This document shows, piece after piece, positions 1 to 64,000 of a stretch of DNA of 64,000 bases. Source of the DNA: Azolla caroliniana (lineage: Eukaryota > Plantae > Polypodiophyta); NCBI GenBank assembly GCA_043228905.1, contig JBHGNT010000022.1, forward strand, positions 6,820,001 to 6,884,000. Direction: 5' to 3'. Position 1 is the first letter of the stretch, and each line of letters starts with the position of its first letter. The notes below the pieces were generated by a model that saw only the letters and a program-made list of their open reading frames with translations, was not told where the DNA came from and ran no database searches. Both the position numbers and the translations under genes were made by a program.

Positions 1-1861
1 ACAATAGTCTTCTCCTCCATGAAGACTATGTCTTGACTCTGAACGACCTTGTTGTTGGCTAAGTCCGATAGTTGATAGCCGAACTCGTCATCGTCATATC
101 CAAGAAATATACATGGCCGAGTCATTGAGTCCAGCTTCCCCCTCTAGTCCTTTGCCACATGCACGTAGGCAAGGCAATCAAACACCCTCAAATGTCGGTA
201 GGAGACGTCTTTGCTGGTCCACACCCTTTGTAGAATATCTCCGTCCAAGGGAGTTGAGGGTGATCTAATTATCATGTGCACCACCGTCATCAACGCCTTA
301 GCCTAGAATGTCTTGGACAATTTAGCATGTGCTAACATACTTCAAACCCTCTCCATAATGGTTTGGTTCATCCTCTCGGCCAGCTCATTTAGTTCTAGCG
401 TTTTCGGCATGGTATACTCGAGTCAGATTCCCTTCGACCGACAATATTGTTCGAACTATGGTCGGTATTCTCCACCATTATCTGCTCGGACCGCTTTCAG
501 TTGTCGCCCGGTCTCTCATTGGGATCTCGCTTGGAACTCTTTGAAGACCGGCAATACCTGGTCCTTGGTCTTCAGGACGGAAGCCCACAACTTCCAACTA
601 TAGTCTTCAATGAAGGTCACAAAATATTGTGAGCCGGCATGTGACTTAGTATCTACATAGCATATGTCTGTATGCACAAGTTCCAATGGCATTCTCTTTT
701 TTGTTGGGGGCCTAGTTCGGAAAGTGGTTCTATTCTTTTTGTCAGCCAAGCAATCACTGCACTTCTCAAGTAGCACTTTCTTCAACTCCAAAATGAGTTC
801 CTCATTGGAAAGTTTCTGCATCCCCTTCTTGCTCATGTGCCACAACTGACTGACATTGTCAGCTGCCACATTCACTTCTTCCCAACCTATCTGAGCATGT
901 ATCAAATATAAGATTCAATCGAACTTTTGGAACATATCAGACATCCTTCAGCACTAGTTGGCACCAAGTCAACGTCACCAAACACACATCTCCTATGCCA
1001 AAAATTTGGCATGGTCCTTCATTCCCCATCTTCACAAAGCCTAGGTGTCCGGCTCTGTACAATGAGAAGCACATCCGGTAGGGGGTCCGGTGAAACGATG
1101 CTCTGGAGTCGACCACCCATGACAAATCATCGTCGACAAGATTCACTTCGTTCTGCTCGCGGATCAACAACAACTCCTCCTCACTTGTCACGATTGTTGA
1201 GGTGTTCTTCCTATCCGGAATCTTCTTCGGTTGAACATGGTCGGGTTTCCCTTTGTCTTTCTAGTAGTGTCGGCAATTTTTCTTGAAGTGCCTCGGCTTC
1301 CCACAATAGAAGCCCATGGTCCTTCCCCTTGACTTTGTCCTTGTCCTGACTTCTCCCGATTCAAGGAACTCCGATTCCGGCCTCTTCCCCAATTTGCGTC
1401 ACCTTCTGTGACTAAGGCCTTTGGGTCGGAAATTGCCTCTCTATCCTGCCGATGAGCTTCCTCATTTAGCAAGCTTGACTTTACCTTCTCTAGGGATAAC
1501 TGTTTCCCTTCTAGTCCGACATTACCCAGTGTGACAACAAGTGTCTCCCAATTGTTTGGAAGGGATCCCAACAATAATAATGCTAGTACTGTGTCAGCTA
1601 TAGGTACATCCAGAGAGGCGGTTTATTTTATCAGCCCTTGGAAGGAATTTAGATGCTCTGTCATGCTCGAGCCATCTTGATACCCGAGTCTCACTATTTT
1701 TCGGAACACTGAGACTCTATTAATGGCATTTTGTTTTCCAAACATAATGTCGATCTTCTCCCAAGGGACATCCACCTTGTTCTCTTCATTGAAGTAGTTC
1801 TAGAGGCTCATGTCTATGAAACATCTTATTATATGTTGCAACCTTCAGGTGCATGACTTCC
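1..1861 (-). mobile_element. Degenerate Ty1/copia (Tork/Tnt1-like) internal region: gag, protease, integrase; runs off the window's left end
   Basis: Gag motif LLGSLPNNWETLVVTL (1188-1574), protease WVVDSRASFH (937-1191), integrase LELVHTDIC...YFVTFIEDYS (516-905); many stops and frameshifts; cut at 1861 by the LTR of element D. Confidence 0.9.
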
Positions 1862-2302
1862 TGTAAAAGATATTGTGTGGAAGCTAAGACAAAACCGGCT
1901 AGTCCGGATAATAGAAAAACACAAAACAAAGGTTTAATGGAAACCTTGAATACACAATGAAACTCAATTCAAAATAATAACACTTTCTGCATACAAATGT
2001 CCTACGAAACACTTTTTATACAAGTCCTTAAAAGGACAGACAGAAGTACTGACAAGTACTTCAATGCTCATACGAGCAACTGACACTAACTCCAAGGGAT
2101 ATTCCTACGTACTAGGCTCGGACCGTAGGCTCCAACGGCCTACTGGTTCTCACTATTCCAAAGTACCATCCAGTTCTCTAGTCCGACTCTAGGTTCTGGA
2201 TACTGATATATCAGGTTACCTATCCGATTCTCCATTTTGGATACCGATCCGGCTCTGGCTTATTCAGCCAATACGGATCCGGTTGGGCTTGCCCGCTCAA
2301 CA
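1862..2302 (-). repeat. 3' LTR of copia D
   Basis: TGTAAAAG...TCAACA termini; similar to LTRs at 29700 and 61617; followed by the PPT complement CTCCCCCT at 2303-2310. Confidence 0.85.
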
Positions 2303-2666
2303 CTCCCCCTCAAGCTCAACTTCAACTCGGATCGCTATGTGTGTCCATCGGACCTTTCATCCATCTCCTCTTGGCGGTTTCTTGCCTTGCTCGCACTCCT
2401 TGACCTGTCTGGTTCCGCTTCCCACGACCCGTCTGATCTCGTGCACCTTGACCTTCTCGGTCGGCTTGTCTACTCATACGACCCTTCTCAACTCCTTTGT
2501 TGTTGCGACTTCGACGCTTCTCGACCCATCAGTCCCTCTGTATAGGTGTCGACTTCCGCGGCCTCCTCGTCTGTTTGGCCTTCAGTTGATTCGGCTCCTC
2601 CGAATCGAACTCCTCTTCAGAATCAGCTGCCTCTAATTGATTCCAACTCTTGTCCGAATTGGCTAT

Positions 2667-3140
2667 TGTTAGGGATAGTACTAGAAGCAAGGAGAATTAG
2701 TACGAAAGATAGAGGAGAAGAATGAGGATTAGTACTAAGAAGGGAAAGAGTGTATGAGAATCACGAGAGAGTAGAGCGAGAGAGAGAGAGAGAGGTAGAG
2801 AGAGAGAGTAGAGAGTGATAATCATGACAACAAGAAGTATATTATACTATATGAAGAAAGATAGAAGAACAACTAGGAGGCTTAAGACTGGTGTTGAACT
2901 GACTTGGTTCTCAATAATGCCATGTGCCTCTTTTTATAGTATGTTTAGGAGTATTCTTGACCTTTCTAGAATGTTCGAGAGAAATCTAGAATATGTAACA
3001 TGGATTTCCTAGGTGAAATAATAAATGAAAACAATATTTTTCATATTATAATGTATAGCTTAATGGTAGGGCCTCAACCCATGTGACACGAGGTTATGGT
3101 TTTACATCATTTTGAAGCCATACCATGCTATATCATGACA
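2667..3140 (-). repeat. 3' LTR of chromovirus A1 with internal (GA)n tract
   Basis: TGTTAG...ATGACA termini; PPT complement CTACCCCCCTAA immediately inside at 3141-3152. Confidence 0.9.
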
Positions 3141-3189
3141 CTACCCCCCTAAAGATGACGAGTGTTACGAGTCGTCTTAGATTGAGAAC

Positions 3190-6100
3190 CTAGTTTGTCA
3201 GGATATTGTCGATGGAGGTCCTCAATAAGAACTCGTGCATTTGCGACATTCTCGCCCGGTGTCCAAGTAGGCTCGCTTGGACTATAGCATAGCCAATTGA
3301 CCAAATAGTAGAGCTTGTTGCGAACAATCTTGGAATCGAGGATGGCAGCAACTTCGTACTTTGGTCTTGCTTCAAGCTCGATCGGGGCTGGAGGTGGTGT
3401 AATACAAATCGGAATAGTGTTGTCTTGATAGGATTCGAGAGTAGAACAATGAAAACCAGATGTATCCGTAGTTGCGGAGGTAGATCAAAACGAAAAGTGA
3501 CATCAATTAGTTTTCCAATAATACGGAAAGGACGTAATCATCGATAATCCAATTTATCACATGGCTGAGTAGTCTTTATGTGTCGTCTTAATAGCCATAC
3601 CCGATCTCCAATGTTAAAACAGGATAGAAGCCGATGACGATCCGGATAATCCTTGTGTGTTTGTTGAGCTTGACGTAAATGGGTAGATAGGTTTGCCTGT
3701 ATCTTGCATAGCCACTCCAAATGATACTCTGCACGAGGATTTGTGGGTAACTCCGGAGTTTTGAATACACACCACCAAGGATGATAGCTTGTATAAGCAT
3801 AAAATGGTGTAACCCTAGTCGATTAGTGGATAGAGTTCTTATAAGCAAATTCGAGAAAGTGGAGAATATCTACCCTATCATCCTGTTGATAGCTTAGAAA
3901 ACACCGAAGATACTATTCCAGCATTTGATTTGTTCGTTCTTCTTGTCCGTCTGTTTGAGGGTGATAACCAAAGGAGAGGTTACAAGTGACCTTGAGCATT
4001 TTGAGATGAATTGAGGTCCACGGTCACGGATGATACTATCTAGGAGGCCATGATGCCGAAATGCCTCACGCATGACAATTTCGGTGGTTTCTTTATTGGT
4101 GATTTCCTTAGTACAAGGAAAGAAATGTGCCATCTTAGAATATTGATCTAATACTGTTAAGATCACATCGAATCCTTTTGAAACTAGAAGATCTGTGATA
4201 AAATCTAGAGAAATGGACTACCATGGCTTGCTTGGAATTGGTAATGGTTCTAGTAAACCATATGGATGATGTCTTGGCATCTTTGCTCTACAACATGTAT
4301 CACATGGGCGAACATAGTCTTCAATAAATCTTCGCATATGAGGCCACCAAAATGATCTTTGTACTAAATCCAACGTTTTAGTACTACTAAAATGTCCAGC
4401 TATATATGTGTCATGATAATTTTGGACTACTTGAAAGCGACAAGAACCATTGGGAACATACAAGAGTTTCTTAAAGAATAGTAATCCATCATGACATTCG
4501 AATTGTCGATAGTCCGTGCTTCATTGTTGTGACTATGAAGAGGATGCTCGAGAGTGATCAATTTTCACTAGAATGGCTTGAGCGAAAGTATCTATCTTGA
4601 AGTCTTCACGTATGGTATTGATAATGGGGGAATGCAATGTAGTGTCAAAACCCACATTGCTTACAATCGTGTTGGTCCTAGGATTACTTGCTTTTCATTA
4701 TTGAATGTTAGATCACCGGGATGAGGTGCTAGATACGAGCGTCGCGATAATATATCTACCTTCCCTTACTGCTTCCCAGGACAATATGTAATTATGAAGT
4801 CGAAATGACTGAGGAATTGGGCCCACTGAGCTTATCTTCAATTTAATACACAAGCACTCTGGAAGTAGGCAAGATTTTTGTGATCACTGAATATGGTGAC
4901 TCGACGGGAGATCCCTCTAAAAAGGGCCTCCATTGTGCAAAAGAGGCCACTATTGCTAGTAGCTTCTTGTCATGTATCTCATACTTGATTTCGGCGGCGT
5001 CAAACTTGCGCGAGTGGAAAGCCGCAGGATGTAGTTTTTCATCATCGCCTTGTTGTAACAAAATGCTACCAAGGGCGAAATCTGATGTGTCTGTCTCAAT
5101 GATGAACAATTTTTTCAGATCAACATGAGCTAGAATAAGACATGATGTAAATTCTTTTTTAAGCCTCACAAAAGCCGTGTCCACTTCCTTAGACCAAACA
5201 AACGACTACCCCTTCTTGGTAAGTTGTGTGAGAGGCAAAATAACCTTTGAGTAGTCCTGTATAAACTTGGGGTAGAAATTTGCGAAGACTAAAAAACATT
5301 GCACATCTCGCAACGAACGTGGAATCTGCCACTCTACCACTGTTTTGACCTTAGCTGGATCCATAGAGATGCCTTCCGAGGAGATAACATAGCCTAGAAA
5401 TTCCACCTGGTTGCATCCAAAACTACATTTTTCCAATTTTGCATAAAGACCATGTTCTCGAAGTCGTTCTACTACTAATAGTACATGAGAATCATGCTCT
5501 TCTTTAGTCTTTGAATAAACTAATAGATGATGAAACAGATATTCAAGAGATCTCACAATATATCATTTGCCAGGTGTTGGAAGACTGTTGGCACATTGGT
5601 GAGACCGAATGGCATAATCGTATACTCGAAGTGCCCATATCTGGTGTGAAAAGCGGTCTTCCATTCATCTCCCAGTCAGATCCGTGCGAGGTTCTATGCT
5701 CCTCGTATGTCGATGTTTGTATAGAACTTTGCACCATTAATCCGTTCTAAAAGACTCGAGATAGGGGGAAGTGCATACCTATTCCTGATAGTGACCTTAT
5801 TCAAGCCACGGTAATCCACGACGAGACGAAGTGATCCATCCTTTTTCTTCACAAAGAAAATGGGTGTGCCGGCGGGAGATTTCTAATGTCAAATGAACTC
5901 ATCTGCCAAATTCTCCTCTATGTAGGCTCGAAGAACTTCTAGCTCGGTTGGTGACAAGTTGTACATCGGTCCCCATGGTGGCTCTTTTCTTGGTTGTAAA
6001 TCAATGGGACAATCATACAGTCAATGTTGAGGAAGACTACTAGCTTGTACCTTGTCAAACATGTCGCCATAATGATGATAATTCTCTAGAAGTTGAACTA

Positions 6101-6350
6101 TGGATTCCTCTTCAGTAGTGTTGGAAGGTTCTACAGATACTACGAAAATAAACATTGATTCCTTGTGTCCTTCCTCATGCAATTGATGTAGCGAAATGGT
6201 TGAAATTCTAAGAGTAGATCCTCGGGTTTGTCGATACCGGATTCTCTTATTCTTGAATCTATGTCTGGGTTATGTAATTCGAACCATGGTAACCCCAAGA
6301 CAATTGGATCCTCTGGACTACTAATTATATTAAATGATACTACACATACC
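3190..6350 (-). pseudogene. pol: Degenerate chromovirus pol (protease end, RT, RNase H, integrase, chromodomain)
   Basis: LYAKLEKCSF/VEFLGYVIS (RT), ETDTSDFALGSIL and YEIHDKKLLAIV (RNase H), HD...GHF...CDTC and IIRDRGPQF (integrase); fragmented by stops and frameshifts. Confidence 0.9.
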
Positions 6351-7071
6351 AAATTAATAAACAGTTGTTACAGAATTGGGCAAAATTCCTATCCATGAAG
6401 CAAGAATTGGCTTCGGAATCTAAGAGGGCTAAGACATGTACTAGAGGGGTACTTTTAGTACTAATTGTTACTTCAGCTAAGTCAGATTTTGTTGATTGTC
6501 ATCCTTATGCTACCAGTAACTCCAAAACAAGCTTTAAACTTGCTTATAACTCTTCAAAATTATTTAGTAATGGAGATTCCTTTACTAACAACGAAGTGAA
6601 CCATGCCAAGGCTAACCTGCTTAGCAACGTGCCTACTGAACCCACTCATGATGCATCGGTAGGATATCAGGAAGGATGCATTTGAATGACTAATCGTACC
6701 TGATTAAGGAATCCTCTAAACTATGATCACGTTCCATCGAATTTCATAGGAAGGCCGATCTTGGGTCCTTTATGAATCCCTTGAGTACTTGGTTCTTCTT
6801 GTTGCAATGCTACAATGGTTGCTTCAAGTTGTTGCACGCGTAATGCTAGCTCCCCATGTTGTTGTTGTGCTTGTTGCTTTTCTAAAGAGATTTGTTGAAG
6901 ATCCCCCAATAGCCGTTGATTTTCTTGTTCCAATGCGAGAAACTTTTCTTTCAAGCATTGTAACTCTCAGAAAACGGATTTTTATTCTTGAGTGCTAACA
7001 ATTTCCATAGTATTAAAGAAAGGAGGGATAAGTGGCTTAGTATGAAGGAAGGAGGGGTAAGAAGATAAAGA

Positions 7072-7083
7072 AATTCGGTTCAA
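7072..7083 (-). promoter_or_regulatory. Self-priming type primer-binding site of family A
   Basis: Lies 2 nt inside the LTR; + strand AATTCGGTTCAA is the exact reverse complement of LTR 7271-7282 (TTGAACCGAATT); no TGG tRNA-type PBS. Confidence 0.75.
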
Positions 7084-7085
7084 AC

Positions 7086-7515
7086 TATTAGGAATAGTAC
7101 TAAAAATGGAGAGGGAATTAGTACTAGAGGTAGAAGAGGATGAGTACTATGAGTACTTAAGAGGAGAAGAAGGTGTGGAACTCACGAGAGAGAGAGAGAG
7201 ATGATGGCAATAGAAGATATATATTATAAGGAGAAAGATACAAGAACAACTAGGAGGCTTAAGACTAGCATTGAACCGAATTGGTTCGAAATAATGTGGT
7301 GTGCCTCGTTTTATCGTGTTGTCAGGAGTACTCTTGAAGTTTCTAAAATGTTTTAGAGAAGTCTTGAATATATATCAATTTTCTATAGTGAAATAATAAA
7401 TGAAAACAATATTCTTCGTATTACAATGTATAGCTTAATGATAGGGCTTCAACCCATGTGACACAAGGTCATGGGTTCAAATCCTTTTAAAGCCATACCA
7501 TGCTATATCATGACA
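7086..7515 (-). repeat. Family A LTR (A2-type copy inside the duplicated block)
   Basis: T(A)TTAGGAATAGTAC...ATGACA; matches 57119-57569. Confidence 0.9.
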
Positions 7516-9045
7516 ACAAGGGGAGTTAAGGCGGCGTCGGACATCAGAAAGGGAAAACCGACACGAAATGCTGGTATTGTGGCAAGAAAGGCCACCGGGA
7601 AAGCGAGTGCTCGAAGAAGAGCGCCGATTCGGATAATCCGGATCCGGCAAGACCGGACAAGGGAACCGGCAAAGCTCACACTACGCAGAATGATCGGAAG
7701 GATCCGGAACCGGTACAACCGCAAAAGGGCCATTGTGATGAAGCACAAGGTGAACTCGATGAAGAAGAAATATCGGCTCTAATACATTAGGATGTATGGG
7801 GACCGGCATAGAACGTTAGTCTTGGGGGGAGCCGATATTTCTTCTTCATCATCGATTACTAAAGCCGGGACACATGGATCTACCTCATCGAGAAGAAAAG
7901 CAAAGTCTTCGATTGTTTCCGGAACATGCAAAGTCTTGTCGAATGGGAAATGGAGAGGAAGATCAAGTGCCTACGGTCGAATGGCGATTACAAATATTGA
8001 TCTTACTGATACTATGAATACAAAGATTGATTCCTTGCATCCTTCTTCATGCAATTGATGTAGCGAAAAGGTTGAAATTCGATGAGTAGATCCTCGCGTT
8101 TGTCGATACTGGATCTCTTGTTCTCCAATCTATGCCTGGGTTATGGAATTCGAACCATGGTAAGCCCAAGAAAATTGGATGTTCTGGACTACTAATTATA
8201 TTAAATGATACTACACACACCAAGTTAATATGTAGGACAACCTGAATCGGCTCTGACTCTTCTACGATATTTCTGGAAACAATGGGGCGGCCATCAATGA
8301 CTACTACAGATGTTGGGCAAGGAAGCTTTCTTAGGGATATTTGATGAGCTTGGGGAAAGTTCCTATCCATGAAGCAAGAATTGGCTCCGGAATCTAAGAG
8401 TGCTAAGACATGTACTAGAGGGGTACTTTTGGTACTAACTGTTACTTGAGCTAAGAACACATTCCTAACTTGCTTAGAGGGAATGGAACCACTAATGGGT
8501 TACAGAGATCTAGGGATGTCCAACCAAACGGCTCCTATTTTGGCTAGAGTTAGTCGTTTAACTCTTCTAAGGACTTCAAATTTGTTTGATAGACTTGGGC
8601 TATTAGTACTATGAAACACTTCTACTGAAAAGACTCGGGTTTAGTAGAAGCCACTATTTGATTTACTTGTCTTCCTAGCCTATGTGGACAGTTTATTGCG
8701 ATATGCCCTAATCCTTCACAATAAAGACATAATCGATTTGCTCGGCATCGTTGCTTTTCTTCTTCCAACAATGGTCCACGACGACATGTGGTGTCGATTT
8801 CTATCGGTGTTGGATTATTTGTTAGAAATGCATTATATGACTCCTATCACATCTAGGATGTGACTCAAACCTCTTACCCATAACACACCCAATATGTAGT
8901 ATTATATAAACCTTTTGGAATCCCTAAGTTATATGTAAATTGTATATCGTTAATATTGTATAGCCTAGCATATAGAATATTCTAGTCTTTAGTATATTCT
9001 AGAAATGTCCCCGGGGATGTTGCTCATGCTTAACAATCTCGTTGT

Positions 9046-10540
9046 TTGCTAAAACCCAACCAATTGTATCTTTCTGCCACTTGTATGTTGCAGGATGATT
9101 CGATACTCCAACATATCACCGATGCATCCACGACTGATGCATTTGGCAACAAGATTGGAGATAGTCTACAAAATCCCTCCAAGACATCTAAAAGGACGGA
9201 CCTTGACCACTTCACCATACAAGAAGGTTTTTTATTCCGAGATCATCTCTTATATGTCCTGGAGGGCCCATGTCGCTCCTGGGTATTGTAGCAATGCCAC
9301 GATGACCCCCTTGGGGGTCACTTTGAATTTGCAAAAACCCTTGAACTAATCTCTCAGGGGTACTGGTGGCCACAACCATGGAACTTGGTCAAAGAATACA
9401 TCAAGACTTGTGAGGTTTGCGCTCGCTCCAAAGTTGCTCATCATCGGCCATATGGCTTGCTCCAACCGCTTCCATGCCCTAGTCATCCCTGGGCCTCTAT
9501 CTCTATGGACCTCATAACCGATCTACCCTTGGTCAATAGCTATGACTCCGTGTTGGTCATTGTTGATCAGTTTACAAAGATGGCTCACTTCACTCCATGC
9601 TCAAAAACCATTTTCGGCAAAGGAATGACACATCTACTCCTCTATAATGTCGTTTGTTTGCATGGTCTCCCCGATGATGTCATTTCTTATCGTGGACCCC
9701 AAATTCTCTCTCACATCTGGCAGCGCCTACTGCAAACTTTAGGCATCTCGGTCAAGTTGTCCTCTGCCTATCACCCTCAGATTGACGGTCAAACGGAGCG
9801 CGTCAACCAAATCCTTGAGCAGTATCTTCGGTGCTCGGTTAGTTACCAACAAGATGATTGGGTCAACTTACTTTCACTAGCAGAATTTGCCTACAATAAT
9901 TCTCTTCATGCATCGATTGGCGTAACTCCCTTCATTGGAAACTACGGTTTACATCCTCGCTTCAGCTTTTCCCTCCCTACCACTTCTGTGAACCCTTTGG
10001 TAGAGGGTCGAGCCCGGGTTTTAGAAGAGCTACATCATGACTTATCCTTGGAGCTTCATCTCACTGGTGAACGATACAAGAAGCACGTTGATTGCCATTG
10101 CTCTATCACTCCACCCTTTTTCGTTGGCGACATGGTCTGATTGTTACGACGACACTTCTCTACTACCCATCCATGTGTGAAACTTGATTACATGATGTTG
10201 GGACCATTCCGTAGTGTTGAGCGCATTAATCTCGTCGCCTTTCGGCTAGCCCTTCCATCCCACTTCCGGATTCATGATGTTTTTCATGTCTCCCTCTTCA
10301 AGCTCCATTATCCTTCATAAATCCCAAGATGCCAGGCCACCTCCTGTCAAATTGACGACAGGCAAGGAATACGAAGTCGACCAAATACTTCACTCACCTT
10401 TGCATCGTTGACACCTGCAATACCTCGTCTTGTGGAAGGGTTACCCTTTATTTGACGCCACATGGGAAACCGCACAAAATTTACAAAATGCCCCAGAGGT
10501 GGTTCAAGATTTTCATCTTCGATATCCCCACAAACTAGCG
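9046..10540 (+). pseudogene. Integrase and chromodomain of element C
   Basis: CEVC...PWASISMDLITDLP...YHPQIDGQTERVNQILEQYLR; YLVLWKGYP...ATWE chromodomain motif at ~10420-10470. Confidence 0.9.
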
Positions 10541-10575
10541 ATGGGTTTGGGAAGGCGGGATAGGAGAGGGAATAA

Positions 10576-10928
10576 TGTCACATCTAGGATGTGACTCGAA
10601 CCTCTCACCTATAACACACCCAATATGTAATATTAGATAAACCATTTTGAAACCCTTAAGTTATCTTAAATTGTATATGGTTAATATTGTATAGCCTATC
10701 ATATAGAATATTCTAGTCTTTAGTATATTCTAAAAATGTTCTATGGTATATTCTAGAGATATTTCTTAGGTATATTCTAGAGATATTCAATCTCAGAACT
10801 TGTATAAATATGTGTGTTCACCTAGATTATAATCAAGGTGAACATCACCTATTACAGAGTCTTTCAATTAATTAACTCATCCCTTTGATTATCTTCTACT
10901 CTCTTGTGTATATTTTCTACCTGTGACA
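10576..10928 (+). repeat. 3' LTR of element C
   Basis: TGTCAC...GTGACA inverted termini; TATA at 10803. Confidence 0.9.
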
Positions 10929-11850
10929 ACTCCATTGCAAATGGTTTTGCTACGACCGAGGCGTATGTGGGCTTCGACCTAGTCCTTGGCATTTGTAACT
11001 CTCATTCCAAATGCCATTCAATAACCCAGTTATCGTATCGTACCACTCGACGGATTGCCTATGTGAGTGATTTTGGTTCTTCAGGGAAAGTCAGGAGTAA
11101 ATCTTTAACATCATTTCGTAGTCTGTATCGAAATTGCTCCATCAATGCTTAATCATCCCAAGGGATATCTATCGTAGGCGAGTAGATGGAAATCTGCAAT
11201 GTATGTGGAGGATGGACGATCACCTTGACGTAATCGTCGGATTTTGTTGATTTTGGTCCTTATGCTATCAATATCTCCAAAACGGGCTTTAAACTCGCTT
11301 ATAAACTCTTCAAAAATATTTAGTAATGGAGATCTTTTTTCTAACAACGGACTGAACCATGCCAAAGTTGAGCTACTCAACAACGTGCCTACAAGACCCA
11401 CTCGTGATGCATCGGTGGGATATCAGGAAGGATGCATTTGAATGACTAATCGTACATGATTAAGGAATCCTCTAAACTATGATCGTGTTCCATAGAATTT
11501 CATAGGAAGGTTGATCTTGGGCTCTTTATGAATCCCTTGAATACGTCGTCCTTGTTGTTGCAATGGTGTAACAATGGTTGCTTCAAGTTGTTGCACGTGT
11601 AACGCTAGCTCCCCATGTTGTTGTTGCAACTCCCCATGTTATTGTTGCACTTGCTGCTTTTCTAAAGGGATTTGTTGAAGATCCCCCACCAACCGTTGAT
11701 TTTCTTGTTCCACTGTGACAAACCTTTCTTTCAAGCCCTACAACTCTGAGAAAACAGATTGGTATTCTTGAGCGCTAATAGTTGCCATAGTATTGGAGGA
11801 AGGAAGGATAGGAAGATTAGTATGAAGGGAAGGAGCGATGTTAAGCTGAA

Positions 11851-12213
11851 TGTCATGAACATCGAGTCGAATTCAAGCCTTAGGTCCTTGTATATATATA
11901 TTTCTCCTAGAAAGACTTTAGACTTTAAACCTTTGTATAAAGACTGGTATGTAAGACTGAATATTTAAGACTTAGTATGTAAGACTTGGCATGCAAGAAT
12001 CAGTATGCTTAATATTATAGTATGTATGACTTGGCATGAGCATGCTTATCATGCATCACTATATGTATAAAAAGGGTTGATCTCCCTTGTTAACATCAAG
12101 GAGATCAACACCAGTCATGGAATAGATATTCATACTCATTGTCATCAACTTATCCATCTCTCTATCTCATCAACTTGCCCATCTCTTTGTCTTCCAATTG
12201 TTCATTCGTGATA
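11851..12213 (+). repeat. 5' LTR of element B
   Basis: TGTCATG...CGTGA(T/C)A; TATA at 12066; AGTATGTAAGACT mini-repeats. Confidence 0.9.
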
Positions 12214-12215
12214 GA

Positions 12216-12226
12216 TTGATCTCCTT
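12216..12226 (+). promoter_or_regulatory. Self-priming type primer-binding site of element B
   Basis: TTGATCTCCTT, 2 nt after the LTR, is complementary to AAGGAGATCAA at 12098-12108, which starts 32 nt after the TATA box start. Confidence 0.8.
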
Positions 12227-12259
12227 CCTTCTTTTTGTCTTCTTTCTCAATACACTATC

Positions 12260-13204
12260 ATGTTAGAATCATCTAGTAACATTGAGCAAATTTTGGCGGT
12301 GTTGCATCAACTCCAACATGAGAATGCAAGCTTACAAAACTCAGTTCAAGAACTTCAGGTAGCAACGACGGTTATACCTCACCCGATTATTGACCCTTCT
12401 GTTGTAGAACCTAATGTTTGCTTGCCAGAAAAATTCAATGGAACAAGGTCGCGATTAAGAGGCTTCATCAACCAAATTTGCCTTATTATTCGTCTTCAAC
12501 CCCGACAATATTCTGATGACTTTCGACAAGTTGGGCTGATCGGCACGTTGCTAACAGGACAAGCACAAGCATGGTTTGCCCCTCTAGTAGAGACTTCTTC
12601 GCCTCTTTTGAATGACTTCCATGCATTTCTTATCGAATTTGAGGCAACTTTTGGGGAGACTGACAAACGACAAGCCGCGCTCAACAAACTATACGCATTA
12701 CAACAAGGAGAACGTGCAACATCAATCTATGCATCTGAGTTTCGTCAGCTCGCATGCGATGTGGAACGGGATGAACAAGCCCTCCTCGATCAATTCCGTC
12801 AAGGATTACGAGGTGATATAAAAAATCCTTTGCTTAACTTTCCTGAGCCCACATCTTTGAATAAGGCTATTTCCCAAGCTGTGCGTTGCGATAACCGTCT
12901 CTTTGACTTTCGGCAAGAGGTATGTCCTCTTCGGATCCATCCACCTTGGCCAACCGCTTCATCTTCATTGTCACCTCCCACCATAGATTCTAGCTCCCCA
13001 ATGGAGATCGATCGAATTCGCTATCGACCACTGACTAACGTGCAACGACAACATCGACGAGCTAACAATTTATGTCTCTATTATGGCGACCCTGGCCATT
13101 TGATCTGTTCTTGCCCAAAAAGGGGACCCCACCGAACACCACATCATGTGGATGGGGTTAACATTTTCTACCAATTGGAAAACTCCAATGTCCAGTTGCA
13201 GTAG
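12260..13204 (+). CDS. gag: Chromovirus Gag (open, 314 aa)
   Basis: LPEKFNGTRSRLRGF, LLTGQAQAWF, LQQGERATSIYASEF, PMEID and a degenerate CCHC knuckle (CLYYGDPGHLICSC). Confidence 0.9.
   Translation: MLESSSNIEQILAVLHQLQHENASLQNSVQELQVATTVIPHPIIDPSVVEPNVCLPEKFNGTRSRLRGFINQICLIIRLQPRQYSDDFRQVGLIGTLLTGQAQAWFAPLVETSSPLLNDFHAFLIEFEATFGETDKRQAALNKLYALQQGERATSIYASEFRQLACDVERDEQALLDQFRQGLRGDIKNPLLNFPEPTSLNKAISQAVRCDNRLFDFRQEVCPLRIHPPWPTASSSLSPPTIDSSSPMEIDRIRYRPLTNVQRQHRRANNLCLYYGDPGHLICSCPKRGPHRTPHHVDGVNIFYQLENSNVQLQ
13177..13183 (+). promoter_or_regulatory. Putative -1 ribosomal frameshift site G GAA AAC
   Basis: In the gag/pol overlap; pol frame is -1 and open from here; downstream stem CAGTTGCA...TGCATCTG. 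Confidence 0.6.
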
Positions 13205-13689
13205 GGGTTGTGCATCTGAACCACAAGAGTCAACAATTGTGTCAAGGGCCCAATCAACCGACTTCTTCGACAACAAGCTTCACTCTTCTGGTCACTCTTC
13301 AGTTTGGCTCCAACACTCTAAAGAAAAAAGCTTTGTTGGATTTTGGGGCTAAATTGTGCTTTATTGACATCATATTTGCACGGACACACAACATTCCAAG
13401 CAACAAAATAATTGTCCCGATTCCAGTTGATGTGATCGATGGTCGAATGCTCTCTTCTGGTGCAATCACAGATACAACAATTCCCTTGAGTCTCCACATA
13501 GGAACCCACCAGGAAGAAATCATTTTTAACCTCATCACATCACCTCGACATCCTATCATCTTGGGGTTATCATGGCTCGAGACTCACAATCCAATCGTGG
13601 ATTGGCGATCTCGCTCCATCAATTTCACCTCGAATTCTCTCCCACAAGGGATTACTTCCACTCTTCTTCGAGCTAATGCTCCGCCATTT

Positions 13690-14040
13690 GTTTGGCCGCC
13701 TACTTCGGTGAGGACCATGTCAACGGTTGCTCCCACTCATGTTTCGGGGACAACTACAGTTTCTACTCCAGTGAGCACTACATCAATGGTTGCTACGACT
13801 CCAGTCTCCGCTCTGGTGAGGACCGTGTCAATGGTTGCTACCTCTCATGTTTTGGGAACAACTCCCGTTTTTGCTCCAATGAGGACCACATCAATGGTTG
13901 CTCCGATTCCCATCTCCGCTCCAGTGAGGACCACGTCAACAGTTGCTCCCACTCATGATTCGAGGGCAACTCCCATCTCTTCTCCAGTGAGGATGACATT
14001 AGTGGTCACTCCCATTTCGTCTTCAACAAGAACCATATCA
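13690..14040 (+). repeat. Coding minisatellite giving a Thr/Pro/Ser/Val-rich linker
   Basis: About 6 degenerate units of GTGAGGACCAC(A/G)TCAA(T/C)GGTTGCT...; peptide PVRTTSMVAPT-like. Confidence 0.8.
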
Positions 14041-17000
14041 ACGATTGCTCCAATAGAAACAACATTGATAGTTCCAACCGCACCGGCCTCGGAAACAGAT
14101 TCCACTCTTGTTCGGGTAAGTGATACAATGTTAATTGCATCCATTTCTAATTCTAAGGACATGGCGGTCATGTCCACTCCAGACACTACCCTATGTAGTA
14201 GCTCTTTTCCATCGAAATACAATGATTTCTTTGATGTATTTGAGAAGAAAAATGTTGATCACTTGCCTGAACATCACCCATACGATTGTCCAATTGACTT
14301 GAAAGATGGTGCTTGTCCTCCTTTCGGCCCTATCTATGGGTTATTTGAACCTGAACTCAAGGCCCTCAAAATATACATTGAAGAGAATCTCGCAAAGTGA
14401 TCCATTGGCCCCTCAAAATCTCCAGCTGGCTCTCCTATTCTATTTGTCAAAAAGAAAGATGGAACTCCACGCTTATGTATCGACTATCACGGGCTCAATC
14501 GAGTCACTGTTCGAAATTGCTATCCACTACCTCTAATCCCCGAGCTCCTCGACCAACTTCGGGCTAGGTGTATATTCTCCAAAATTGATCTCAGAGGTGC
14601 CTACAACTTGGTACGTATCAAGCCTAGAGATGAGTGGAAAACGGAATTTCGAACCGCGTACGGGCATTTTGAATACATGGTAATGGCATTTGTTCTCACA
14701 AATGCTCCTGTTGTTTTTCAACATATGATGAATGACATCTTCCAAGAATAGCTGGACCAATTTGTGGTCATCTATCTCCACGACATACTTATCTTCTCAC
14801 AGGACTACATAGAGCACACCAAGCTCGTCCAACTTATCTTGTCCAAACTTCGGGAACATGGACTTTATGCGAAACCCGAGAAGTGCAAATTTGATCGAAC
14901 CTCAATTGAATTCCTTGGTTACGTCATTTCATCTAATGGTCTCACTATGGATAAGAAGAAAGTCGCAACAGTTCAAGAGTGGGAAGACCCACCAAGGTCA
15001 AGGATGTGCAATCATTTTTGGGTTTTGCCAACTTCTATTGCCTATTCATCCAAGGATTCTCTACACTAGTGCAACCACTTATAGCACTCACTCAGAAGGA
15101 TTCCCCTTTTTGCTGGACTCCAACAACCCAACTAGCATTCGAGACACTAAAGAAAGCTTTTACCTCGGCTCCGGTAATTTTTCATCCAGATCTGATCAAA
15201 CCATTTACAGTCGAAACTGATGCCTCTGACTTCGCCATTGGTGCCATTCTCTCTCAATCAGATAAAAACGGGTTCCTTCAGCCTGTTGCCTTTTTTTCTA
15301 GGAAGTTCACACCCCCCGAGATCAACTACCCAATTTATGACAAAGAACTCTTTGCCATTATTGCCGCCTTTGAAGAATGGCGTCCTTACTTGGCGGGTGC
15401 CCAAAACCGTATCCAGGTGGTGACCGATCACAAGAACCTTGTCTACTTCACCACTACTTGCATTTTGAATGGAAGGCAAGCGCAATGGTCGACCTTCCTA
15501 GCCAATTATGACTTTGAAATTGTTTTTTGTCCTAGTGCCCAACATGGTAAAGCCGATGCGCTATCTCGACGTTCGGATTTCGAAATTCGGCTAGGGGATA
15601 CAACCTACAATCAACAATCACATTGTCTCCTACAGCCACATCAATTTCAACTCTGTGCAACTTATATGGCCGTGGATGAATCATTACTCAATGCCATAGC
15701 CACAAATACTGCCACCGACAAATTTGCACAAGAGATTAGGGAGAATCTTAACAACTCATCCAAGGGCGAGGTACGGAATATTGATAACCAATTTATGTTT
15801 CGGGATGGTTTTCTTTTTCGGTACAACTTAATGTATGTCCCAGATGGTCCTTGTTGTTTCGTATCTTGAAGGAATGCCATGAAGATGCCCTAGCTGGACA
15901 TTTTGGCATTGCAAAAACTTTGGAGTTAATATCTAGAAGTTATTGGTGGCCATAACCTTGGAAACTTGTTAAAGAATTCGTGAAAACATGTGATACATGT
16001 GCCCGCACCAAAGCAGTACATCATCGTCCCTATGGTCTACTTCAACCTTTGCCAAATCCAAATAGGCCATGGGCCTCCATCTCGACGAACTTTATCACTA
16101 ACCTTCCAGACATTGATGTATTCAATTCAGTATTAGTGGTGGTTGATAGATTCACAAAGATGGCACACTTTATTCCATGTTCTAAGGCAATTTCAGGTAT
16201 GGAAACAACAGATCAATTATTAACAAATATTGTGCGCCTTCATGGTTTACCGGATGACATTATCTCTGATTGCGGTCCCCAATTTATGTCTCATTTCTGG
16301 AAACGCCTCTTCCAAACACTTGGAACTTCTACAAAATTTTCGATAGCATTCCATCCTGAGACAGATGGACAAACGGAACGAGTGAATCAGATTCTAGAGC
16401 AATATCTCCGATGTATGATAAGTTATCAACAAGATGATTGGATCAAATTTCTTCCAATGGCCGAGTTCGCCTACAACAATACTCTCCACACATCAACTAA
16501 CATAACACCCTTCTTCGCAAACTATGGGTTCCATCCACGCTTTAACATAGCTATCCCTGTTGGTTCTATGAATCCATCTACTAAAGAACAAGCTCGTCTG
16601 ATGAAAGAAGTGCATCATGACCTATCCCTCGAACTCTCCATTGCTCAAGAACGACACAAAGAGAAGGTTGATCGACATTGGTGGGATGCACCTAGTTTTA
16701 AAGTCGGCGACATGGTCTAGCTATTACGACGGCATATTCTGACTACTCGTCCATGCAACAAACTTGATTACAAAAAATTGGGTCCGTTCCAAATTTTTGA
16801 CAAAGTCAACCTCGTAGCTTTCCATCTTGCTCTTCCATCACACTACCGAATTCACAATGTCTTCCATGCATCTCTTCTTGAGCTCTACCATCCATCCTCA
16901 ATTCCAGGAAGAAGCATCAAGCTGCCACCCCTTGTGGCATTGGCAACCGGGGATGAGTATGAAGTTGAGACCATTCTAGACTCGCGCATAAGCCGACGAA

Positions 17001-17161
17001 ATATCCAGTATTTGGTCTTGTGGAAAGGATATCCCATTTCTGAGGCCACATGGGAGCCTACAAAAAATTTACTCAATGCCCCAGATGTGGTTCATGATTT
17101 TCATCTCCGATATCCTCACAAACCTACACCTTCTTGAAGTCGGCTCTTAAGGGGAGGATAA

Positions 17162-17772
17162 TGTCATGAACATCGAGTCGAATTCATGCCTTAGGTCCTT
17201 GTATATATATATTTCTCCTAGAAAGACTTTAGACTTTAAACCTTTGTATAAAGAGTGATATGTAAGACTGAGTATGTAAGACTTAGTGTGTAAGACTCAG
17301 TATGTAAGACTTGGCATGCAAGAATTAGTATGCTTAATATTATAGTATGTATGACTTGGCATGAGCATGCTTATCATGCATCACTATTGGCATCGAGTCG
17401 AATTCAAGCCTTAGGTCCTTGTATATATATATTTCTCCTAGAAAAACTTTAGACTTTAAACCTTTGTATAAAGAGTGGTATGTAAGACTTAGTATGTAAG
17501 ACTCAGTATGTAAGACTCAATATGTAAGACTCAATATGTAAGACTTGGCATGCAAGAATCAGTATGCTTAATATTATAGTATGTAGGACTTGGCATGAGC
17601 ATGCTTATCATGCATCACTATATGTATAAAAAGGGTTGATCTCCCTTGTTAACATCAAGGAGATCAACACCAGTCATGGAATAGATATTCATACTCATTG
17701 TCATCAACTTATCCATCTCTCTATCTCATCAACTTACCCATCTCTTTGTCTTCCAATTCTTCATCCGTGACA
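17162..17772 (+). repeat. 3' LTR of element B with tandem duplication of U3
   Basis: U3 copy 17162-17387 followed by a restart at CATCGAGTCGAATTC (17391) through to the LTR end. Confidence 0.9.
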
Positions 17773-17794
17773 CTAAAGACAATTTGGCTCAAAT

Positions 17795-18728
17795 TGTCAA
17801 GGATAGTACTAGAGGCAAGGATAATTAGTACTAAAGATAGAGGAGAATAATGAGGATTAGTACTAAGAAGGGAAAGATTGTATGAGAATCACGAGAGAGG
17901 AGAGAGAAAGAGAGAGAAAGAAAGAAAGAAAGAAAGATATATTAACGTCTTCTAAGGCCAAAATTGGCCCATGAGACAAATGGTTTACAAAAAAAAAAGG
18001 GATATTTACCCATTCATCGAAAGTAAAAAATAAAAATAAAAATAGAGTTTTAAGCTAAATAGTTCTAGTAAAATAAAATAACAAACATGTTCTACAATGA
18101 AAATGATGTTATACTATGCCTAATTTCATTTCCATCCAAGTCTCTCGAAGAGAAGCGGGGGATCAAAGGGTTTCGATGTGGATGTGGCCTGTGGTCCCAA
18201 TGTAAAAGGTACCCCAACCATAACTTCTAGTCGACGTAGCTCACGTTCCCTTATCATCTTAATCCTTTCTACTTCGTGTTGACTTGTTTTGAAGCCCAAC
18301 ATCCGTGGGGGTTTGGTTGTTCTTTGCGTTTCGGCTTCCTCAAGAGAGAGGCAAAGCTGGGTAAGTGTATCCACATTCATCGTCTCCCCTTGTTCCTGAA
18401 AATTTATATTATCATGACAACAAGAAGTATATTATATTATATGAAGAAAGATACCAGAACATCTAGGAGGCTTAAGACTCGCATTGAATCGAATTGGTTC
18501 TCAATAATGCCATGTGCCTCTTTTTATAGTGTGCTTAGGAGTATTCTTGATATTTCTAGAATGTTCCAGAGAAATTTAGAATATACATGGATTTCCTAGG
18601 TGAAATAATAAATGAAAACAAATATTCTTTTTATTACAATGTGTAGCTTAATGGAAGGGCTTCAACCCATGTGACACAAGGTAATGTGTTCAAATCCTTT
18701 TGAAGCCATACCATGCTATATCATGACA
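17795..18728 (-). repeat. 5' LTR of chromovirus A1, interrupted in its (GA)n tract
   Basis: TGTCAAGGATAGTAC...ATGACA; matches 2667-3140 apart from the insert at 17906-18409. Confidence 0.88.
17906..18409 (-). mobile_element. 5'-truncated non-LTR retroelement (LINE 3' end or SINE-like) with (CTTT)n tail
   Basis: Absent from the sister LTR; terminal ~45 nt resemble the 3' end of the LINE at 48421-48465; short ORF remnant 18126-18380. Confidence 0.7.
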
Positions 18729-19909
18729 GTTGTCTCCAATTCGTCTTCATCCCTTCATCACGTTAGACCACGTCCGGGTCTTGGCCTTCTTCCTCTAGTT
18801 GGCTCTGTCCTTCTTGACTTTGTCGTCATCGCCACTTGTTCTGACTTGTTCAGATGTGTTGACTTTCTCAATCGACTCGGCTTCCTTTTTCTTCTTGTCT
18901 CCCCCTGCTTCGGTTGTTTCCTTCTCTCAGGCTACTTGTCTAGTGCCTTTGCTGGATTTCCCAATTCCCGTTCCAGTTTCCTCCTTCTTTCTCCCCTTCA
19001 AGTGTGGCATGTCGAGATGTTGAAGACTAAGCATCTCCGAAAAATGTTACAACTTGTCCAAGCTAAGGGGTTTGGTGAAGATGTCGGCAGTCTGCCGATC
19101 CGTCAAAACATACACAAGTTCGACTTCACCGGAGGACACACTCACGGACAAAATGGTAGTGAACCTCAATGTGCTTGGTCTAGGTGTTGAAAACGGGGTT
19201 CTTTGATAGCTGAATGATGTTGAGGTTGTCATAGTAGATCGTTGTCGGATCGGATATCCCCAACTGCAATTCCTTTAGAAGCTGGCTATAGTGTGTAACC
19301 GGGGTGGATTGGGCAAGTCGGCAATGTGCAACATGTGCACATGTATAGTAGCAAAATGGTGTAAAGAATAAGGAGGAGAATTTATCCCACATTGTAACGT
19401 CTCTCCCTCCTTGGGCTATAAAAGGAAGGGAGGGGTCTCTTGTGAAGGGTTGCCCATTTTGAGTCGTAGGGGTATTATACCATTTTGTGGAGGGTCTTTC
19501 TTTTTATAGGGTTAGTACTTCCTGTTTTCTTTCCTTCTTCTTCTCCTTCTCGAGAAGTCGGGCGCCGCAGCTATGGCAGCAAAGTTGTTAGGTTAACTTC
19601 TTTTCATCTGAGCGTAGCCAGCTTGAAGCCATGGTTGTAACATTTCCCTTGTAATATATATAATCGTATCAGTTTGTGCATATTGGTGTATTCGGTGGTG
19701 ACGGGAGCACATCCCCTCTCTTTGTTTCCTGTGTATACAAGTCGATGCGCGCGCATGCTCTCTCTTCCCTTCTCGCTCTCTCCCTCTCGTGTTCGGTTGC
19801 CTCCAGGTCATGTCCGGAGTTGGTTTTCTTGGCATCCCTTTTCTCCCTCATCCGAGATCCCCATGGTCCCGCCCTTTCGACACGTACGTGCATAATAACG
19901 CGACATATT

Positions 19910-19926
19910 TGGTGAACCCAACATGA
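19910..19926 (+). promoter_or_regulatory. PBS complementary to tRNA-Trp
   Basis: TGGTGAACCCAACATGA matches the complement of the plant tRNA-Trp 3' end as recalled (TGGTGAACCCGACGTGA), apart from two CpG-type transitions. Confidence 0.7.
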
Positions 19927-19942
19927 AGGGCGGCAAGCGAGA

Positions 19943-20550
19943 ATGGAGTTGGAAGAAGGCGACTTCACGCAACTTTTTGTCGAATCGGTGAGGGAGTTTG
20001 GACGAGTAACAACAAGAATGGAGACAGCACAACAAGTTGTTGACCGAGTGGTCGAAAGAGTCGGCCGTTTCAACGGGGACGAAGTCCCATTCTACTTGGA
20101 AGCCTACAACGCAAAAATGGAGGAGCGAGACGTAGACGAGGCATTGAGGCTAGAGTTCTTCTATCGGGTTGTCGTTGTTCGTATGCACGCGGAAGTGAAG
20201 GAGCTCTGAGAAGCTCATAGTTCGTGGGAGGCCTTCGAAGAGGCGCTCCTGCAGGCATATGGAGGATGTGGGAAGAGCCGGGGAAGATGCGGCTTCGACC
20301 AGTTGATGGCATCGGCAAAGACCCATTGGGGTGCAACGAAGGCGTTCCGAGAGTTCGAGCGACGACTTGCTCGTCTCCCAGAGCGGGAACAAGGTTTGGT
20401 GGGGGCAGAAAAAGTCCTGTTGTTCGTTAAGTCGATCGACCAGCGGAACGGGAGGCCATCGGGATTGAGCTCGAAGACGAGGACAGAGCGAATGGCTTTA
20501 CGGAGGATTGGTCGAAGGTCGGAAGGGTATTCCAACGGCTAGACGATGAG
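19943..20550 (+). pseudogene. gag: Gag-like ORF of element E
   Basis: GRFNGDEVPFYLEAY...SWEAFEEALLQAYG, retrotransposon capsid-like motifs; in-frame stop and frameshifts. Confidence 0.65.
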
Positions 20551-21679
20551 CGAGCCGAGAAGGCTAGGAGGAAGGCGTGTGACAGCGTACCATCACAGTG
20601 GGAAGAGGCCGAACGGCAAAAAGAGTCGGCAAGGCTCGGCTTCGCGGCCAGGATTGTGAAGGCGTATGCAGATCACGAGGCAATGCTCGAGGCACAAGAA
20701 AGAACGAGGCCGCAAGCAGACGCCGAGGAGACGGACTTGCCCCACTAGATGGCAGAATATCGGTACCATGGTACCACGGGAGAGGGTGTGGAACAAAACT
20801 CCCTCTTAGCCTACGAAGATAGAACGGCTGAGGACAAGGCCGAGGTACCGATCGCAGAATCGGAGCGTTGGGACCAACGGTTTCGGGTACGTTAGCCCGA
20901 AACTCCGGACATTGTAGAAGCAATCCCAGGCAGGGCTTGCACGATCGGTAAGAAGATGACCACCGACCACGAGGAGCCAGTGGATACGAACAAGGGTGCA
21001 AATAGGACGGGCGATTCTACGCGTCTTCCCACGCTTGCTCTCGAGACGATGGCAGTCGGGCCCGAGTGCCCACGTGAGTCCTGAGAGGAGGAAGGCGGCG
21101 GCGTGAGATTGAGAATCACTGGCGAGACGATATGGGGAAGGAATAGACAAGAGCCCTCGGAACCGATTCCAGAGAACTCGGCAATCGGGCGCTTACGCCC
21201 ATGTGAGACCGAGGAGATGGATGACGGTATCGAGGAGTCCTACCACGATGCCAACAAAGATGGATGGGAAATGGCCCATGAGAAGGTCGACGAAGGAACC
21301 GAGAAACGACCCAACCAAGGACCGAATTGCGCGGCACTCCGATTCGGGTGGGGCACGATCCGGTCATGGATTGTTCGACCGGGGCCAGAATCGGCATGAG
21401 GGTATCGATACGAGAGAGGGTGCGGAACGAACCGCCCTCTTTTACATGGGGAGAAATACCAACCGGGTGAAGGTCGGGGATCAAAGGGAAGGTGATCAAG
21501 GGTTCAGAACAAATCCGGCGGGATCGGCATTGGAGCCGAAACTCTGGACATTGGAGAATCAAGCTCAGGCGGGCTTGGTTGATCACAGAGCGGATGCTAT
21601 CCACCGATACCACAAAGGGGATCGGTGGCCTGGGACGAGTCGCCGGAGGACGCTACGAAATCGGTTACCCCACATCTTG

Positions 21680-22980
21680 ACCGGAGACTTTGGCGGTTCA
21701 AGCCAACAAGGCAATGTGAGTCCGAAAGAGAAGGGAGATGGTAGCGAAGCATAAAGAAGGGATCAACGACGATGGGGAGAAACGGGATTAGAGTGCGAGG
21801 AACCGTTCCTATGGGGTCCTCACACCGATCCGGGACACCGGCAGTTCAAGCCAACATGGCAACGTGAGACCAAGTGAGAAGGATGGTGGAGGCAGGAAAC
21901 GGGAGTCGGCGATGTAGTGCGGAGGGGCGATCCTAAGGGGATCCTCACACGAATCCGGAGACACCGGCAGTTCAAGCCGACGTGGCAATGTGAGACCGAG
22001 TGAGAAGGATGGTGGCGGCAGGTAAACGGGATCAAGCTGGAGGGACGGGGGCAAGGCGACAAGGAGGTATCAGGCCGGCAAGGCGGCCACAAACCAAAAC
22101 CAGACTTTCCGGCAAGGTCGATGGAAGAAGCAAAGAAAGACAGTCCTATGGGTTCCTCACACCAATCCGGAGACACCGCAGTTCAAGACAACGTGGCAAC
22201 GTGAGAACGATGGTGGCGGCGGGAAACCAGACCCGACAACAATGGGAGCAGGCAAGCCCGGAGTTGACAAGGGCCGAACCCTTACCGGCCGGTTACGGTT
22301 TCGGAGAGAAGCCGGTGAGGGGTAAGCGCAGAGCGGAACAAGAGATGTGCGAGTGACCATCGAGGGCCGAAGCAAGCACGAGTTCGGGACGGTGTTCGGC
22401 ACGGGTGGTGCCGATCAAGGATGGTGGAAGACGGCAGACGGCGATGCCGGGAACAAGGTAACATGAGCACGCAACAAACTGCATAGTTGAAGACCGGAGA
22501 CAGTATCAAAAACCGGAGAAGGATCCTTCACACTCGCTTTGGGGATCTCGGCGGCTCGGTCGGAGTGGCGATGACTGGTGTGGCAAGACAAGCCCGAGAT
22601 AACAAGCCGGTGGGGCGAGGGGACGATGGCAAGCAGAAAGCTCCGGACCGTTCACAGCAACGCGAGCGAAAGGGGGCCAAGCGGGCTACTACGGGGTGTT
22701 CCTCGGACACGGAGGACACCAGTATGTAGAGAGGAAGGTGATGCACGATCTGGCCGGGCAAGGGCCGACCACGCATGCAAAACGAACTATGAGGAGGGAA
22801 TGTCGGCACACGAAGGTGTCGAAAGGGAGTTTATGCGCGAAGGATGGTTGTCGGTTCAAGTGATCTCGCATGGAAGGCCGGAGAGGGATCCTCCACACCG
22901 GTTTCGGAGACTTTGGCAGTTCACGCCGCCGAGGCAACGTAAGACCAAGGAGAAGAAAGGTGGCGGTGAGGGGACGAAGG
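21680..22980 (+). repeat. Internal ~90-125 bp repeats of element E
   Basis: CCTCACAC..ATCCGG(A)GACACCGGCAGTTCAAGCC..C.TGGCAA.GTGAGACC at ~21680, 21818, 21944, 22156 and 22890. Confidence 0.8.
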
Positions 22981-25900
22981 CGATGGGCAACAACACAGGA
23001 TGGAAACCGGGATGACGCGAAGGGCACTGACACATAGGTCGGGGTGACAGCATGCTCTACCAAGAGAGTGCACGAAGAGGGAAGGAAGAGAGACCAGATC
23101 GGCAACGGTGTTCAGGAGGGTCCATCGAAGAAGAAGTTGCATGCGATGAACGTGGTGGATTGTATGGAGCCGGCAAGACGGATCAACGCCGACAAGGGAC
23201 CGGCGAGACGATCGGGTGCCAGTAAGGCGGAGGACCCGGTTAATCACTGATGCCGAAATCTCTCACCCTTTTCCGAACTTGGCACGTACCGGTGGACATG
23301 CAGTTTGGTGGGGGTGGATGTTGTGAAGAATTCCGGTTATAGTGTGAAATCGGGGTATACCATTTTGTGGAGGGTCTTTCTTTTCCTAGGGTTAGTACTT
23401 CCTGTTTTCTTTTCTTCTTCTTCTCCTTCTCGAGAAGTCGAGCGCCATAGCTATGGCGGCAAAGCTATTAGGTTAACTTCTTTTCCTCTGAGAGTAGCGA
23501 GCTTGAAGCCATGGTTGTAACATTTCCCTTGTAATATATATAATCGTATCAGTTTGTGCATATTGGTGTATTTGGTGGTGCCGGGAGCATAGCCCCTCTC
23601 TTTGTTTCCTGTGTATACGAGTCGGTGTGTGCACATGCTCTCTCTTCCCTTCTCGCTCTCTCCCTCTCATGTTCGGTTGCTTTCGGGTCGTGTCCGGAGT
23701 CGGTTTTCTTGGCATCCCTTTTCTCCCTCGTCCGAGACCCCCGTGGTCGTGCCCTTTCGACACATACGCGCCTAATAACGCGACAACGTGTTCATTCCAG
23801 ACTGAAATTCTGGGGACTGAACCATGTATACTTCTTCCTCAAGATCACCTTGTATGAATGCATTTTTCACATCCATTTGATGTAGATGCCACCCCTTCGC
23901 CGCTGCCACCACAAGCAAAACACAGACGGTCGTCATCTTTGCAACCGGCACAAATGTCTTATCTAAGTCGATGTTGTATTGTTGCACGTAGCCTTTTGCC
24001 ACTAACCTTTTGACGGAGCCGTCAGCATTGTATTTAACCTTGTATACCCACCAGAAACCGTTCGGCTTCACTCCTTTCGATACGTCCACCAAGACCCACG
24101 TCTCATTCTCTGTGAGCACGTGCATCTCTTCCTCCATGGCCTTTTGCCAGTTCGGATCCTTAACCACTTCTGGGTAGCTCTCCAGCTTACACATAGCAGC
24201 TACCTTCACTGTGTATGCATAATAATGCGCCAAATACTCGTTATATCAATATCGAACTACAGGGTGCTTTTGGCGGGTGGATTAGCATAGTTTCTGCTCT
24301 GCCGATTTCTTGGCCCTCTTGGCCGACTCGAACTTCTCTTCTAAAGATTCGTCTTTGTTCTTTCCGGAATCGGATTCCCTCTGATCCAACTAATCTCTGT
24401 CGTGTCATATTCTGGCATCTTCTTCTTCCATTTCTCTATGCGCGTGAATCGTCTCCTTGGCTCCTTGCGCAGGGAGAGCACGGTTGAGTCTTCACTAATC
24501 GTCGGCTCGTCATCTAGTTGACCACTCCGGCTCAACCAATCCGGATTCGGTCCAATAAGCCGGAGGGAAGTCGAACTATCTGGCCGTTCAGATTCCGCAA
24601 CAGTTCCCTCTGTCCCGGAGTCTGTCGTCACATCCGCAGCAATCGGCTCGGGTTCAGGTGATGCAAGGTACCAAGATGTTGATTCGTTGAACACGACATA
24701 GAGGCTAACTTGGACTTGTTTCGAACAGAGGTTGCAACACTTATACGCATTCTGTTCATTGGAGTAGCTAACCCGGATGCACTTCTCGGATTTTGCATCC
24801 ATTTTCCTTGGCTTTCCATCCGGCACATGCACATACACAATGTTGTTGAATACCCGAAGAAATGCCAAATTCAGCTTCTGCTCGAAATACAGTTCCTGCG
24901 GCGACACCTTTGTCCCTAAGGCAGATATCCAATTCTGTATGTAGACGATTATTCGAATTGCTTCGGCCCAATAAATCCGGGGCATGCTCTTCTCCTCCAA
25001 CATTGCCCTCGTCGCTTCTACCAACGTCTGATTCCGACGTTCGGCCACACCATTCTACTCTGGCATGTATTTGCATGAGAACTCTCGGCGAATTCCCTTG
25101 GTCTGCAAATAACTAGTGAACTAGATGGAAAAGTACTCTTTCCCGCCATCTGATCTCAGACACTTAATCTTCTTCCCGGTTTCTCTCTCTACATGATTCT
25201 TTAGGTCCCAGAAGCAAGACAAGACTTCACTCTTCTTCTCGATCAGATAGATCTAAGTGTGTTGACTGAAATCATCAATGAAGGAGATTAAATACTGACT
25301 CCCGTTGATGCTCACGTTTTCTGCCGGTCCCCACACATCCGAATGAATAAGATCGAGCTGATTCCGGCTTCGATTCTTCTTGTTGGGGAACGGAAACCTC
25401 TGTTGATTCCTGAGTTGGCAAGTTTCACATATTTGGCCTTTCCGGCCACTGATCTTCGGCAGTCTAGAAATTATATGTTCCGACTGCAACTCCTGAAGCT
25501 TCTAGAAGTTGATGTGGTTGATCCACTTATGCCACAGGTCGATGTCCAACTCGACCTTTTGCCCTTTTGCGAACATACCGGTGCCAACATCATTAGTTTC
25601 GAGGATGGACACTCTTCCATCCCGGCACGCTTGCACGATGATCCGGCCTTCCTCCTCGATAAAGCATCAATGGTGACTGAACCGGACCTACATACCTTGA
25701 TCTACAATTTGATTGACCGACACCAAGTTCTTGGTGATTGTTGGCACATGCAAGACTTTCCTCATGATTCTCTTCTGGCCAACATGGCTCAGAGGGGCAT
25801 CTCCGATGTGCACGATGGGATGTGAGGTGTTGTCCCCAGTTTCGACCACCCCTGGCTTCTCGAGAAAGGAGAACCACTCTTTGTGGTTCATCATGTGGTT

Positions 25901-26953
25901 TGATGCTCCGGAGTCTACATACCAAACTTCTTCCGATTTCGAGTCGAATACTCCCATCCGGCTGGTCTTATGCTTCATTACGAGGGCCGGTCTTGACCCG
26001 GCTCTCTCCGAGCCTCCTACAAAGTGTGATTGATGACGGTTATATGCGTCTCACTGGCTCAATCCAGATTTTTCTTAATCAGCTCTCTTCTTCCAGCACT
26101 CGCCTTCTCTGTGGCCCTTCTAGCCATAGTACCAACATTCCGCTCCGACCTTTCCTTGCCGGTTTCCAGCTTTGCAGCCTTGACTCCCCCTGCTTCCGGA
26201 GGGTCTAGAATTGCTATCGGCACCATCTTTGTTTGCCGTGGAAATCTTGGTTCCTCCCCCTCAAGCCGATGATGAAGGCTTGTAGTGTGTGGGCGAAGGT
26301 CAACTACTGCCACCCATTGTGGGTTACGAGCTACTTCGGTGGAGTTCTTGGGCTCTTGTTCAGCCGCTACCTTCATCGTGAAGGCGTAATGATGGGCCAT
26401 ATACTCGTTGTAGCCGAGCTGAGTGACAGGATTCTTCTCTATAGAAGAGCGTCGATGTTTTTCAATTGCCGATGTGAGTGCCTTCTTTACTCCGGGTGTA
26501 CGCATGATGGGTACACCAAACTCACTGTCTAGTGAGGGAGCTGATCCATCCGAATCATTGTCGTCAGGGTGGTCGACTTTGTATTCGGGCATCTTACCTT
26601 TGCGTTTGTCCAAGTTCGTACTTGGCTGCGACGTGCTTGGGTCGCGTGGGGGCTCTTGTGGCCCACTAGGCTTTGCCGTAATCAGACTTTCTTCGAACAT
26701 GTGTTCGAAGCGATCCCCATCTTCTACCTCTTGTTCGGCGGATTCCGGGTCAAGCAGAGTCGGAGTCGAAGTTGTCTCTGGTGCGTACCAGGATGTGGAC
26801 TTGTCGAAGACTACGTCTCGACTTACCCGAACCGCTCGGGTAGAACGGTTGTGGCACTTGTATGCCTTTTTCTCAAACAAGTATCCTATGAGGATACATT
26901 CCTCTAACTTCGCGTCGGGCTTCTGTCAGCTTTCATTCGGGATGCGTACATTC

Positions 26954-27386
26954 TGTTGGCCAGCAATGACTTAAGAGCCGGATAGAGTCTAGAATGGGAA
27001 ATGGATAATTAATCTAGAATTATTATGATTTTGAGAAGCGAATGAACGGACCCAGAATCGGTATGCCGATCCGGATCCGGTTGCCGGTTGGCACCGGTTT
27101 GTACCCAGAGCCAGTGACCTATAAAAGGACTCGGCTTGTTTGTAATGAATTAGCGGATAATTAATAGAGTGTTGTTGTTCTATATCTTAATTAGTGTTAA
27201 CTATCATTCTGTGCTAAGTGTAATTTATCTTACGCGTGTATTGTGACTAATGATCTTGCCGATTAGTAACCAATTAGGGTTTCATTAATAGTTCGGTCTA
27301 AGTTTATCTCACCGCAACACCCTTTTGGTGAAGTGTCTCAAAGGGACACTCTGTGTTAGGGCATTGTCCGGCCCCTAGGGATAACA
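26954..27386 (+). repeat. 5' LTR of the non-chromovirus gypsy
   Basis: TGTTGG...ATAACA; TATAAAA at ~27120; followed by a PBS-like motif. Confidence 0.75.
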
Positions 27387-29699
27387 CAGTTATTGGCAAC
27401 CACGATTCTTGTAGAAATGCAGCGAACAACAACGGGAATGGATGACTAGACCAACGAACAACCCGGTTACGGAGCAAGCAAGAAGACTTGCCGAACGATT
27501 GCGGAAGCGAGAGCGTTTCCCACAGGCGGCAGAAGAGATCCGTGTGGATCGATCATTTTCCAAAGTAATCCGGTGAGTGGTCGTGGAGTCACTCTGTATG
27601 TAGCAGAATTCCCACCCGGACGAAGGAAGCAGCTTGAGCAGTCTCCGGGACGCAGAATCCATTCTGCAGGCATTAGCGATAGGGGGAGGCGATTCGGAAC
27701 CATTCTCGGCCTTCAAATCGGATTTGGATGGCGAATGCAGCGCCCATTCGAATTACTGTAGCAGCCACGACACCCGAGACGGACCGGAGGACGAGCAGTC
27801 GGATACCTTGCTGACACCAGAGGAAGCCCCAGACCAGCAAGCGGCGGATCAACCTCTGACACTGCCACGTGAAACACCGAAAGAAGAGGAGGAAAGACCT
27901 TCGACACCACCAGCCTGTGTTCCAACACAGGACGACGACATGTCGTTCCAATATCCCAAGTACCTGGATGATCCGGATGCAGAGGCCCATGTGTATGCAT
28001 TTCTACAAACCTGGGAAGCGAACCATGTGTCACAGTGCTTAAATGTCACGGAAGTAGAACGCTCGAAGATTGCAAAATTCGGCATGTCTTTGGAAGGACC
28101 CGTCGCGCGATGGCGCTTGAAGCACATGCCCGGCACTATCACTACGTTTGATGATTTGAAAACCAGATTTTTACAATTCTTCAACAAGGAGGTGGATCAA
28201 CGGGAGATGGTTGACCTATTCTACACCATACGACAGGAACCTCCGGAAACCATTCAGCAATTCGTAATCCGGTTCCAGCGAATGCACAACCAGCTAAATC
28301 AGTTCCAGCGAACGCAGAGGCTAAAGCAATATTCCTAGGAGCATTCCGGGAACCCCTACGTACGGTGTGCGTACTCATTGATTTCCGAACCAGCACGATT
28401 GACCAGGTCATAGACCGGGTCAAGGAGATAGAGAAAACAAGCTCGTGGCTAACAATGGGGGCACTCCAGCGTGCCTTACCGACAGATGAAGACCTCCATT
28501 TTTGGCCATACAATGTACGACTTGTCTCAATGCTGAGCACTCTGCAATAAAATGTACCATGCGGTCACAGTGCATGTTATGCCATTCTAGAACGCACACA
28601 ATGGATTGCTCTGAATATAACTTGTTGAATCGGCAAGCGGCACTGGTCCGGCAAATCGAACCCCGGAGTAACCGGGAGGAGGAAGAAGAACGTTGGAGGC
28701 GAGATGAACGTTACTGGCCGGCGCAAGATGTCTAGTAGAGCGACAGAAGAGACGCTTACGACCGAGACCGGCAGGATAGCTACCGGGATTACAACGGTGA
28801 TCGATATAAGCAATACAACTGGGATCACTCCCCCAGTTACAACCAATGGAGGGAGGATCAAGGAAATTATGAAAACCGGCCCCGACAGGGTTACCGGAAC
28901 AAAAAACGCTTCAATAAAAAATGGAACGCTAGAGAGGACCACCAATGGAAGTCGGACAAGGGCATACCAAGTACCCAAATGGACCACCAATAGGACCTCA
29001 ACCAGGTACCAGAGCGAACGCTGAATCCAACAACACCCAAAAAGCGTATTGCTACTATTGCCGGCAAGAAGGACATTACAGTAATCAATGTCCGGTTAAA
29101 AGTTACGAGAAACGACCAGCAGTAAATATGGTGGTAGCAGAAGTCGCCGACATACAACAAGTCACCACCAGGGCAAAAGGCAAAACAACGGAGTGGGAAA
29201 CATAGGAGGCAATCTGAAAGCAAGCCACTGAGTGGGTGAAGAAGGCAAATGAGCGGAATGTGGTTGAGCTTGAACAACAAAAAGAGAAACCAGAAGAGGC
29301 CACCGACACGATTCAGCCGGAAAACCCAACATGGCAAGCGTTACAAGAATGTCAAATTACGCTGCCATTGGGTCGATTATTACAGCTAGTACCCCGAATT
29401 ACGGAAGGGGCCGAAATTAGGAATGACCGCATAAAATCCGTTGTCGGCTCCTGCGTTCTTCTCAAATCCAAAAGAAAGGCCAGCAGTGGTTGACACGAAC
29501 AGTTCGGAAATCACCGCCATCATCAAAGGATGAGAACTACTAGGGACAATTGATGACGGAGGATCGGGCATGAACGTGATTAGTCTACAGACTTGTAATA
29601 CCCTGGGAATCCAGGATTGGGAGCCTTGCCCGTTTTGGCTCCGGATGGCGGATACAAGTTCGATAAGACCTACCGGTTTGATATGGGATTTAGACATAA

Positions 29700-32600
29700 T
29701 GTAAAAAGTAGCGTGCGGAAGCAAGTATAAAGACAGAACAGAAGGGAGAATACTCAGGTTTAATGGAGAGCTTGAGCTTACACAGTATATGCAGTAGTGA
29801 CCGAGAGATTTTGAGAGGAGACACCAAAAGGAAGATATATTATGAAAGACAAAAAACTATACATATATGTGTTCAATGAACACTTTGTACAAGCCCTAGA
29901 AGGACTGACTAGAGTACTGACATTACTTCAATGCTCATTAAGAGCTCCTACACTAACTCCCAAATATAATCCTCACAGAATATCTTTCCTAATGGCCTAA
30001 CCGATCGGTCCCAACCGATCCGGTCCTCGGCTTCTTCAGCCGATCCGGCCGATGTTGAGCTTGTCTCTCAACACTCCCCGTCAAGCTCAACTCGAGGCTC
30101 TTTGGGATCTTCACAGCTCCGGTTCCTCCTGGCTTCACGGCTCGCTCGCGCTCCTCGACCTATTCGACTCTACGCGCTTCGACCCTTACGGTCGGCTTGT
30201 CTGCTTATGTGACCCTTATGAGCTCTTCTGCTATTGCGGTGTCGACACTTCTTCTGCTGCCTTTTCTTCCGCTTGGGCCTCGGTTGATTCAACGTGTCTG
30301 AATCAAACATCCGAACCGACTCGGCTACTTCTGATCGGTTTTCGCTCTCGTCTGAGTTGGCTGTCTCCAACTCGTCTTCGGTCTTCTCGCCCTTGATTGC
30401 GTCATCTCCCCCATGTGTGGTTGGCTTCGGCTCTCTCCTTCGGCTGCTCCCCTTCTGTCCGCTTTCAGACTTTTCCGTGGGTCCGCCCTCGGCGTCTTCA
30501 GCCGATCCGAAGTCGAACTCGACAACCAAGTCAACCGACTTGGACTCGGTGTTGCGGTCTCCGCTCCTTTCCTGCTGCCTTGCTTGGTCGTTCGGGACTG
30601 TTCTCCCCCTCAAGTATGGCACGTCGAGGTGACGCAACCCGAGCGCACCTGAGAATTGCCGCAACTTGTCCAGACCAAGCGGCTTTGTGAAGATGTCGGC
30701 AGTCTGCCGATCTGTTGGCACATACGGAAGTTCGACTTCACCGAAAAGGACACGCTCACGGACGAAATGGTAGTGCACCTCAATGTGCTTGGTCCGTGCA
30801 TGGAAAACGGGGTTCTTCGCGAGCTGGATGCTGCTGAGGTTGTCACAGTAGATCGTCGTCGGATCTGACACCTCCACCTCCAGGTCCTTAAGTAGCCGCT
30901 TCAACCATATGGCTTCGCATGTCGCGACAGCCGCTCCTCGGTACTCAGCTTTGGTGCTCGATAGTGCAACTGTCGGCTGCTTCTTACTGCTCCACGCGAT
31001 CGCGGCACTCCCGAGGGAGAACGCGTATCCAGACGTGGATCGGCGATCGACGGCATTGCCAGCCCAATCAACATCGGTGTAGCCGACTAACTGCGCGGTT
31101 GCACCGGTCCGATATAGCAGTCCGCGGTCCTTAGTGCCACTTACATACCGCAGTACGCGTTGCGCACACTGAAGGTGCTCCTCGGTAGGTCGCACCATGA
31201 ACTGACTGATCACTCCGACCGGATAACTGAGGTCGGGTCGGGTGATGGTCAAGTATATGAGGCTTCCGACAATTTGTAGGAACCTCGTTGGGACGCATAC
31301 CTTTCCCGTATCGGGACGAAGCTTGACGGTTCTGTCCAGAGGAGTCGAGACGGACTTGAAATCGTCCATCCCGAATTTGAAGAGCATACTCCGCACGTAA
31401 TGACGTTGGCTGATCAATATGCCTTCGGGGGTACGAATCACTTCGATCCCGAGGAAGTAATGAAGGTCCCCCAGATCCTTCATGTCGAACGATGCCGCAA
31501 GTTGGAGCTTCACGTGGTCGATTTCACCTAGGTCGGCGCCGGTGATGACCAAGTCATCAACATATAGTAAAATACTAACCAGTCCGAGTCGACCTTTCCG
31601 GATGAACAGGGAAGAGTCCAATTTTGACGTGACGAAGCCCATCCGACGCAGTTGTTGCGTGATCTTCGCGTTCCAGGCACGCGGGGCTTGCTTTAGTCCG
31701 TAAAGGAACTTCTTCAGTCGGCATACTGCCGAGGAGTTCGTTCCAGAGTCAAATCCGGGGGGTTGTACCATGTACACCTGTTCCTCAAGTTCACCTTGTA
31801 GGAACGCATTCTTTACATCCATCTAATGTAAGTGCCACCCCTTCGCCGCAGCTACTGCGAGCAAAACAGGGACGGTCGTCATTTTCGCGACCGGCGCAAA
31901 CGTCTCATCGTAGTCGATGCCGTGTTGCTGCGCGTAGCCCTTTGCCACTAGCCGAGCCTTGTACCGGTTAACGGAGCCATCGGTGTTGTACTTGACCTTG
32001 TACACCCACCTACACCCGATCGGTTTTACCCCTCTTGGTGCGTCAACGAGGTCCCAGGTCTCGTTCTCCGCCAATGCGTGCATCTCTTCCTCCATCGCGG
32101 CACGCCAATTCACGTCTTTAGCTGCTTCTGCGTACCTCTCCGGCTCACGCACTTCCGCTACACGGGTCATGTACGCATAATGATACGCCATGTACTCGTT
32201 GTATCCAAACCGCAAAACAGGATTCTTCTGGCGGGTAGATCGGCGTAACCTCGCATTAGCCGATGTCGAGGCCTTCTTGGTCGATGCAGACTTTACCTTC
32301 AAAGACCCGTCACCGGTTCCCTCGGAGTCGGACTCGCGTCGGTCTGACTCGTTCCTTTCCGTGCCGGAATCCGACACCTTCATCTTCCCTTTCTCTTTGC
32401 GCGTAAGCCGTCTCCTTGGCTTCCTGCGTAGGGAATGCACGGCCGAGTCTCCACTACTCGCCGGCTCTTCATCGGACTGGTCGTACCGACTCAGTCGTCC
32501 AATCGGTCCACTTAACCGGAGTGAAATCGGACTCTCTTCGCGGGTCTCGATTTCGGGCTCATCCGGAGGCATCTCGGCCTCGCTGACCTCATCGTCAGAG

Positions 32601-35328
32601 CTCGGATTGGAGTCGACGTTCGTAGTCGAGGGCAGGTACCAGGACGCGGACTCATCAAACACATCGTCGCGGCTGACATGCGCTTGTATGGTGCGAGGGT
32701 TATAGCACTTATAACCCTTTTGCTCGTCCGAGTAACCGACCAAGATGCATTTCTTGGCCTTTGCGTCCAGCTTCCTCCTTTTCTCCTCCGGTATATGCAC
32801 ATACGCAATGCTACCGAACACCCTCAAGTGTCGCAAGTTCGGCTTCGTTCCGAAATATAGCTCGTGGGCCGACAGTTTGTCTCCGATCCGGTTTTGGATG
32901 TATACCGCGGTTCTTACCGCCTCGGCCCAATAGAACTTGGGCAAGCTCTTCTCCTCCAGCATTGCCCGTGCCTCTTCCACAACTGACCGATTCTTCCTCT
33001 CGGCCACGCCGTTCTGCTCCGGCGTGTATCTGCAACTCAATTCGCGCTGAATTCCCATTTGTTGTAGATAACCGTTGAATTGACCGAAGAAGTACTCTTT
33101 CCCGCCATCCGACCGTAGGCACTTGATCTTTCGTCCCGTCTCCGTTTCCATGAACCCTTTGACGTCCCGAAAGCAGTCGAAGAGGTAGATCCACGTGTGC
33201 CGCGTGTGGTCGTCGATGAAGGAGACGAAATATCGGCTCCCGCCAAGACTAACGTTTTGTGCCGGCCCCCATACATCGGAGTCTATAAGGTCGAGCTTGT
33301 TCCGGCTCCGGTTTCACTCGTTGGGGAAAGGAAGTCCGTGTTGCTTCCCGAGCTGGCAGGCTTCACAAATTTGTGCCTTTCGGCCACTAAATTTGGGCAA
33401 TCCGAACACTATCTGTTTCGATTGCAAATCTTGAAGCCGCTGGTGGTTGACGTGGCCTATCCGCTTGTGCCACAAGTCGATGTCCGACTCGGATTTTTGT
33501 CCCTTCGCGAACATTGCGGTGCCGCCGTCAGTGGAGTCGAGGATGAACATCCTCCCGTCTCTGCGCCCTTGCGCAATCACACGACCTTCTTCCTCAATGA
33601 AGCACCTGAGGTGTGTAAACCGAACCTCCATCCCTTGGTCGACGATCTGTCCGACCGAGACCAAGTTTTTCGTGATTGTCGGAACGTGCAACATACTCAT
33701 GAGTTTCCCTTTCTGCCCGACATGGCTAAGGGGAACTTCTCCGACATTCGCGATAGGATGTGGAGTGTCGTCTCTTGTTGTGACTACTCCAGGTTGTATC
33801 GGTTTTTCAAGGTACGAGAACCACTCCTTATGGCTCGTCATGTGGTTTGACGCGCCGGAGTCTACGTACCACACCTCGTCCGATCTCGGGGTGCTCTGTT
33901 TCATTGAGTTTGCTTCGTGTCTCGACACGAAGGCAGACCCTTCTTCGGCTCTCCCGGAGTCTTCGGCGTAGTGCGATCGCTGCCGATTTCCCTTGTCAGT
34001 ATGTCTGGAGCCGTTTCCGGAACCGGTTCTCTCCGACTCGGCGCGCTTCTTCCAGCACTCACTTTCCCTGTGGCCTTTCTTGCCACAGTACCAGCACTCT
34101 GCGATGGCCTTCCCTTGCCGGTTCTCATGGCTTCGACTCCCCCTATTTCCGGAGGGTCCGGAGTTGCTGTCGGCATCACTTCGGTGGTGTCGTCCTTGAT
34201 CTCGTCGGCCACCTCCATTGCGCGCCGACTCATCTCTTCCTCCACGTATACGGGGCCTATCTCCCTCCGTGTACAATATTCTGTTATCGGTGTGCGTGCT
34301 TGTAGACGCACCCACGTGGTTCTCCTCTACCAGGAGCATTGACTGTAAGTCGAAAAAGGACGGCGTATTCTCCCGGGTACACACAGCCATTCGGAACGCT
34401 CCGAACTTCGACGCCAAACCTCCGAGACAGATCTGGACCATCTCGCTCTCCTCGATGTTCACCTCTATAGAGGCGAGGGAGTCGCAGATATCCTTGATCT
34501 TCGAGGTATAGTCTACCACCGACAAGTCGCGTTGTCGTAGGTTGCTCAACTCCTGTCGGAGCTGAAGCTTCCTATCTGTGGTGCTCGCGGCGAAAATCTT
34601 CTTCAGATTTTCCTATGCACCCTTCGGCATCTTTGCATCCCGAACATAGCTCAATAGTTGTTCGCCCACACACGACGCGAACCAGTATAATACCCTGCTC
34701 GCCGATTGCTCCCACGACGGAAAGTCTCTGTGTGTCGATGTGGGTGCCGCATCATTACCTCCTTCGACATAACTCTAGTAGCCGTGCCCGAGCAGGTACT
34801 GGTGCATCTTGTAGGACCAAGACGCGTAGTTGGTTCTGTCAAGCTTCTCTGTTGGAAGCGAGCTCGCCATGCCTCTATCCATCGTTCTTCTTGTTCTTCT
34901 TTGTCAAGCTGTGTCGGCTGCAGAGAGTTTCTCAACCCTCGCGCTCTGATACCATGTAAAAAGTAGCGTGCGGAAGCAAGTATAAAGGCAAAACAGAAGG
35001 GAGAATACTTAGGTTTAATGGAGAGCTTGAGCTTACACAGTATACGCAGTAGAGACCGAGAGAGTTTGAGAGGAGACACCAAAACGAAGATATATTATGA
35101 AAGACAAAAAACTATACATATATGTGTTCAATGAACACTTTGTACAAGCCCTAGAAGGACTGACTGGAGTACTGACAGTACTTCAATGCTCATTAAGAGC
35201 TCCTACACTAACTCCCAAATATATTCCTCACGGAATATCTTTCCTAACGGCCTAACCGATCGGTCCCAACCGATCCGGTCCTCGGCTTCTTCAACCGATC
35301 CGGCCGATGTTGAGCTTGTCTCTCAACA
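29700..35328 (-). mobile_element. Full-length copia element H, the youngest LTR element in the window
   Basis: 374-bp LTRs 29700-30073 and 34955-35328 (about 13 differences by eye); perfect TSD CATAA; tRNA-iMet PBS at 34941-34954; PPT 30074-30082. Confidence 0.96.
30170..34870 (-). pseudogene. Copia gag-pol polyprotein with a C-terminal extension; a few lesions
   Basis: CWYCGKKGHRESEC knuckle, WYVDSGASNHM, LRSDGGKEY, LLYVDDLVI, ADIFTKPL; TAG at 31823 (WHLH*MDV) and disruptions near 33170-33314 and in gag. Confidence 0.93.
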
Positions 35329-38300
35329 CATAACTATCGGAGGACACACATTCAACATTTCGGCGGTGGTTCTCCAACTCAATGCGCAAGGGGCTTACCC
35401 AATGTTGTTGGGTTGCCCATGGTTTAAAACGGCGCATATCAAACAAAACTGGCAGAAAAACATGATTACCTTCAAGCGAGGAAAGGCTAAAGTAAGGGTA
35501 CCTGCCCACCCTCGATCGAGTACCGGCAAGGCGTTGACATCGCTATATGCGGAATGTGTAAACATGCTCGAGGGGCTTGCTGACGAAGAGGTCGACAAAT
35601 ACTTAGAAGAAAACCCAAAAATTGTACCCCTATTTGAAATCGATGTGGCAGAAGCAATGTCACCATATATAACACAATCGGATGATGCCGGCGAGGAACC
35701 AGATAGGGAAGCTATCAGAGAATTACGGCAAGCACAGGAAGCTCTGGAGAGGGAGATGGTGGTATCCCAATGCGTGAAAGCATCCCAATTAGAGGAAGTG
35801 AACTTAGGAACCGGGGACAACGCAAGACCGGTTCATATTGCTATGGAAATGTCACCGGACAACAAGACGGTGATGATCACTTTATTAAAGGAATTCCAGG
35901 ACGTATTCACCTGGTCCTATGAAGACAGTTTCAGTGGCTACAATCAAATAAGGATGCACCCCGACGACCAAGACAAGACGGTGTTCGTCACCTAATGGGG
36001 AGTTTTCGTCGCAAGGGTAATGATGTTCGGGCTCAAGACTGCGCTGGCAACCTTCCAACGAATAATCATGGAAATATTTGGCGAGTTCATCCCGGCATTC
36101 ATGCATGTATTCCTGGATGACTTCGCCGTGTATAGCCGAGAAGGAGAACACCTCCAACACCTCCGGCTATGTCTTGAGAAATGCAGGAGTTATCAGTTAA
36201 GCCTGAATCCAGCAAAGTGTGTGTTCGGAGTAACAAGCGGTGCATTGCTGGGCCATATCGTCAGCAAGGACGGGATCATAGTAGACCCCGATAAGGTCAT
36301 AGCAATCATAGAAGCACCAACACCATCCATGACCAAAGCTTTGAGTCGGTTTCTAGGGCAAATCCGGTGGCATAGCCGGATGCTCCGATATTTGGCCGAT
36401 CTTGCTACACCGTTGCATGCCGCGGTTCACCAAACACCATTTCAATGGACAATTACGGAAGATAAGGCTTACCGGGCATTGAAAGTATTGCTATCACAAG
36501 CGTCGGTGGTGCAACCACCGGACTGGTCAAAAGAGTTCCACGTGTTCTTCGATGCGTCCAACATAGCAATCGGCAGCGCACTAATGCAACTGACTGAACC
36601 GAAATGGTACCGACCGGTTTATTATGCTAGGCGGAAGCTATCCCAAGCGGAACGAAATTATTCAACAACGGAAAGAAAAGCCTTAGGGATGATTTATAGT
36701 GTTACCAAGTTCAGGCACTATTTATTGGGAAGGAAATTTTCATTTCATCTTGACCACTCAACGTTATTATATTTGGTCTCAAAGGCATCGCTCACCAGTA
36801 AGCTGGCCTGATGGACATCGTTGCTACAAGAGTTTGAGTTCGAAATATATCACCGGTCGGGAATACAGCATGCGGTTGCCAATTATCTGAGCCGGTTAGA
36901 CTCCGGCGAGACCGGTGATGGAGTCCCGGATGAGTTTCCGGATGACGAGTTTTTTAAAGTAACAACAGAAACGGCAGCAGATAGCATGGTAGTCGACGAA
37001 GACAAGTTGCTAACCAACATGCATCAATTCCTAAGCACGGGACTACCACCGGAGGAGATGAACCGGGATGAGCGGAAGCGGTTAGCGGTACAAAGCCGAC
37101 ATTTTTGTCTACTACAAGACACCCTGTACCACAAAGGTGCGGATGACATATGGTGGTGAGCAGTGCAAAGCGACGAAAAGGACACAATATTACGAGAAGC
37201 GCACTGCGGCATTGTTGGAGGGCACTATGCCGGGGACGCTATGGCAAGAAAGATATGGCACAGCGGGCTATGGTGGCCGACGACACTGAAGGACTTGGTT
37301 CGGTATGCAAAAGACTCTGATTTATGTCAACGGATGGGCCAACCAACAAAACAGGCAAGGATGCCTCACCAGTCGATGCAACCCTTAGAGCCATTTCAGA
37401 AATGGGGGCTAGACTTCGTTGGGCCATTTAAACCTCCGGCAATCAGAACCGGCAACAGATATGTTATAGTCGCCACAAATTATTGCACCAAGTGGGTAGA
37501 AGCCAAGGCTTTGCAGGACAACACTGCGGCATCAACGACAAAGTTCTTATATGAGTACATCTGGTGCGGGTATGGATGCCCGATCGAGTTAATTAGTGAC
37601 CAAGGCGGACAGTTTCTCGATCAAGTAGTGGAGAGCTTAACCACATTCTATTCAGTGGTACACAAGCGCGGTACCCCTTATTATCCACAGGCCAATGGAC
37701 TGGCCGAATCCACAAACAAAACACTCCAGAACATTTTGCGAAAGATCGTCAATGAAAACTGGACCGATCGTTAATGAAAACTGGACACGAAGCTGCATAG
37801 TGCACTATGGGCATACCGGACGGCATACAAAACGAGTATCCGGTCAACACCATTCCAGTTAGCATTCGGGCTGGAAGCAGTAATGTCGATCGAATTTCAG
37901 GTTCTGAGTTTGCGGATACAGGTTAGAGAACGACTAAGTGAAAAGGAATCGGAAAAAATCCGGTTAGCCACATTATGCGAACTAGAAGAGCATCAGATAG
38001 CGAGTCTCATGCAGTTGGAACTGGAGCAGTGACGAAGGAAGGCATTCGTCGATCGGCACCAGGAGGGCAATGAGAAGATGTTCGGGATCGGCAAGCCGGT
38101 AATCGTATTCCAGACTCGGATGGGTCAGATGCCGGGAAAGCTACAGTTCTGGTGGACCGGACCGTATTGGATAACGCGGGAATTCAACGGTTCATACCAG
38201 CTCGGAACGCTCGCCGGTGAGATAATGGACAAATGGGTCAATGGGTTGCGACTCAAACCATATTGTGGACCCATGCCACCGAATCCGTTCGAGCAGACGG

Positions 38301-38619
38301 AGGCTGATGCAACAGTAGGAAGCAGTAAACAAGTACCTGACAATTAGACGGAGCCGGCGTTACCGGATTGCGACAAACAAGTGGCCGACAAACGTGAATA
38401 TGGGGAAAAACTGGGATACGGACCCGGTGCTTCCGGTTAACTAAAACTCAACTTGCAAAAAAAAAAGGTCATCATGCGTAGGCGAGGAGCGAACAGGCAC
38501 TTTGAAAAGGTGTGGTGGCTGGCTAATTAAAGCCTCTTTAAAAACACACCACGTGTCAACTGACTGCTATATTAGTACAAGACGTGCATGTGCGGGAATC
38601 GAGAAAAGGCGCCACACAT

Positions 38620-40910
38620 GGAGAAAGAAAACCTCCGCCGCGCAGAGTCCCTTTCATTTCGCGAATATAGAGTTCTCAGAGCACATAGGCGATTATGAGT
38701 GATCAGGCGAGAGCACGCAAAACACACAGGCGCACTAATCCTACCACAACCTACCGACTCCAATGACGACATGCAATGCATGGTACTCTCAGAAGCGGCC
38801 AAGAAATGGCTTAAGCACCACGTCCTGGAGGGATTCTTAAGGATAGTCGAAGCACGTCCACACGGAAATGCAGAAAATGTTGTCAAAGACATCGACACAG
38901 AGGTCATCTCCGAAGAAGCCATCTGCGCCATGACCGGCCTACCGGAAGGGGGAATATACTCGATCGACAACCCTTCACAAGAGCTGCTTACGAAGTATTT
39001 TAGAGAATACTCCCTGGGCAACAAGGCGTACCGCACGCAAGGCAGCGAAGACCTATTGTTTCAGGAAATTGCTCGAGTACTCCACGAGTATGATCATGTA
39101 TACACCCGACCACCAACTATTCCCAGGAATAGAGCCGGTTTGATCATAGCCACCTACGAGGGAGTACAGGTGATTGGCCGGTAATGATCGCCGACGGCCT
39201 GGGCGCTGCCATCGTCTCAGCAAAAGATGGCAAAAAGATGTGGACAGCGGTAGCGCAATGGCTGACTTTGTTAGCACCACCGGTGGAGCCCATGAAACAA
39301 AGGAAGCGGGGAAGACCGACATAATCGACCCCCAAAACAGCTTCAAAACGGCAGCAACTCCTGGCTACCCAAGCGATAGGCTGGAAGGAGGCTGACTCTT
39401 CACATAAGGCGAAGGAGCGGCCTCATCGGAAGCGGCCGGCAGAGAAGGAGGCATCGATGGACACCCCGATGAGACCTTTGAAAATCAAGCTGCGGTAGAT
39501 GGAACAACAAGCAGATCAACAACTGGACAAACTGCAGGGGCAGGACCCCTTGGCGGCATTAATCAATAGCAAGACCCCGGAGGAAGAAGAGCAGGAAGAC
39601 GAGCCTACCGAGACTCTCATACGTCGTTGACAAACAAGTGACAAGGGCCACAAAGGGGAGAAATCAAGTCTCAAGGAGGACATTATACTAGAACCCCTCC
39701 TTGAGGAGACACAACAAGGAAGGCGTCAGAACTAGTTCAACAAGAATCGGTCATAGAGCAATTGGTGGGGCAGGGCATAGCAGAATCAACAGGCCTGGAC
39801 ACGGCAGTACCGGTGGATCAAGAACCAGTCATTGAATTGTCGATGTCACCGTCGTAGCAGCAACAGCCAGAACCGAAGCGGCCGCTTTACGTAACCGTCC
39901 ATAATAGGCTCATGGCCAGGGAAGAAGCCATCCCACGACCAGAACAGGCACAACAACAAGGCACCGGCAGTCAATGGCTACGATGGATAGCAGAACAAGT
40001 AGTTAGAAGTGGAAGAGAGAGCGCATGAAGACCGGTTGCTAGCCACAACCGAGGAATTAGAGACGGCCCGGTCAAGAATCCGGAGCATGGAGCAAGACAT
40101 AGAGAAGGCCAGAAAAGAAATGGCCAAGTTCGTCATAGAAGGACCACAACAATCCGAACTGGTGGCTCCGGTAACTCTCCGGTGACTGAAGCAGGCCCGG
40201 ATACTAATAAAACGCCAACACAAGAGCTCGCCACATTACGGGAAGACCTGGCAGTACAAGAAGCCTTACGAGCCAGGGAGCGAGAATTGAAAAAAGTGGC
40301 GGAGGAGGAACAAAGGAAGACGGCCAACAGCCTCCGCCGAGCAAAGGAAAGCTTGAGAAAAGTTCATCAGGCATATGATCGGCTGAAGGAAGAAAAAGAA
40401 AAACTCTTGCAGGAAAAGGAAAAACTCCGACACTCGGCGCAAGTAGAGATCGAGTCACTCAAGGAAGAACTCCAACAATAAAAGGACTAGGAAGACCGTG
40501 CTCGCCGTCTGATCAACCGATGGCTGAAACAGAAAACAGAGGACTTTGATCGGCTACACTGGGATCACAAAAACTTGGATGCGGAACACAAGAAATTGAT
40601 CACTGAAAGTGACCGGTAGCAAGAGAAGTTACTGGAACTTCGGGATGAGGTTAACCGGACCATAGCAGCCTTGGTAGAAGAACAATCGAAGGGGGTTGAA
40701 GCAACGAAACAACTAGCGGAAGCGGCGAAAGAACGGGTAGAGCTGACCCGACAACACTCAGAGGCAACGGAGCACGCTACAATGGCTCTGAACAAAGTTC
40801 AGATGACCTATCAGACCCAGCTCATGCACTATAGAAGCCAAGAAGCAGCAACCGCGAGCCTGATCAAACAATTGAAGGACGAAAAACAGGTCGTAGAGAA
40901 CAAGTCGAAC
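38620..40910 (+). pseudogene. Extra ORF downstream of pol (possible plant-mobile-domain-like N-terminus plus long coiled coil)
   Basis: Sense-strand fragments 38699-39184, 40182-40481 and 40671-40910, rich in E/K/Q/R heptads. Confidence 0.55.
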
Positions 40911-43135
40911 ACGAACACCTTGAGGTGCGACAAGATCAGATTCCTTCCGATGAGGAGCTCGTAGGGAGTTAGCTCATGGACTCCATTGGTGGTGCACCAG
41001 TTCATGAGATAGATCGTCGTGGATGCCACTTCGGCCCAATAGAAATTCGGCATGTGCTTCCAATGCATCATGGCGCGTGCTACCTCAAGTATTTGCCGAT
41101 TCTTCCTTTTGGCGACTCCATTTTGTTGGGGTGTGTGTCGGCATGAGAATTCTCTACGAATGCCTTCACTTTGGAGGTAGGAGGTGAATTCGTCAGAGAA
41201 GTACTCGTTGCCTCCATCTGATCGTAGGCATCGAATGTGCCGACTGGTTTCTTTCTCGACTTGGCCCTTGAGCTTTTGGAAGTGGGAGAGCACTTCACTT
41301 TTCTTCTTCATCGGGTAGATCCACGTGTAGCGCGAGTAGTCATCGATGAAGGTTACGTAGTATCGGCATCCGCCGATCGTCGGCGTTTGAGCCGGTCCCC
41401 ATACATCCGAGTGTATGACATCGAGGAGGCCTTTGCTTGCGGAGCTCTCCTTCGGGAATGGGAGTCGATGTTTTTTGCCGAGTTGACACGCTTCGCATAC
41501 TCGGTCGACTTGTTTCGACTCAAATGTCGGAAGTCCGATGATGACTCCCTTGGTTTGTATCACTCGAAGCTATTGGAGGTTTATGTGGCCGATTCTCTTG
41601 TGCCACAACTCGATGCTTGTCTCGGTTTCGAGACCTTTGGTGTACATTGCCGATTTCACCTCATTCGAATCAAGGATGAACATTCGGTCGTCTCTCCGTC
41701 CCTTAGCTATGAGTCGGCTATCTTTCTCAATGAAACAACCTTCGTTGTTGAAGCGGACTTGCATGCCTTTCTCCACGATTTGGCCGAATGAGACCAAATT
41801 CCTCGTTATTGTGGGCACGTGCAAGACATTCTTAATGCAAGTTTTCTCGCCTTCTTTCCCAAATGGGACATTGCCGATGTGCCGAATGGGGTGTGTGGTG
41901 TCGTCTCCCGTCTCTATGAAGCCGGGTCGATCTGGCGTTCGTAAATCACGAAACCACTCTTCGTGAGATGTCATGTGATGTGAGGCGCCGGAGTCGACGA
42001 ACCACATGTCTTTCGAGTTGGAGGTGCTTACGGAGTTGGAGGCCGACATAGAGTTCGCTCTATGCCTCATTACGAATAGTCCGCCGTAATCATCGTATTC
42101 GGAGTTGATGGCGTAATTCATGTGTTGTCGACTTGTGGAAGCCGACTCGCTTCTTCTTTTTTGGCATTCCTCCTCGCGGTGGCCGATTTTGCCGCAATAG
42201 TTGCAAGTTGTGGACCTCGTTTGCCGACCATGTTCAGCATGGAAGCTCCCCCTTCTTCTAAAGGTTCCTCGATGGCTTCCGTGAAGGTTTGAGTTCCCTT
42301 CGTGTGATGGGTCGAATTGACCTCTTCTACTGATGTGACCTCGGCCACCGTCCGAATTCGAGAAGAACATTTTTCCTTCCAACGTCTTGCTTTTGGTTTG
42401 GATGTGGTTCTCTTCGACCAATAGCATTGATTGGAGGTCGATGAATGAAGGCAGGTTTTCTCTTGCCAAGATTGCCGTCCATAATGGATTGAATCGTTGT
42501 GTGAGGCCGCCCAAGCATACTTGAACCATCTCGTCTTCGTCGACGTTTATTTTGATGGAGCCAAGAGAGTCGCAAATGCTCTTGATCTTGGTGTAGTCCG
42601 ACACGGACATGTCTTTTTGCCGAATGTTGTTCAACTCTTGTCAGAGTTGAAGCTTTCAGGCGGTCGTGTTGGCGGCGAACATTTTCTTTAAGTTCTCCCA
42701 CGCCTCTTTTGGCTTCTTGGTGTCTCGAATGTTGCTAAGCATGTGGTCGTGGACACATGTTGCCAAGCAATACATGACTCAACTCGCCGCTTGCTCCCAT
42801 GTTGCGTAGTCGGCGTTCTTTGAGTCGGGTCAATTTTCTTGAGCGTCGTTGATGTAGCTCCAATACCCTTGTCCGACGATGTATTGGGTCCTCTTGTACT
42901 CCCAAGATGAATAATTGCTCCTGTCTAGCTTTTCACTAGGGAGCGAGCTACCCATTTGTGTGTTCGTGTTGATTAGTGTCTTCTCTTCTTCTTCTTTTCT
43001 TCCTTCGATCACGTACACGTGCTACGTAGCGGCACTATGGTAGTCGATAACCGGATTTTGTCGTCAACGTTTCGAACACACAATCACGGAGTCGGTGGGC
43101 TTAGTGGATTTTCTAAACCACGCGCTCTGATACCA

Positions 43136-43589
43136 TGTTAATAATTAGTAATTAATTAAGTGAGTGTTAATTAGTACCTAATTGTGTGATTAGTTGATAA
43201 GCAGAAGATTAAGTGATATGTGTGTGTATGTGTGTGAGAGGAACAGAGAGAGAGAGAGAGAGAGAGAGATACACTTATGAACAACACAAGATGGGGGATG
43301 AGTAAGTATATTAAATTAGCATTATCATCATCAATTACAAAAATACCCACAATGAGGTATATATACATCTCATGTGCAAAGGTGCACAGGTGTGAGTAGA
43401 ATATAGGTATAACTGTGTAAGTCTTATATTAAATGACCTTGGGAGTGGAGGATCTAGAATATCCTACTTAAGTACAAGGTCTTATTTAAGGCGTTATAGT
43501 CAACACTTCTAACTAGATTCTATCTAGGTAGCTACGAAATTACATGATTGACTAACTAACTAACTCTAGTTGAGCTTGATCTCTCAACA
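43136..43589 (-). repeat. 5' LTR of copia F with (TG)n(AG)n microsatellite
   Basis: TGTTAAT...CTCTCAACA termini; adjacent PBS. Confidence 0.85.
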
Positions 43590-44973
43590 ACTATTTACAA
43601 AATTGGCCCAAGTGGGCACAGCCGAAACATATATACATGTGTCCTTTTCCAGATGTCGATCCGGTTACCAATCCGGATTCGGCCTCTCTTTTCCTTCGGA
43701 TCCTACTGATCTAGCTCGTGCTCTCCTTCCCATCCAAAGGTACCTTGTTTCCCCACAATTTTCCCATTCTTCTTCGGAACTACGACGATTCGGCTGAGCC
43801 AAGTGGCTTTCGTGACTGGTCAAATGAAGCCGGTCCGTAGCAGTTTGTCAATTTCCTCTTTCCCTTTTACAGTGTAATTAGGATTCAGTTTGGAACGTCG
43901 TTGTTGTACCAGTTTGGCATCTTTATGTAGGTTGATCTGATGTTGACAAAAGGCAAGATCCACTCTCTTCATATCCTCGAACGACCATGCAAACACATCT
44001 CTATATTGGCTTAGTAATTCTGCGAGCTTAGTCTTTTTGGCTGACAACATTTCCCGAGCTATTAACACTATTTTCGACTCGTTATCATTTTCTGCCATAT
44101 TTGATTCCTCATGTGTTGAAGCCTGCACTTGTTGTGGTACTTGCATCTCCTTTTCCATAGCTTCTTGTTGATGTTGTAACTTCATTAGAGTTTTATCATC
44201 GACCGGAACATCGACATCCTTTCCGTCATTACCCATATATGGGGTGATTATTTCGACTATGTCGATCTCAAATAAGGGAATGATCTTCAGATTTTCATCA
44301 AAGTACTGATTCACTTCCTTGCCATCTAACCCCTCCATCATATTGACAGATTCAGCATATAAAGCCACAAATTCACGTGTTGTTGTTACCTTCTCCTGAG
44401 TCAAAACTCTGATTTTGGTTTTGCCCTTCCAGAATGTAAGGAGATTCTTCTGCCAATTTTGTTTGATATTGGCAGTTCGAAGCCATGGTCGGCCTAACAA
44501 CAGCTAGTAAGCACCTAGTGCATCTAAATGTAAGATGACTACTGATATTTGGAATGTATGTCCGCCAATGACAATATCTAGTTGTCGAATTAACCCTAGT
44601 GGTCGGACCGTGCTCGTACATGTCATTCATAACCAGAATGGACATGCCTCCCATTTTGTGACGCCCAATCGATCACTGGTGGTTTTAATAATACATTCAC
44701 TCTTGAGCCACCATCCACTATACTACCTAGAACCTCTTGACCCTGAATGATTACTTTGATTGTCGGGCTTTGCTCTTCCATTATTGTCAGTCCCTTAATT
44801 GTGTTGGTAAAGTTAACAGATACCTTTTCTGACTAATTTTTCGCCATAATGTGAGCGACCTTTTCTGTAAGCGAGGTACTAATTTCAATAACCCTACCAG
44901 TGGCAACGATATTTTGGCAATCAGCCAAGACTTGCTATGATTCATCATCTTCAAGTGATTTGGCCATTATTTC
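43590..44973 (-). mobile_element. Fragment of a non-chromovirus gypsy (protease to RT start), related to 26954-40910
   Basis: LLGRPWLRTANIKQNWQKN...KIIPLFEID...YRDVFAWS matches the 35329-35920 translation. Confidence 0.8.
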
Positions 44974-45604
44974 TGTTAAGAATATGTCCCTCCTATGGGA
45001 ACAACCGATTGGTCAGGCCGAGTGTCAACCGTCAAAGAGATGGAGAGTCGATAGTAGGAGAATCCAAGTCGAAGACACAGACAACTAGTCGGGTCGGCTG
45101 GATGGTCGAAGATAAGGCTAACTAGTTGGGCCGATTGGACAACCGACACTGGAGTCGACTAGTCGAATCGACTAATTGATCAATCTGTTGAATAACTATT
45201 ATTTTTATAATAGGAATGATAGTAGCAGTGCCTACATTTGTAAATAGCCCATACAATGTATAAGTATAAATACACTTAGGGCAAACATTGTAGAATAGAA
45301 CAGTTGTGAGCCTCCGTTGTTAGAGTGTGATAGAGAAGAGAGAGGGCGAGAGCGAACGACGCCATAGCTAAGTGAGCTTAGACGTCAAGAGCCCTATGAG
45401 GCTGTTACACTCTACGGTGAAAGAGTGTTTGTAATCTCCTCGTCTTGTATATCCACTGGATAATGAAGATATGTTCTCCCGTGGTTTTCCCCGTTTAGAG
45501 TTTCCACGTAAAACTGTGTATCTTGTTCATTTTGTTGTTTTTTTGTTTCCTAGTTGTGTATTTTCGGCATATCTTTCTCACGAATATTTGATTCAAATTC
45601 AACA
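44974..45604 (+). repeat. 5' LTR of the Tork-like copia
   Basis: TGTTAAG...TTCAACA followed by a tRNA-iMet PBS. Confidence 0.85.
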
Positions 45605-48475
45605 AACTGGTATCAAAGCAAGGTTGAAGATGGAAGGAGGTGTGAGCGGCTTCCCAGGCATGATAGTTCTAAACTCTCAGAACTTGTAGACTAGAAGATA
45701 AAGATGGAGGACCTTCTCATAGTCAAAGATCTCTACGAGCCAATCGATAGAGAAAAAATACCCACCGGGGTATTAGAGTTGGAATGGAAATTTCTTAACA
45801 AAAAGGTGGTGGCCACCATCTGACAATGTGTCGATGTTAATGTCCTTCAACATGTGGCGAACAACACAAATGCCTACAAGATGTGGCAAAAACTGTTAGG
45901 CCTATATGAGAGGAAGAACACCCTCAACAAAACATCCTTGATGAGAAAGATTCTGAGACTGTAATACAAGGACGGGGAAAGCATAGTTGAACATGTAAGC
46001 ACATTCATGGGGTATGTGAACCAACTTGCGGCAACCAGGTTTCCCCTTGAAGATGCAATGCAAGCCATCCTATTGTGCACCCTGTCGAACAACTAGGAGA
46101 ATCTGGTGATGACTCTCAGCACCTCGTATCAGGAAGAGAACTTTTCTCTACAAGCAGTAGAGACAAGTATCTTGAACGAGGAGACTAGAACGAAGGACAA
46201 GGGTTTCCAAGCCCAATCAGAGTCAAACTTGACTCAACACACCGGTAGAGGAAGGAACCGACAAAGGAGTCCACCAAGTAGAGAAAAGTCCTACTCTAGA
46301 TCCAAGTCCAGAGGTAAGCTAACATGCTTCTATTATGGAAATCCTGGACACTTTTAGAAGGACTGCCAACACCTCAAGAAGGACAAGGGTTTCGGAAATA
46401 ATGTCGAATCCAGGAAGATTCCTGATGAAAAGGGCACATCGGTTGTAGCTACAAGTATGGAGGAAATCCTATTCATTTGTGAGCAGGCAAACACAAATCT
46501 TGCAAGCGAAGAGTGCACCTGGGTAATCGACTCGGGTGCATCATTCCACATATCTCCATCAAGAGAATGTTTCTCGACTATGTAAAGATGGGAGATCATG
46601 GAGAGTGCAAGATAGCAAGCATTGGAAGTGGGTGCCTGATGATGTCGACTGGTTATCGACTGATGTTGAGGGAACTTCGGCATGTCCCCGATATCAGATA
46701 GAATCTAATATCGATTGGAAGGCTACAATGGTAGCTTCCGAAACGGCAAGTGGTAGTTCTGTTGTGGCAAACTCATAGTGGCATAAACACAGAAAGAAGG
46801 CACTTTGTATATGATGCATGCCTGACTAGAACTAGTGCACACAGATGTGTGCCATGTAGATGCTCCATCGCATTGAGGTGGACAATACTTCATAACGTTT
46901 ATTGATGACTATAGTCGGAAGACGTGCGCCTTTATACTGAAGTCAAAGGATCAAGTACTGTCAATGTTCAAGGAGTTCCAACCAAGAACCGAATGGGAGT
47001 CGGGTCGGAAGTTGAAGGTTGTTGTTGAGCGGACAAGCTCAAACAGATCCGGATCGGCTGAACAAGCTAGAGCCGAACCGGAGTCTGAAATGAAGAACCG
47101 GATCGGTGTCCGGATGGTATCTAGAACCAGGAGCCGGATCGGATTGTAACCAGTAGGCCGTTAGAGGCTAACAAATCCAGCCTAGTACGTAGGCATATTT
47201 TTGGGAGTTAGTGTTAGTCGCTCATATGAGCATTGAAGTACATGTCAGTACTTTCACGAACTTGTATAAAAGTGCTCACTGAGCACATTGTATATGCATA
47301 GTGTTATTTTTTTAATTTAGTTTATGCTTTTTGCTCTCTCTATCTCTCTTGTGTATTCTTTGTTCTTAAGCTTCAATTAAATATTCATTCTCTGTATTTA
47401 TTGTTGTAATCCGGCTAAGCCAGTTTTTCTACAAGCTTCCACACGCTATTCTTTTCACGGTATCCGAGTGCGAGGGTTGAGAACCTCTATTGCCGACAAC
47501 TGCTCGAAATGGACAAACCCTAATCACCAATAAAAGAACAAACCAAAAAGAGAAAGTATGGACAGAAATATGGCGAACTCGCTTCCTACGGAAAATCTTG
47601 ACCGGAGCAACTATGGTATAAAATGCACCAGTACCTGTTGGAACTTGGGGCATGGATACTGGAGCTACATGGAAGGAGCAAATGAAGCAACGCCGGGTTC
47701 GGCACATAAGGACTTCCCGGCATGGGAGCAAGGAGTGAGCAAATTACTTTATTGCCTCACATCTTGTGTGCACGACTAGATGCTCGGGTACATTAGAGAT
47801 GCAAAGTCATTGAAGGAGGCCTGGTAAAATCTTCGAAAGATTTTCGTTGCAAGTACCACTGCTCAGAAGTTGCAGCTCTGGCAAGAGCTCAACAGTGTCT
47901 GTCCATTGGACATGTCGGTCATCGATGACACCACCAAGTTCAAGGAGATCTGCGACGCGCTCGGCTCCATCAACGTGAGGGTGGACGAGGACGAGATGGT
48001 CTAGATCTGCATCGGTGGTCTAGCACAACGGTATGGGCCAATCTGGATGGCAATTTGCACCCGGGAGAAACCATTGTCCTTCTTCGACCTGCAATCGATG
48101 CTAATGGTCGATGAAAACTACGTGAGTGGGTCGAGGACCACTCAATCGGACATCCAGATGTTGTACACGGAGGCGGATCGGCCTCGTGGGTGTAGGGAAC
48201 GAAGTGGGTTGGCACGCAATGGAGGTAGCCGACAAAAGCAGAACCGGAGGCACAAAGATAGTCCCGACAGTAGTTTTGGACCCACCACTAGTAGGTGTCA
48301 GGAATAGTACTAAAGACGGAGAGGGAATTACTACTAGAGGTAGAGGAGGATGAGTACTATGAGTACTTAAGAGGAGAAGATGGTGTGGAACTCACGAGAG
48401 AGAGAGATAGATAGATAGATTATATTATCGTCTTCGAAGATCAAATATGACCTATGAGACCAAAAATATTACATT

Positions 48476-51400
48476 TCACGTGATACGTGTGAAAGTGAGT
48501 AGTGACTCTCGATGTTCAAGAACTTTACCAATGAATGTTGCAATCGAGAGTGCACATTGTGGTTGTGAGAGGAATTCATGCAAAGATTGGGCTCGATCGA
48601 AGAGATGTGGAAAGCATGGTCGAATATGATCAAAGGCAGAGCATTGTATCAAAGTGTGATACTCAGACTCGCGAACTTGTTTAGGGCAAAGTGTGCATAG
48701 CCGACCACTCTCATCACTTGTACCCCAACGCCCTGTTTCACATCGCAATGCATGTGAGCTAAGTCGCATGGAAGCAATGGTTCGAATGGCAGATAACGGT
48801 ATGGGCTCTAACATGTATGGATGTGTACGATTTCCCCGTTCCGCAAAGAATATGGTTTTGTAGTTAGGTGCAACATGTGTAGTATAATGTGTGAAGCGTG
48901 AGCCTCCACATTTGTCCCATGTCATGATACATTGGCGTTGCAAAAATGCCTCATTTACAGAGGAATCTAATGATGCATCATGAAGCAAGTGTCTCGCAGC
49001 CCATCTACCAAACCATTTTTCTATATCTTGCATCCAACCGGAACACAAAATTTTGCTTTTATGCGTCTTTTGGATCTTTTTGCTTGCTTCCCACGCAATT
49101 CTAGGAAGTCGATGTGAGGGACTTTTTTGAACCTTAAGCATGTATTCAACAACCCTTTCCATGGCCATGATCTCAATGGGAAGCGATCCCGTCTCAAGGA
49201 GGAGGAGGGTGTAGGGCGTTTGTTTCTTAACTTGTAGAAACTTGGTAAGAAAATGCTTTTGGACATTTTCAAACTCTTTCCACATAGACTTAGGGATGCT
49301 ACCGCCCCATACTTCCACCCCATAGAGAAGAACTGGTGTCACCAAAGTGTCAAAAAGATATTTCTTGAGGACCCAACACTTAATATCTCCAAGATTGCAT
49401 GTGTTCTCAAATGCATAGTATGCTCGTTTGCCTGCCTCTAAGCGGCGTGTAGCACATTCATTCCATCTATGATTTGAAGGAACTTCAAGGCCAAGATATT
49501 TGAAGCTTTCCACACATTCAAGTGGCTCATTGTTGTACATAATGCATGGTTTATCTCTTTTTTGGCTCTTCACAAGCATAATCTTTGTTTTAGAGCTATT
49601 GACACTTAATTTAGTATGCATGCAAAATTTTTCCAATGCCTTCATAAGCTTTTGTGCATCTCCTAAAGTATTTGCAAAAAGCACTACGTCATCTGCATAT
49701 AGCAAAAGCATAATCACAACATTCCCAATGGCAACTTCTTCAACACATTCTTCCTTTGCAAACTTGGTAACCATTTCTTCCAATTCATCAATGCATAGAC
49801 CAAATAGTGTTGGTGAGAGTGGGCATCCTTGCTTAACACCAATAGTGCTTTTGAAAAAATCTGAAAGTTTATCTTTCATGCGCACACAACATATAACCTT
49901 CTCATAAATTCGGGAAATTGCAAGCATATATTCACTTGGCACCTCAAGTTCTTCCATTCGCCTCCAAAGATGCTCACGAGGTACCATATCAAAAGCTTTC
50001 TTGAAGTCTACAAAGCAACAATATAAACCTTTACCTCTAAGGCGACTTTCCTCCATTAATACTCGAAGGGTGATAAGGTGATCAATGGTGCTATGGTGTT
50101 TCCGAAAGCCAGCTTGTCCATAAGCTCTCTTACCACTTTTTTCAGCCCATACACTTATCTTTGATTCCATTATACATCCAAATAGTTTTGCCATTAATGA
50201 GCCAACCATGATGGTTCGATAATTGTTTACATTATTTATATCTCCACCTTTATGTAAAGGTTTGATCCAATTTGTAGTCCAATCGTACGGCATACCATGT
50301 TGCAATGCATCATTAAACATATCGCTTATCCATATATGTGCTTCCTTTCCCGTCCATTTGAGCATTTCAACCTTTATACATTGAAGATCGCTTGCCTTTC
50401 GAGAGGCCAATTTCTTAAGTCCTATGCATATATCTTCAATTGTAAAGAAGGAAGGCATATGTGAAAGAGAACCATAACACATCATCTTTCCGGCAAGAGA
50501 TAACTCATATAAATTCTTACAATGCATAGACAAGTCGTGAAGAGTTAAGTCACCATAACTCTCAACACGTTTTCCCTTTAGATTTCCCCAAAATTTAGCA
50601 CATGCATGTGCTTTCTCTTGCGTTTGGATAAATTGTTGAGTAACTTCCCATATTCTTCTCTTTCTTTGAATAAGCCTTTTATACTCATGCAAATGCTTTT
50701 GGTAATTCTCTTTATCCTTAACTACATCCAAAACCATAAGGCACTTTCGAGCTTCACGACATTCTTTATCAAACCATTTTTTCCTAAGTTTCTTGGTGCA
50801 TTTCCAAGATGTGCGGTTGGTCGAAAAACATTTGTTTGTACATGAGAGAATGACTTTCTTGAAAGCTTCCCATTTGCATTCTAGTGTGGCACCATGTTGT
50901 ATCTTTGTCATTTGTAACATATCCTCAACCATCTTGGAATACATGGGTGCTCGCTTAAGGTTCATGCTCAAGTGCGGTTGTTTATTATCTTCAATAGCCT
51001 TCTCACAATCAAACCTATGCATACATTTGAGATCAATACATAAAGGCCTATGATCTGATTCCGGTGTCCATTCACCAAGTGAGAATTTATGTATACGATC
51101 CAAAATACCTTCGGAAAGTAGCACATAATCAATCACACTATTTCCGTTGTATTTTCTACATGTAAAACCATTAGTGTTGGGCCATAAGGAAATACCATTT
51201 GCAATAAGCAATCCGGTACTATTGCACATTTGTAGGAGTAGTTTCCCAAATTGGTCCGGATCTTTTTCATCGCTAGAAGAGCGGTTATACATTTGCATAT
51301 CCTCTTGCATCCTTGAGATATGTGGCATGAAAGATTCTTGTGAATCAAGTTGGAAACTTCTTGTACAAGCATTCATGTCACCAAAGACAATAACTTCCCC

Positions 51401-51850
51401 TTTGGATTTGAAATAAGCAATATCATCTTCTAGATTGGCAAACGGTTGATCTTTATCCAAACAAGCATAAAAGTTAGAATCTTGATGAGGAATGTAACAT
51501 CCAACAACAAAAGTGGGCAAATCATTAGGTGTTTCTATTTTGAGCCATATGTAGCATTTATTTTCATCATTTTTTATGATTGACACATATTTCTCTATTT
51601 CCTTCTTAATCAAACATGCCACCCCTCCTTGTCCTCTTCTTTGTCTTGGATTTTTCTTCCATATCAAAGAGTGTACATTATAGTTTCCTAAACCTTGAAT
51701 CCTTTGAGTATCATGCTCCCATGTTTCAACAAGAAGTGTGATATCCGAGTCATTGGTGAACTCCTCTATGCCAAATCCCGCATTCCATGGGTATCCATTG
51801 CAATTCCAAAAGCATAGTCGTAAAAGGCGTGGGTTAGTCTCATAGATCAC
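48476..51850 (-). CDS. LINE ORF2: APE endonuclease, reverse transcriptase, C-terminal CCHC zinc finger (1124 aa)
   Basis: WNCNG, LVETW, GDMNA, IDYVL, SDH (endonuclease); QAGFR, FVDFKKAFD, GVKQGCPLSP, LLYADD (RT); RLSSHALRCETGRW...CTLC...H...C (RTEX-type C-terminus). Confidence 0.95.
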   Translation of the reverse strand: MIYETNPRLLRLCFWNCNGYPWNAGFGIEEFTNDSDITLLVETWEHDTQRIQGLGNYNVHSLIWKKNPRQRRGQGGVACLIKKEIEKYVSIIKNDENKCYIWLKIETPNDLPTFVVGCYIPHQDSNFYACLDKDQPFANLEDDIAYFKSKGEVIVFGDMNACTRSFQLDSQESFMPHISRMQEDMQMYNRSSSDEKDPDQFGKLLLQMCNSTGLLIANGISLWPNTNGFTCRKYNGNSVIDYVLLSEGILDRIHKFSLGEWTPESDHRPLCIDLKCMHRFDCEKAIEDNKQPHLSMNLKRAPMYSKMVEDMLQMTKIQHGATLECKWEAFKKVILSCTNKCFSTNRTSWKCTKKLRKKWFDKECREARKCLMVLDVVKDKENYQKHLHEYKRLIQRKRRIWEVTQQFIQTQEKAHACAKFWGNLKGKRVESYGDLTLHDLSMHCKNLYELSLAGKMMCYGSLSHMPSFFTIEDICIGLKKLASRKASDLQCIKVEMLKWTGKEAHIWISDMFNDALQHGMPYDWTTNWIKPLHKGGDINNVNNYRTIMVGSLMAKLFGCIMESKISVWAEKSGKRAYGQAGFRKHHSTIDHLITLRVLMEESRLRGKGLYCCFVDFKKAFDMVPREHLWRRMEELEVPSEYMLAISRIYEKVICCVRMKDKLSDFFKSTIGVKQGCPLSPTLFGLCIDELEEMVTKFAKEECVEEVAIGNVVIMLLLYADDVVLFANTLGDAQKLMKALEKFCMHTKLSVNSSKTKIMLVKSQKRDKPCIMYNNEPLECVESFKYLGLEVPSNHRWNECATRRLEAGKRAYYAFENTCNLGDIKCWVLKKYLFDTLVTPVLLYGVEVWGGSIPKSMWKEFENVQKHFLTKFLQVKKQTPYTLLLLETGSLPIEIMAMERVVEYMLKVQKSPSHRLPRIAWEASKKIQKTHKSKILCSGWMQDIEKWFGRWAARHLLHDASLDSSVNEAFLQRQCIMTWDKCGGSRFTHYTTHVAPNYKTIFFAERGNRTHPYMLEPIPLSAIRTIASMRLSSHALRCETGRWGTSDESGRLCTLCPKQVRESEYHTLIQCSAFDHIRPCFPHLFDRAQSLHEFLSQPQCALSIATFIGKVLEHRESLLTFTRIT

Positions 51851-51856
51851 GTGTCC

Positions 51857-52726
51857 CTATTTGCCTACATTTCCATCTTTAAGCACATCCTTAACCTTGT
51901 TTTTCAATCTTTCTTCATATGCTTTACGACGAGCATTTTGTTGTGAGATAGTACGATCTTCACTCACAAAGCATTGTGTACCTTTGAGGTATACCCAACT
52001 ATTTTCGAGTATGATCCGCCGCTTTGTATCATCTGTCATTGTGCATACAATAGGCCTTTCTCCGGAGCGAGTAACACCATGTTTCCCAACTCGGTGTGCC
52101 CCATATACATTCACATCTGACATCCCATAATGCATGCTAAAAAATTCACCAATGGCCTTTCCAAGGGATGCGGGTCTTTCCATACTCTCTTCTTTAATCC
52201 CACGGACGACAATGTTCTTTGATCGTCGTTCGCGTTCTTTCAATTCTCGGACATCTATGCTTTCTATATTCTTCTCTTGATGCATCACATGCATATTAGA
52301 TGAGTTTGATAACACATCCCCACCACATACATCGGCCCATGACTTCGTTGTACATACATTTTTCATCTCACTTACATCCCGCCTCATCGTATCCAATTTT
52401 TCTTCTTTTAATGCTTCCTTTAACTCAATCTTGTTAAGGCGCTCATTTGTTTCAAATGATGCTCTTTTACATTCTTGAATCTCTTCTTGAAGTTTTGCAA
52501 CCACTTGTTTAAGACTTTCATTCTCAATGACAACACTTTGGAGCTTAGTATTCTCTTTCATTAACATCCTAATCTCTTCACCTTGCTTGTTTATGGTTTC
52601 TTGAAGAGAAATCAAGTGACTCATAAGCATTTTGTCCATTGCATTAGAATCGAGATTTGTTGGTGATCTCGGCTCATTATCAATCATACCCCCAAACTTT
52701 GCGGCGGTTTTACGAGTATTTGCCAT
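51857..52726 (-). CDS. LINE ORF1 (coiled coil plus RRM-like / Transposase_22-type domain)
   Basis: N-terminal heptads; ERERRSKNIVVRGIKE...AHRVGK...RPIVC...VSEDRT motifs typical of LINE ORF1p. Confidence 0.85.
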   Translation of the reverse strand: MANTRKTAAKFGGMIDNEPRSPTNLDSNAMDKMLMSHLISLQETINKQGEEIRMLMKENTKLQSVVIENESLKQVVAKLQEEIQECKRASFETNERLNKIELKEALKEEKLDTMRRDVSEMKNVCTTKSWADVCGGDVLSNSSNMHVMHQEKNIESIDVRELKERERRSKNIVVRGIKEESMERPASLGKAIGEFFSMHYGMSDVNVYGAHRVGKHGVTRSGERPIVCTMTDDTKRRIILENSWVYLKGTQCFVSEDRTISQQNARRKAYEERLKNKVKDVLKDGNVGK

Positions 52727-52989
52727 TGTACGGACAAACCGTACGGGAAAAGAGAGACAAAGAGGGAAGGAGAGAGAATGTACCTTTCACTCGATTTAGG
52801 GCTTCAAAATCTACCTTCCGTTTGAGGAACCGTGGGGCAAAGATGGCTGCGGATGAAAATGCTCATAACTTCTCGCCACGGTAACGGAATTCAGTAAATG
52901 AACATTCTTTAGAAAGCTCTCTCAAAGAGCTTTCCAACGAGCTATAGAACGTAGAAAACGATGGCCGGAGTGAACTTACAGAGAGCTTT

Positions 52990-53027
<38 letters not shown>

Positions 53028-56000
53028 GGCAATGGAAGATATATATTATATAAGAACAACTAGGAGTCTTAAGACTGGCGTTGAACCGAATTGCTTCGAA
53101 ATAGTGCCTCGTGCCTCTTTTTATTGTGTTGTCAAGAGTACTACTAAAGTTTCTAGAATGTTCCAAAGAAATCTAGAACATATATCAATTTTTTATAGTG
53201 AAATAATAAATGGAAACAAATATTCTTTGTGTTATAATGTATAGTTTAATGGTAGGGCTTTAACCCATGTGACACAAGGTCATGGCTTCAAATCTTCTTA
53301 AAGCCATACAATGCTATATCATGACACTATCCCCCCCCCCCCCCCCCTTAAGATGATGAGTATGATAACCTGGTTTGTCGGGGTATTGTCAATGGAAGTT
53401 CCAAATAAGAGCTCAAGTGTTTGCTACACTCTCGACTGGTTCCCAAGTACACTTGCTTGGACTAAAGCCTAGCCAATCGACCAAATAGTAGAGCTTGTTA
53501 CGAACAATCTTGGAATCAAGGATGGTAGGAACTTCGTACTCCGGTCTTGCTTTAAGCTCGATCGAGGGTGGAGGTGCTGTAATACGATTTGGAATAGTGT
53601 ATATGCCCATATATGTATGTGTCATGGAAATTTTGGACTACTTGAAGGTGACAAGAACCATTAGGAACATACAAGAGTTTCTTAGAGAATAGTAATCCAT
53701 CATGACATTCGAATTGTCGATAGTCCGTACCTCGTTGTTGCGACTATGAACAAGATGCCCGAGAGGGATTAATTTGCGCTAGAATGGCTTGAGCAAAAGT
53801 GTCTATCTTGAAGTCTTCACATATGGTATGGATAATGTGGGAATCCAATGGCGTGTCGAAAACCCACATTACTCGGAGTCGTGTCAGTCCCAGGATTACT
53901 TGCTTATGATTATCGAATGCTGGATCACCGGCACGAGTGTCGTGATAATGCAGCTGCCTTCCCTTACTTCTTCCTAGGACGATATGTAATTTTGAAGTCA
54001 AAACGAGCTTGACGTCAATTTAATACACAAGCATTCTGGAAGTAGGCAAGATTTTTGTGATCACTGAATATAGTGATTTGATGAGAAGATCCCTCTAAAA
54101 ATTGCCTCCATTGTGTAAAAGAGTTCACTATTGCTAATAGCTCCTTGTCATGTATTTCATTGTTTATTTCGGCGGCGTCAAACTTGCACGAGTGCAAATT
54201 CCACCTGGTTGCATCCAAAACTACATTATTCCAATTTTGCATAAAGACAATGTTCTCGAAATCATTTGAGTACTAATAGTACATGAGAATCATGCTCGTC
54301 TTGAGGCTTCGAATAAACTAGTAGATCATCCAAATAGATGATCAAATAGATATCCAAGAGATCTCACAATATATCATTTGCCATGTGCTGGAAGACTATT
54401 GGCACATTGGTGAGACCGAATGGCATAAATGTATACTCAAAGTGCCCATATCGGATGCGAAAAGTGGTCTTCCATTCATCTCCCACTCGGATCCGTATGA
54501 GGTTACATGCTCTTCGTAAGTCGATCTTTGTATAGAACTTTGCACCATTAATCCGTTCTAAAAGACTCGAGATAAGGGGAAGTGCATACATATTCCTGAT
54601 AGTGACCTTATTCAAGCCATAGTAATCCCCGATGAGACGAAGTGATCCATCGTTTTTCTCGACAAAGAAAATGAGTGCGCCGGTGGGAGATTTCGAATGT
54701 CGAATGAACTCGTTTGCCAAATTCTCCTCTATGTAGGCTCGAAGGACTTCTAACTCAGTTGATGACAAGTTGTACATCAGTCCCCATGGTGGCTCTTTTC
54801 TTGGTTGTAAATCAATGGGACAATCATACAGTCGATGATGAGGAAGAGTACTGGCTTGTACCTTATCAAACACGTCAACATAATGACGATACTTCTCTAA
54901 AAGTTGAACTATGGATTCCTCTTTAGTGGTGTTGGAAGGTTTTATTGATACTGCGAAAAGAAACATTGATTCCTTGCGTCCTTCTTCACGCAATTGATGT
55001 AGCAAAATGGTTGAAATTCTATGAGTAGATCCTCGGGTTTGTCGATACCGGATTTCTCTTGTTTTGGAATCTATGCCTGGGTTATGTAATTTGAACCATG
55101 GTAAACCCAAGACAATTGGGTACTCTGGACTACTAATTATATTAAATGATACTACACACACCAAATCAACAAACAGTTGTTACAGAATTGGGCGTAATTC
55201 CTATCCATTAAGCAAGAATTGGCTCCGGAATCTAAGAGTGCTAAGACATGTACTAGAGGGGTACTTTTTGTACTAATTGTTACTTGAGCTAAGAACACAT
55301 TGCTAACTTGTTTAGAGAGAATGGAACTACTAATGGGCTACACAAATCTAGGGCTGTCCAATCAAACGGCTCTTATTTTGGCTAGACGTAGTCATTTAAC
55401 TCTTGTTCTAACTAACTAAGGACTTCAAATTTGTTCAATAGACTTGGGCTACTAGTACTATTAGGACTATCAGAAACTCCTAATGAAATAGTCTCGGGTT
55501 TAGTACAAGCTACTATTTGATTTACCTATCTTCTTGGCCTATGTGGACAGTTTACTGCGATATGCTCTGGTCCTCTACAATAAAGTCATAATCGATTTGC
55601 TCAGCGTCATTGCTTTTCTTCTTCCAACAATGGTCCACGATGACGTGTGGTGTCGCTTTCCATTGGTGTTGGAGTATTTGCCGAAGATACATTGTATGAT
55701 TGCATTACAAATGGTTTTGCTGCAACCAAAGCATATCTGGGCTCCGAACTGTTCCTTGGCATTTGTAACTAATGTTCCGAACGTCATTTGAAAAGTCGGT
55801 TATCACATCGTACCGCTCGACTGATTGCCTTTGTGAGCGATTTTGGTTCTTCAGGGAAAGTCAAGAGTAAGTCTTTGACATCATTTCGTAGGCCATATTG
55901 AAATTGTTCCATCAATGCTTGATCATCCCAGGGGATATCGGAGATGACTAGACAGAAATCTGCAATGTAGGCGGAGGTTGGACGATCATCTTGATGTAAT

Positions 56001-57118
56001 TGTCGGATTTTGTTGGTTGCAATCCTTTTGCTGTAAGTATCTCCAAAACAGGCTTTAAACTCACTTATAAACTCTTCAAAATTATTTAGTAAAGGAGATT
56101 CCTTTTCTAACAATGGAGCGAACCATGCCAAGGCGAAGTGGCTTAGCAACGTGCCTACTAAACCCACTCGTGATGCAGCGGTGGCATATCGGGAAGAATG
56201 CATTTGAATAACTAATCATACCTTATTAAGGAATCCTTAGAACTGTGATCGTGTTCCATTGAATTTTATAGCAAGGCCGATCTTGGGTTCTTTATGAATC
56301 CCTTGAGTACTTGGTCCTTGTTGTTGCAATGCTACAATGGATCCTCTGGACTACTAATTATATTAAATGATACTAAACATACCAAATTAATAAATAGTTG
56401 TTACAGAATTGGGCAAAATTCCTATCCATGAAGCAAGAATTGGCTTCGAAATCTAAGAGGGCTAAGACATGTACTAGAGGGGTACTTTTAGTACTAATTG
56501 TTACTTCATCTAAGTCAGATTTTGTTGATTGTCATCCTTATGCTATCAGTAACTCCAAAACAAGCTTTAAACTCGCTTATAACTCTTCAAAATTATTTAG
56601 TAATGGAGATTCCTTTACTAACAATGAAGTGAACCATGCCAAGGCTAACCCGCTTAGCAACGTGCCTACTGAACCCACTCATGATGCATCGGTAGGATAT
56701 CAGGAAGGATGCATTTGAATGACTAATCGTACCTGATTAAGGAATCCTCTAAACTGTGATCACGTTCCATCGAATTTCATAGGAAGGCCAATCTTGGGTC
56801 CTTTATGAATCCCTTGAGTACTTGGTTCTTCTTGTTGCAATGCTACAATGGTTGCTTCAAGTTGTTGCACGCGTAACGCTAGCTCCCCATGTTGTTGTTG
56901 CGTTTGCTGCTTTTCTAAAGAGATTTGTTGAAGATCCCCAACAGCCATTGATTTTCTTGTTCCAATGCGAGAAACTTTTCTTTCAAGCATTGCAACTCCG
57001 AGAAAACGGATTTATATTCTTGAGCACTAACAGTTTCCACAGTATTAAAGAAAGGAGGGATAAGAGGCTTAGTATGAAGGAAGGGTGGAGTAAGAAGATA
57101 AAGAAATTTGGTTCAAAC

Positions 57119-57214
57119 TGTTAGGAATAGTACTAAAGATGGAGAGGGAATTAGTACTAGAGGTAGAGGAGGATGAGTACTATGAGTACTCACAAGGAGA
57201 AGATGGTGTGGAAC

Positions 57215-57260
<46 letters not shown>

Positions 57261-57569
57261 GGCAATAGAAGATATATATTATAAGGAGAAAGATACAAGA
57301 ACAACTAGGAGGCTTAAGACTGGCGTTGAACAGAATTGGTTCGAAATAATGCATTGTGCCTCTTTTTATAGAGTTGTCAAGAGTACTCCTAAAGTTTCTA
57401 GAATGTTCTTGCGAAATCTGGAATATACATCAATTTTCTATAGTGAAATAATAATGAAAACAATATTGTTTGTTTTACAATGTATAGCTTAATGATAGGG
57501 CTTCAACTTGTGTGACACAAGGTCATGGGTTCAAATCCTTTTAAAACCATACCATGCTATATCATGACA
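57119..57569 (-). repeat. 5' LTR of chromovirus A2 with (GA)n tract
   Basis: TGTTAGGAATAG...ATGACA; minus-strand TATA at 57370; self-priming-type PBS at ~57105-57116. Confidence 0.9.
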
Positions 57570-60500
57570 ACAGGGGGAGTCAAGGCAGCGCTGGACACTG
57601 GCAAGGGAAAACCGACACGGAATGTTGGTATTGTGGCAAGAAAGGATACCAGGAAAGCGATTGTTGGAAGAAGCGTGCCGATTCAGATAAATCCGGATCC
57701 GACAAGACCGGACAAGGGAACCGGCAGAGCTCGCACTACACAAAATGATCGGAAGGATCCAGAACCGGTTTAGGGTTAAAGGGTCAACCTCTGTGATGAA
57801 ACACAAGGTGAACTTGATGAAGAAGACCACTTCAGGATCGGAGGAAGTGTGGTATGTTGACTTTGGAGCATCAAACCACATGACGAGCCAGGGAGAGTGG
57901 TTCTCATTTTTTGAAAAGCCGGAGCAACCGGGAGTTGTCGAAACCAGAGACGACACTCCTCACCCTATCGTGCATGTCAGAGAAGTTCCCCTGATTCATG
58001 TCGGACAAAAAGGGAAGCTTATGAATGTGATGTCGGTCGAACAGATCGTCGACCAAGGGATGCAGGTGCGGTTTATGCACCTCGGGTGTTTCATTGAGGA
58101 AAATGGCTGAATAATTGAGCAAGGGTGCAGGTTCGAGAGGATGTTCATCCTCGACACCAACGACGTTGGCACCGCTATGTTCGCAAAAGGACAGAAGGTC
58201 AAATCCGATATCAACCTGTGGCACAAGCCAATTGGCCACGTCAATTACCAAAGGCTTCAAGACCTTCAATAGAAGCAGGTTGTTTTCGAATTGTCAAAAT
58301 TCAATGGCCGGAAGGCCCAAATTTGTGAAGCCTACCATATCGGTAAGAAACATCGACTTCTGTTACCCACCGAAAGAAACTAGAGCCGTACCAAGCTTGA
58401 TCTAATACATTCGGATGTATGGGGACCAACATAGAACATTAGTCTTGACGGAAACCGATATTTCGTCTCCTTCATTGATGACTATAGCCGGCACACATGG
58501 ATCTACCTCATCGAGAAGAAATGCGAAGTCTTCAACTATTTTCGGAACCGGCAAAGTCTTGTTGAATGGGAAACGGAGAGGAAGATCAAGTGCATGCGGT
58601 CAGATAGCGGAAAAGAATATTTTTTCGGGCAATTCCACAGTTATCTACAACAAATGGGAATTCGGAGAGAATTCAGTTTCAAATACACACTGGAACAAAA
58701 CGGTGTGGCTGAAAGGAAGAACCGGTCGATTGTGGAGACAGCATGGGCAATGTTGGAGGAGAAGAGCTTGCCCAAGTTCTACGGGGACGAAGCGGTTCGG
58801 ACAACCGTCTACATCCAAAACCGCATCGGGGATAAGGTGCTAGCACACAAGTTGTATTTCGGGCGGAAGCCGAATTTAAGGCACCTTAAGATATTCGGTA
58901 GCATTGCCTATGTGCATGTGCCGGATGAGAAGCGGAGAAAGTTGGACCCAAAGTTGGAGAAGTGCATCCTTGTCAGTTATTCACATGAGCAAAAGGGTTA
59001 TAAGTGTTATAACCCCCGAATAAAACAAGTTCGAGTGAGCCAAGATGTCGAATTCAATGAGTCGGCATCATGGTACTCTCTCCCGACTCCGATGTCTAAC
59101 TCTGACCTGATTCCAAAGAATGAGGCCACTAAACCCGAAACGATCCAGGCAGAAGATGAAGAAGGATTTGGTACTCTAGATGAGAGTTTGATCTCATTTC
59201 GGCTGAGCAGGCCGAATGAAGCGTTGAGTCGGAAGGACCAGCAAGATGATGAGTCAGTGAACAACAGAGACTCGGTCATGCTCTCTCCGTGCAAGGAGAA
59301 GGGGAAGAAGAAGATGCCAGAATACTCCATCGGCAGAGACGAGTCGGATCAGAGCGAATCCGACTCCGTAACGAATGAAGACGGACACTCGGGAACGAAG
59401 ACCGAGCCGGTCAAGAGGGCCTTGCAATCGGCGAATGCAAAGTTGCGTGGATCGACCCACCAAAAGAATCCCGTAAAAAGGTACAGATATAATGAATACT
59501 TGGCGCATCACTATGCATACATGACGAACAATGGAGAGCTGGAGAGCTACGCAGAAGCGGCAAAAGATGCAGAATGGTGTGCGACTATGGAGGAAGAGAT
59601 ACGGGCACTTGATGCCAACGACACATGGGAACTGGTTGACCCTCCCCGACATTGCAAACCAATCGGTTGCAAGTGGGTGTACAAGGTAAAGTATAATGTT
59701 GATGGTTTGGTCAACCAATACAAGGCCTGGTTAGTGGCCAAAGGGTATGCGCAGAACCACAGAATCAATTACGACGAGACCTTCGCTCTAGTAGCGAAGA
59801 TGAAAATGGTTCATGTGGTGCTAGTGGTTGTTGCGGCAAGGGGATGACATCTTCACCAAATGGACGTGAAGAATGTGTTTCTTCAAGGCGACCTTGAAGA
59901 ACAGGTCTACATAATCCAGTCGCCCGGTTTTCCGTCGAAGATGCACAAGTCGGCAGTGTGTCGGCTTAAGAAGTCCCTCTACGGCCTGAAGCAACCCCCC
60001 CGTGCTTGGAATTCGAAGATCATGCACCAGTTGCGTAGAATGGGCTTTGCGGCCTCAAAGTCGGACTCTTCGTAGTTCATCCGGAAAGTTCTGGAAGGTC
60101 CGATATATATCTTATTATACATGGATGATCTAGTCATCACCGAACCCGACCTTGCTGAAATCAGCCGAGTGAAGTCCCAACTGTGAGATGCATTCAAAAT
60201 GAAGGACCTTCATTACTTCCTCGGGATCGACGTTATCCACACCCCCGACGACATATTGCTATCTTAGTGACATTATGTGTTGAATATGTTGTACAAGTTG
60301 GGCATGACAGATTGCCGACCAGTCTCCACACCCCTCGAGAGAAACCTAAAGCTTCGTCCTGACTCCGGACCGGCCTGCAATGAGAAATGGTTTCGAAAAA
60401 AATTTGGAAGCCTCATTTATTTGACAATCACCCGACCCAACATTAGCTACTCGGTCGGAACAATGAGTCAGTTTATGGAGAAGCCAATCGTGGAGCACCT

Positions 60501-61616
60501 TTAGTGCGCGCACTGAATACTAAGGTATATAACCAGCACTAAAGACCGAGGACAGTTATACCAACACGGTATAACCGAAAACCTGGTCGGTTATACGGAT
60601 GTCGGAGATTCGTCGGATCAACGCTCCACCTCCGGATTCATGTTCTCTCTAGGTAGCGCAGTTGTTGCGTGGAGCGGCAAAAAGCATCCGACTATCACTC
60701 TTTCGAGCACTAAGGCTGAGTCTCGGGGCGCTACCATTGCCACCTGTGAAGCCATCTGGCTTTGATGGCTACTACAAGACCTCCGAATCAAAGTCCCAAC
60801 TCCGATCCTGATCTACTGTGACAACATGAGCAACATGCAGCTGGCCAAGAACCTTGTGTTCCATGCTCGGATGAAGCACATAGAAGTGCATTACCACTTT
60901 GTGCGCAAGCGCATCCTAAGCGGTGAGGTAGAACTCCGATATGTCCAGATAGATCAACAGGTTGCCGACATCTTCGCGAAGGCCCTTGGGACCGACAAGT
61001 TGCAACATTTTGTGAAGATGCTTGGTCTTCAGCATCTCGACATGCCACACTTGAGGGGGAGAATCGGGACTGATACGGGGAGAACCAGAACAGAAACTGG
61101 GAAAACAGGGGGAGACAAGAAGGAAGAGGAAGCCGAGTTGACTGAAGAAGACAGAACAAGCGGTGACGCGGTAGAGTCAAGAAGCACAGAGCCAACCGAA
61201 AGAAGAAAGCCAGGACCCGGATGTGGTCCGATGTGGTAAAGGGCCTAAAGATTGAGCACGAATTGGAGACAGCTAATTCGGACAAGAGCTAGAATGAGTC
61301 AAAGTTACCCGATTCGGAAGCGATGTTTGATTCAAAGGAGCCGGATCAACTAAAGGCCAAACGGACAAAGAGGCAGCGAAAGTAGACACAAACACGGAGG
61401 AACCGACGGGTCAAGATGCACCAAAGTCGTAACAGCAAAGAAGTTGAGAAGGGCCTTATGAGCAGACAAGCTGACCGAGAAGGTCGAGGAAAGTAGAACC
61501 GAACGGGTCGAGGAGCGCGAGCAAGGTGGGAGGATGCCAGGGGGAGACGGAGGAGAGGACCGGCTACCACAGACACATACACTGCAAGCCGACCTCAAGT
61601 TGAGCTTGAGGGGGAG

Positions 61617-62053
61617 TGTTGAGAGAACAAGCTCAACCGGATCCGGATAAGATCAACAAGCTAGAGCCGAACCGGAGTCCCGAACGAAGAACCGGATCGG
61701 TGTCCGAAACCAAGAGCCGGATCCGATTGTAACTTGTAGGTCGTTAGAGACCTACGAATCCAGCCTAGTACATAAGCATATTTTTGGGAGTCAGTGTCAG
61801 TCGCTTGTATGAGCATTGAAGAACCTATCAATACTTCTGTCAATCCTTTCATGGACTTGTATAAAAAGTGCTCACTGAGCACATTGTATGTGCATAGTGT
61901 TATTTTTTTAATTGAGTTTATGCTTTCTGCTCTCTTTGTCTCTCCTGTGTATTCTCTGTTCTTAAGCTTCCATTAAACCTTCATTCTCTGTTTTTATTGT
62001 TGTAATCCGGCTAAGCCAGTTTGTCTACAAGCATCCACACGTTATTCTTTTCA
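61617..62053 (+). repeat. 3' LTR of copia G
   Basis: TGTTGAG...CTTTTCA; matches 47023-47457. Confidence 0.9.
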
Positions 62054-64000
62054 GTTGTCCGAACCGACAATGGTGGTGAATATAAAGGGCAATTTGAGGA
62101 ATACTGCAAGGCCCATGGTATTCAAATCGAATACACTATACCAAAGACCCCTTAGTTGAATGGGTTTTCAAAGAGGATGAATCGAACAATCATGGAGAGA
62201 GTAAGGAGCATGCTCTCTCACGCAAAACTGTCGAAATTGTACTGGGATTGAGGCGATGTACACAGTTGTTTACCTGATCAACAGGTCCCCCTTAGTACCA
62301 TTCTGTCCCACAGAGGGTGTGGATAGGAAAGGATGACTTCTACCGACACCTAAGGGTGTTTGGATGCGTAGTGTATATACATGTGGCTAAGGATCAGAGG
62401 TCGAAGCTCGATATTCATGGGATACTCGGAGGACGAGTTCGGCTACAGGCTATGGGACCTTGTCAACAAGAAGGTAGTGAGCAGTCGGGATGTATTCTTC
62501 TTGGAAGAAAAGACAATAGAGGATTGGGAGCAACAGGATTTTGAATTGACTTCCTAGTCGCCTACCATTACCATCGACGTAAGCCAAGTGAACCGACACA
62601 GTCGGTTGTTCAGAGACTGTCAGTCGGTATAGCCGAATCCGAGTTGGTGGACTCGAAGCAACTAACAAATACAAAAGGGTCGGAGTTGGAAGACCTATTG
62701 AAGTCGATCGAAGAATACGAATCGGAATCAGCTAACTCCCAATGATCGATCGACACATATGAATCCGAGCCGAGAGAAGAGTCGGCAAAGACATTTGAAC
62801 CAGAGCCGACAACAAGTGGAAGGAGATACCCACTCAGAGAATGGAGAGCATCGATGACATATGCCAATCAATACATCCTCTTGGCCAATGAAGGTGAGCC
62901 ACAGTGCTATGAAGAAGCCATAGCTAATGAGCACAAGGAGAAATGACTAAGCGCAATTCAAGATGAGATGGACTCCCTGCATGAAAACTACACCTATGAC
63001 CTGGTAGAACTACCGAAAGGTAAGAGAGCACTCAAGAACAAATGGGTCTACAAGGTGAAGATTGGAGAAGTCGACAACACACTCAGGTACAAAGCCCGCA
63101 TTGTGGTAAAGGGGTTGCAATAGAAAAAGGGTGTCAATTTCGACGAAATATTCGCACCAATCGTGAAGATGGTATCAATCCGAATTGTTCTGAGCATTGC
63201 TGCGAGCATGAATCTGGAGATCGAACAAATGGATGTCAAGAAGGAATTCTTGCAGGGGGAGCTGGATGAAGAGATCTACATGCAGTAGCCCAAAGGCTTT
63301 GTGGAGAAAGGGAAAGAGAACCTTGCGTGTCGACTGAAGAAAAGCTTGTATGGGTTGAAACAAGCTATGTGCCAATGGTACAAGAAGTTTGAATCCTTCA
63401 TGATGGAACATCGGTTCTAGAAAGCACAGGTTGATCACTGTGTGTTCGTCAAAAGGTACAAAGAAGGTGGCTTCTTGATTCTCTTATTATATGTGGATGA
63501 CATGTTGATAGTCAAACAAGACACAAAGAGGATCATGAGCTTGAAGAAAGCACTAGGCAAGTCCTTTGCCATAAAAGATCTTGGACCGGCTAAATAGATC
63601 TTAGGGATGCACATAGTTTGAGATAGAAGTAAGAAAGTGTTGTGGTTGTCAAAAGAGAAATACGTGACAAAGATCCTAGAAAGATTCAACATGTTAGAGT
63701 CAAGGCAAGTTGGCTCTATGTTGCCGATCAACTACAAGCTGAATGCCAAGCAATGCCCAAGAGGGGAGAAAGAAAAGGTTGAGATGAAGAAAGTACCATA
63801 TGCCTCAGCCGTCGGCAGTTTAATGTATGCTATGGTTTGTACAAGACCAAACATAGCATTTGTTGTGGGGGCAATAAGCCGATATATGAGTAATCCAGGT
63901 AGAGAACACTAGGCAGTAGTGAAATGGATACTCGGGTACTTAAAAGGCACCTCAGGTGTGTGCCTTAGATATGGTGTCGGAAAACCCATGCTTGAGGGGT

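Follow-up and report, generated by a model that had tools for sequence, protein, structure and literature searches.

Two families of APE-type LINEs in the genome of Azolla caroliniana, here called family 1 and family 2, insert into (TC)n microsatellites; the targeting is real, strand-specific, leaky and genome-wide. We propose that pairing between the tail of the element RNA and the primer strand, added to a loose endonuclease preference, would set both the acceptance of (TC)n and the orientation of insertion via TPRT. As part of the same explanation, hits on the LTRs of a chromovirus, family A, are put down to the long tract in them and come roughly as often as their share of all tracts would predict. 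We give this reading, as a whole, a probability of about 0.55.

The window, meaning the whole stretch of 64,000 nucleotides that was analysed (C22:6820001-6884000 of a 523-Mb genome), consists of Copia and Gypsy LTR elements nested in one another. It holds five copies of the family A LTR (2667-3140, ~7090-7515, 17792-18728, 48296-53326 and 57119-57569). Each has a (GA)n tract, which on the LTR's own strand reads (TC)n and lies ~20 bases downstream of a TATA-like run. As a first-pass annotation of the window had described, two of the five are split at this tract by minus-strand non-LTR inserts whose tails merge into the target. On the element strand the tails are (TCTT)n in insert 1 and (TCTA)n in insert 2, and both run into (TC)n. 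For insert 1, that annotation gave 17906-18409; the insertion at the tract stands, the 5' junction is corrected here to ~18406, and the body without the tail lies at 17939-18406. The features concerned are the following.

2667..3140, minus strand: empty family A LTR, GA tract interrupted
7090..7515, minus strand: empty family A LTR, (GA)8 at 7186-7201
17792..17893, minus strand: family A (chromovirus) LTR, part 3' of the tract, 92.9% identical to the corresponding stretch of the LTR at 2667
17894..17916, minus strand: target (TC)n tract, interrupted, 3' of insert 1, as read from the sequence
17917..17938, minus strand: (TCTT)n tail of the family 1 LINE, common to nearly all of 30 position-sampled family-1 ends
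17939..18406, minus strand: 5'-truncated family 1 LINE (insert 1), 93-95% identical to longer genomic copies with an APE-RT ORF2 upstream
18407..18728, minus strand: family A LTR, part 5' of the tract, 90.3% identical to the LTR at 2818-3140; junction without TC
48296..48395, minus strand: family A 3' LTR, part 3' of the tract, 93.9% identical to the paired LTR at 57119
48396..48407, minus strand: target (TC)6, 3' side of insert 2
48408..48419, minus strand: (TCTA)n tail of the family 2 LINE
48420..52992, minus strand: full-length family 2 LINE (insert 2), 4573 bases, 99.4-99.65% identical to 12 other full-length copies
52993..53022, minus strand: target (TC)15, 5' side of insert 2, ~20 bases past the TATA-like run of the LTR
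53023..53326, minus strand: family A 3' LTR, part 5' of the tract, 89.0% identical to the paired LTR
53416..53637, minus strand: chromodomain of the family A host element (PF00385, E 8.5e-11)
57119..57569, minus strand: empty family A 5' LTR, (GA)19 at 57219-57256

Domain matches in the host element cover the Ty3 capsid, RNase H and the chromodomain (PF00385, E 8.5e-11; PF19259; PF17917). Therefore family A, with Ty3/Gypsy domains and a C-terminal chromodomain, is a chromovirus, as the annotation had it, and its LTRs have indeed been hit many times. The tract is present in all nine of nine empty family A LTRs and has a median length of 39 nt in 19 empty LTRs. Two other parts of the window may be mentioned here. 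A second Gypsy element (11849-17770), with internally duplicated LTRs, is nested in a family A element, immediately inside the LTR with insert 1, and an empty (AG)12 tract (43245-43268) lies inside another LTR-like repeat.

Inserts 1 and 2 are separate insertion events, in agreement with the earlier description, because their bodies differ and because the family-2 copy is found in only one LTR of its host element, the paired LTR at 57119 being empty. The two can be aligned only over their last ~50 bases (38/50 identical), and family 2 ORF2 has no tblastn match in insert 1. The common 3' end was considered as a sign of a single family and rejected, since the end motif is clade-wide: it has a 4-pair basal stem with 98% of cells paired and a double change at one pair in 6/15 rows, and an upper stem that aligns poorly (67%). 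The idea that insert 1 is a SINE, or another short element of its own, was also ruled out, its relatives continuing into the APE-RT ORF2 of a 4.6-kb LINE; it likely contains the last ~95 codons of the ORF2 frame, the 3' UTR and the terminal hairpin. No TC is left at its 5' junction, the whole tract being on the 3' side, and upstream target bases have been lost at two family A sites (window 18406 and L244). That the two inserts of the window have the same orientation carries little weight alone; the fixed orientation holds genome-wide, and it is the genome-wide counts that carry the case.

The coding frames of family 2 were read from the window copy.

48476..51856, minus strand: family 2 ORF2 frame, 1126 aa, with APE endonuclease (PF03372, E 3.6e-13), RT (PF00078, E 1e-32) and a C-terminal CCHC motif
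51857..52726, minus strand: family 2 ORF1, ATG at 52726, in frame with ORF2, a single TAG between them

ORF1 has 290 codons, with neither a curated Pfam match nor an esterase domain, and the 5' UTR has 266 bases. Of 14 further near-full copies examined, 12 match the window copy at 99.4-99.65% identity, and several have both frames open; the window copy is an intact, young 4.6-kb APE-type LINE. An exact 20-letter word from the family 2 3' end occurs 752 times in the genome (control 0) and an exact word from the 5' end 73 times. Family 1 is likewise a 4.6-kb LINE, with copies 90-95% alike and 884 exact words in the genome. The features of APE-type non-LTR elements are all found: APE and RT in ORF2, 5' truncations, a fixed, tailed 3' end and no LTR. 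The nearest named homologues of the LINE protein come from Adiantum, Taxus and Coleochaete, and matches in the protein atlas and in clusters gave no clade name.

Some side observations concern these elements. There is no in-frame ATG at the start of family 2 ORF2 after the single TAG (window 51820-51859). The bases after the ORF1 stop (51820-51859) can pair with the 3' UTR hairpin region (48420-48480) at -28.7 kcal/mol, a value reached by 1/300 random 40-mers of the element, possibly at the same place. In head-to-tail arrays (L253, L427, L429, L430, L452, L098, L099 and L023), a later LINE copy sits in the TC run that follows the tail of an earlier one, which may belong to its own or to another family.

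Because TC after the tail could derive from the tail itself, targeting was tested at the 5' junction of truncated copies, where the flank is host DNA; a junction was scored as positive when a TC run of at least 10 nt ended within 6 nt of it. The family-2 position sample comprised the exact-word sites of C1, 50 in number, together with the first 6 of C2; 55 of these were resolved. TC was found at the 5' junction of 20/55 copies and of 16/50 truncated ones. Since TC occupies 0.19% of 651,370 background positions, the truncated copies are ~170-fold enriched (p 1e-31). GA, CA, TG and TA were seen at 0/55 family-2 junctions in this sample. Older family-2 copies are often cut by later insertions; therefore, 16/50 understates the bias. 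Among young truncated copies (>=98% identical; position-sampled plus best hits), TC was present at 18/33 and absent from the 5' side in 15/33, some of these having TC on neither side. The 5' ends of all 73 full-length copies have TC within 6 nt in 65 cases and within 45 nt in 71, with GA in none. For family 1 (first 30 sites on C1), TC was found at 5 of 22 resolved 5' junctions and in 11/30 3' flanks, and GA at none of the junctions.

For multicopy targets, one target type in >20% of flanks has been given as the threshold for target specificity, in a passage of PMC4494074; the counts of family 2 (16/50, 18/33, 65/73) and family 1 (5/22) lie above it. The (TC)n targeting put forward in the first-pass annotation, with flank enrichment named as its check, is thus not refuted. 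Target-site duplications were not seen by eye at non-TC sites, and inside tracts they are not measurable. The 5' tracts were not significantly longer than the 3' tracts (p 0.09). Promoter capture was considered as a general rule and is not supported, host LTRs lying in both directions by eye.

Family 3, with a (CTAATT)n tail and 265 exact words in the genome (loci L364-L393 and L256), provides a close comparison. Its reference is a metagenome contig 96% identical to own-genome copies. TC was found at 0/22 of its 5' junctions and in 2/30 3' flanks (p 0.002 against family 2). The RT tree, of 52 rows, was built from 26 hit-list proteins (kept if aligning over >200 residues), 26 loci and family 2. 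Families 2 and 3 fall together (node 100/99) and family 1 stands apart, in keeping with RT identities of 55% between families 2 and 3 and 42% for family 1. Thus, among these three families of the same clade, targeting follows the tail unit and not the tree. The first-pass annotation had envisaged one TC-targeting LINE group; such a group is not supported, for family 3, which does not target, joins family 2 in the tree and leaves family 1 outside. Separately, the family 3 reference contig has 190 bases of 5' UTR in common with family 2 at 89%, which could reflect a 5'-end exchange or a chimeric contig.

Element W was first met at a family A tract (L238), and no copy lies within the window. It is a 5.7-kb LINE of the L1 group with 373 exact words in the genome (loci L394-L401 and L334-L363). 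Its domains are a DUF4283-like ORF1 (below cut-off), APE, RT and zf-RVT; an RT piece scores 80 bits to L1 against 48 to R2, the endonuclease matches L1 at E 1.2e-10, and W occupies a very long separate branch of the RT tree. Its tail is 0-9 A and it reads along the GA strand, with GA of >=10 nt at 20/30 3' ends and 12/23 5' junctions. Thus an L1-group LINE unrelated to families 1 and 2 occupies the tracts that they do, but in the reverse orientation.

How would tract and orientation be chosen? In TPRT, reverse transcription starts from a nick in the strand to which the RNA is complementary. From this chemistry, the nicked strand would be the GA strand for families 1 and 2 and the TC strand for W. 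We propose that GA-strand nicks are used mainly where the end released can pair with a TC-like RNA tail; the tail would then add to site choice beyond the loose nicking preference of the endonuclease. Computed pairing to a (GA)12 strand amounts to -21.0 kcal/mol for (UCUU)4, -9.1 for (UCUA)4 and -4.9 for (CUAAUU)3, values that are indicative, as RNA parameters only were used; the same computation gave no pairing of these three tails to the TC strand. The position of W on the opposite strand in the same tracts is what would be expected if the tail picks the primer strand.

For full-length copies, we propose in addition that the RNA begins inside the TC tract of the donor and that the end of the cDNA then pairs with the tract at the new site, which would close the 5' junction. 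A start in the donor tract is suggested because the 5' ends of full-length family-2 copies have a fixed phase in 52/73, because their TC rate is higher than that of young truncated copies (65/73 vs 18/33, p 0.0002), and because the pairs L414/L425 and L416/L431 have extra 5' letters in common at unrelated loci. There is a parallel in R2, which is co-transcribed with its target (PMC4494074, in part).

Several observations stand against the tail model. In 14/14 distant metagenome relatives whose tail unit is GAAA, GAAAA or ATAGA, no GA/TC tract follows the tail; a GAAA tail fits (GA)n as well as TCTT fits (TC)n, and the hosts of such relatives may have fewer tracts. Also, the family 1 tail pairs best and yet its targeting is not stronger (5/22 vs 16/50), the family-1 copies being older. 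The leakiness of targeting, with 15/33 young truncated copies lacking TC on the 5' side, counts against it too. Moreover, tail and enzyme are confounded in a comparison of three same-clade families, since family 3 ORF2 is ~40% identical and its endonuclease differs too. It is nevertheless tempting to propose, tentatively and at less than even odds, that the 3' RNA repeat acts as a guide. A new tail unit would then retarget an element without a new endonuclease specificity, toggling targeting between sister families; two unrelated clades would have converged on opposite strands of (TC/GA)n; and full-length copies would take from the tract both a start site and a 5' homology arm.

The alternative that survives best, although we consider it unlikely, assigns the choice to the endonuclease: the APE domains of families 1 and 2 would each read the (GA)n strand, and TC-like tails would follow from residence in the tracts. 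That target choice is set mainly by the endonuclease is the position taken for Kibi and other site-specific APE elements in a passage of PMC4494074, and the GAAA-tailed relatives, all 14 outside GA tracts, agree with it. So does the finding that 0/87 family-2 5' junctions lie in (TATC)n or (TTTC)n, which match the tails perfectly but are rare (7 and 9, vs 127 TC tracts). The RT tree, however, would then demand two gains, or one loss in family 3, and the extra TC at full-length 5' ends is not explained by the endonuclease itself.

We find it improbable that the tracts are simply breakable or accessible in general, through DNA structure, promoter chromatin or GAGA-binding proteins, so that any LINE with a pairable tail would accumulate there without a sequence-reading endonuclease. 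Formation of H-DNA and binding of GAGA factor are known for (GA)n in general, the family A tract comes after a TATA-like run, and two unrelated LINE groups occupy opposite strands of the same tracts. However, on this account family 3 should also be enriched, and it is not at all; in addition, TA and CA tracts are never used by family 2, though they are present in the background (54 and 41, vs 127 for TC, as two-strand counts).

The first-pass annotation went further, in seeing the microsatellites of chromovirus LTRs as a safe harbour that the LINEs seek. In its strong form, we regard this as very improbable. A search with the family A LTR, biased to unbroken copies, gave 40 matches, of which 35 were read and the other 5 matched end to end. 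At least 6/40 have family 1 or 2 at the tract and 1 has element W, another has a LINE ~70 bases beyond the tract, and at L253 families 1 and 2 stand in tandem within a single family A tract. The 2/5 of the window exceeds both this 6/40 and the 1/8 of exact-word copies occupied outside the window. Nonetheless, family A accounts for 4/55 position-sampled family-2 sites and 1/30 family-1 sites, against 8/139 empty nearby tracts (p 0.74 for family 2). Among full-length family-2 copies, with the window left out, family A-like sites number 10/72, the share of family A among tracts being 6% (p 0.07 by Fisher's test; p 0.011 by a binomial test that treats the background as fixed), and a mild excess in this class is compatible with these figures. 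Family A thus makes up less than 20% of flanks, and neither 4/55 nor 10/72 places it clearly above its tract share of 8/139; the special link that had been drawn to its LTRs is not borne out.

Grouped by flank, the 87 family-2 sites give nine clusters, at least eight of them other than family A, and a further 38 singletons. Nor are filled sites more embedded in repeats than empty ones: the flank is repeated at 20/32 filled TC sites and 113/139 empty tracts, a comparison of different sides with a background from repeat-rich neighbourhoods, so the safe-harbour proposal is not sustained here either. The targets are mostly in repeats because most tracts are in repeats. Family A is one of many hosts of TC repeats, and its part in the finding is incidental. 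As a separate observation, (TC)n tracts in either direction are present in the LTRs of many unrelated LTR families of this genome (L093, L187, L107, L112 and others).

That the TC runs come from the element or move with it, by tail slippage, assembly error or LTR co-amplification, with no pre-existing target, has a negligible probability: some older family-2 copies do have (TC)n directly as tail, and full-length RNAs seemingly carry 5' TC, but TC lies on the host-DNA 5' side of truncated copies with differing break points, empty sites carry the tract, host repeats and truncation points vary by site (which rules out co-amplification with the LTR), and for truncated family A copies the existence of empty orthologous LTRs refutes it.

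Microsatellite-specific APE LINEs are known in animals, and their mechanism has been called not well understood (PMC3812793, in part). Kibi, a Tx1-clade element of teleost fish, is (TC)n-specific, Koshi uses (TTC)n, and crocodilian Tx1 elements lie in (TTCC)n/(TTTC)n (PMC3812793 and PMC4494074, in part). Families 1 and 2 resemble Kibi as APE-type LINEs whose flanks are (TC)n microsatellites, and differ in having a plant host, a TC-like microsatellite tail and no target duplication outside the tract. The first-pass annotation had drawn the comparison with Kibi and Koshi; kinship is not supported, as neither family 1 nor family 2 is L1/Tx1. Kibi and Koshi are Tx1 elements of the L1 group, whereas the family 2 RT gives 74 bits against human L1 and 77 against R2, its endonuclease having no significant L1 match (best E 1.1); the control, W, scores 80 to L1 and 48 to R2. 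Waldo, Mino (R1 clade) and Dong are also microsatellite-specific (PMC3812793, in part) and share with families 1 and 2 the microsatellite targets and the head-to-tail arrays at one target (here L253, L427 and L429); in contrast, they belong to other clades, have animal hosts and use AC or TAA targets. Among plants, the L1-CS LINEs of Cuscuta europaea target short motifs in the CUS-TR24 satellite (PMC8091179, in part). They are of the L1 lineage, with a satellite and not a microsatellite as target, and are nearer in kind to W than to families 1 and 2.

As to clade, families 1 and 2 look RTEX-like, a likeness that comes from described features shared with other clades and so is not decisive. The C-terminal CCHC pattern of family 2 presumably fits RTEX as well. 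The RTE clade has a rudimentary ORF1 or none, whereas RTEX has a full one (PMC3905857, in part); the 290-codon ORF1 sets family 2 apart from RTE. Green-algal RTEX elements have varied microsatellite tails (PMC3747384, Table 3), so that family 2 shares with RTEX both the full-size ORF1 and the microsatellite tail, and differs in the lack of an esterase domain in ORF1. RTE-X occurs in early land plants, and in Marchantia it is centromere-clustered (10.1101/827881, in part). In the literature searched, we found no microsatellite targeting by RTEX and no TC-targeting RTEX-like or fern LINE, though Repbase, subscription journals and supplements, which lay outside the search, may describe such elements; the available sections of PMC12477816, PMC5786205 and PMC5753468 added nothing on targeting. 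Four relatives on metagenome contigs (L255, L280, L268 and L258) end in tails of the units ATCT, TCATT, TCTT and CAAAT, after which comes a TC run, short in some and long in others; at one copy each, this is a hint that the TC preference extends to related plants.

Microsatellite-specific LINEs have been described mostly from animals, in R1, Tx1 and R4-type lineages. The present genome amounts to a natural experiment, with a young family whose ORFs are intact, targeting and non-targeting relatives that differ in tail, and an unrelated L1 element on the opposite strand. The question of endonuclease versus tail is therefore directly testable by swaps between the elements of this one genome. If the tail steers insertion, it would provide a simple handle for directing RNA-templated gene insertion. 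For plants of this kind, (TC)n markers and TC-rich promoters would be insertion hotspots.

What the first reader, a model, noticed from the sequence alone, without database searches (positions are those of the whole stretch)
51780..51900. LINE ORF1 and ORF2 are in frame, split by a single UAG, and ORF2 has no AUG start
Seen: the minus strand reads ...GTA GGC AAA TAG GGA CAC GTG ATC TAT GAG..., so ORF2 continues in the ORF1 frame directly after one TAG. The first in-frame Met of ORF2 is about 155 codons in (GDMNA), deep inside the endonuclease. Both ORFs are otherwise lesion-free over ~4.2 kb. Known: UAG-G followed by a structured signal drives gag-pol readthrough in MuLV, and human L1 ORF2 can be made by AUG-independent termination-reinitiation. 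Inference: this element may make an ORF1-ORF2 fusion by stop-codon readthrough, or initiate at GUG, which would be an unusual expression strategy for a plant LINE.
Basis: partly seen in the sequence, partly recalled or inferred. Interest (0 to 1): 0.8.

Follow-up and report, generated by a model that had tools for sequence, protein, structure and literature searches.

The report
LINE stop bridged to its tail
An abundant jumping gene (a LINE, likely from a fern) has its two genes in one reading frame split by a single conserved stop codon, and 17 bases just after that stop are complementary to its own tail 3.4 kb away; this predicted pairing likely lets ribosomes read through the stop, so that only full-length RNAs would make the copying enzyme.

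Summary
ORF1 and ORF2 of an intact LINE are in frame across one UAG, and ORF2's first AUG is codon 161. The UAG is family-wide: no variant reached 3% in 4 runs, and 10 of 12 sister loci keep it. A family with 34% ORF1 identity has the same stop and spacing (inferred from translated fragments). The local fold after the stop is unremarkable. But 17 nt starting 6 nt after the UAG pair without a break with the 3' UTR 3.37 kb away. It is the strongest uninterrupted helix in the element and forms in the 3.5-kb MFE. Contexts UAG-GGA and UAG-CAA match viral readthrough types III and I. Best reading (0.58): readthrough stimulated by this long-range helix, as in tombusviruses. Main rival (0.30): reinitiation at codon +3, which is GUG, AUG (17-25% of depth in two runs) or ACG. 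No compensatory changes or expression data were obtainable. Readthrough was proposed in print for Paramecium LINEs; I found no paper on a long-range LINE signal. This scan noted the same pairing before, on another piece of this genome and in bivalve LINEs.

The parts
48405..52992 (-). Full-length LINE (APE-type non-LTR retrotransposon), about 4.59 kb
   Evidence: Ends set by comparison with empty copies of the host LTR at 57119-57569 and 7090-7515; both ends lie in a (CT)n tract, so they are exact only to a few bases
52727..52992 (-). 5' UTR, 266 nt, with two upstream AUGs
51857..52726 (-). ORF1, 289 aa plus TAG: coiled coil, RRM and C-terminal domain, L1 ORF1p-like
   Evidence: model pLDDT 82.6; the ten best Foldseek hits are human L1 ORF1p, best E 1.7e-5
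51857..51859 (-). The single in-frame UAG, context AAA-UAG-GGA
51851..51856 (-). 6-nt spacer between the stop and the predicted helix (Gly-His if translated)
51848..51850 (-). Codon +3: GTG here and in most copies, ATG in a minority; first three bases of the helix arm
51834..51850 (-). Proximal arm of the predicted long-range helix (17 nt); covers codon +3 and an out-of-frame AUG at 51843-51841
48476..51856 (-). ORF2, 1126 codons plus TGA: APE endonuclease, reverse transcriptase, C-terminal Cys/His motif
   Evidence: Pfam PF03372 residues 24-254, PF00078 residues 543-792
51374..51376 (-). First in-frame ATG of ORF2 (Met161), inside the GDMN motif of the endonuclease
48447..48463 (-). Distal arm of the predicted helix, in the 3' UTR, beginning 13 nt after the ORF2 stop; overlaps a local hairpin
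48420..48475 (-). 3' UTR, 56 nt
48405..48420 (-). Short tandem-repeat tail, (ATCT)4, running into the target (CT)n
52993..53326 (.). Host LTR, part on the LINE's 5' side, ending in the (CT)n target tract
   Evidence: 86% identical to 57223-57569
48296..48404 (.). Host LTR, part on the LINE's 3' side
   Evidence: 93% identical to 57119-57242

Best explanation
This LINE family keeps ORF1 and ORF2 in one frame across a single UAG, and its ORF2 enzyme is likely made by occasional readthrough of that UAG, stimulated by a predicted 17-bp helix between the sequence 6 nt after the stop and the 3' UTR 3.37 kb away. Shown here: the frame, the family-wide UAG, the lack of a usable AUG in most copies, and the complementarity. 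Inferred: that the helix forms in the cell; that it sits at the mRNA entry channel when the UAG is being decoded; that a near-cognate tRNA then reads the UAG and gives a 1416-residue ORF1-ORF2 fusion at a few percent of ORF1p. Also inferred: only RNAs with an intact 3' end make the enzyme, and the elongating ribosome unwinds the helix, which frees the 3' UTR to form its local hairpin for reverse transcription in cis.
For: (1) UAG is fixed: no variant at 3% or more in 4 of 4 runs from four organism labels; 10 of 12 loci. (2) A family with 34% ORF1 identity (P0169) has the same layout. Its intact ORF1s stop after QNA, and three decayed copies run on in frame into the endonuclease with Tyr, Leu or Trp at the stop; only UAG has all three as one-base neighbours. 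Overlaying translations of decayed copies in three frames gives UAG, then CAA, ACG at codon +3, and the same silent third bases at codons +3 to +6 as the window family; 0 of 300 shuffled second-frame peptides fit. An Adiantum gene model has Gln-Gly-His-Thr where its sister ORF1 stops (P0048, P0052). (3) UAG-GGA is type III (PMC13517186, passages); UAG-CAA with A at +6 fits UAG-CAR-NBA; A at -1/-2 is a known 5' stimulator (PMC3159437, passages). (4) The helix has 17 uninterrupted pairs (14 Watson-Crick, 3 G-U), -23.5 kcal/mol, and is the best of 42 uninterrupted helices of 13 bp or more in the element (next -20.4). 0 of 4421 other 30-nt windows reach 17 pairs with the UTR (maximum 15), and 0 of 4362 other 56-nt windows exceed 9 pairs with the arm. 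1 of 5000 shuffles of the arm binds the UTR as well. All 17 pairs are in the MFE of the 3510-nt RNA. (5) It starts 6 nt after the stop; known stimulators start 7-12 nt after. It buries the candidate start codon, which would hinder initiation there (inference). (6) Three long relatives are called only from inside the endonuclease: P0002 from residue 65, P0095 from residue 29, and a Psilotum transcript ORF after the WN strand (P0099), as expected if no usual start lies at their junction (inference about gene callers). (7) Tombusvirus precedent: type III UAG with a 3.5-kb pairing to the 3' end (PMC3234231, abstract and half of the discussion).
Against: Codon +3 is AUG or a near-cognate start in every family where it could be read (GUG, AUG, ACG). 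It lies 14 residues before the WN motif, where a LINE ORF2 Met would be expected, and P0001 and P0114 are called from exactly that codon. AUG is 17% and 25% of depth in two runs, 4 and 14 times the opposite CpG change, which points to an amplified AUG subfamily; L011 is such a copy. No compensatory pair was seen, because no sister or relative 3' UTR was obtained. The four variants in or beside the arm keep or improve pairing only if the partner is unchanged, and they are the commonest kind of mutation. The peptide alone favours the pairing somewhat: 368 of 20000 synonymous recodings still give 17 pairs. The second family's junction is inferred from protein fragments of different decayed copies, not read from DNA, and only in-frame families can show up as such fragments. 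The spacer is 6 nt, a little shorter than the published 7-12. The studied LINEs (L1, SART1) use reinitiation, and SART1 needs a downstream structure for it (PMC5972666, passages). There are no expression, ribosome or peptide data.
Confidence: 0.58

Rival explanations
1. Ribosomes terminate at the UAG and reinitiate 6 nt later at codon +3 (AUG ancestrally, GUG or ACG tolerated), giving a free ORF2p of 1124 aa. The long-range helix would gate or damp this, or tether the 3' end near the restart site.
For: Codon +3 is AUG, GUG or ACG wherever read. It sits where P0001 and P0114 begin. An AUG subfamily looks amplified. Termination-reinitiation tolerates start-codon changes and ignores Kozak context in caliciviruses, and is proposed for L1 and SART1 (PMC5972666, passages). 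That human L1 ORF2 is AUG-independent is recalled; the paper was not held.
Against: Reinitiation does not need the ORFs in frame or the stop to be UAG, yet both are kept in families 34% identical. The helix covers the start codon instead of lying behind it. AUG, GUG and ACG are also just the changes a helix tolerates by transitions. AUG in the old decayed copies can be CpG decay (29 CA against 19 TG at other CpG sites), and the tree does not polarise AUG against GUG. GUG is 99-100% of depth in two runs.
Confidence: 0.3
2. The helix is real but serves RNA packaging, cis-preference or template choice, not translation. ORF2 comes from basal leakiness of the UAG context or from weak unassisted restart.
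For: The distal arm overlaps a local 3' UTR hairpin (z -2.06 for 40 nt, -1.17 for 69 nt), and LINE 3' UTRs are recognised by their RT (recalled). UAG-CAA contexts leak without structure.
Against: A packaging signal has no reason to sit 6 nt after the stop. Type III contexts are weak without a downstream structure (PMC13517186).
Confidence: 0.07
3. UAG|G is a 3' splice site. A spliced RNA removes the stop and joins an upstream AUG to ORF2.
For: The sequence is formally YAG|G, which would also explain why UAG-G is fixed.
Against: The 40 nt upstream are 30% pyrimidine and 22% U. The second family has UAG|C. Splicing does not explain the helix.
Confidence: 0.03
4. A single-ORF element with a nonsense mutation in this copy.
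For: Some decayed copies do read through, with Tyr, Glu, Leu, Trp or Gln at this place.
Against: No alternative reaches 3% in 4 of 4 runs. Those residues differ from copy to copy and are all one base from UAG. ORF1 homologues end at this place.
Confidence: 0.01

Closest known systems
Tombusvirus (CIRV) p36/p95 readthrough by the PRTE-DRTE long-range pairing (PMC3234231; abstract and part 1 of 2 of the discussion read)
   Same: UAG-GGA type III context; in-frame polymerase gene behind the stop; pairing over about 3.5 kb to the 3'-terminal region; distal arm overlaps an alternative local hairpin; the same proposed logic of 3'-end quality control and cis-preference.
   Different: In CIRV the proximal element is part of a large local stem-loop, and a second long-range pairing assists. 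Here there is no local structure and the arm itself starts 6 nt after the stop with 17 pairs. The host is a retrotransposon, and nothing has been tested.
Paramecium tetraurelia non-LTR retrotransposons, Group 3 (PMC5405496; passages read)
   Same: [quoted passage not shown]
   Different: A ciliate-specific clade with zinc-finger ORF1. No stimulating signal or long-range pairing is mentioned in the passages read, and no experiment.
MuLV gag-pol readthrough (PMC13517186, PMC3159437; passages read)
   Same: UAG-GGA; structural protein then RT polyprotein; a structure a few bases after the stop.
   Different: MuLV uses a compact pseudoknot 8 nt downstream. No local structure is predicted here; pseudoknots were not modelled.
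Human L1 and silkworm SART1 ORF2 translation (via reviews PMC5972666, passages, and PMC3894237, parts 1-2 of 3; primary papers not held)
   Same: Bicistronic LINE with L1-type ORF1p fold and APE-RT ORF2; low-level ORF2 synthesis coupled to the ORF1 stop.
   Different: L1 has a 63-nt spacer and SART1 an overlapping UAAUG with a local downstream structure; both are read as reinitiation. Here there is no spacer stop, mostly no AUG, and a long-range arm.

Membership tests
APE-type non-LTR retrotransposon (LINE) | ORF2 with APE endonuclease followed by RT | tested here: met
   PF03372 E 3.6e-13, PF00078 E 1e-32; profile hit to human L1 EN 1vyb E 3.8e-11; fold match E 9.4e-13
APE-type non-LTR retrotransposon (LINE) | ORF1 RNA-binding protein (coiled coil, RRM) | tested here: met
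   Model matches human L1 ORF1p first, E 1.7e-5; RRM TM 0.71 by target length. No Pfam family passes its cut-off
APE-type non-LTR retrotransposon (LINE) | No LTRs, repeat tail, many 5'-truncated copies | tested here: met
   (ATCT)4 tail; summed contig depth falls from about 660,000 near the 3' end to 23,000-60,000 at the 5' end in X1 (a rough measure); truncated copies L001, L003, L010
RTEX (RTE-X) clade | RT groups with RTEX references in a tree | not testable with these tools
   No labelled RTEX sequences were available as stored proteins. Motif searches in 13 of 33 supplements of PMC10294476 found nothing. The likeness of the RT and C-terminal motifs to RTEX is recalled, not tested
Type III programmed readthrough | Hexanucleotide UAGGGV, UAGGUA or UAGGAU | tested here: met
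   UAGGGA (definition). The divergent family has UAGCAA instead (inferred)
Type III programmed readthrough | Downstream ORF in frame, stop conserved in relatives | tested here: met
Type III programmed readthrough | Local stem-loop or pseudoknot after the stop (MuLV form) | tested here: not met
   z +0.08, +0.13, +1.81, +2.18, +1.49 for five local folds; no Rfam match; pseudoknots not modelled
Type III programmed readthrough | Long-range pairing to the 3' end (tombusvirus form) | tested here: met
   Predicted only: 17 bp over 3370 nt
Type III programmed readthrough | Compensatory changes or mutants that prove the pairing | not testable with these tools
   No 3' UTR of a sister or relative was among the loci; the variant table over the whole element was cut
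Type III programmed readthrough | Fusion protein or ribosome footprints across the stop | not testable with these tools
   Needs experiment or ribosome profiling
Termination-reinitiation (L1/SART1/calicivirus type) | AUG or near-cognate codon within a few bases of the stop | tested here: met
   GUG or AUG 6 nt after the stop; ACG in the divergent family (inferred)
Termination-reinitiation (L1/SART1/calicivirus type) | Independence of reading frame and stop identity | tested here: inconclusive
   All families that could be read are in frame with UAG, but only in-frame families are visible by the method used

The most novel reading that the evidence does not exclude
A whole branch of LINEs, in ferns and possibly far beyond, makes its reverse transcriptase as an ORF1-ORF2 fusion by tombusvirus-style readthrough that needs the RNA's own 3' end. 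The helix is an RNA switch that proofreads transcript integrity, enforces cis-preference and hands the 3' UTR over to reverse transcription: a second, structure-encoded answer to how LINE ORF2 is translated.
Probability: 0.45. Interest if true: 0.88.

Novelty: new variant of a known kind. Interest (0 to 1): 0.74.

Why it matters
How LINEs translate ORF2, and why their proteins act on the RNA that made them, are long-standing open questions (PMC3894237, parts 1-2 read). This element offers a compact, directly testable answer: one stop, one 17-bp helix, and two arms that can be broken and repaired. If readthrough holds, a long-range recoding signal known from plant RNA viruses also works in a nuclear retrotransposon, and the active enzyme is an ORF1-ORF2 fusion. 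If reinitiation holds, a 3'-end-gated restart at non-AUG codons would also be new. Ten literature searches showed no paper on a long-range ORF2 signal in a LINE or on this fern family. The library lacks most subscription journals and Repbase reports.

Tried and rejected
No whole genome is held for the window, and it holds no second copy of the LINE. Local folds after the stop are no better than shuffles, and Rfam gives nothing, so a MuLV-like local stimulator was rejected. Runs: no RNA holder listed; the 'RNA?' runs are guesses and were used only as sources of copies. The whole-element read table was cut (704 rows not shown) and says nothing on the 3' arm. Scans of prokaryote genomes gave 2 matches taken as chance, and viral contigs none; the loci's records could not be searched further. 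A search for longer ORF1 proteins gave one chimeric-looking gene model and no natural fusion (weak by the tool's own note). The Riccia model P0149 joins ORF1-like and endonuclease-like parts but lacks the WN strand, so it was not counted as a fusion. A tree of 11 copies did not polarise AUG against GUG: 1 of 8 branches was supported. Single-sequence PDB search of the endonuclease found nothing; the profile did. Alisch 2006 and Kojima 2005 were not held. PMC4559204 and PMC11203168 (passages) held nothing on the junction. Twenty of 33 supplements of PMC10294476 were not searched and may hold RTE-X references that bear on the clade. Splicing and a copy-specific stop were considered and scored low.

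Full report
What is there. The minus strand carries a full-length LINE at about 52992-48405, inserted into the (CT)n tract of an LTR whose empty copies lie elsewhere in the window. ORF1 (289 aa from ATG 52726) folds like human L1 ORF1p. ORF2 holds an APE endonuclease and an RT. The two are in one frame, split by TAG at 51859-51857. The first Met of ORF2 is residue 161, behind the WN, ETW and YIP motifs, so it cannot start a working endonuclease (inference from the fold). Named homologues come from Adiantum, Psilotum, Selaginella and Riccia, so the host is likely a fern; this is inferred.

The stop is a family trait. The family is abundant in runs of several organism labels. Over 51812-51896, four runs (X1, X14, X15, X17; 111, 38, 59 and 8 contigs laid) show no other letter at 3% or more at the TAG. 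Depth there is summed contig depth, not copy number, and X1 may be the window's own source. Of 16 metagenome loci, 3 were chance matches and 1 is truncated below the junction. Of the other 12, 10 have the TAG, 1 is unclear and 1 decayed copy has lost it. Codon +3 is GTG in 5, ATG in 5, TTC in 1 and unalignable in 1. By depth, ATG is 17%, 25%, 1% and 0%, against 4%, 1.7%, 0.2% and 90% for the opposite CpG change CAC to CAT. So GTG is the main form and is not copy-specific, but an ATG form looks amplified in two runs. ATG in old copies may be CpG decay, and the tree does not show which form is older.

The layout is old. Searches with the junction read through as X returned ORF1 homologues that end at the same place and decayed fragments that run across it. 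In a family whose ORF1 is 34% identical (P0169), intact ORF1s end in QNA and three decayed copies continue in frame into the WN strand with Tyr, Leu or Trp at the stop. Only UAG has all three as neighbours. Translations of other decayed copies in the two other frames fix the codons: UAG, then CAA, ACG at +3, and the same silent third bases at +3 to +6 as in the window family; 0 of 300 shuffles of the second-frame peptide fit. The same reading of P0235 agrees with the known DNA of the window family. An Adiantum gene model shows Gln-Gly-His-Thr where its sister stops, though it may be spliced, and P0228 is compatible with a third such junction in one frame only. These inferences rest on protein fragments, and out-of-frame families would be invisible to the method.

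The signal. Local folds after the stop are not stable. The conserved silent bases led me to look for a partner, and there is one in the 56-nt 3' UTR: 51850-51834 pairs with 48447-48463 in 17 uninterrupted pairs, 3370 nt apart. It is the best of 42 such helices in the element, 1 of 5000 shuffles does as well, no other window of the element reaches it, and it forms in the MFE of the 3510-nt RNA. The majority family sequence pairs better with this copy's UTR than this copy does (-28.1 against -25.5), and the ATG form keeps the pairing (-28.7). Against over-reading: 1.8% of synonymous recodings also give 17 pairs, the partner arm was seen in this copy only, and no compensatory pair could be tested. 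The distal arm overlaps a modest local hairpin, so the two states would exclude each other.

How it most likely works. UAG-GGA is a type III context that is weak without a downstream structure. In the tombusvirus CIRV that structure depends on a 3.5-kb pairing with the 3' end, which the authors link to quality control and cis-preference. Published stimulators start 7-12 nt after the stop; this one starts after 6 and buries the candidate start codon. The divergent family has the other classic context, UAG-CAA. I put readthrough stimulated by the helix at 0.58. Reinitiation at codon +3 is at 0.30: the codon is always AUG, GUG or ACG, P0001 and P0114 are called from it, and L1 and SART1 are read as reinitiation. 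On the other side, P0002, P0095 and a Psilotum transcript ORF are called only from inside the endonuclease. A non-translational role of the helix (0.07), splicing (0.03) and a copy-specific stop (0.01) take the rest.

Comparison and novelty. It is a LINE by every tested feature; the RTEX label is recalled and untested. It works, by prediction, like tombusvirus readthrough, but it is not a virus and lacks the local stem-loop. Readthrough between ORF1 and ORF2 was suggested in print for Paramecium Group 3 LINEs, without a signal in the passages read. Ten searches showed no long-range signal in a LINE. Papers seen: PMC13517186, PMC5972666, PMC3159437, PMC5405496, PMC4559204, PMC11203168 (passages); PMC3894237 (parts 1-2 of 3); PMC3234231 (abstract, half of the discussion); PMC10294476 (passages, supplement list, 13 of 33 supplements searched). 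I found the helix, before the look-ups that showed earlier notes of this scan with the same pairing on another piece of this genome and in bivalve LINEs. Those notes are unreviewed and are not counted as support. Verdict: real, family-wide, a new variant of a known kind; interest 0.74.

Noticed in passing
window 52993-53023 and 48396-48420; L001, L003: The LINE sits in a (CT)n tract of an LTR, and two 5'-truncated sister copies also begin right after (CT)n; one run shows an (AG)n loose end at 52770. The family may target (CT)n microsatellites.
   Followed up: partly
window 51855-51896, runs X14 and X17: One contig in each of two runs shows a tandem repeat of the junction with a shortened spacer after the TAG (tables 5, 5c, 7). 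Probably one old shared copy; if it were an active form with ORF2 out of frame it would favour reinitiation.
   Followed up: no
window 52727-52992: The 266-nt 5' UTR holds two upstream AUGs.
   Followed up: no
window 51841-51843: An out-of-frame AUG lies 13 nt after the stop, inside the helix arm, and is implied in the divergent families too; it would catch scanning ribosomes that skip codon +3.
   Followed up: partly
L003 925 and L010 1364 (window equivalents 51837 and 51862): Two of 13 sister loci are 5'-truncated within 30 nt of the junction, one at the end of the helix arm. The search pattern lies next to it, so this may be ascertainment.
   Followed up: no
protein P0204: A protein filed under Enterobacter cloacae complex sp. 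GF14B is 74% identical to the C-terminal part of this ORF1, on a 2-kb contig; likely plant DNA in a bacterial assembly.
   Followed up: no
window 30173-34612, 41573-42640, 54364-56215, 57571-61063: The rest of the window is mostly nested, broken gypsy- and copia-like LTR retrotransposons; the copy at 30173-34612 (minus) keeps three adjacent open stretches of 432, 496 and 550 codons.
   Followed up: no
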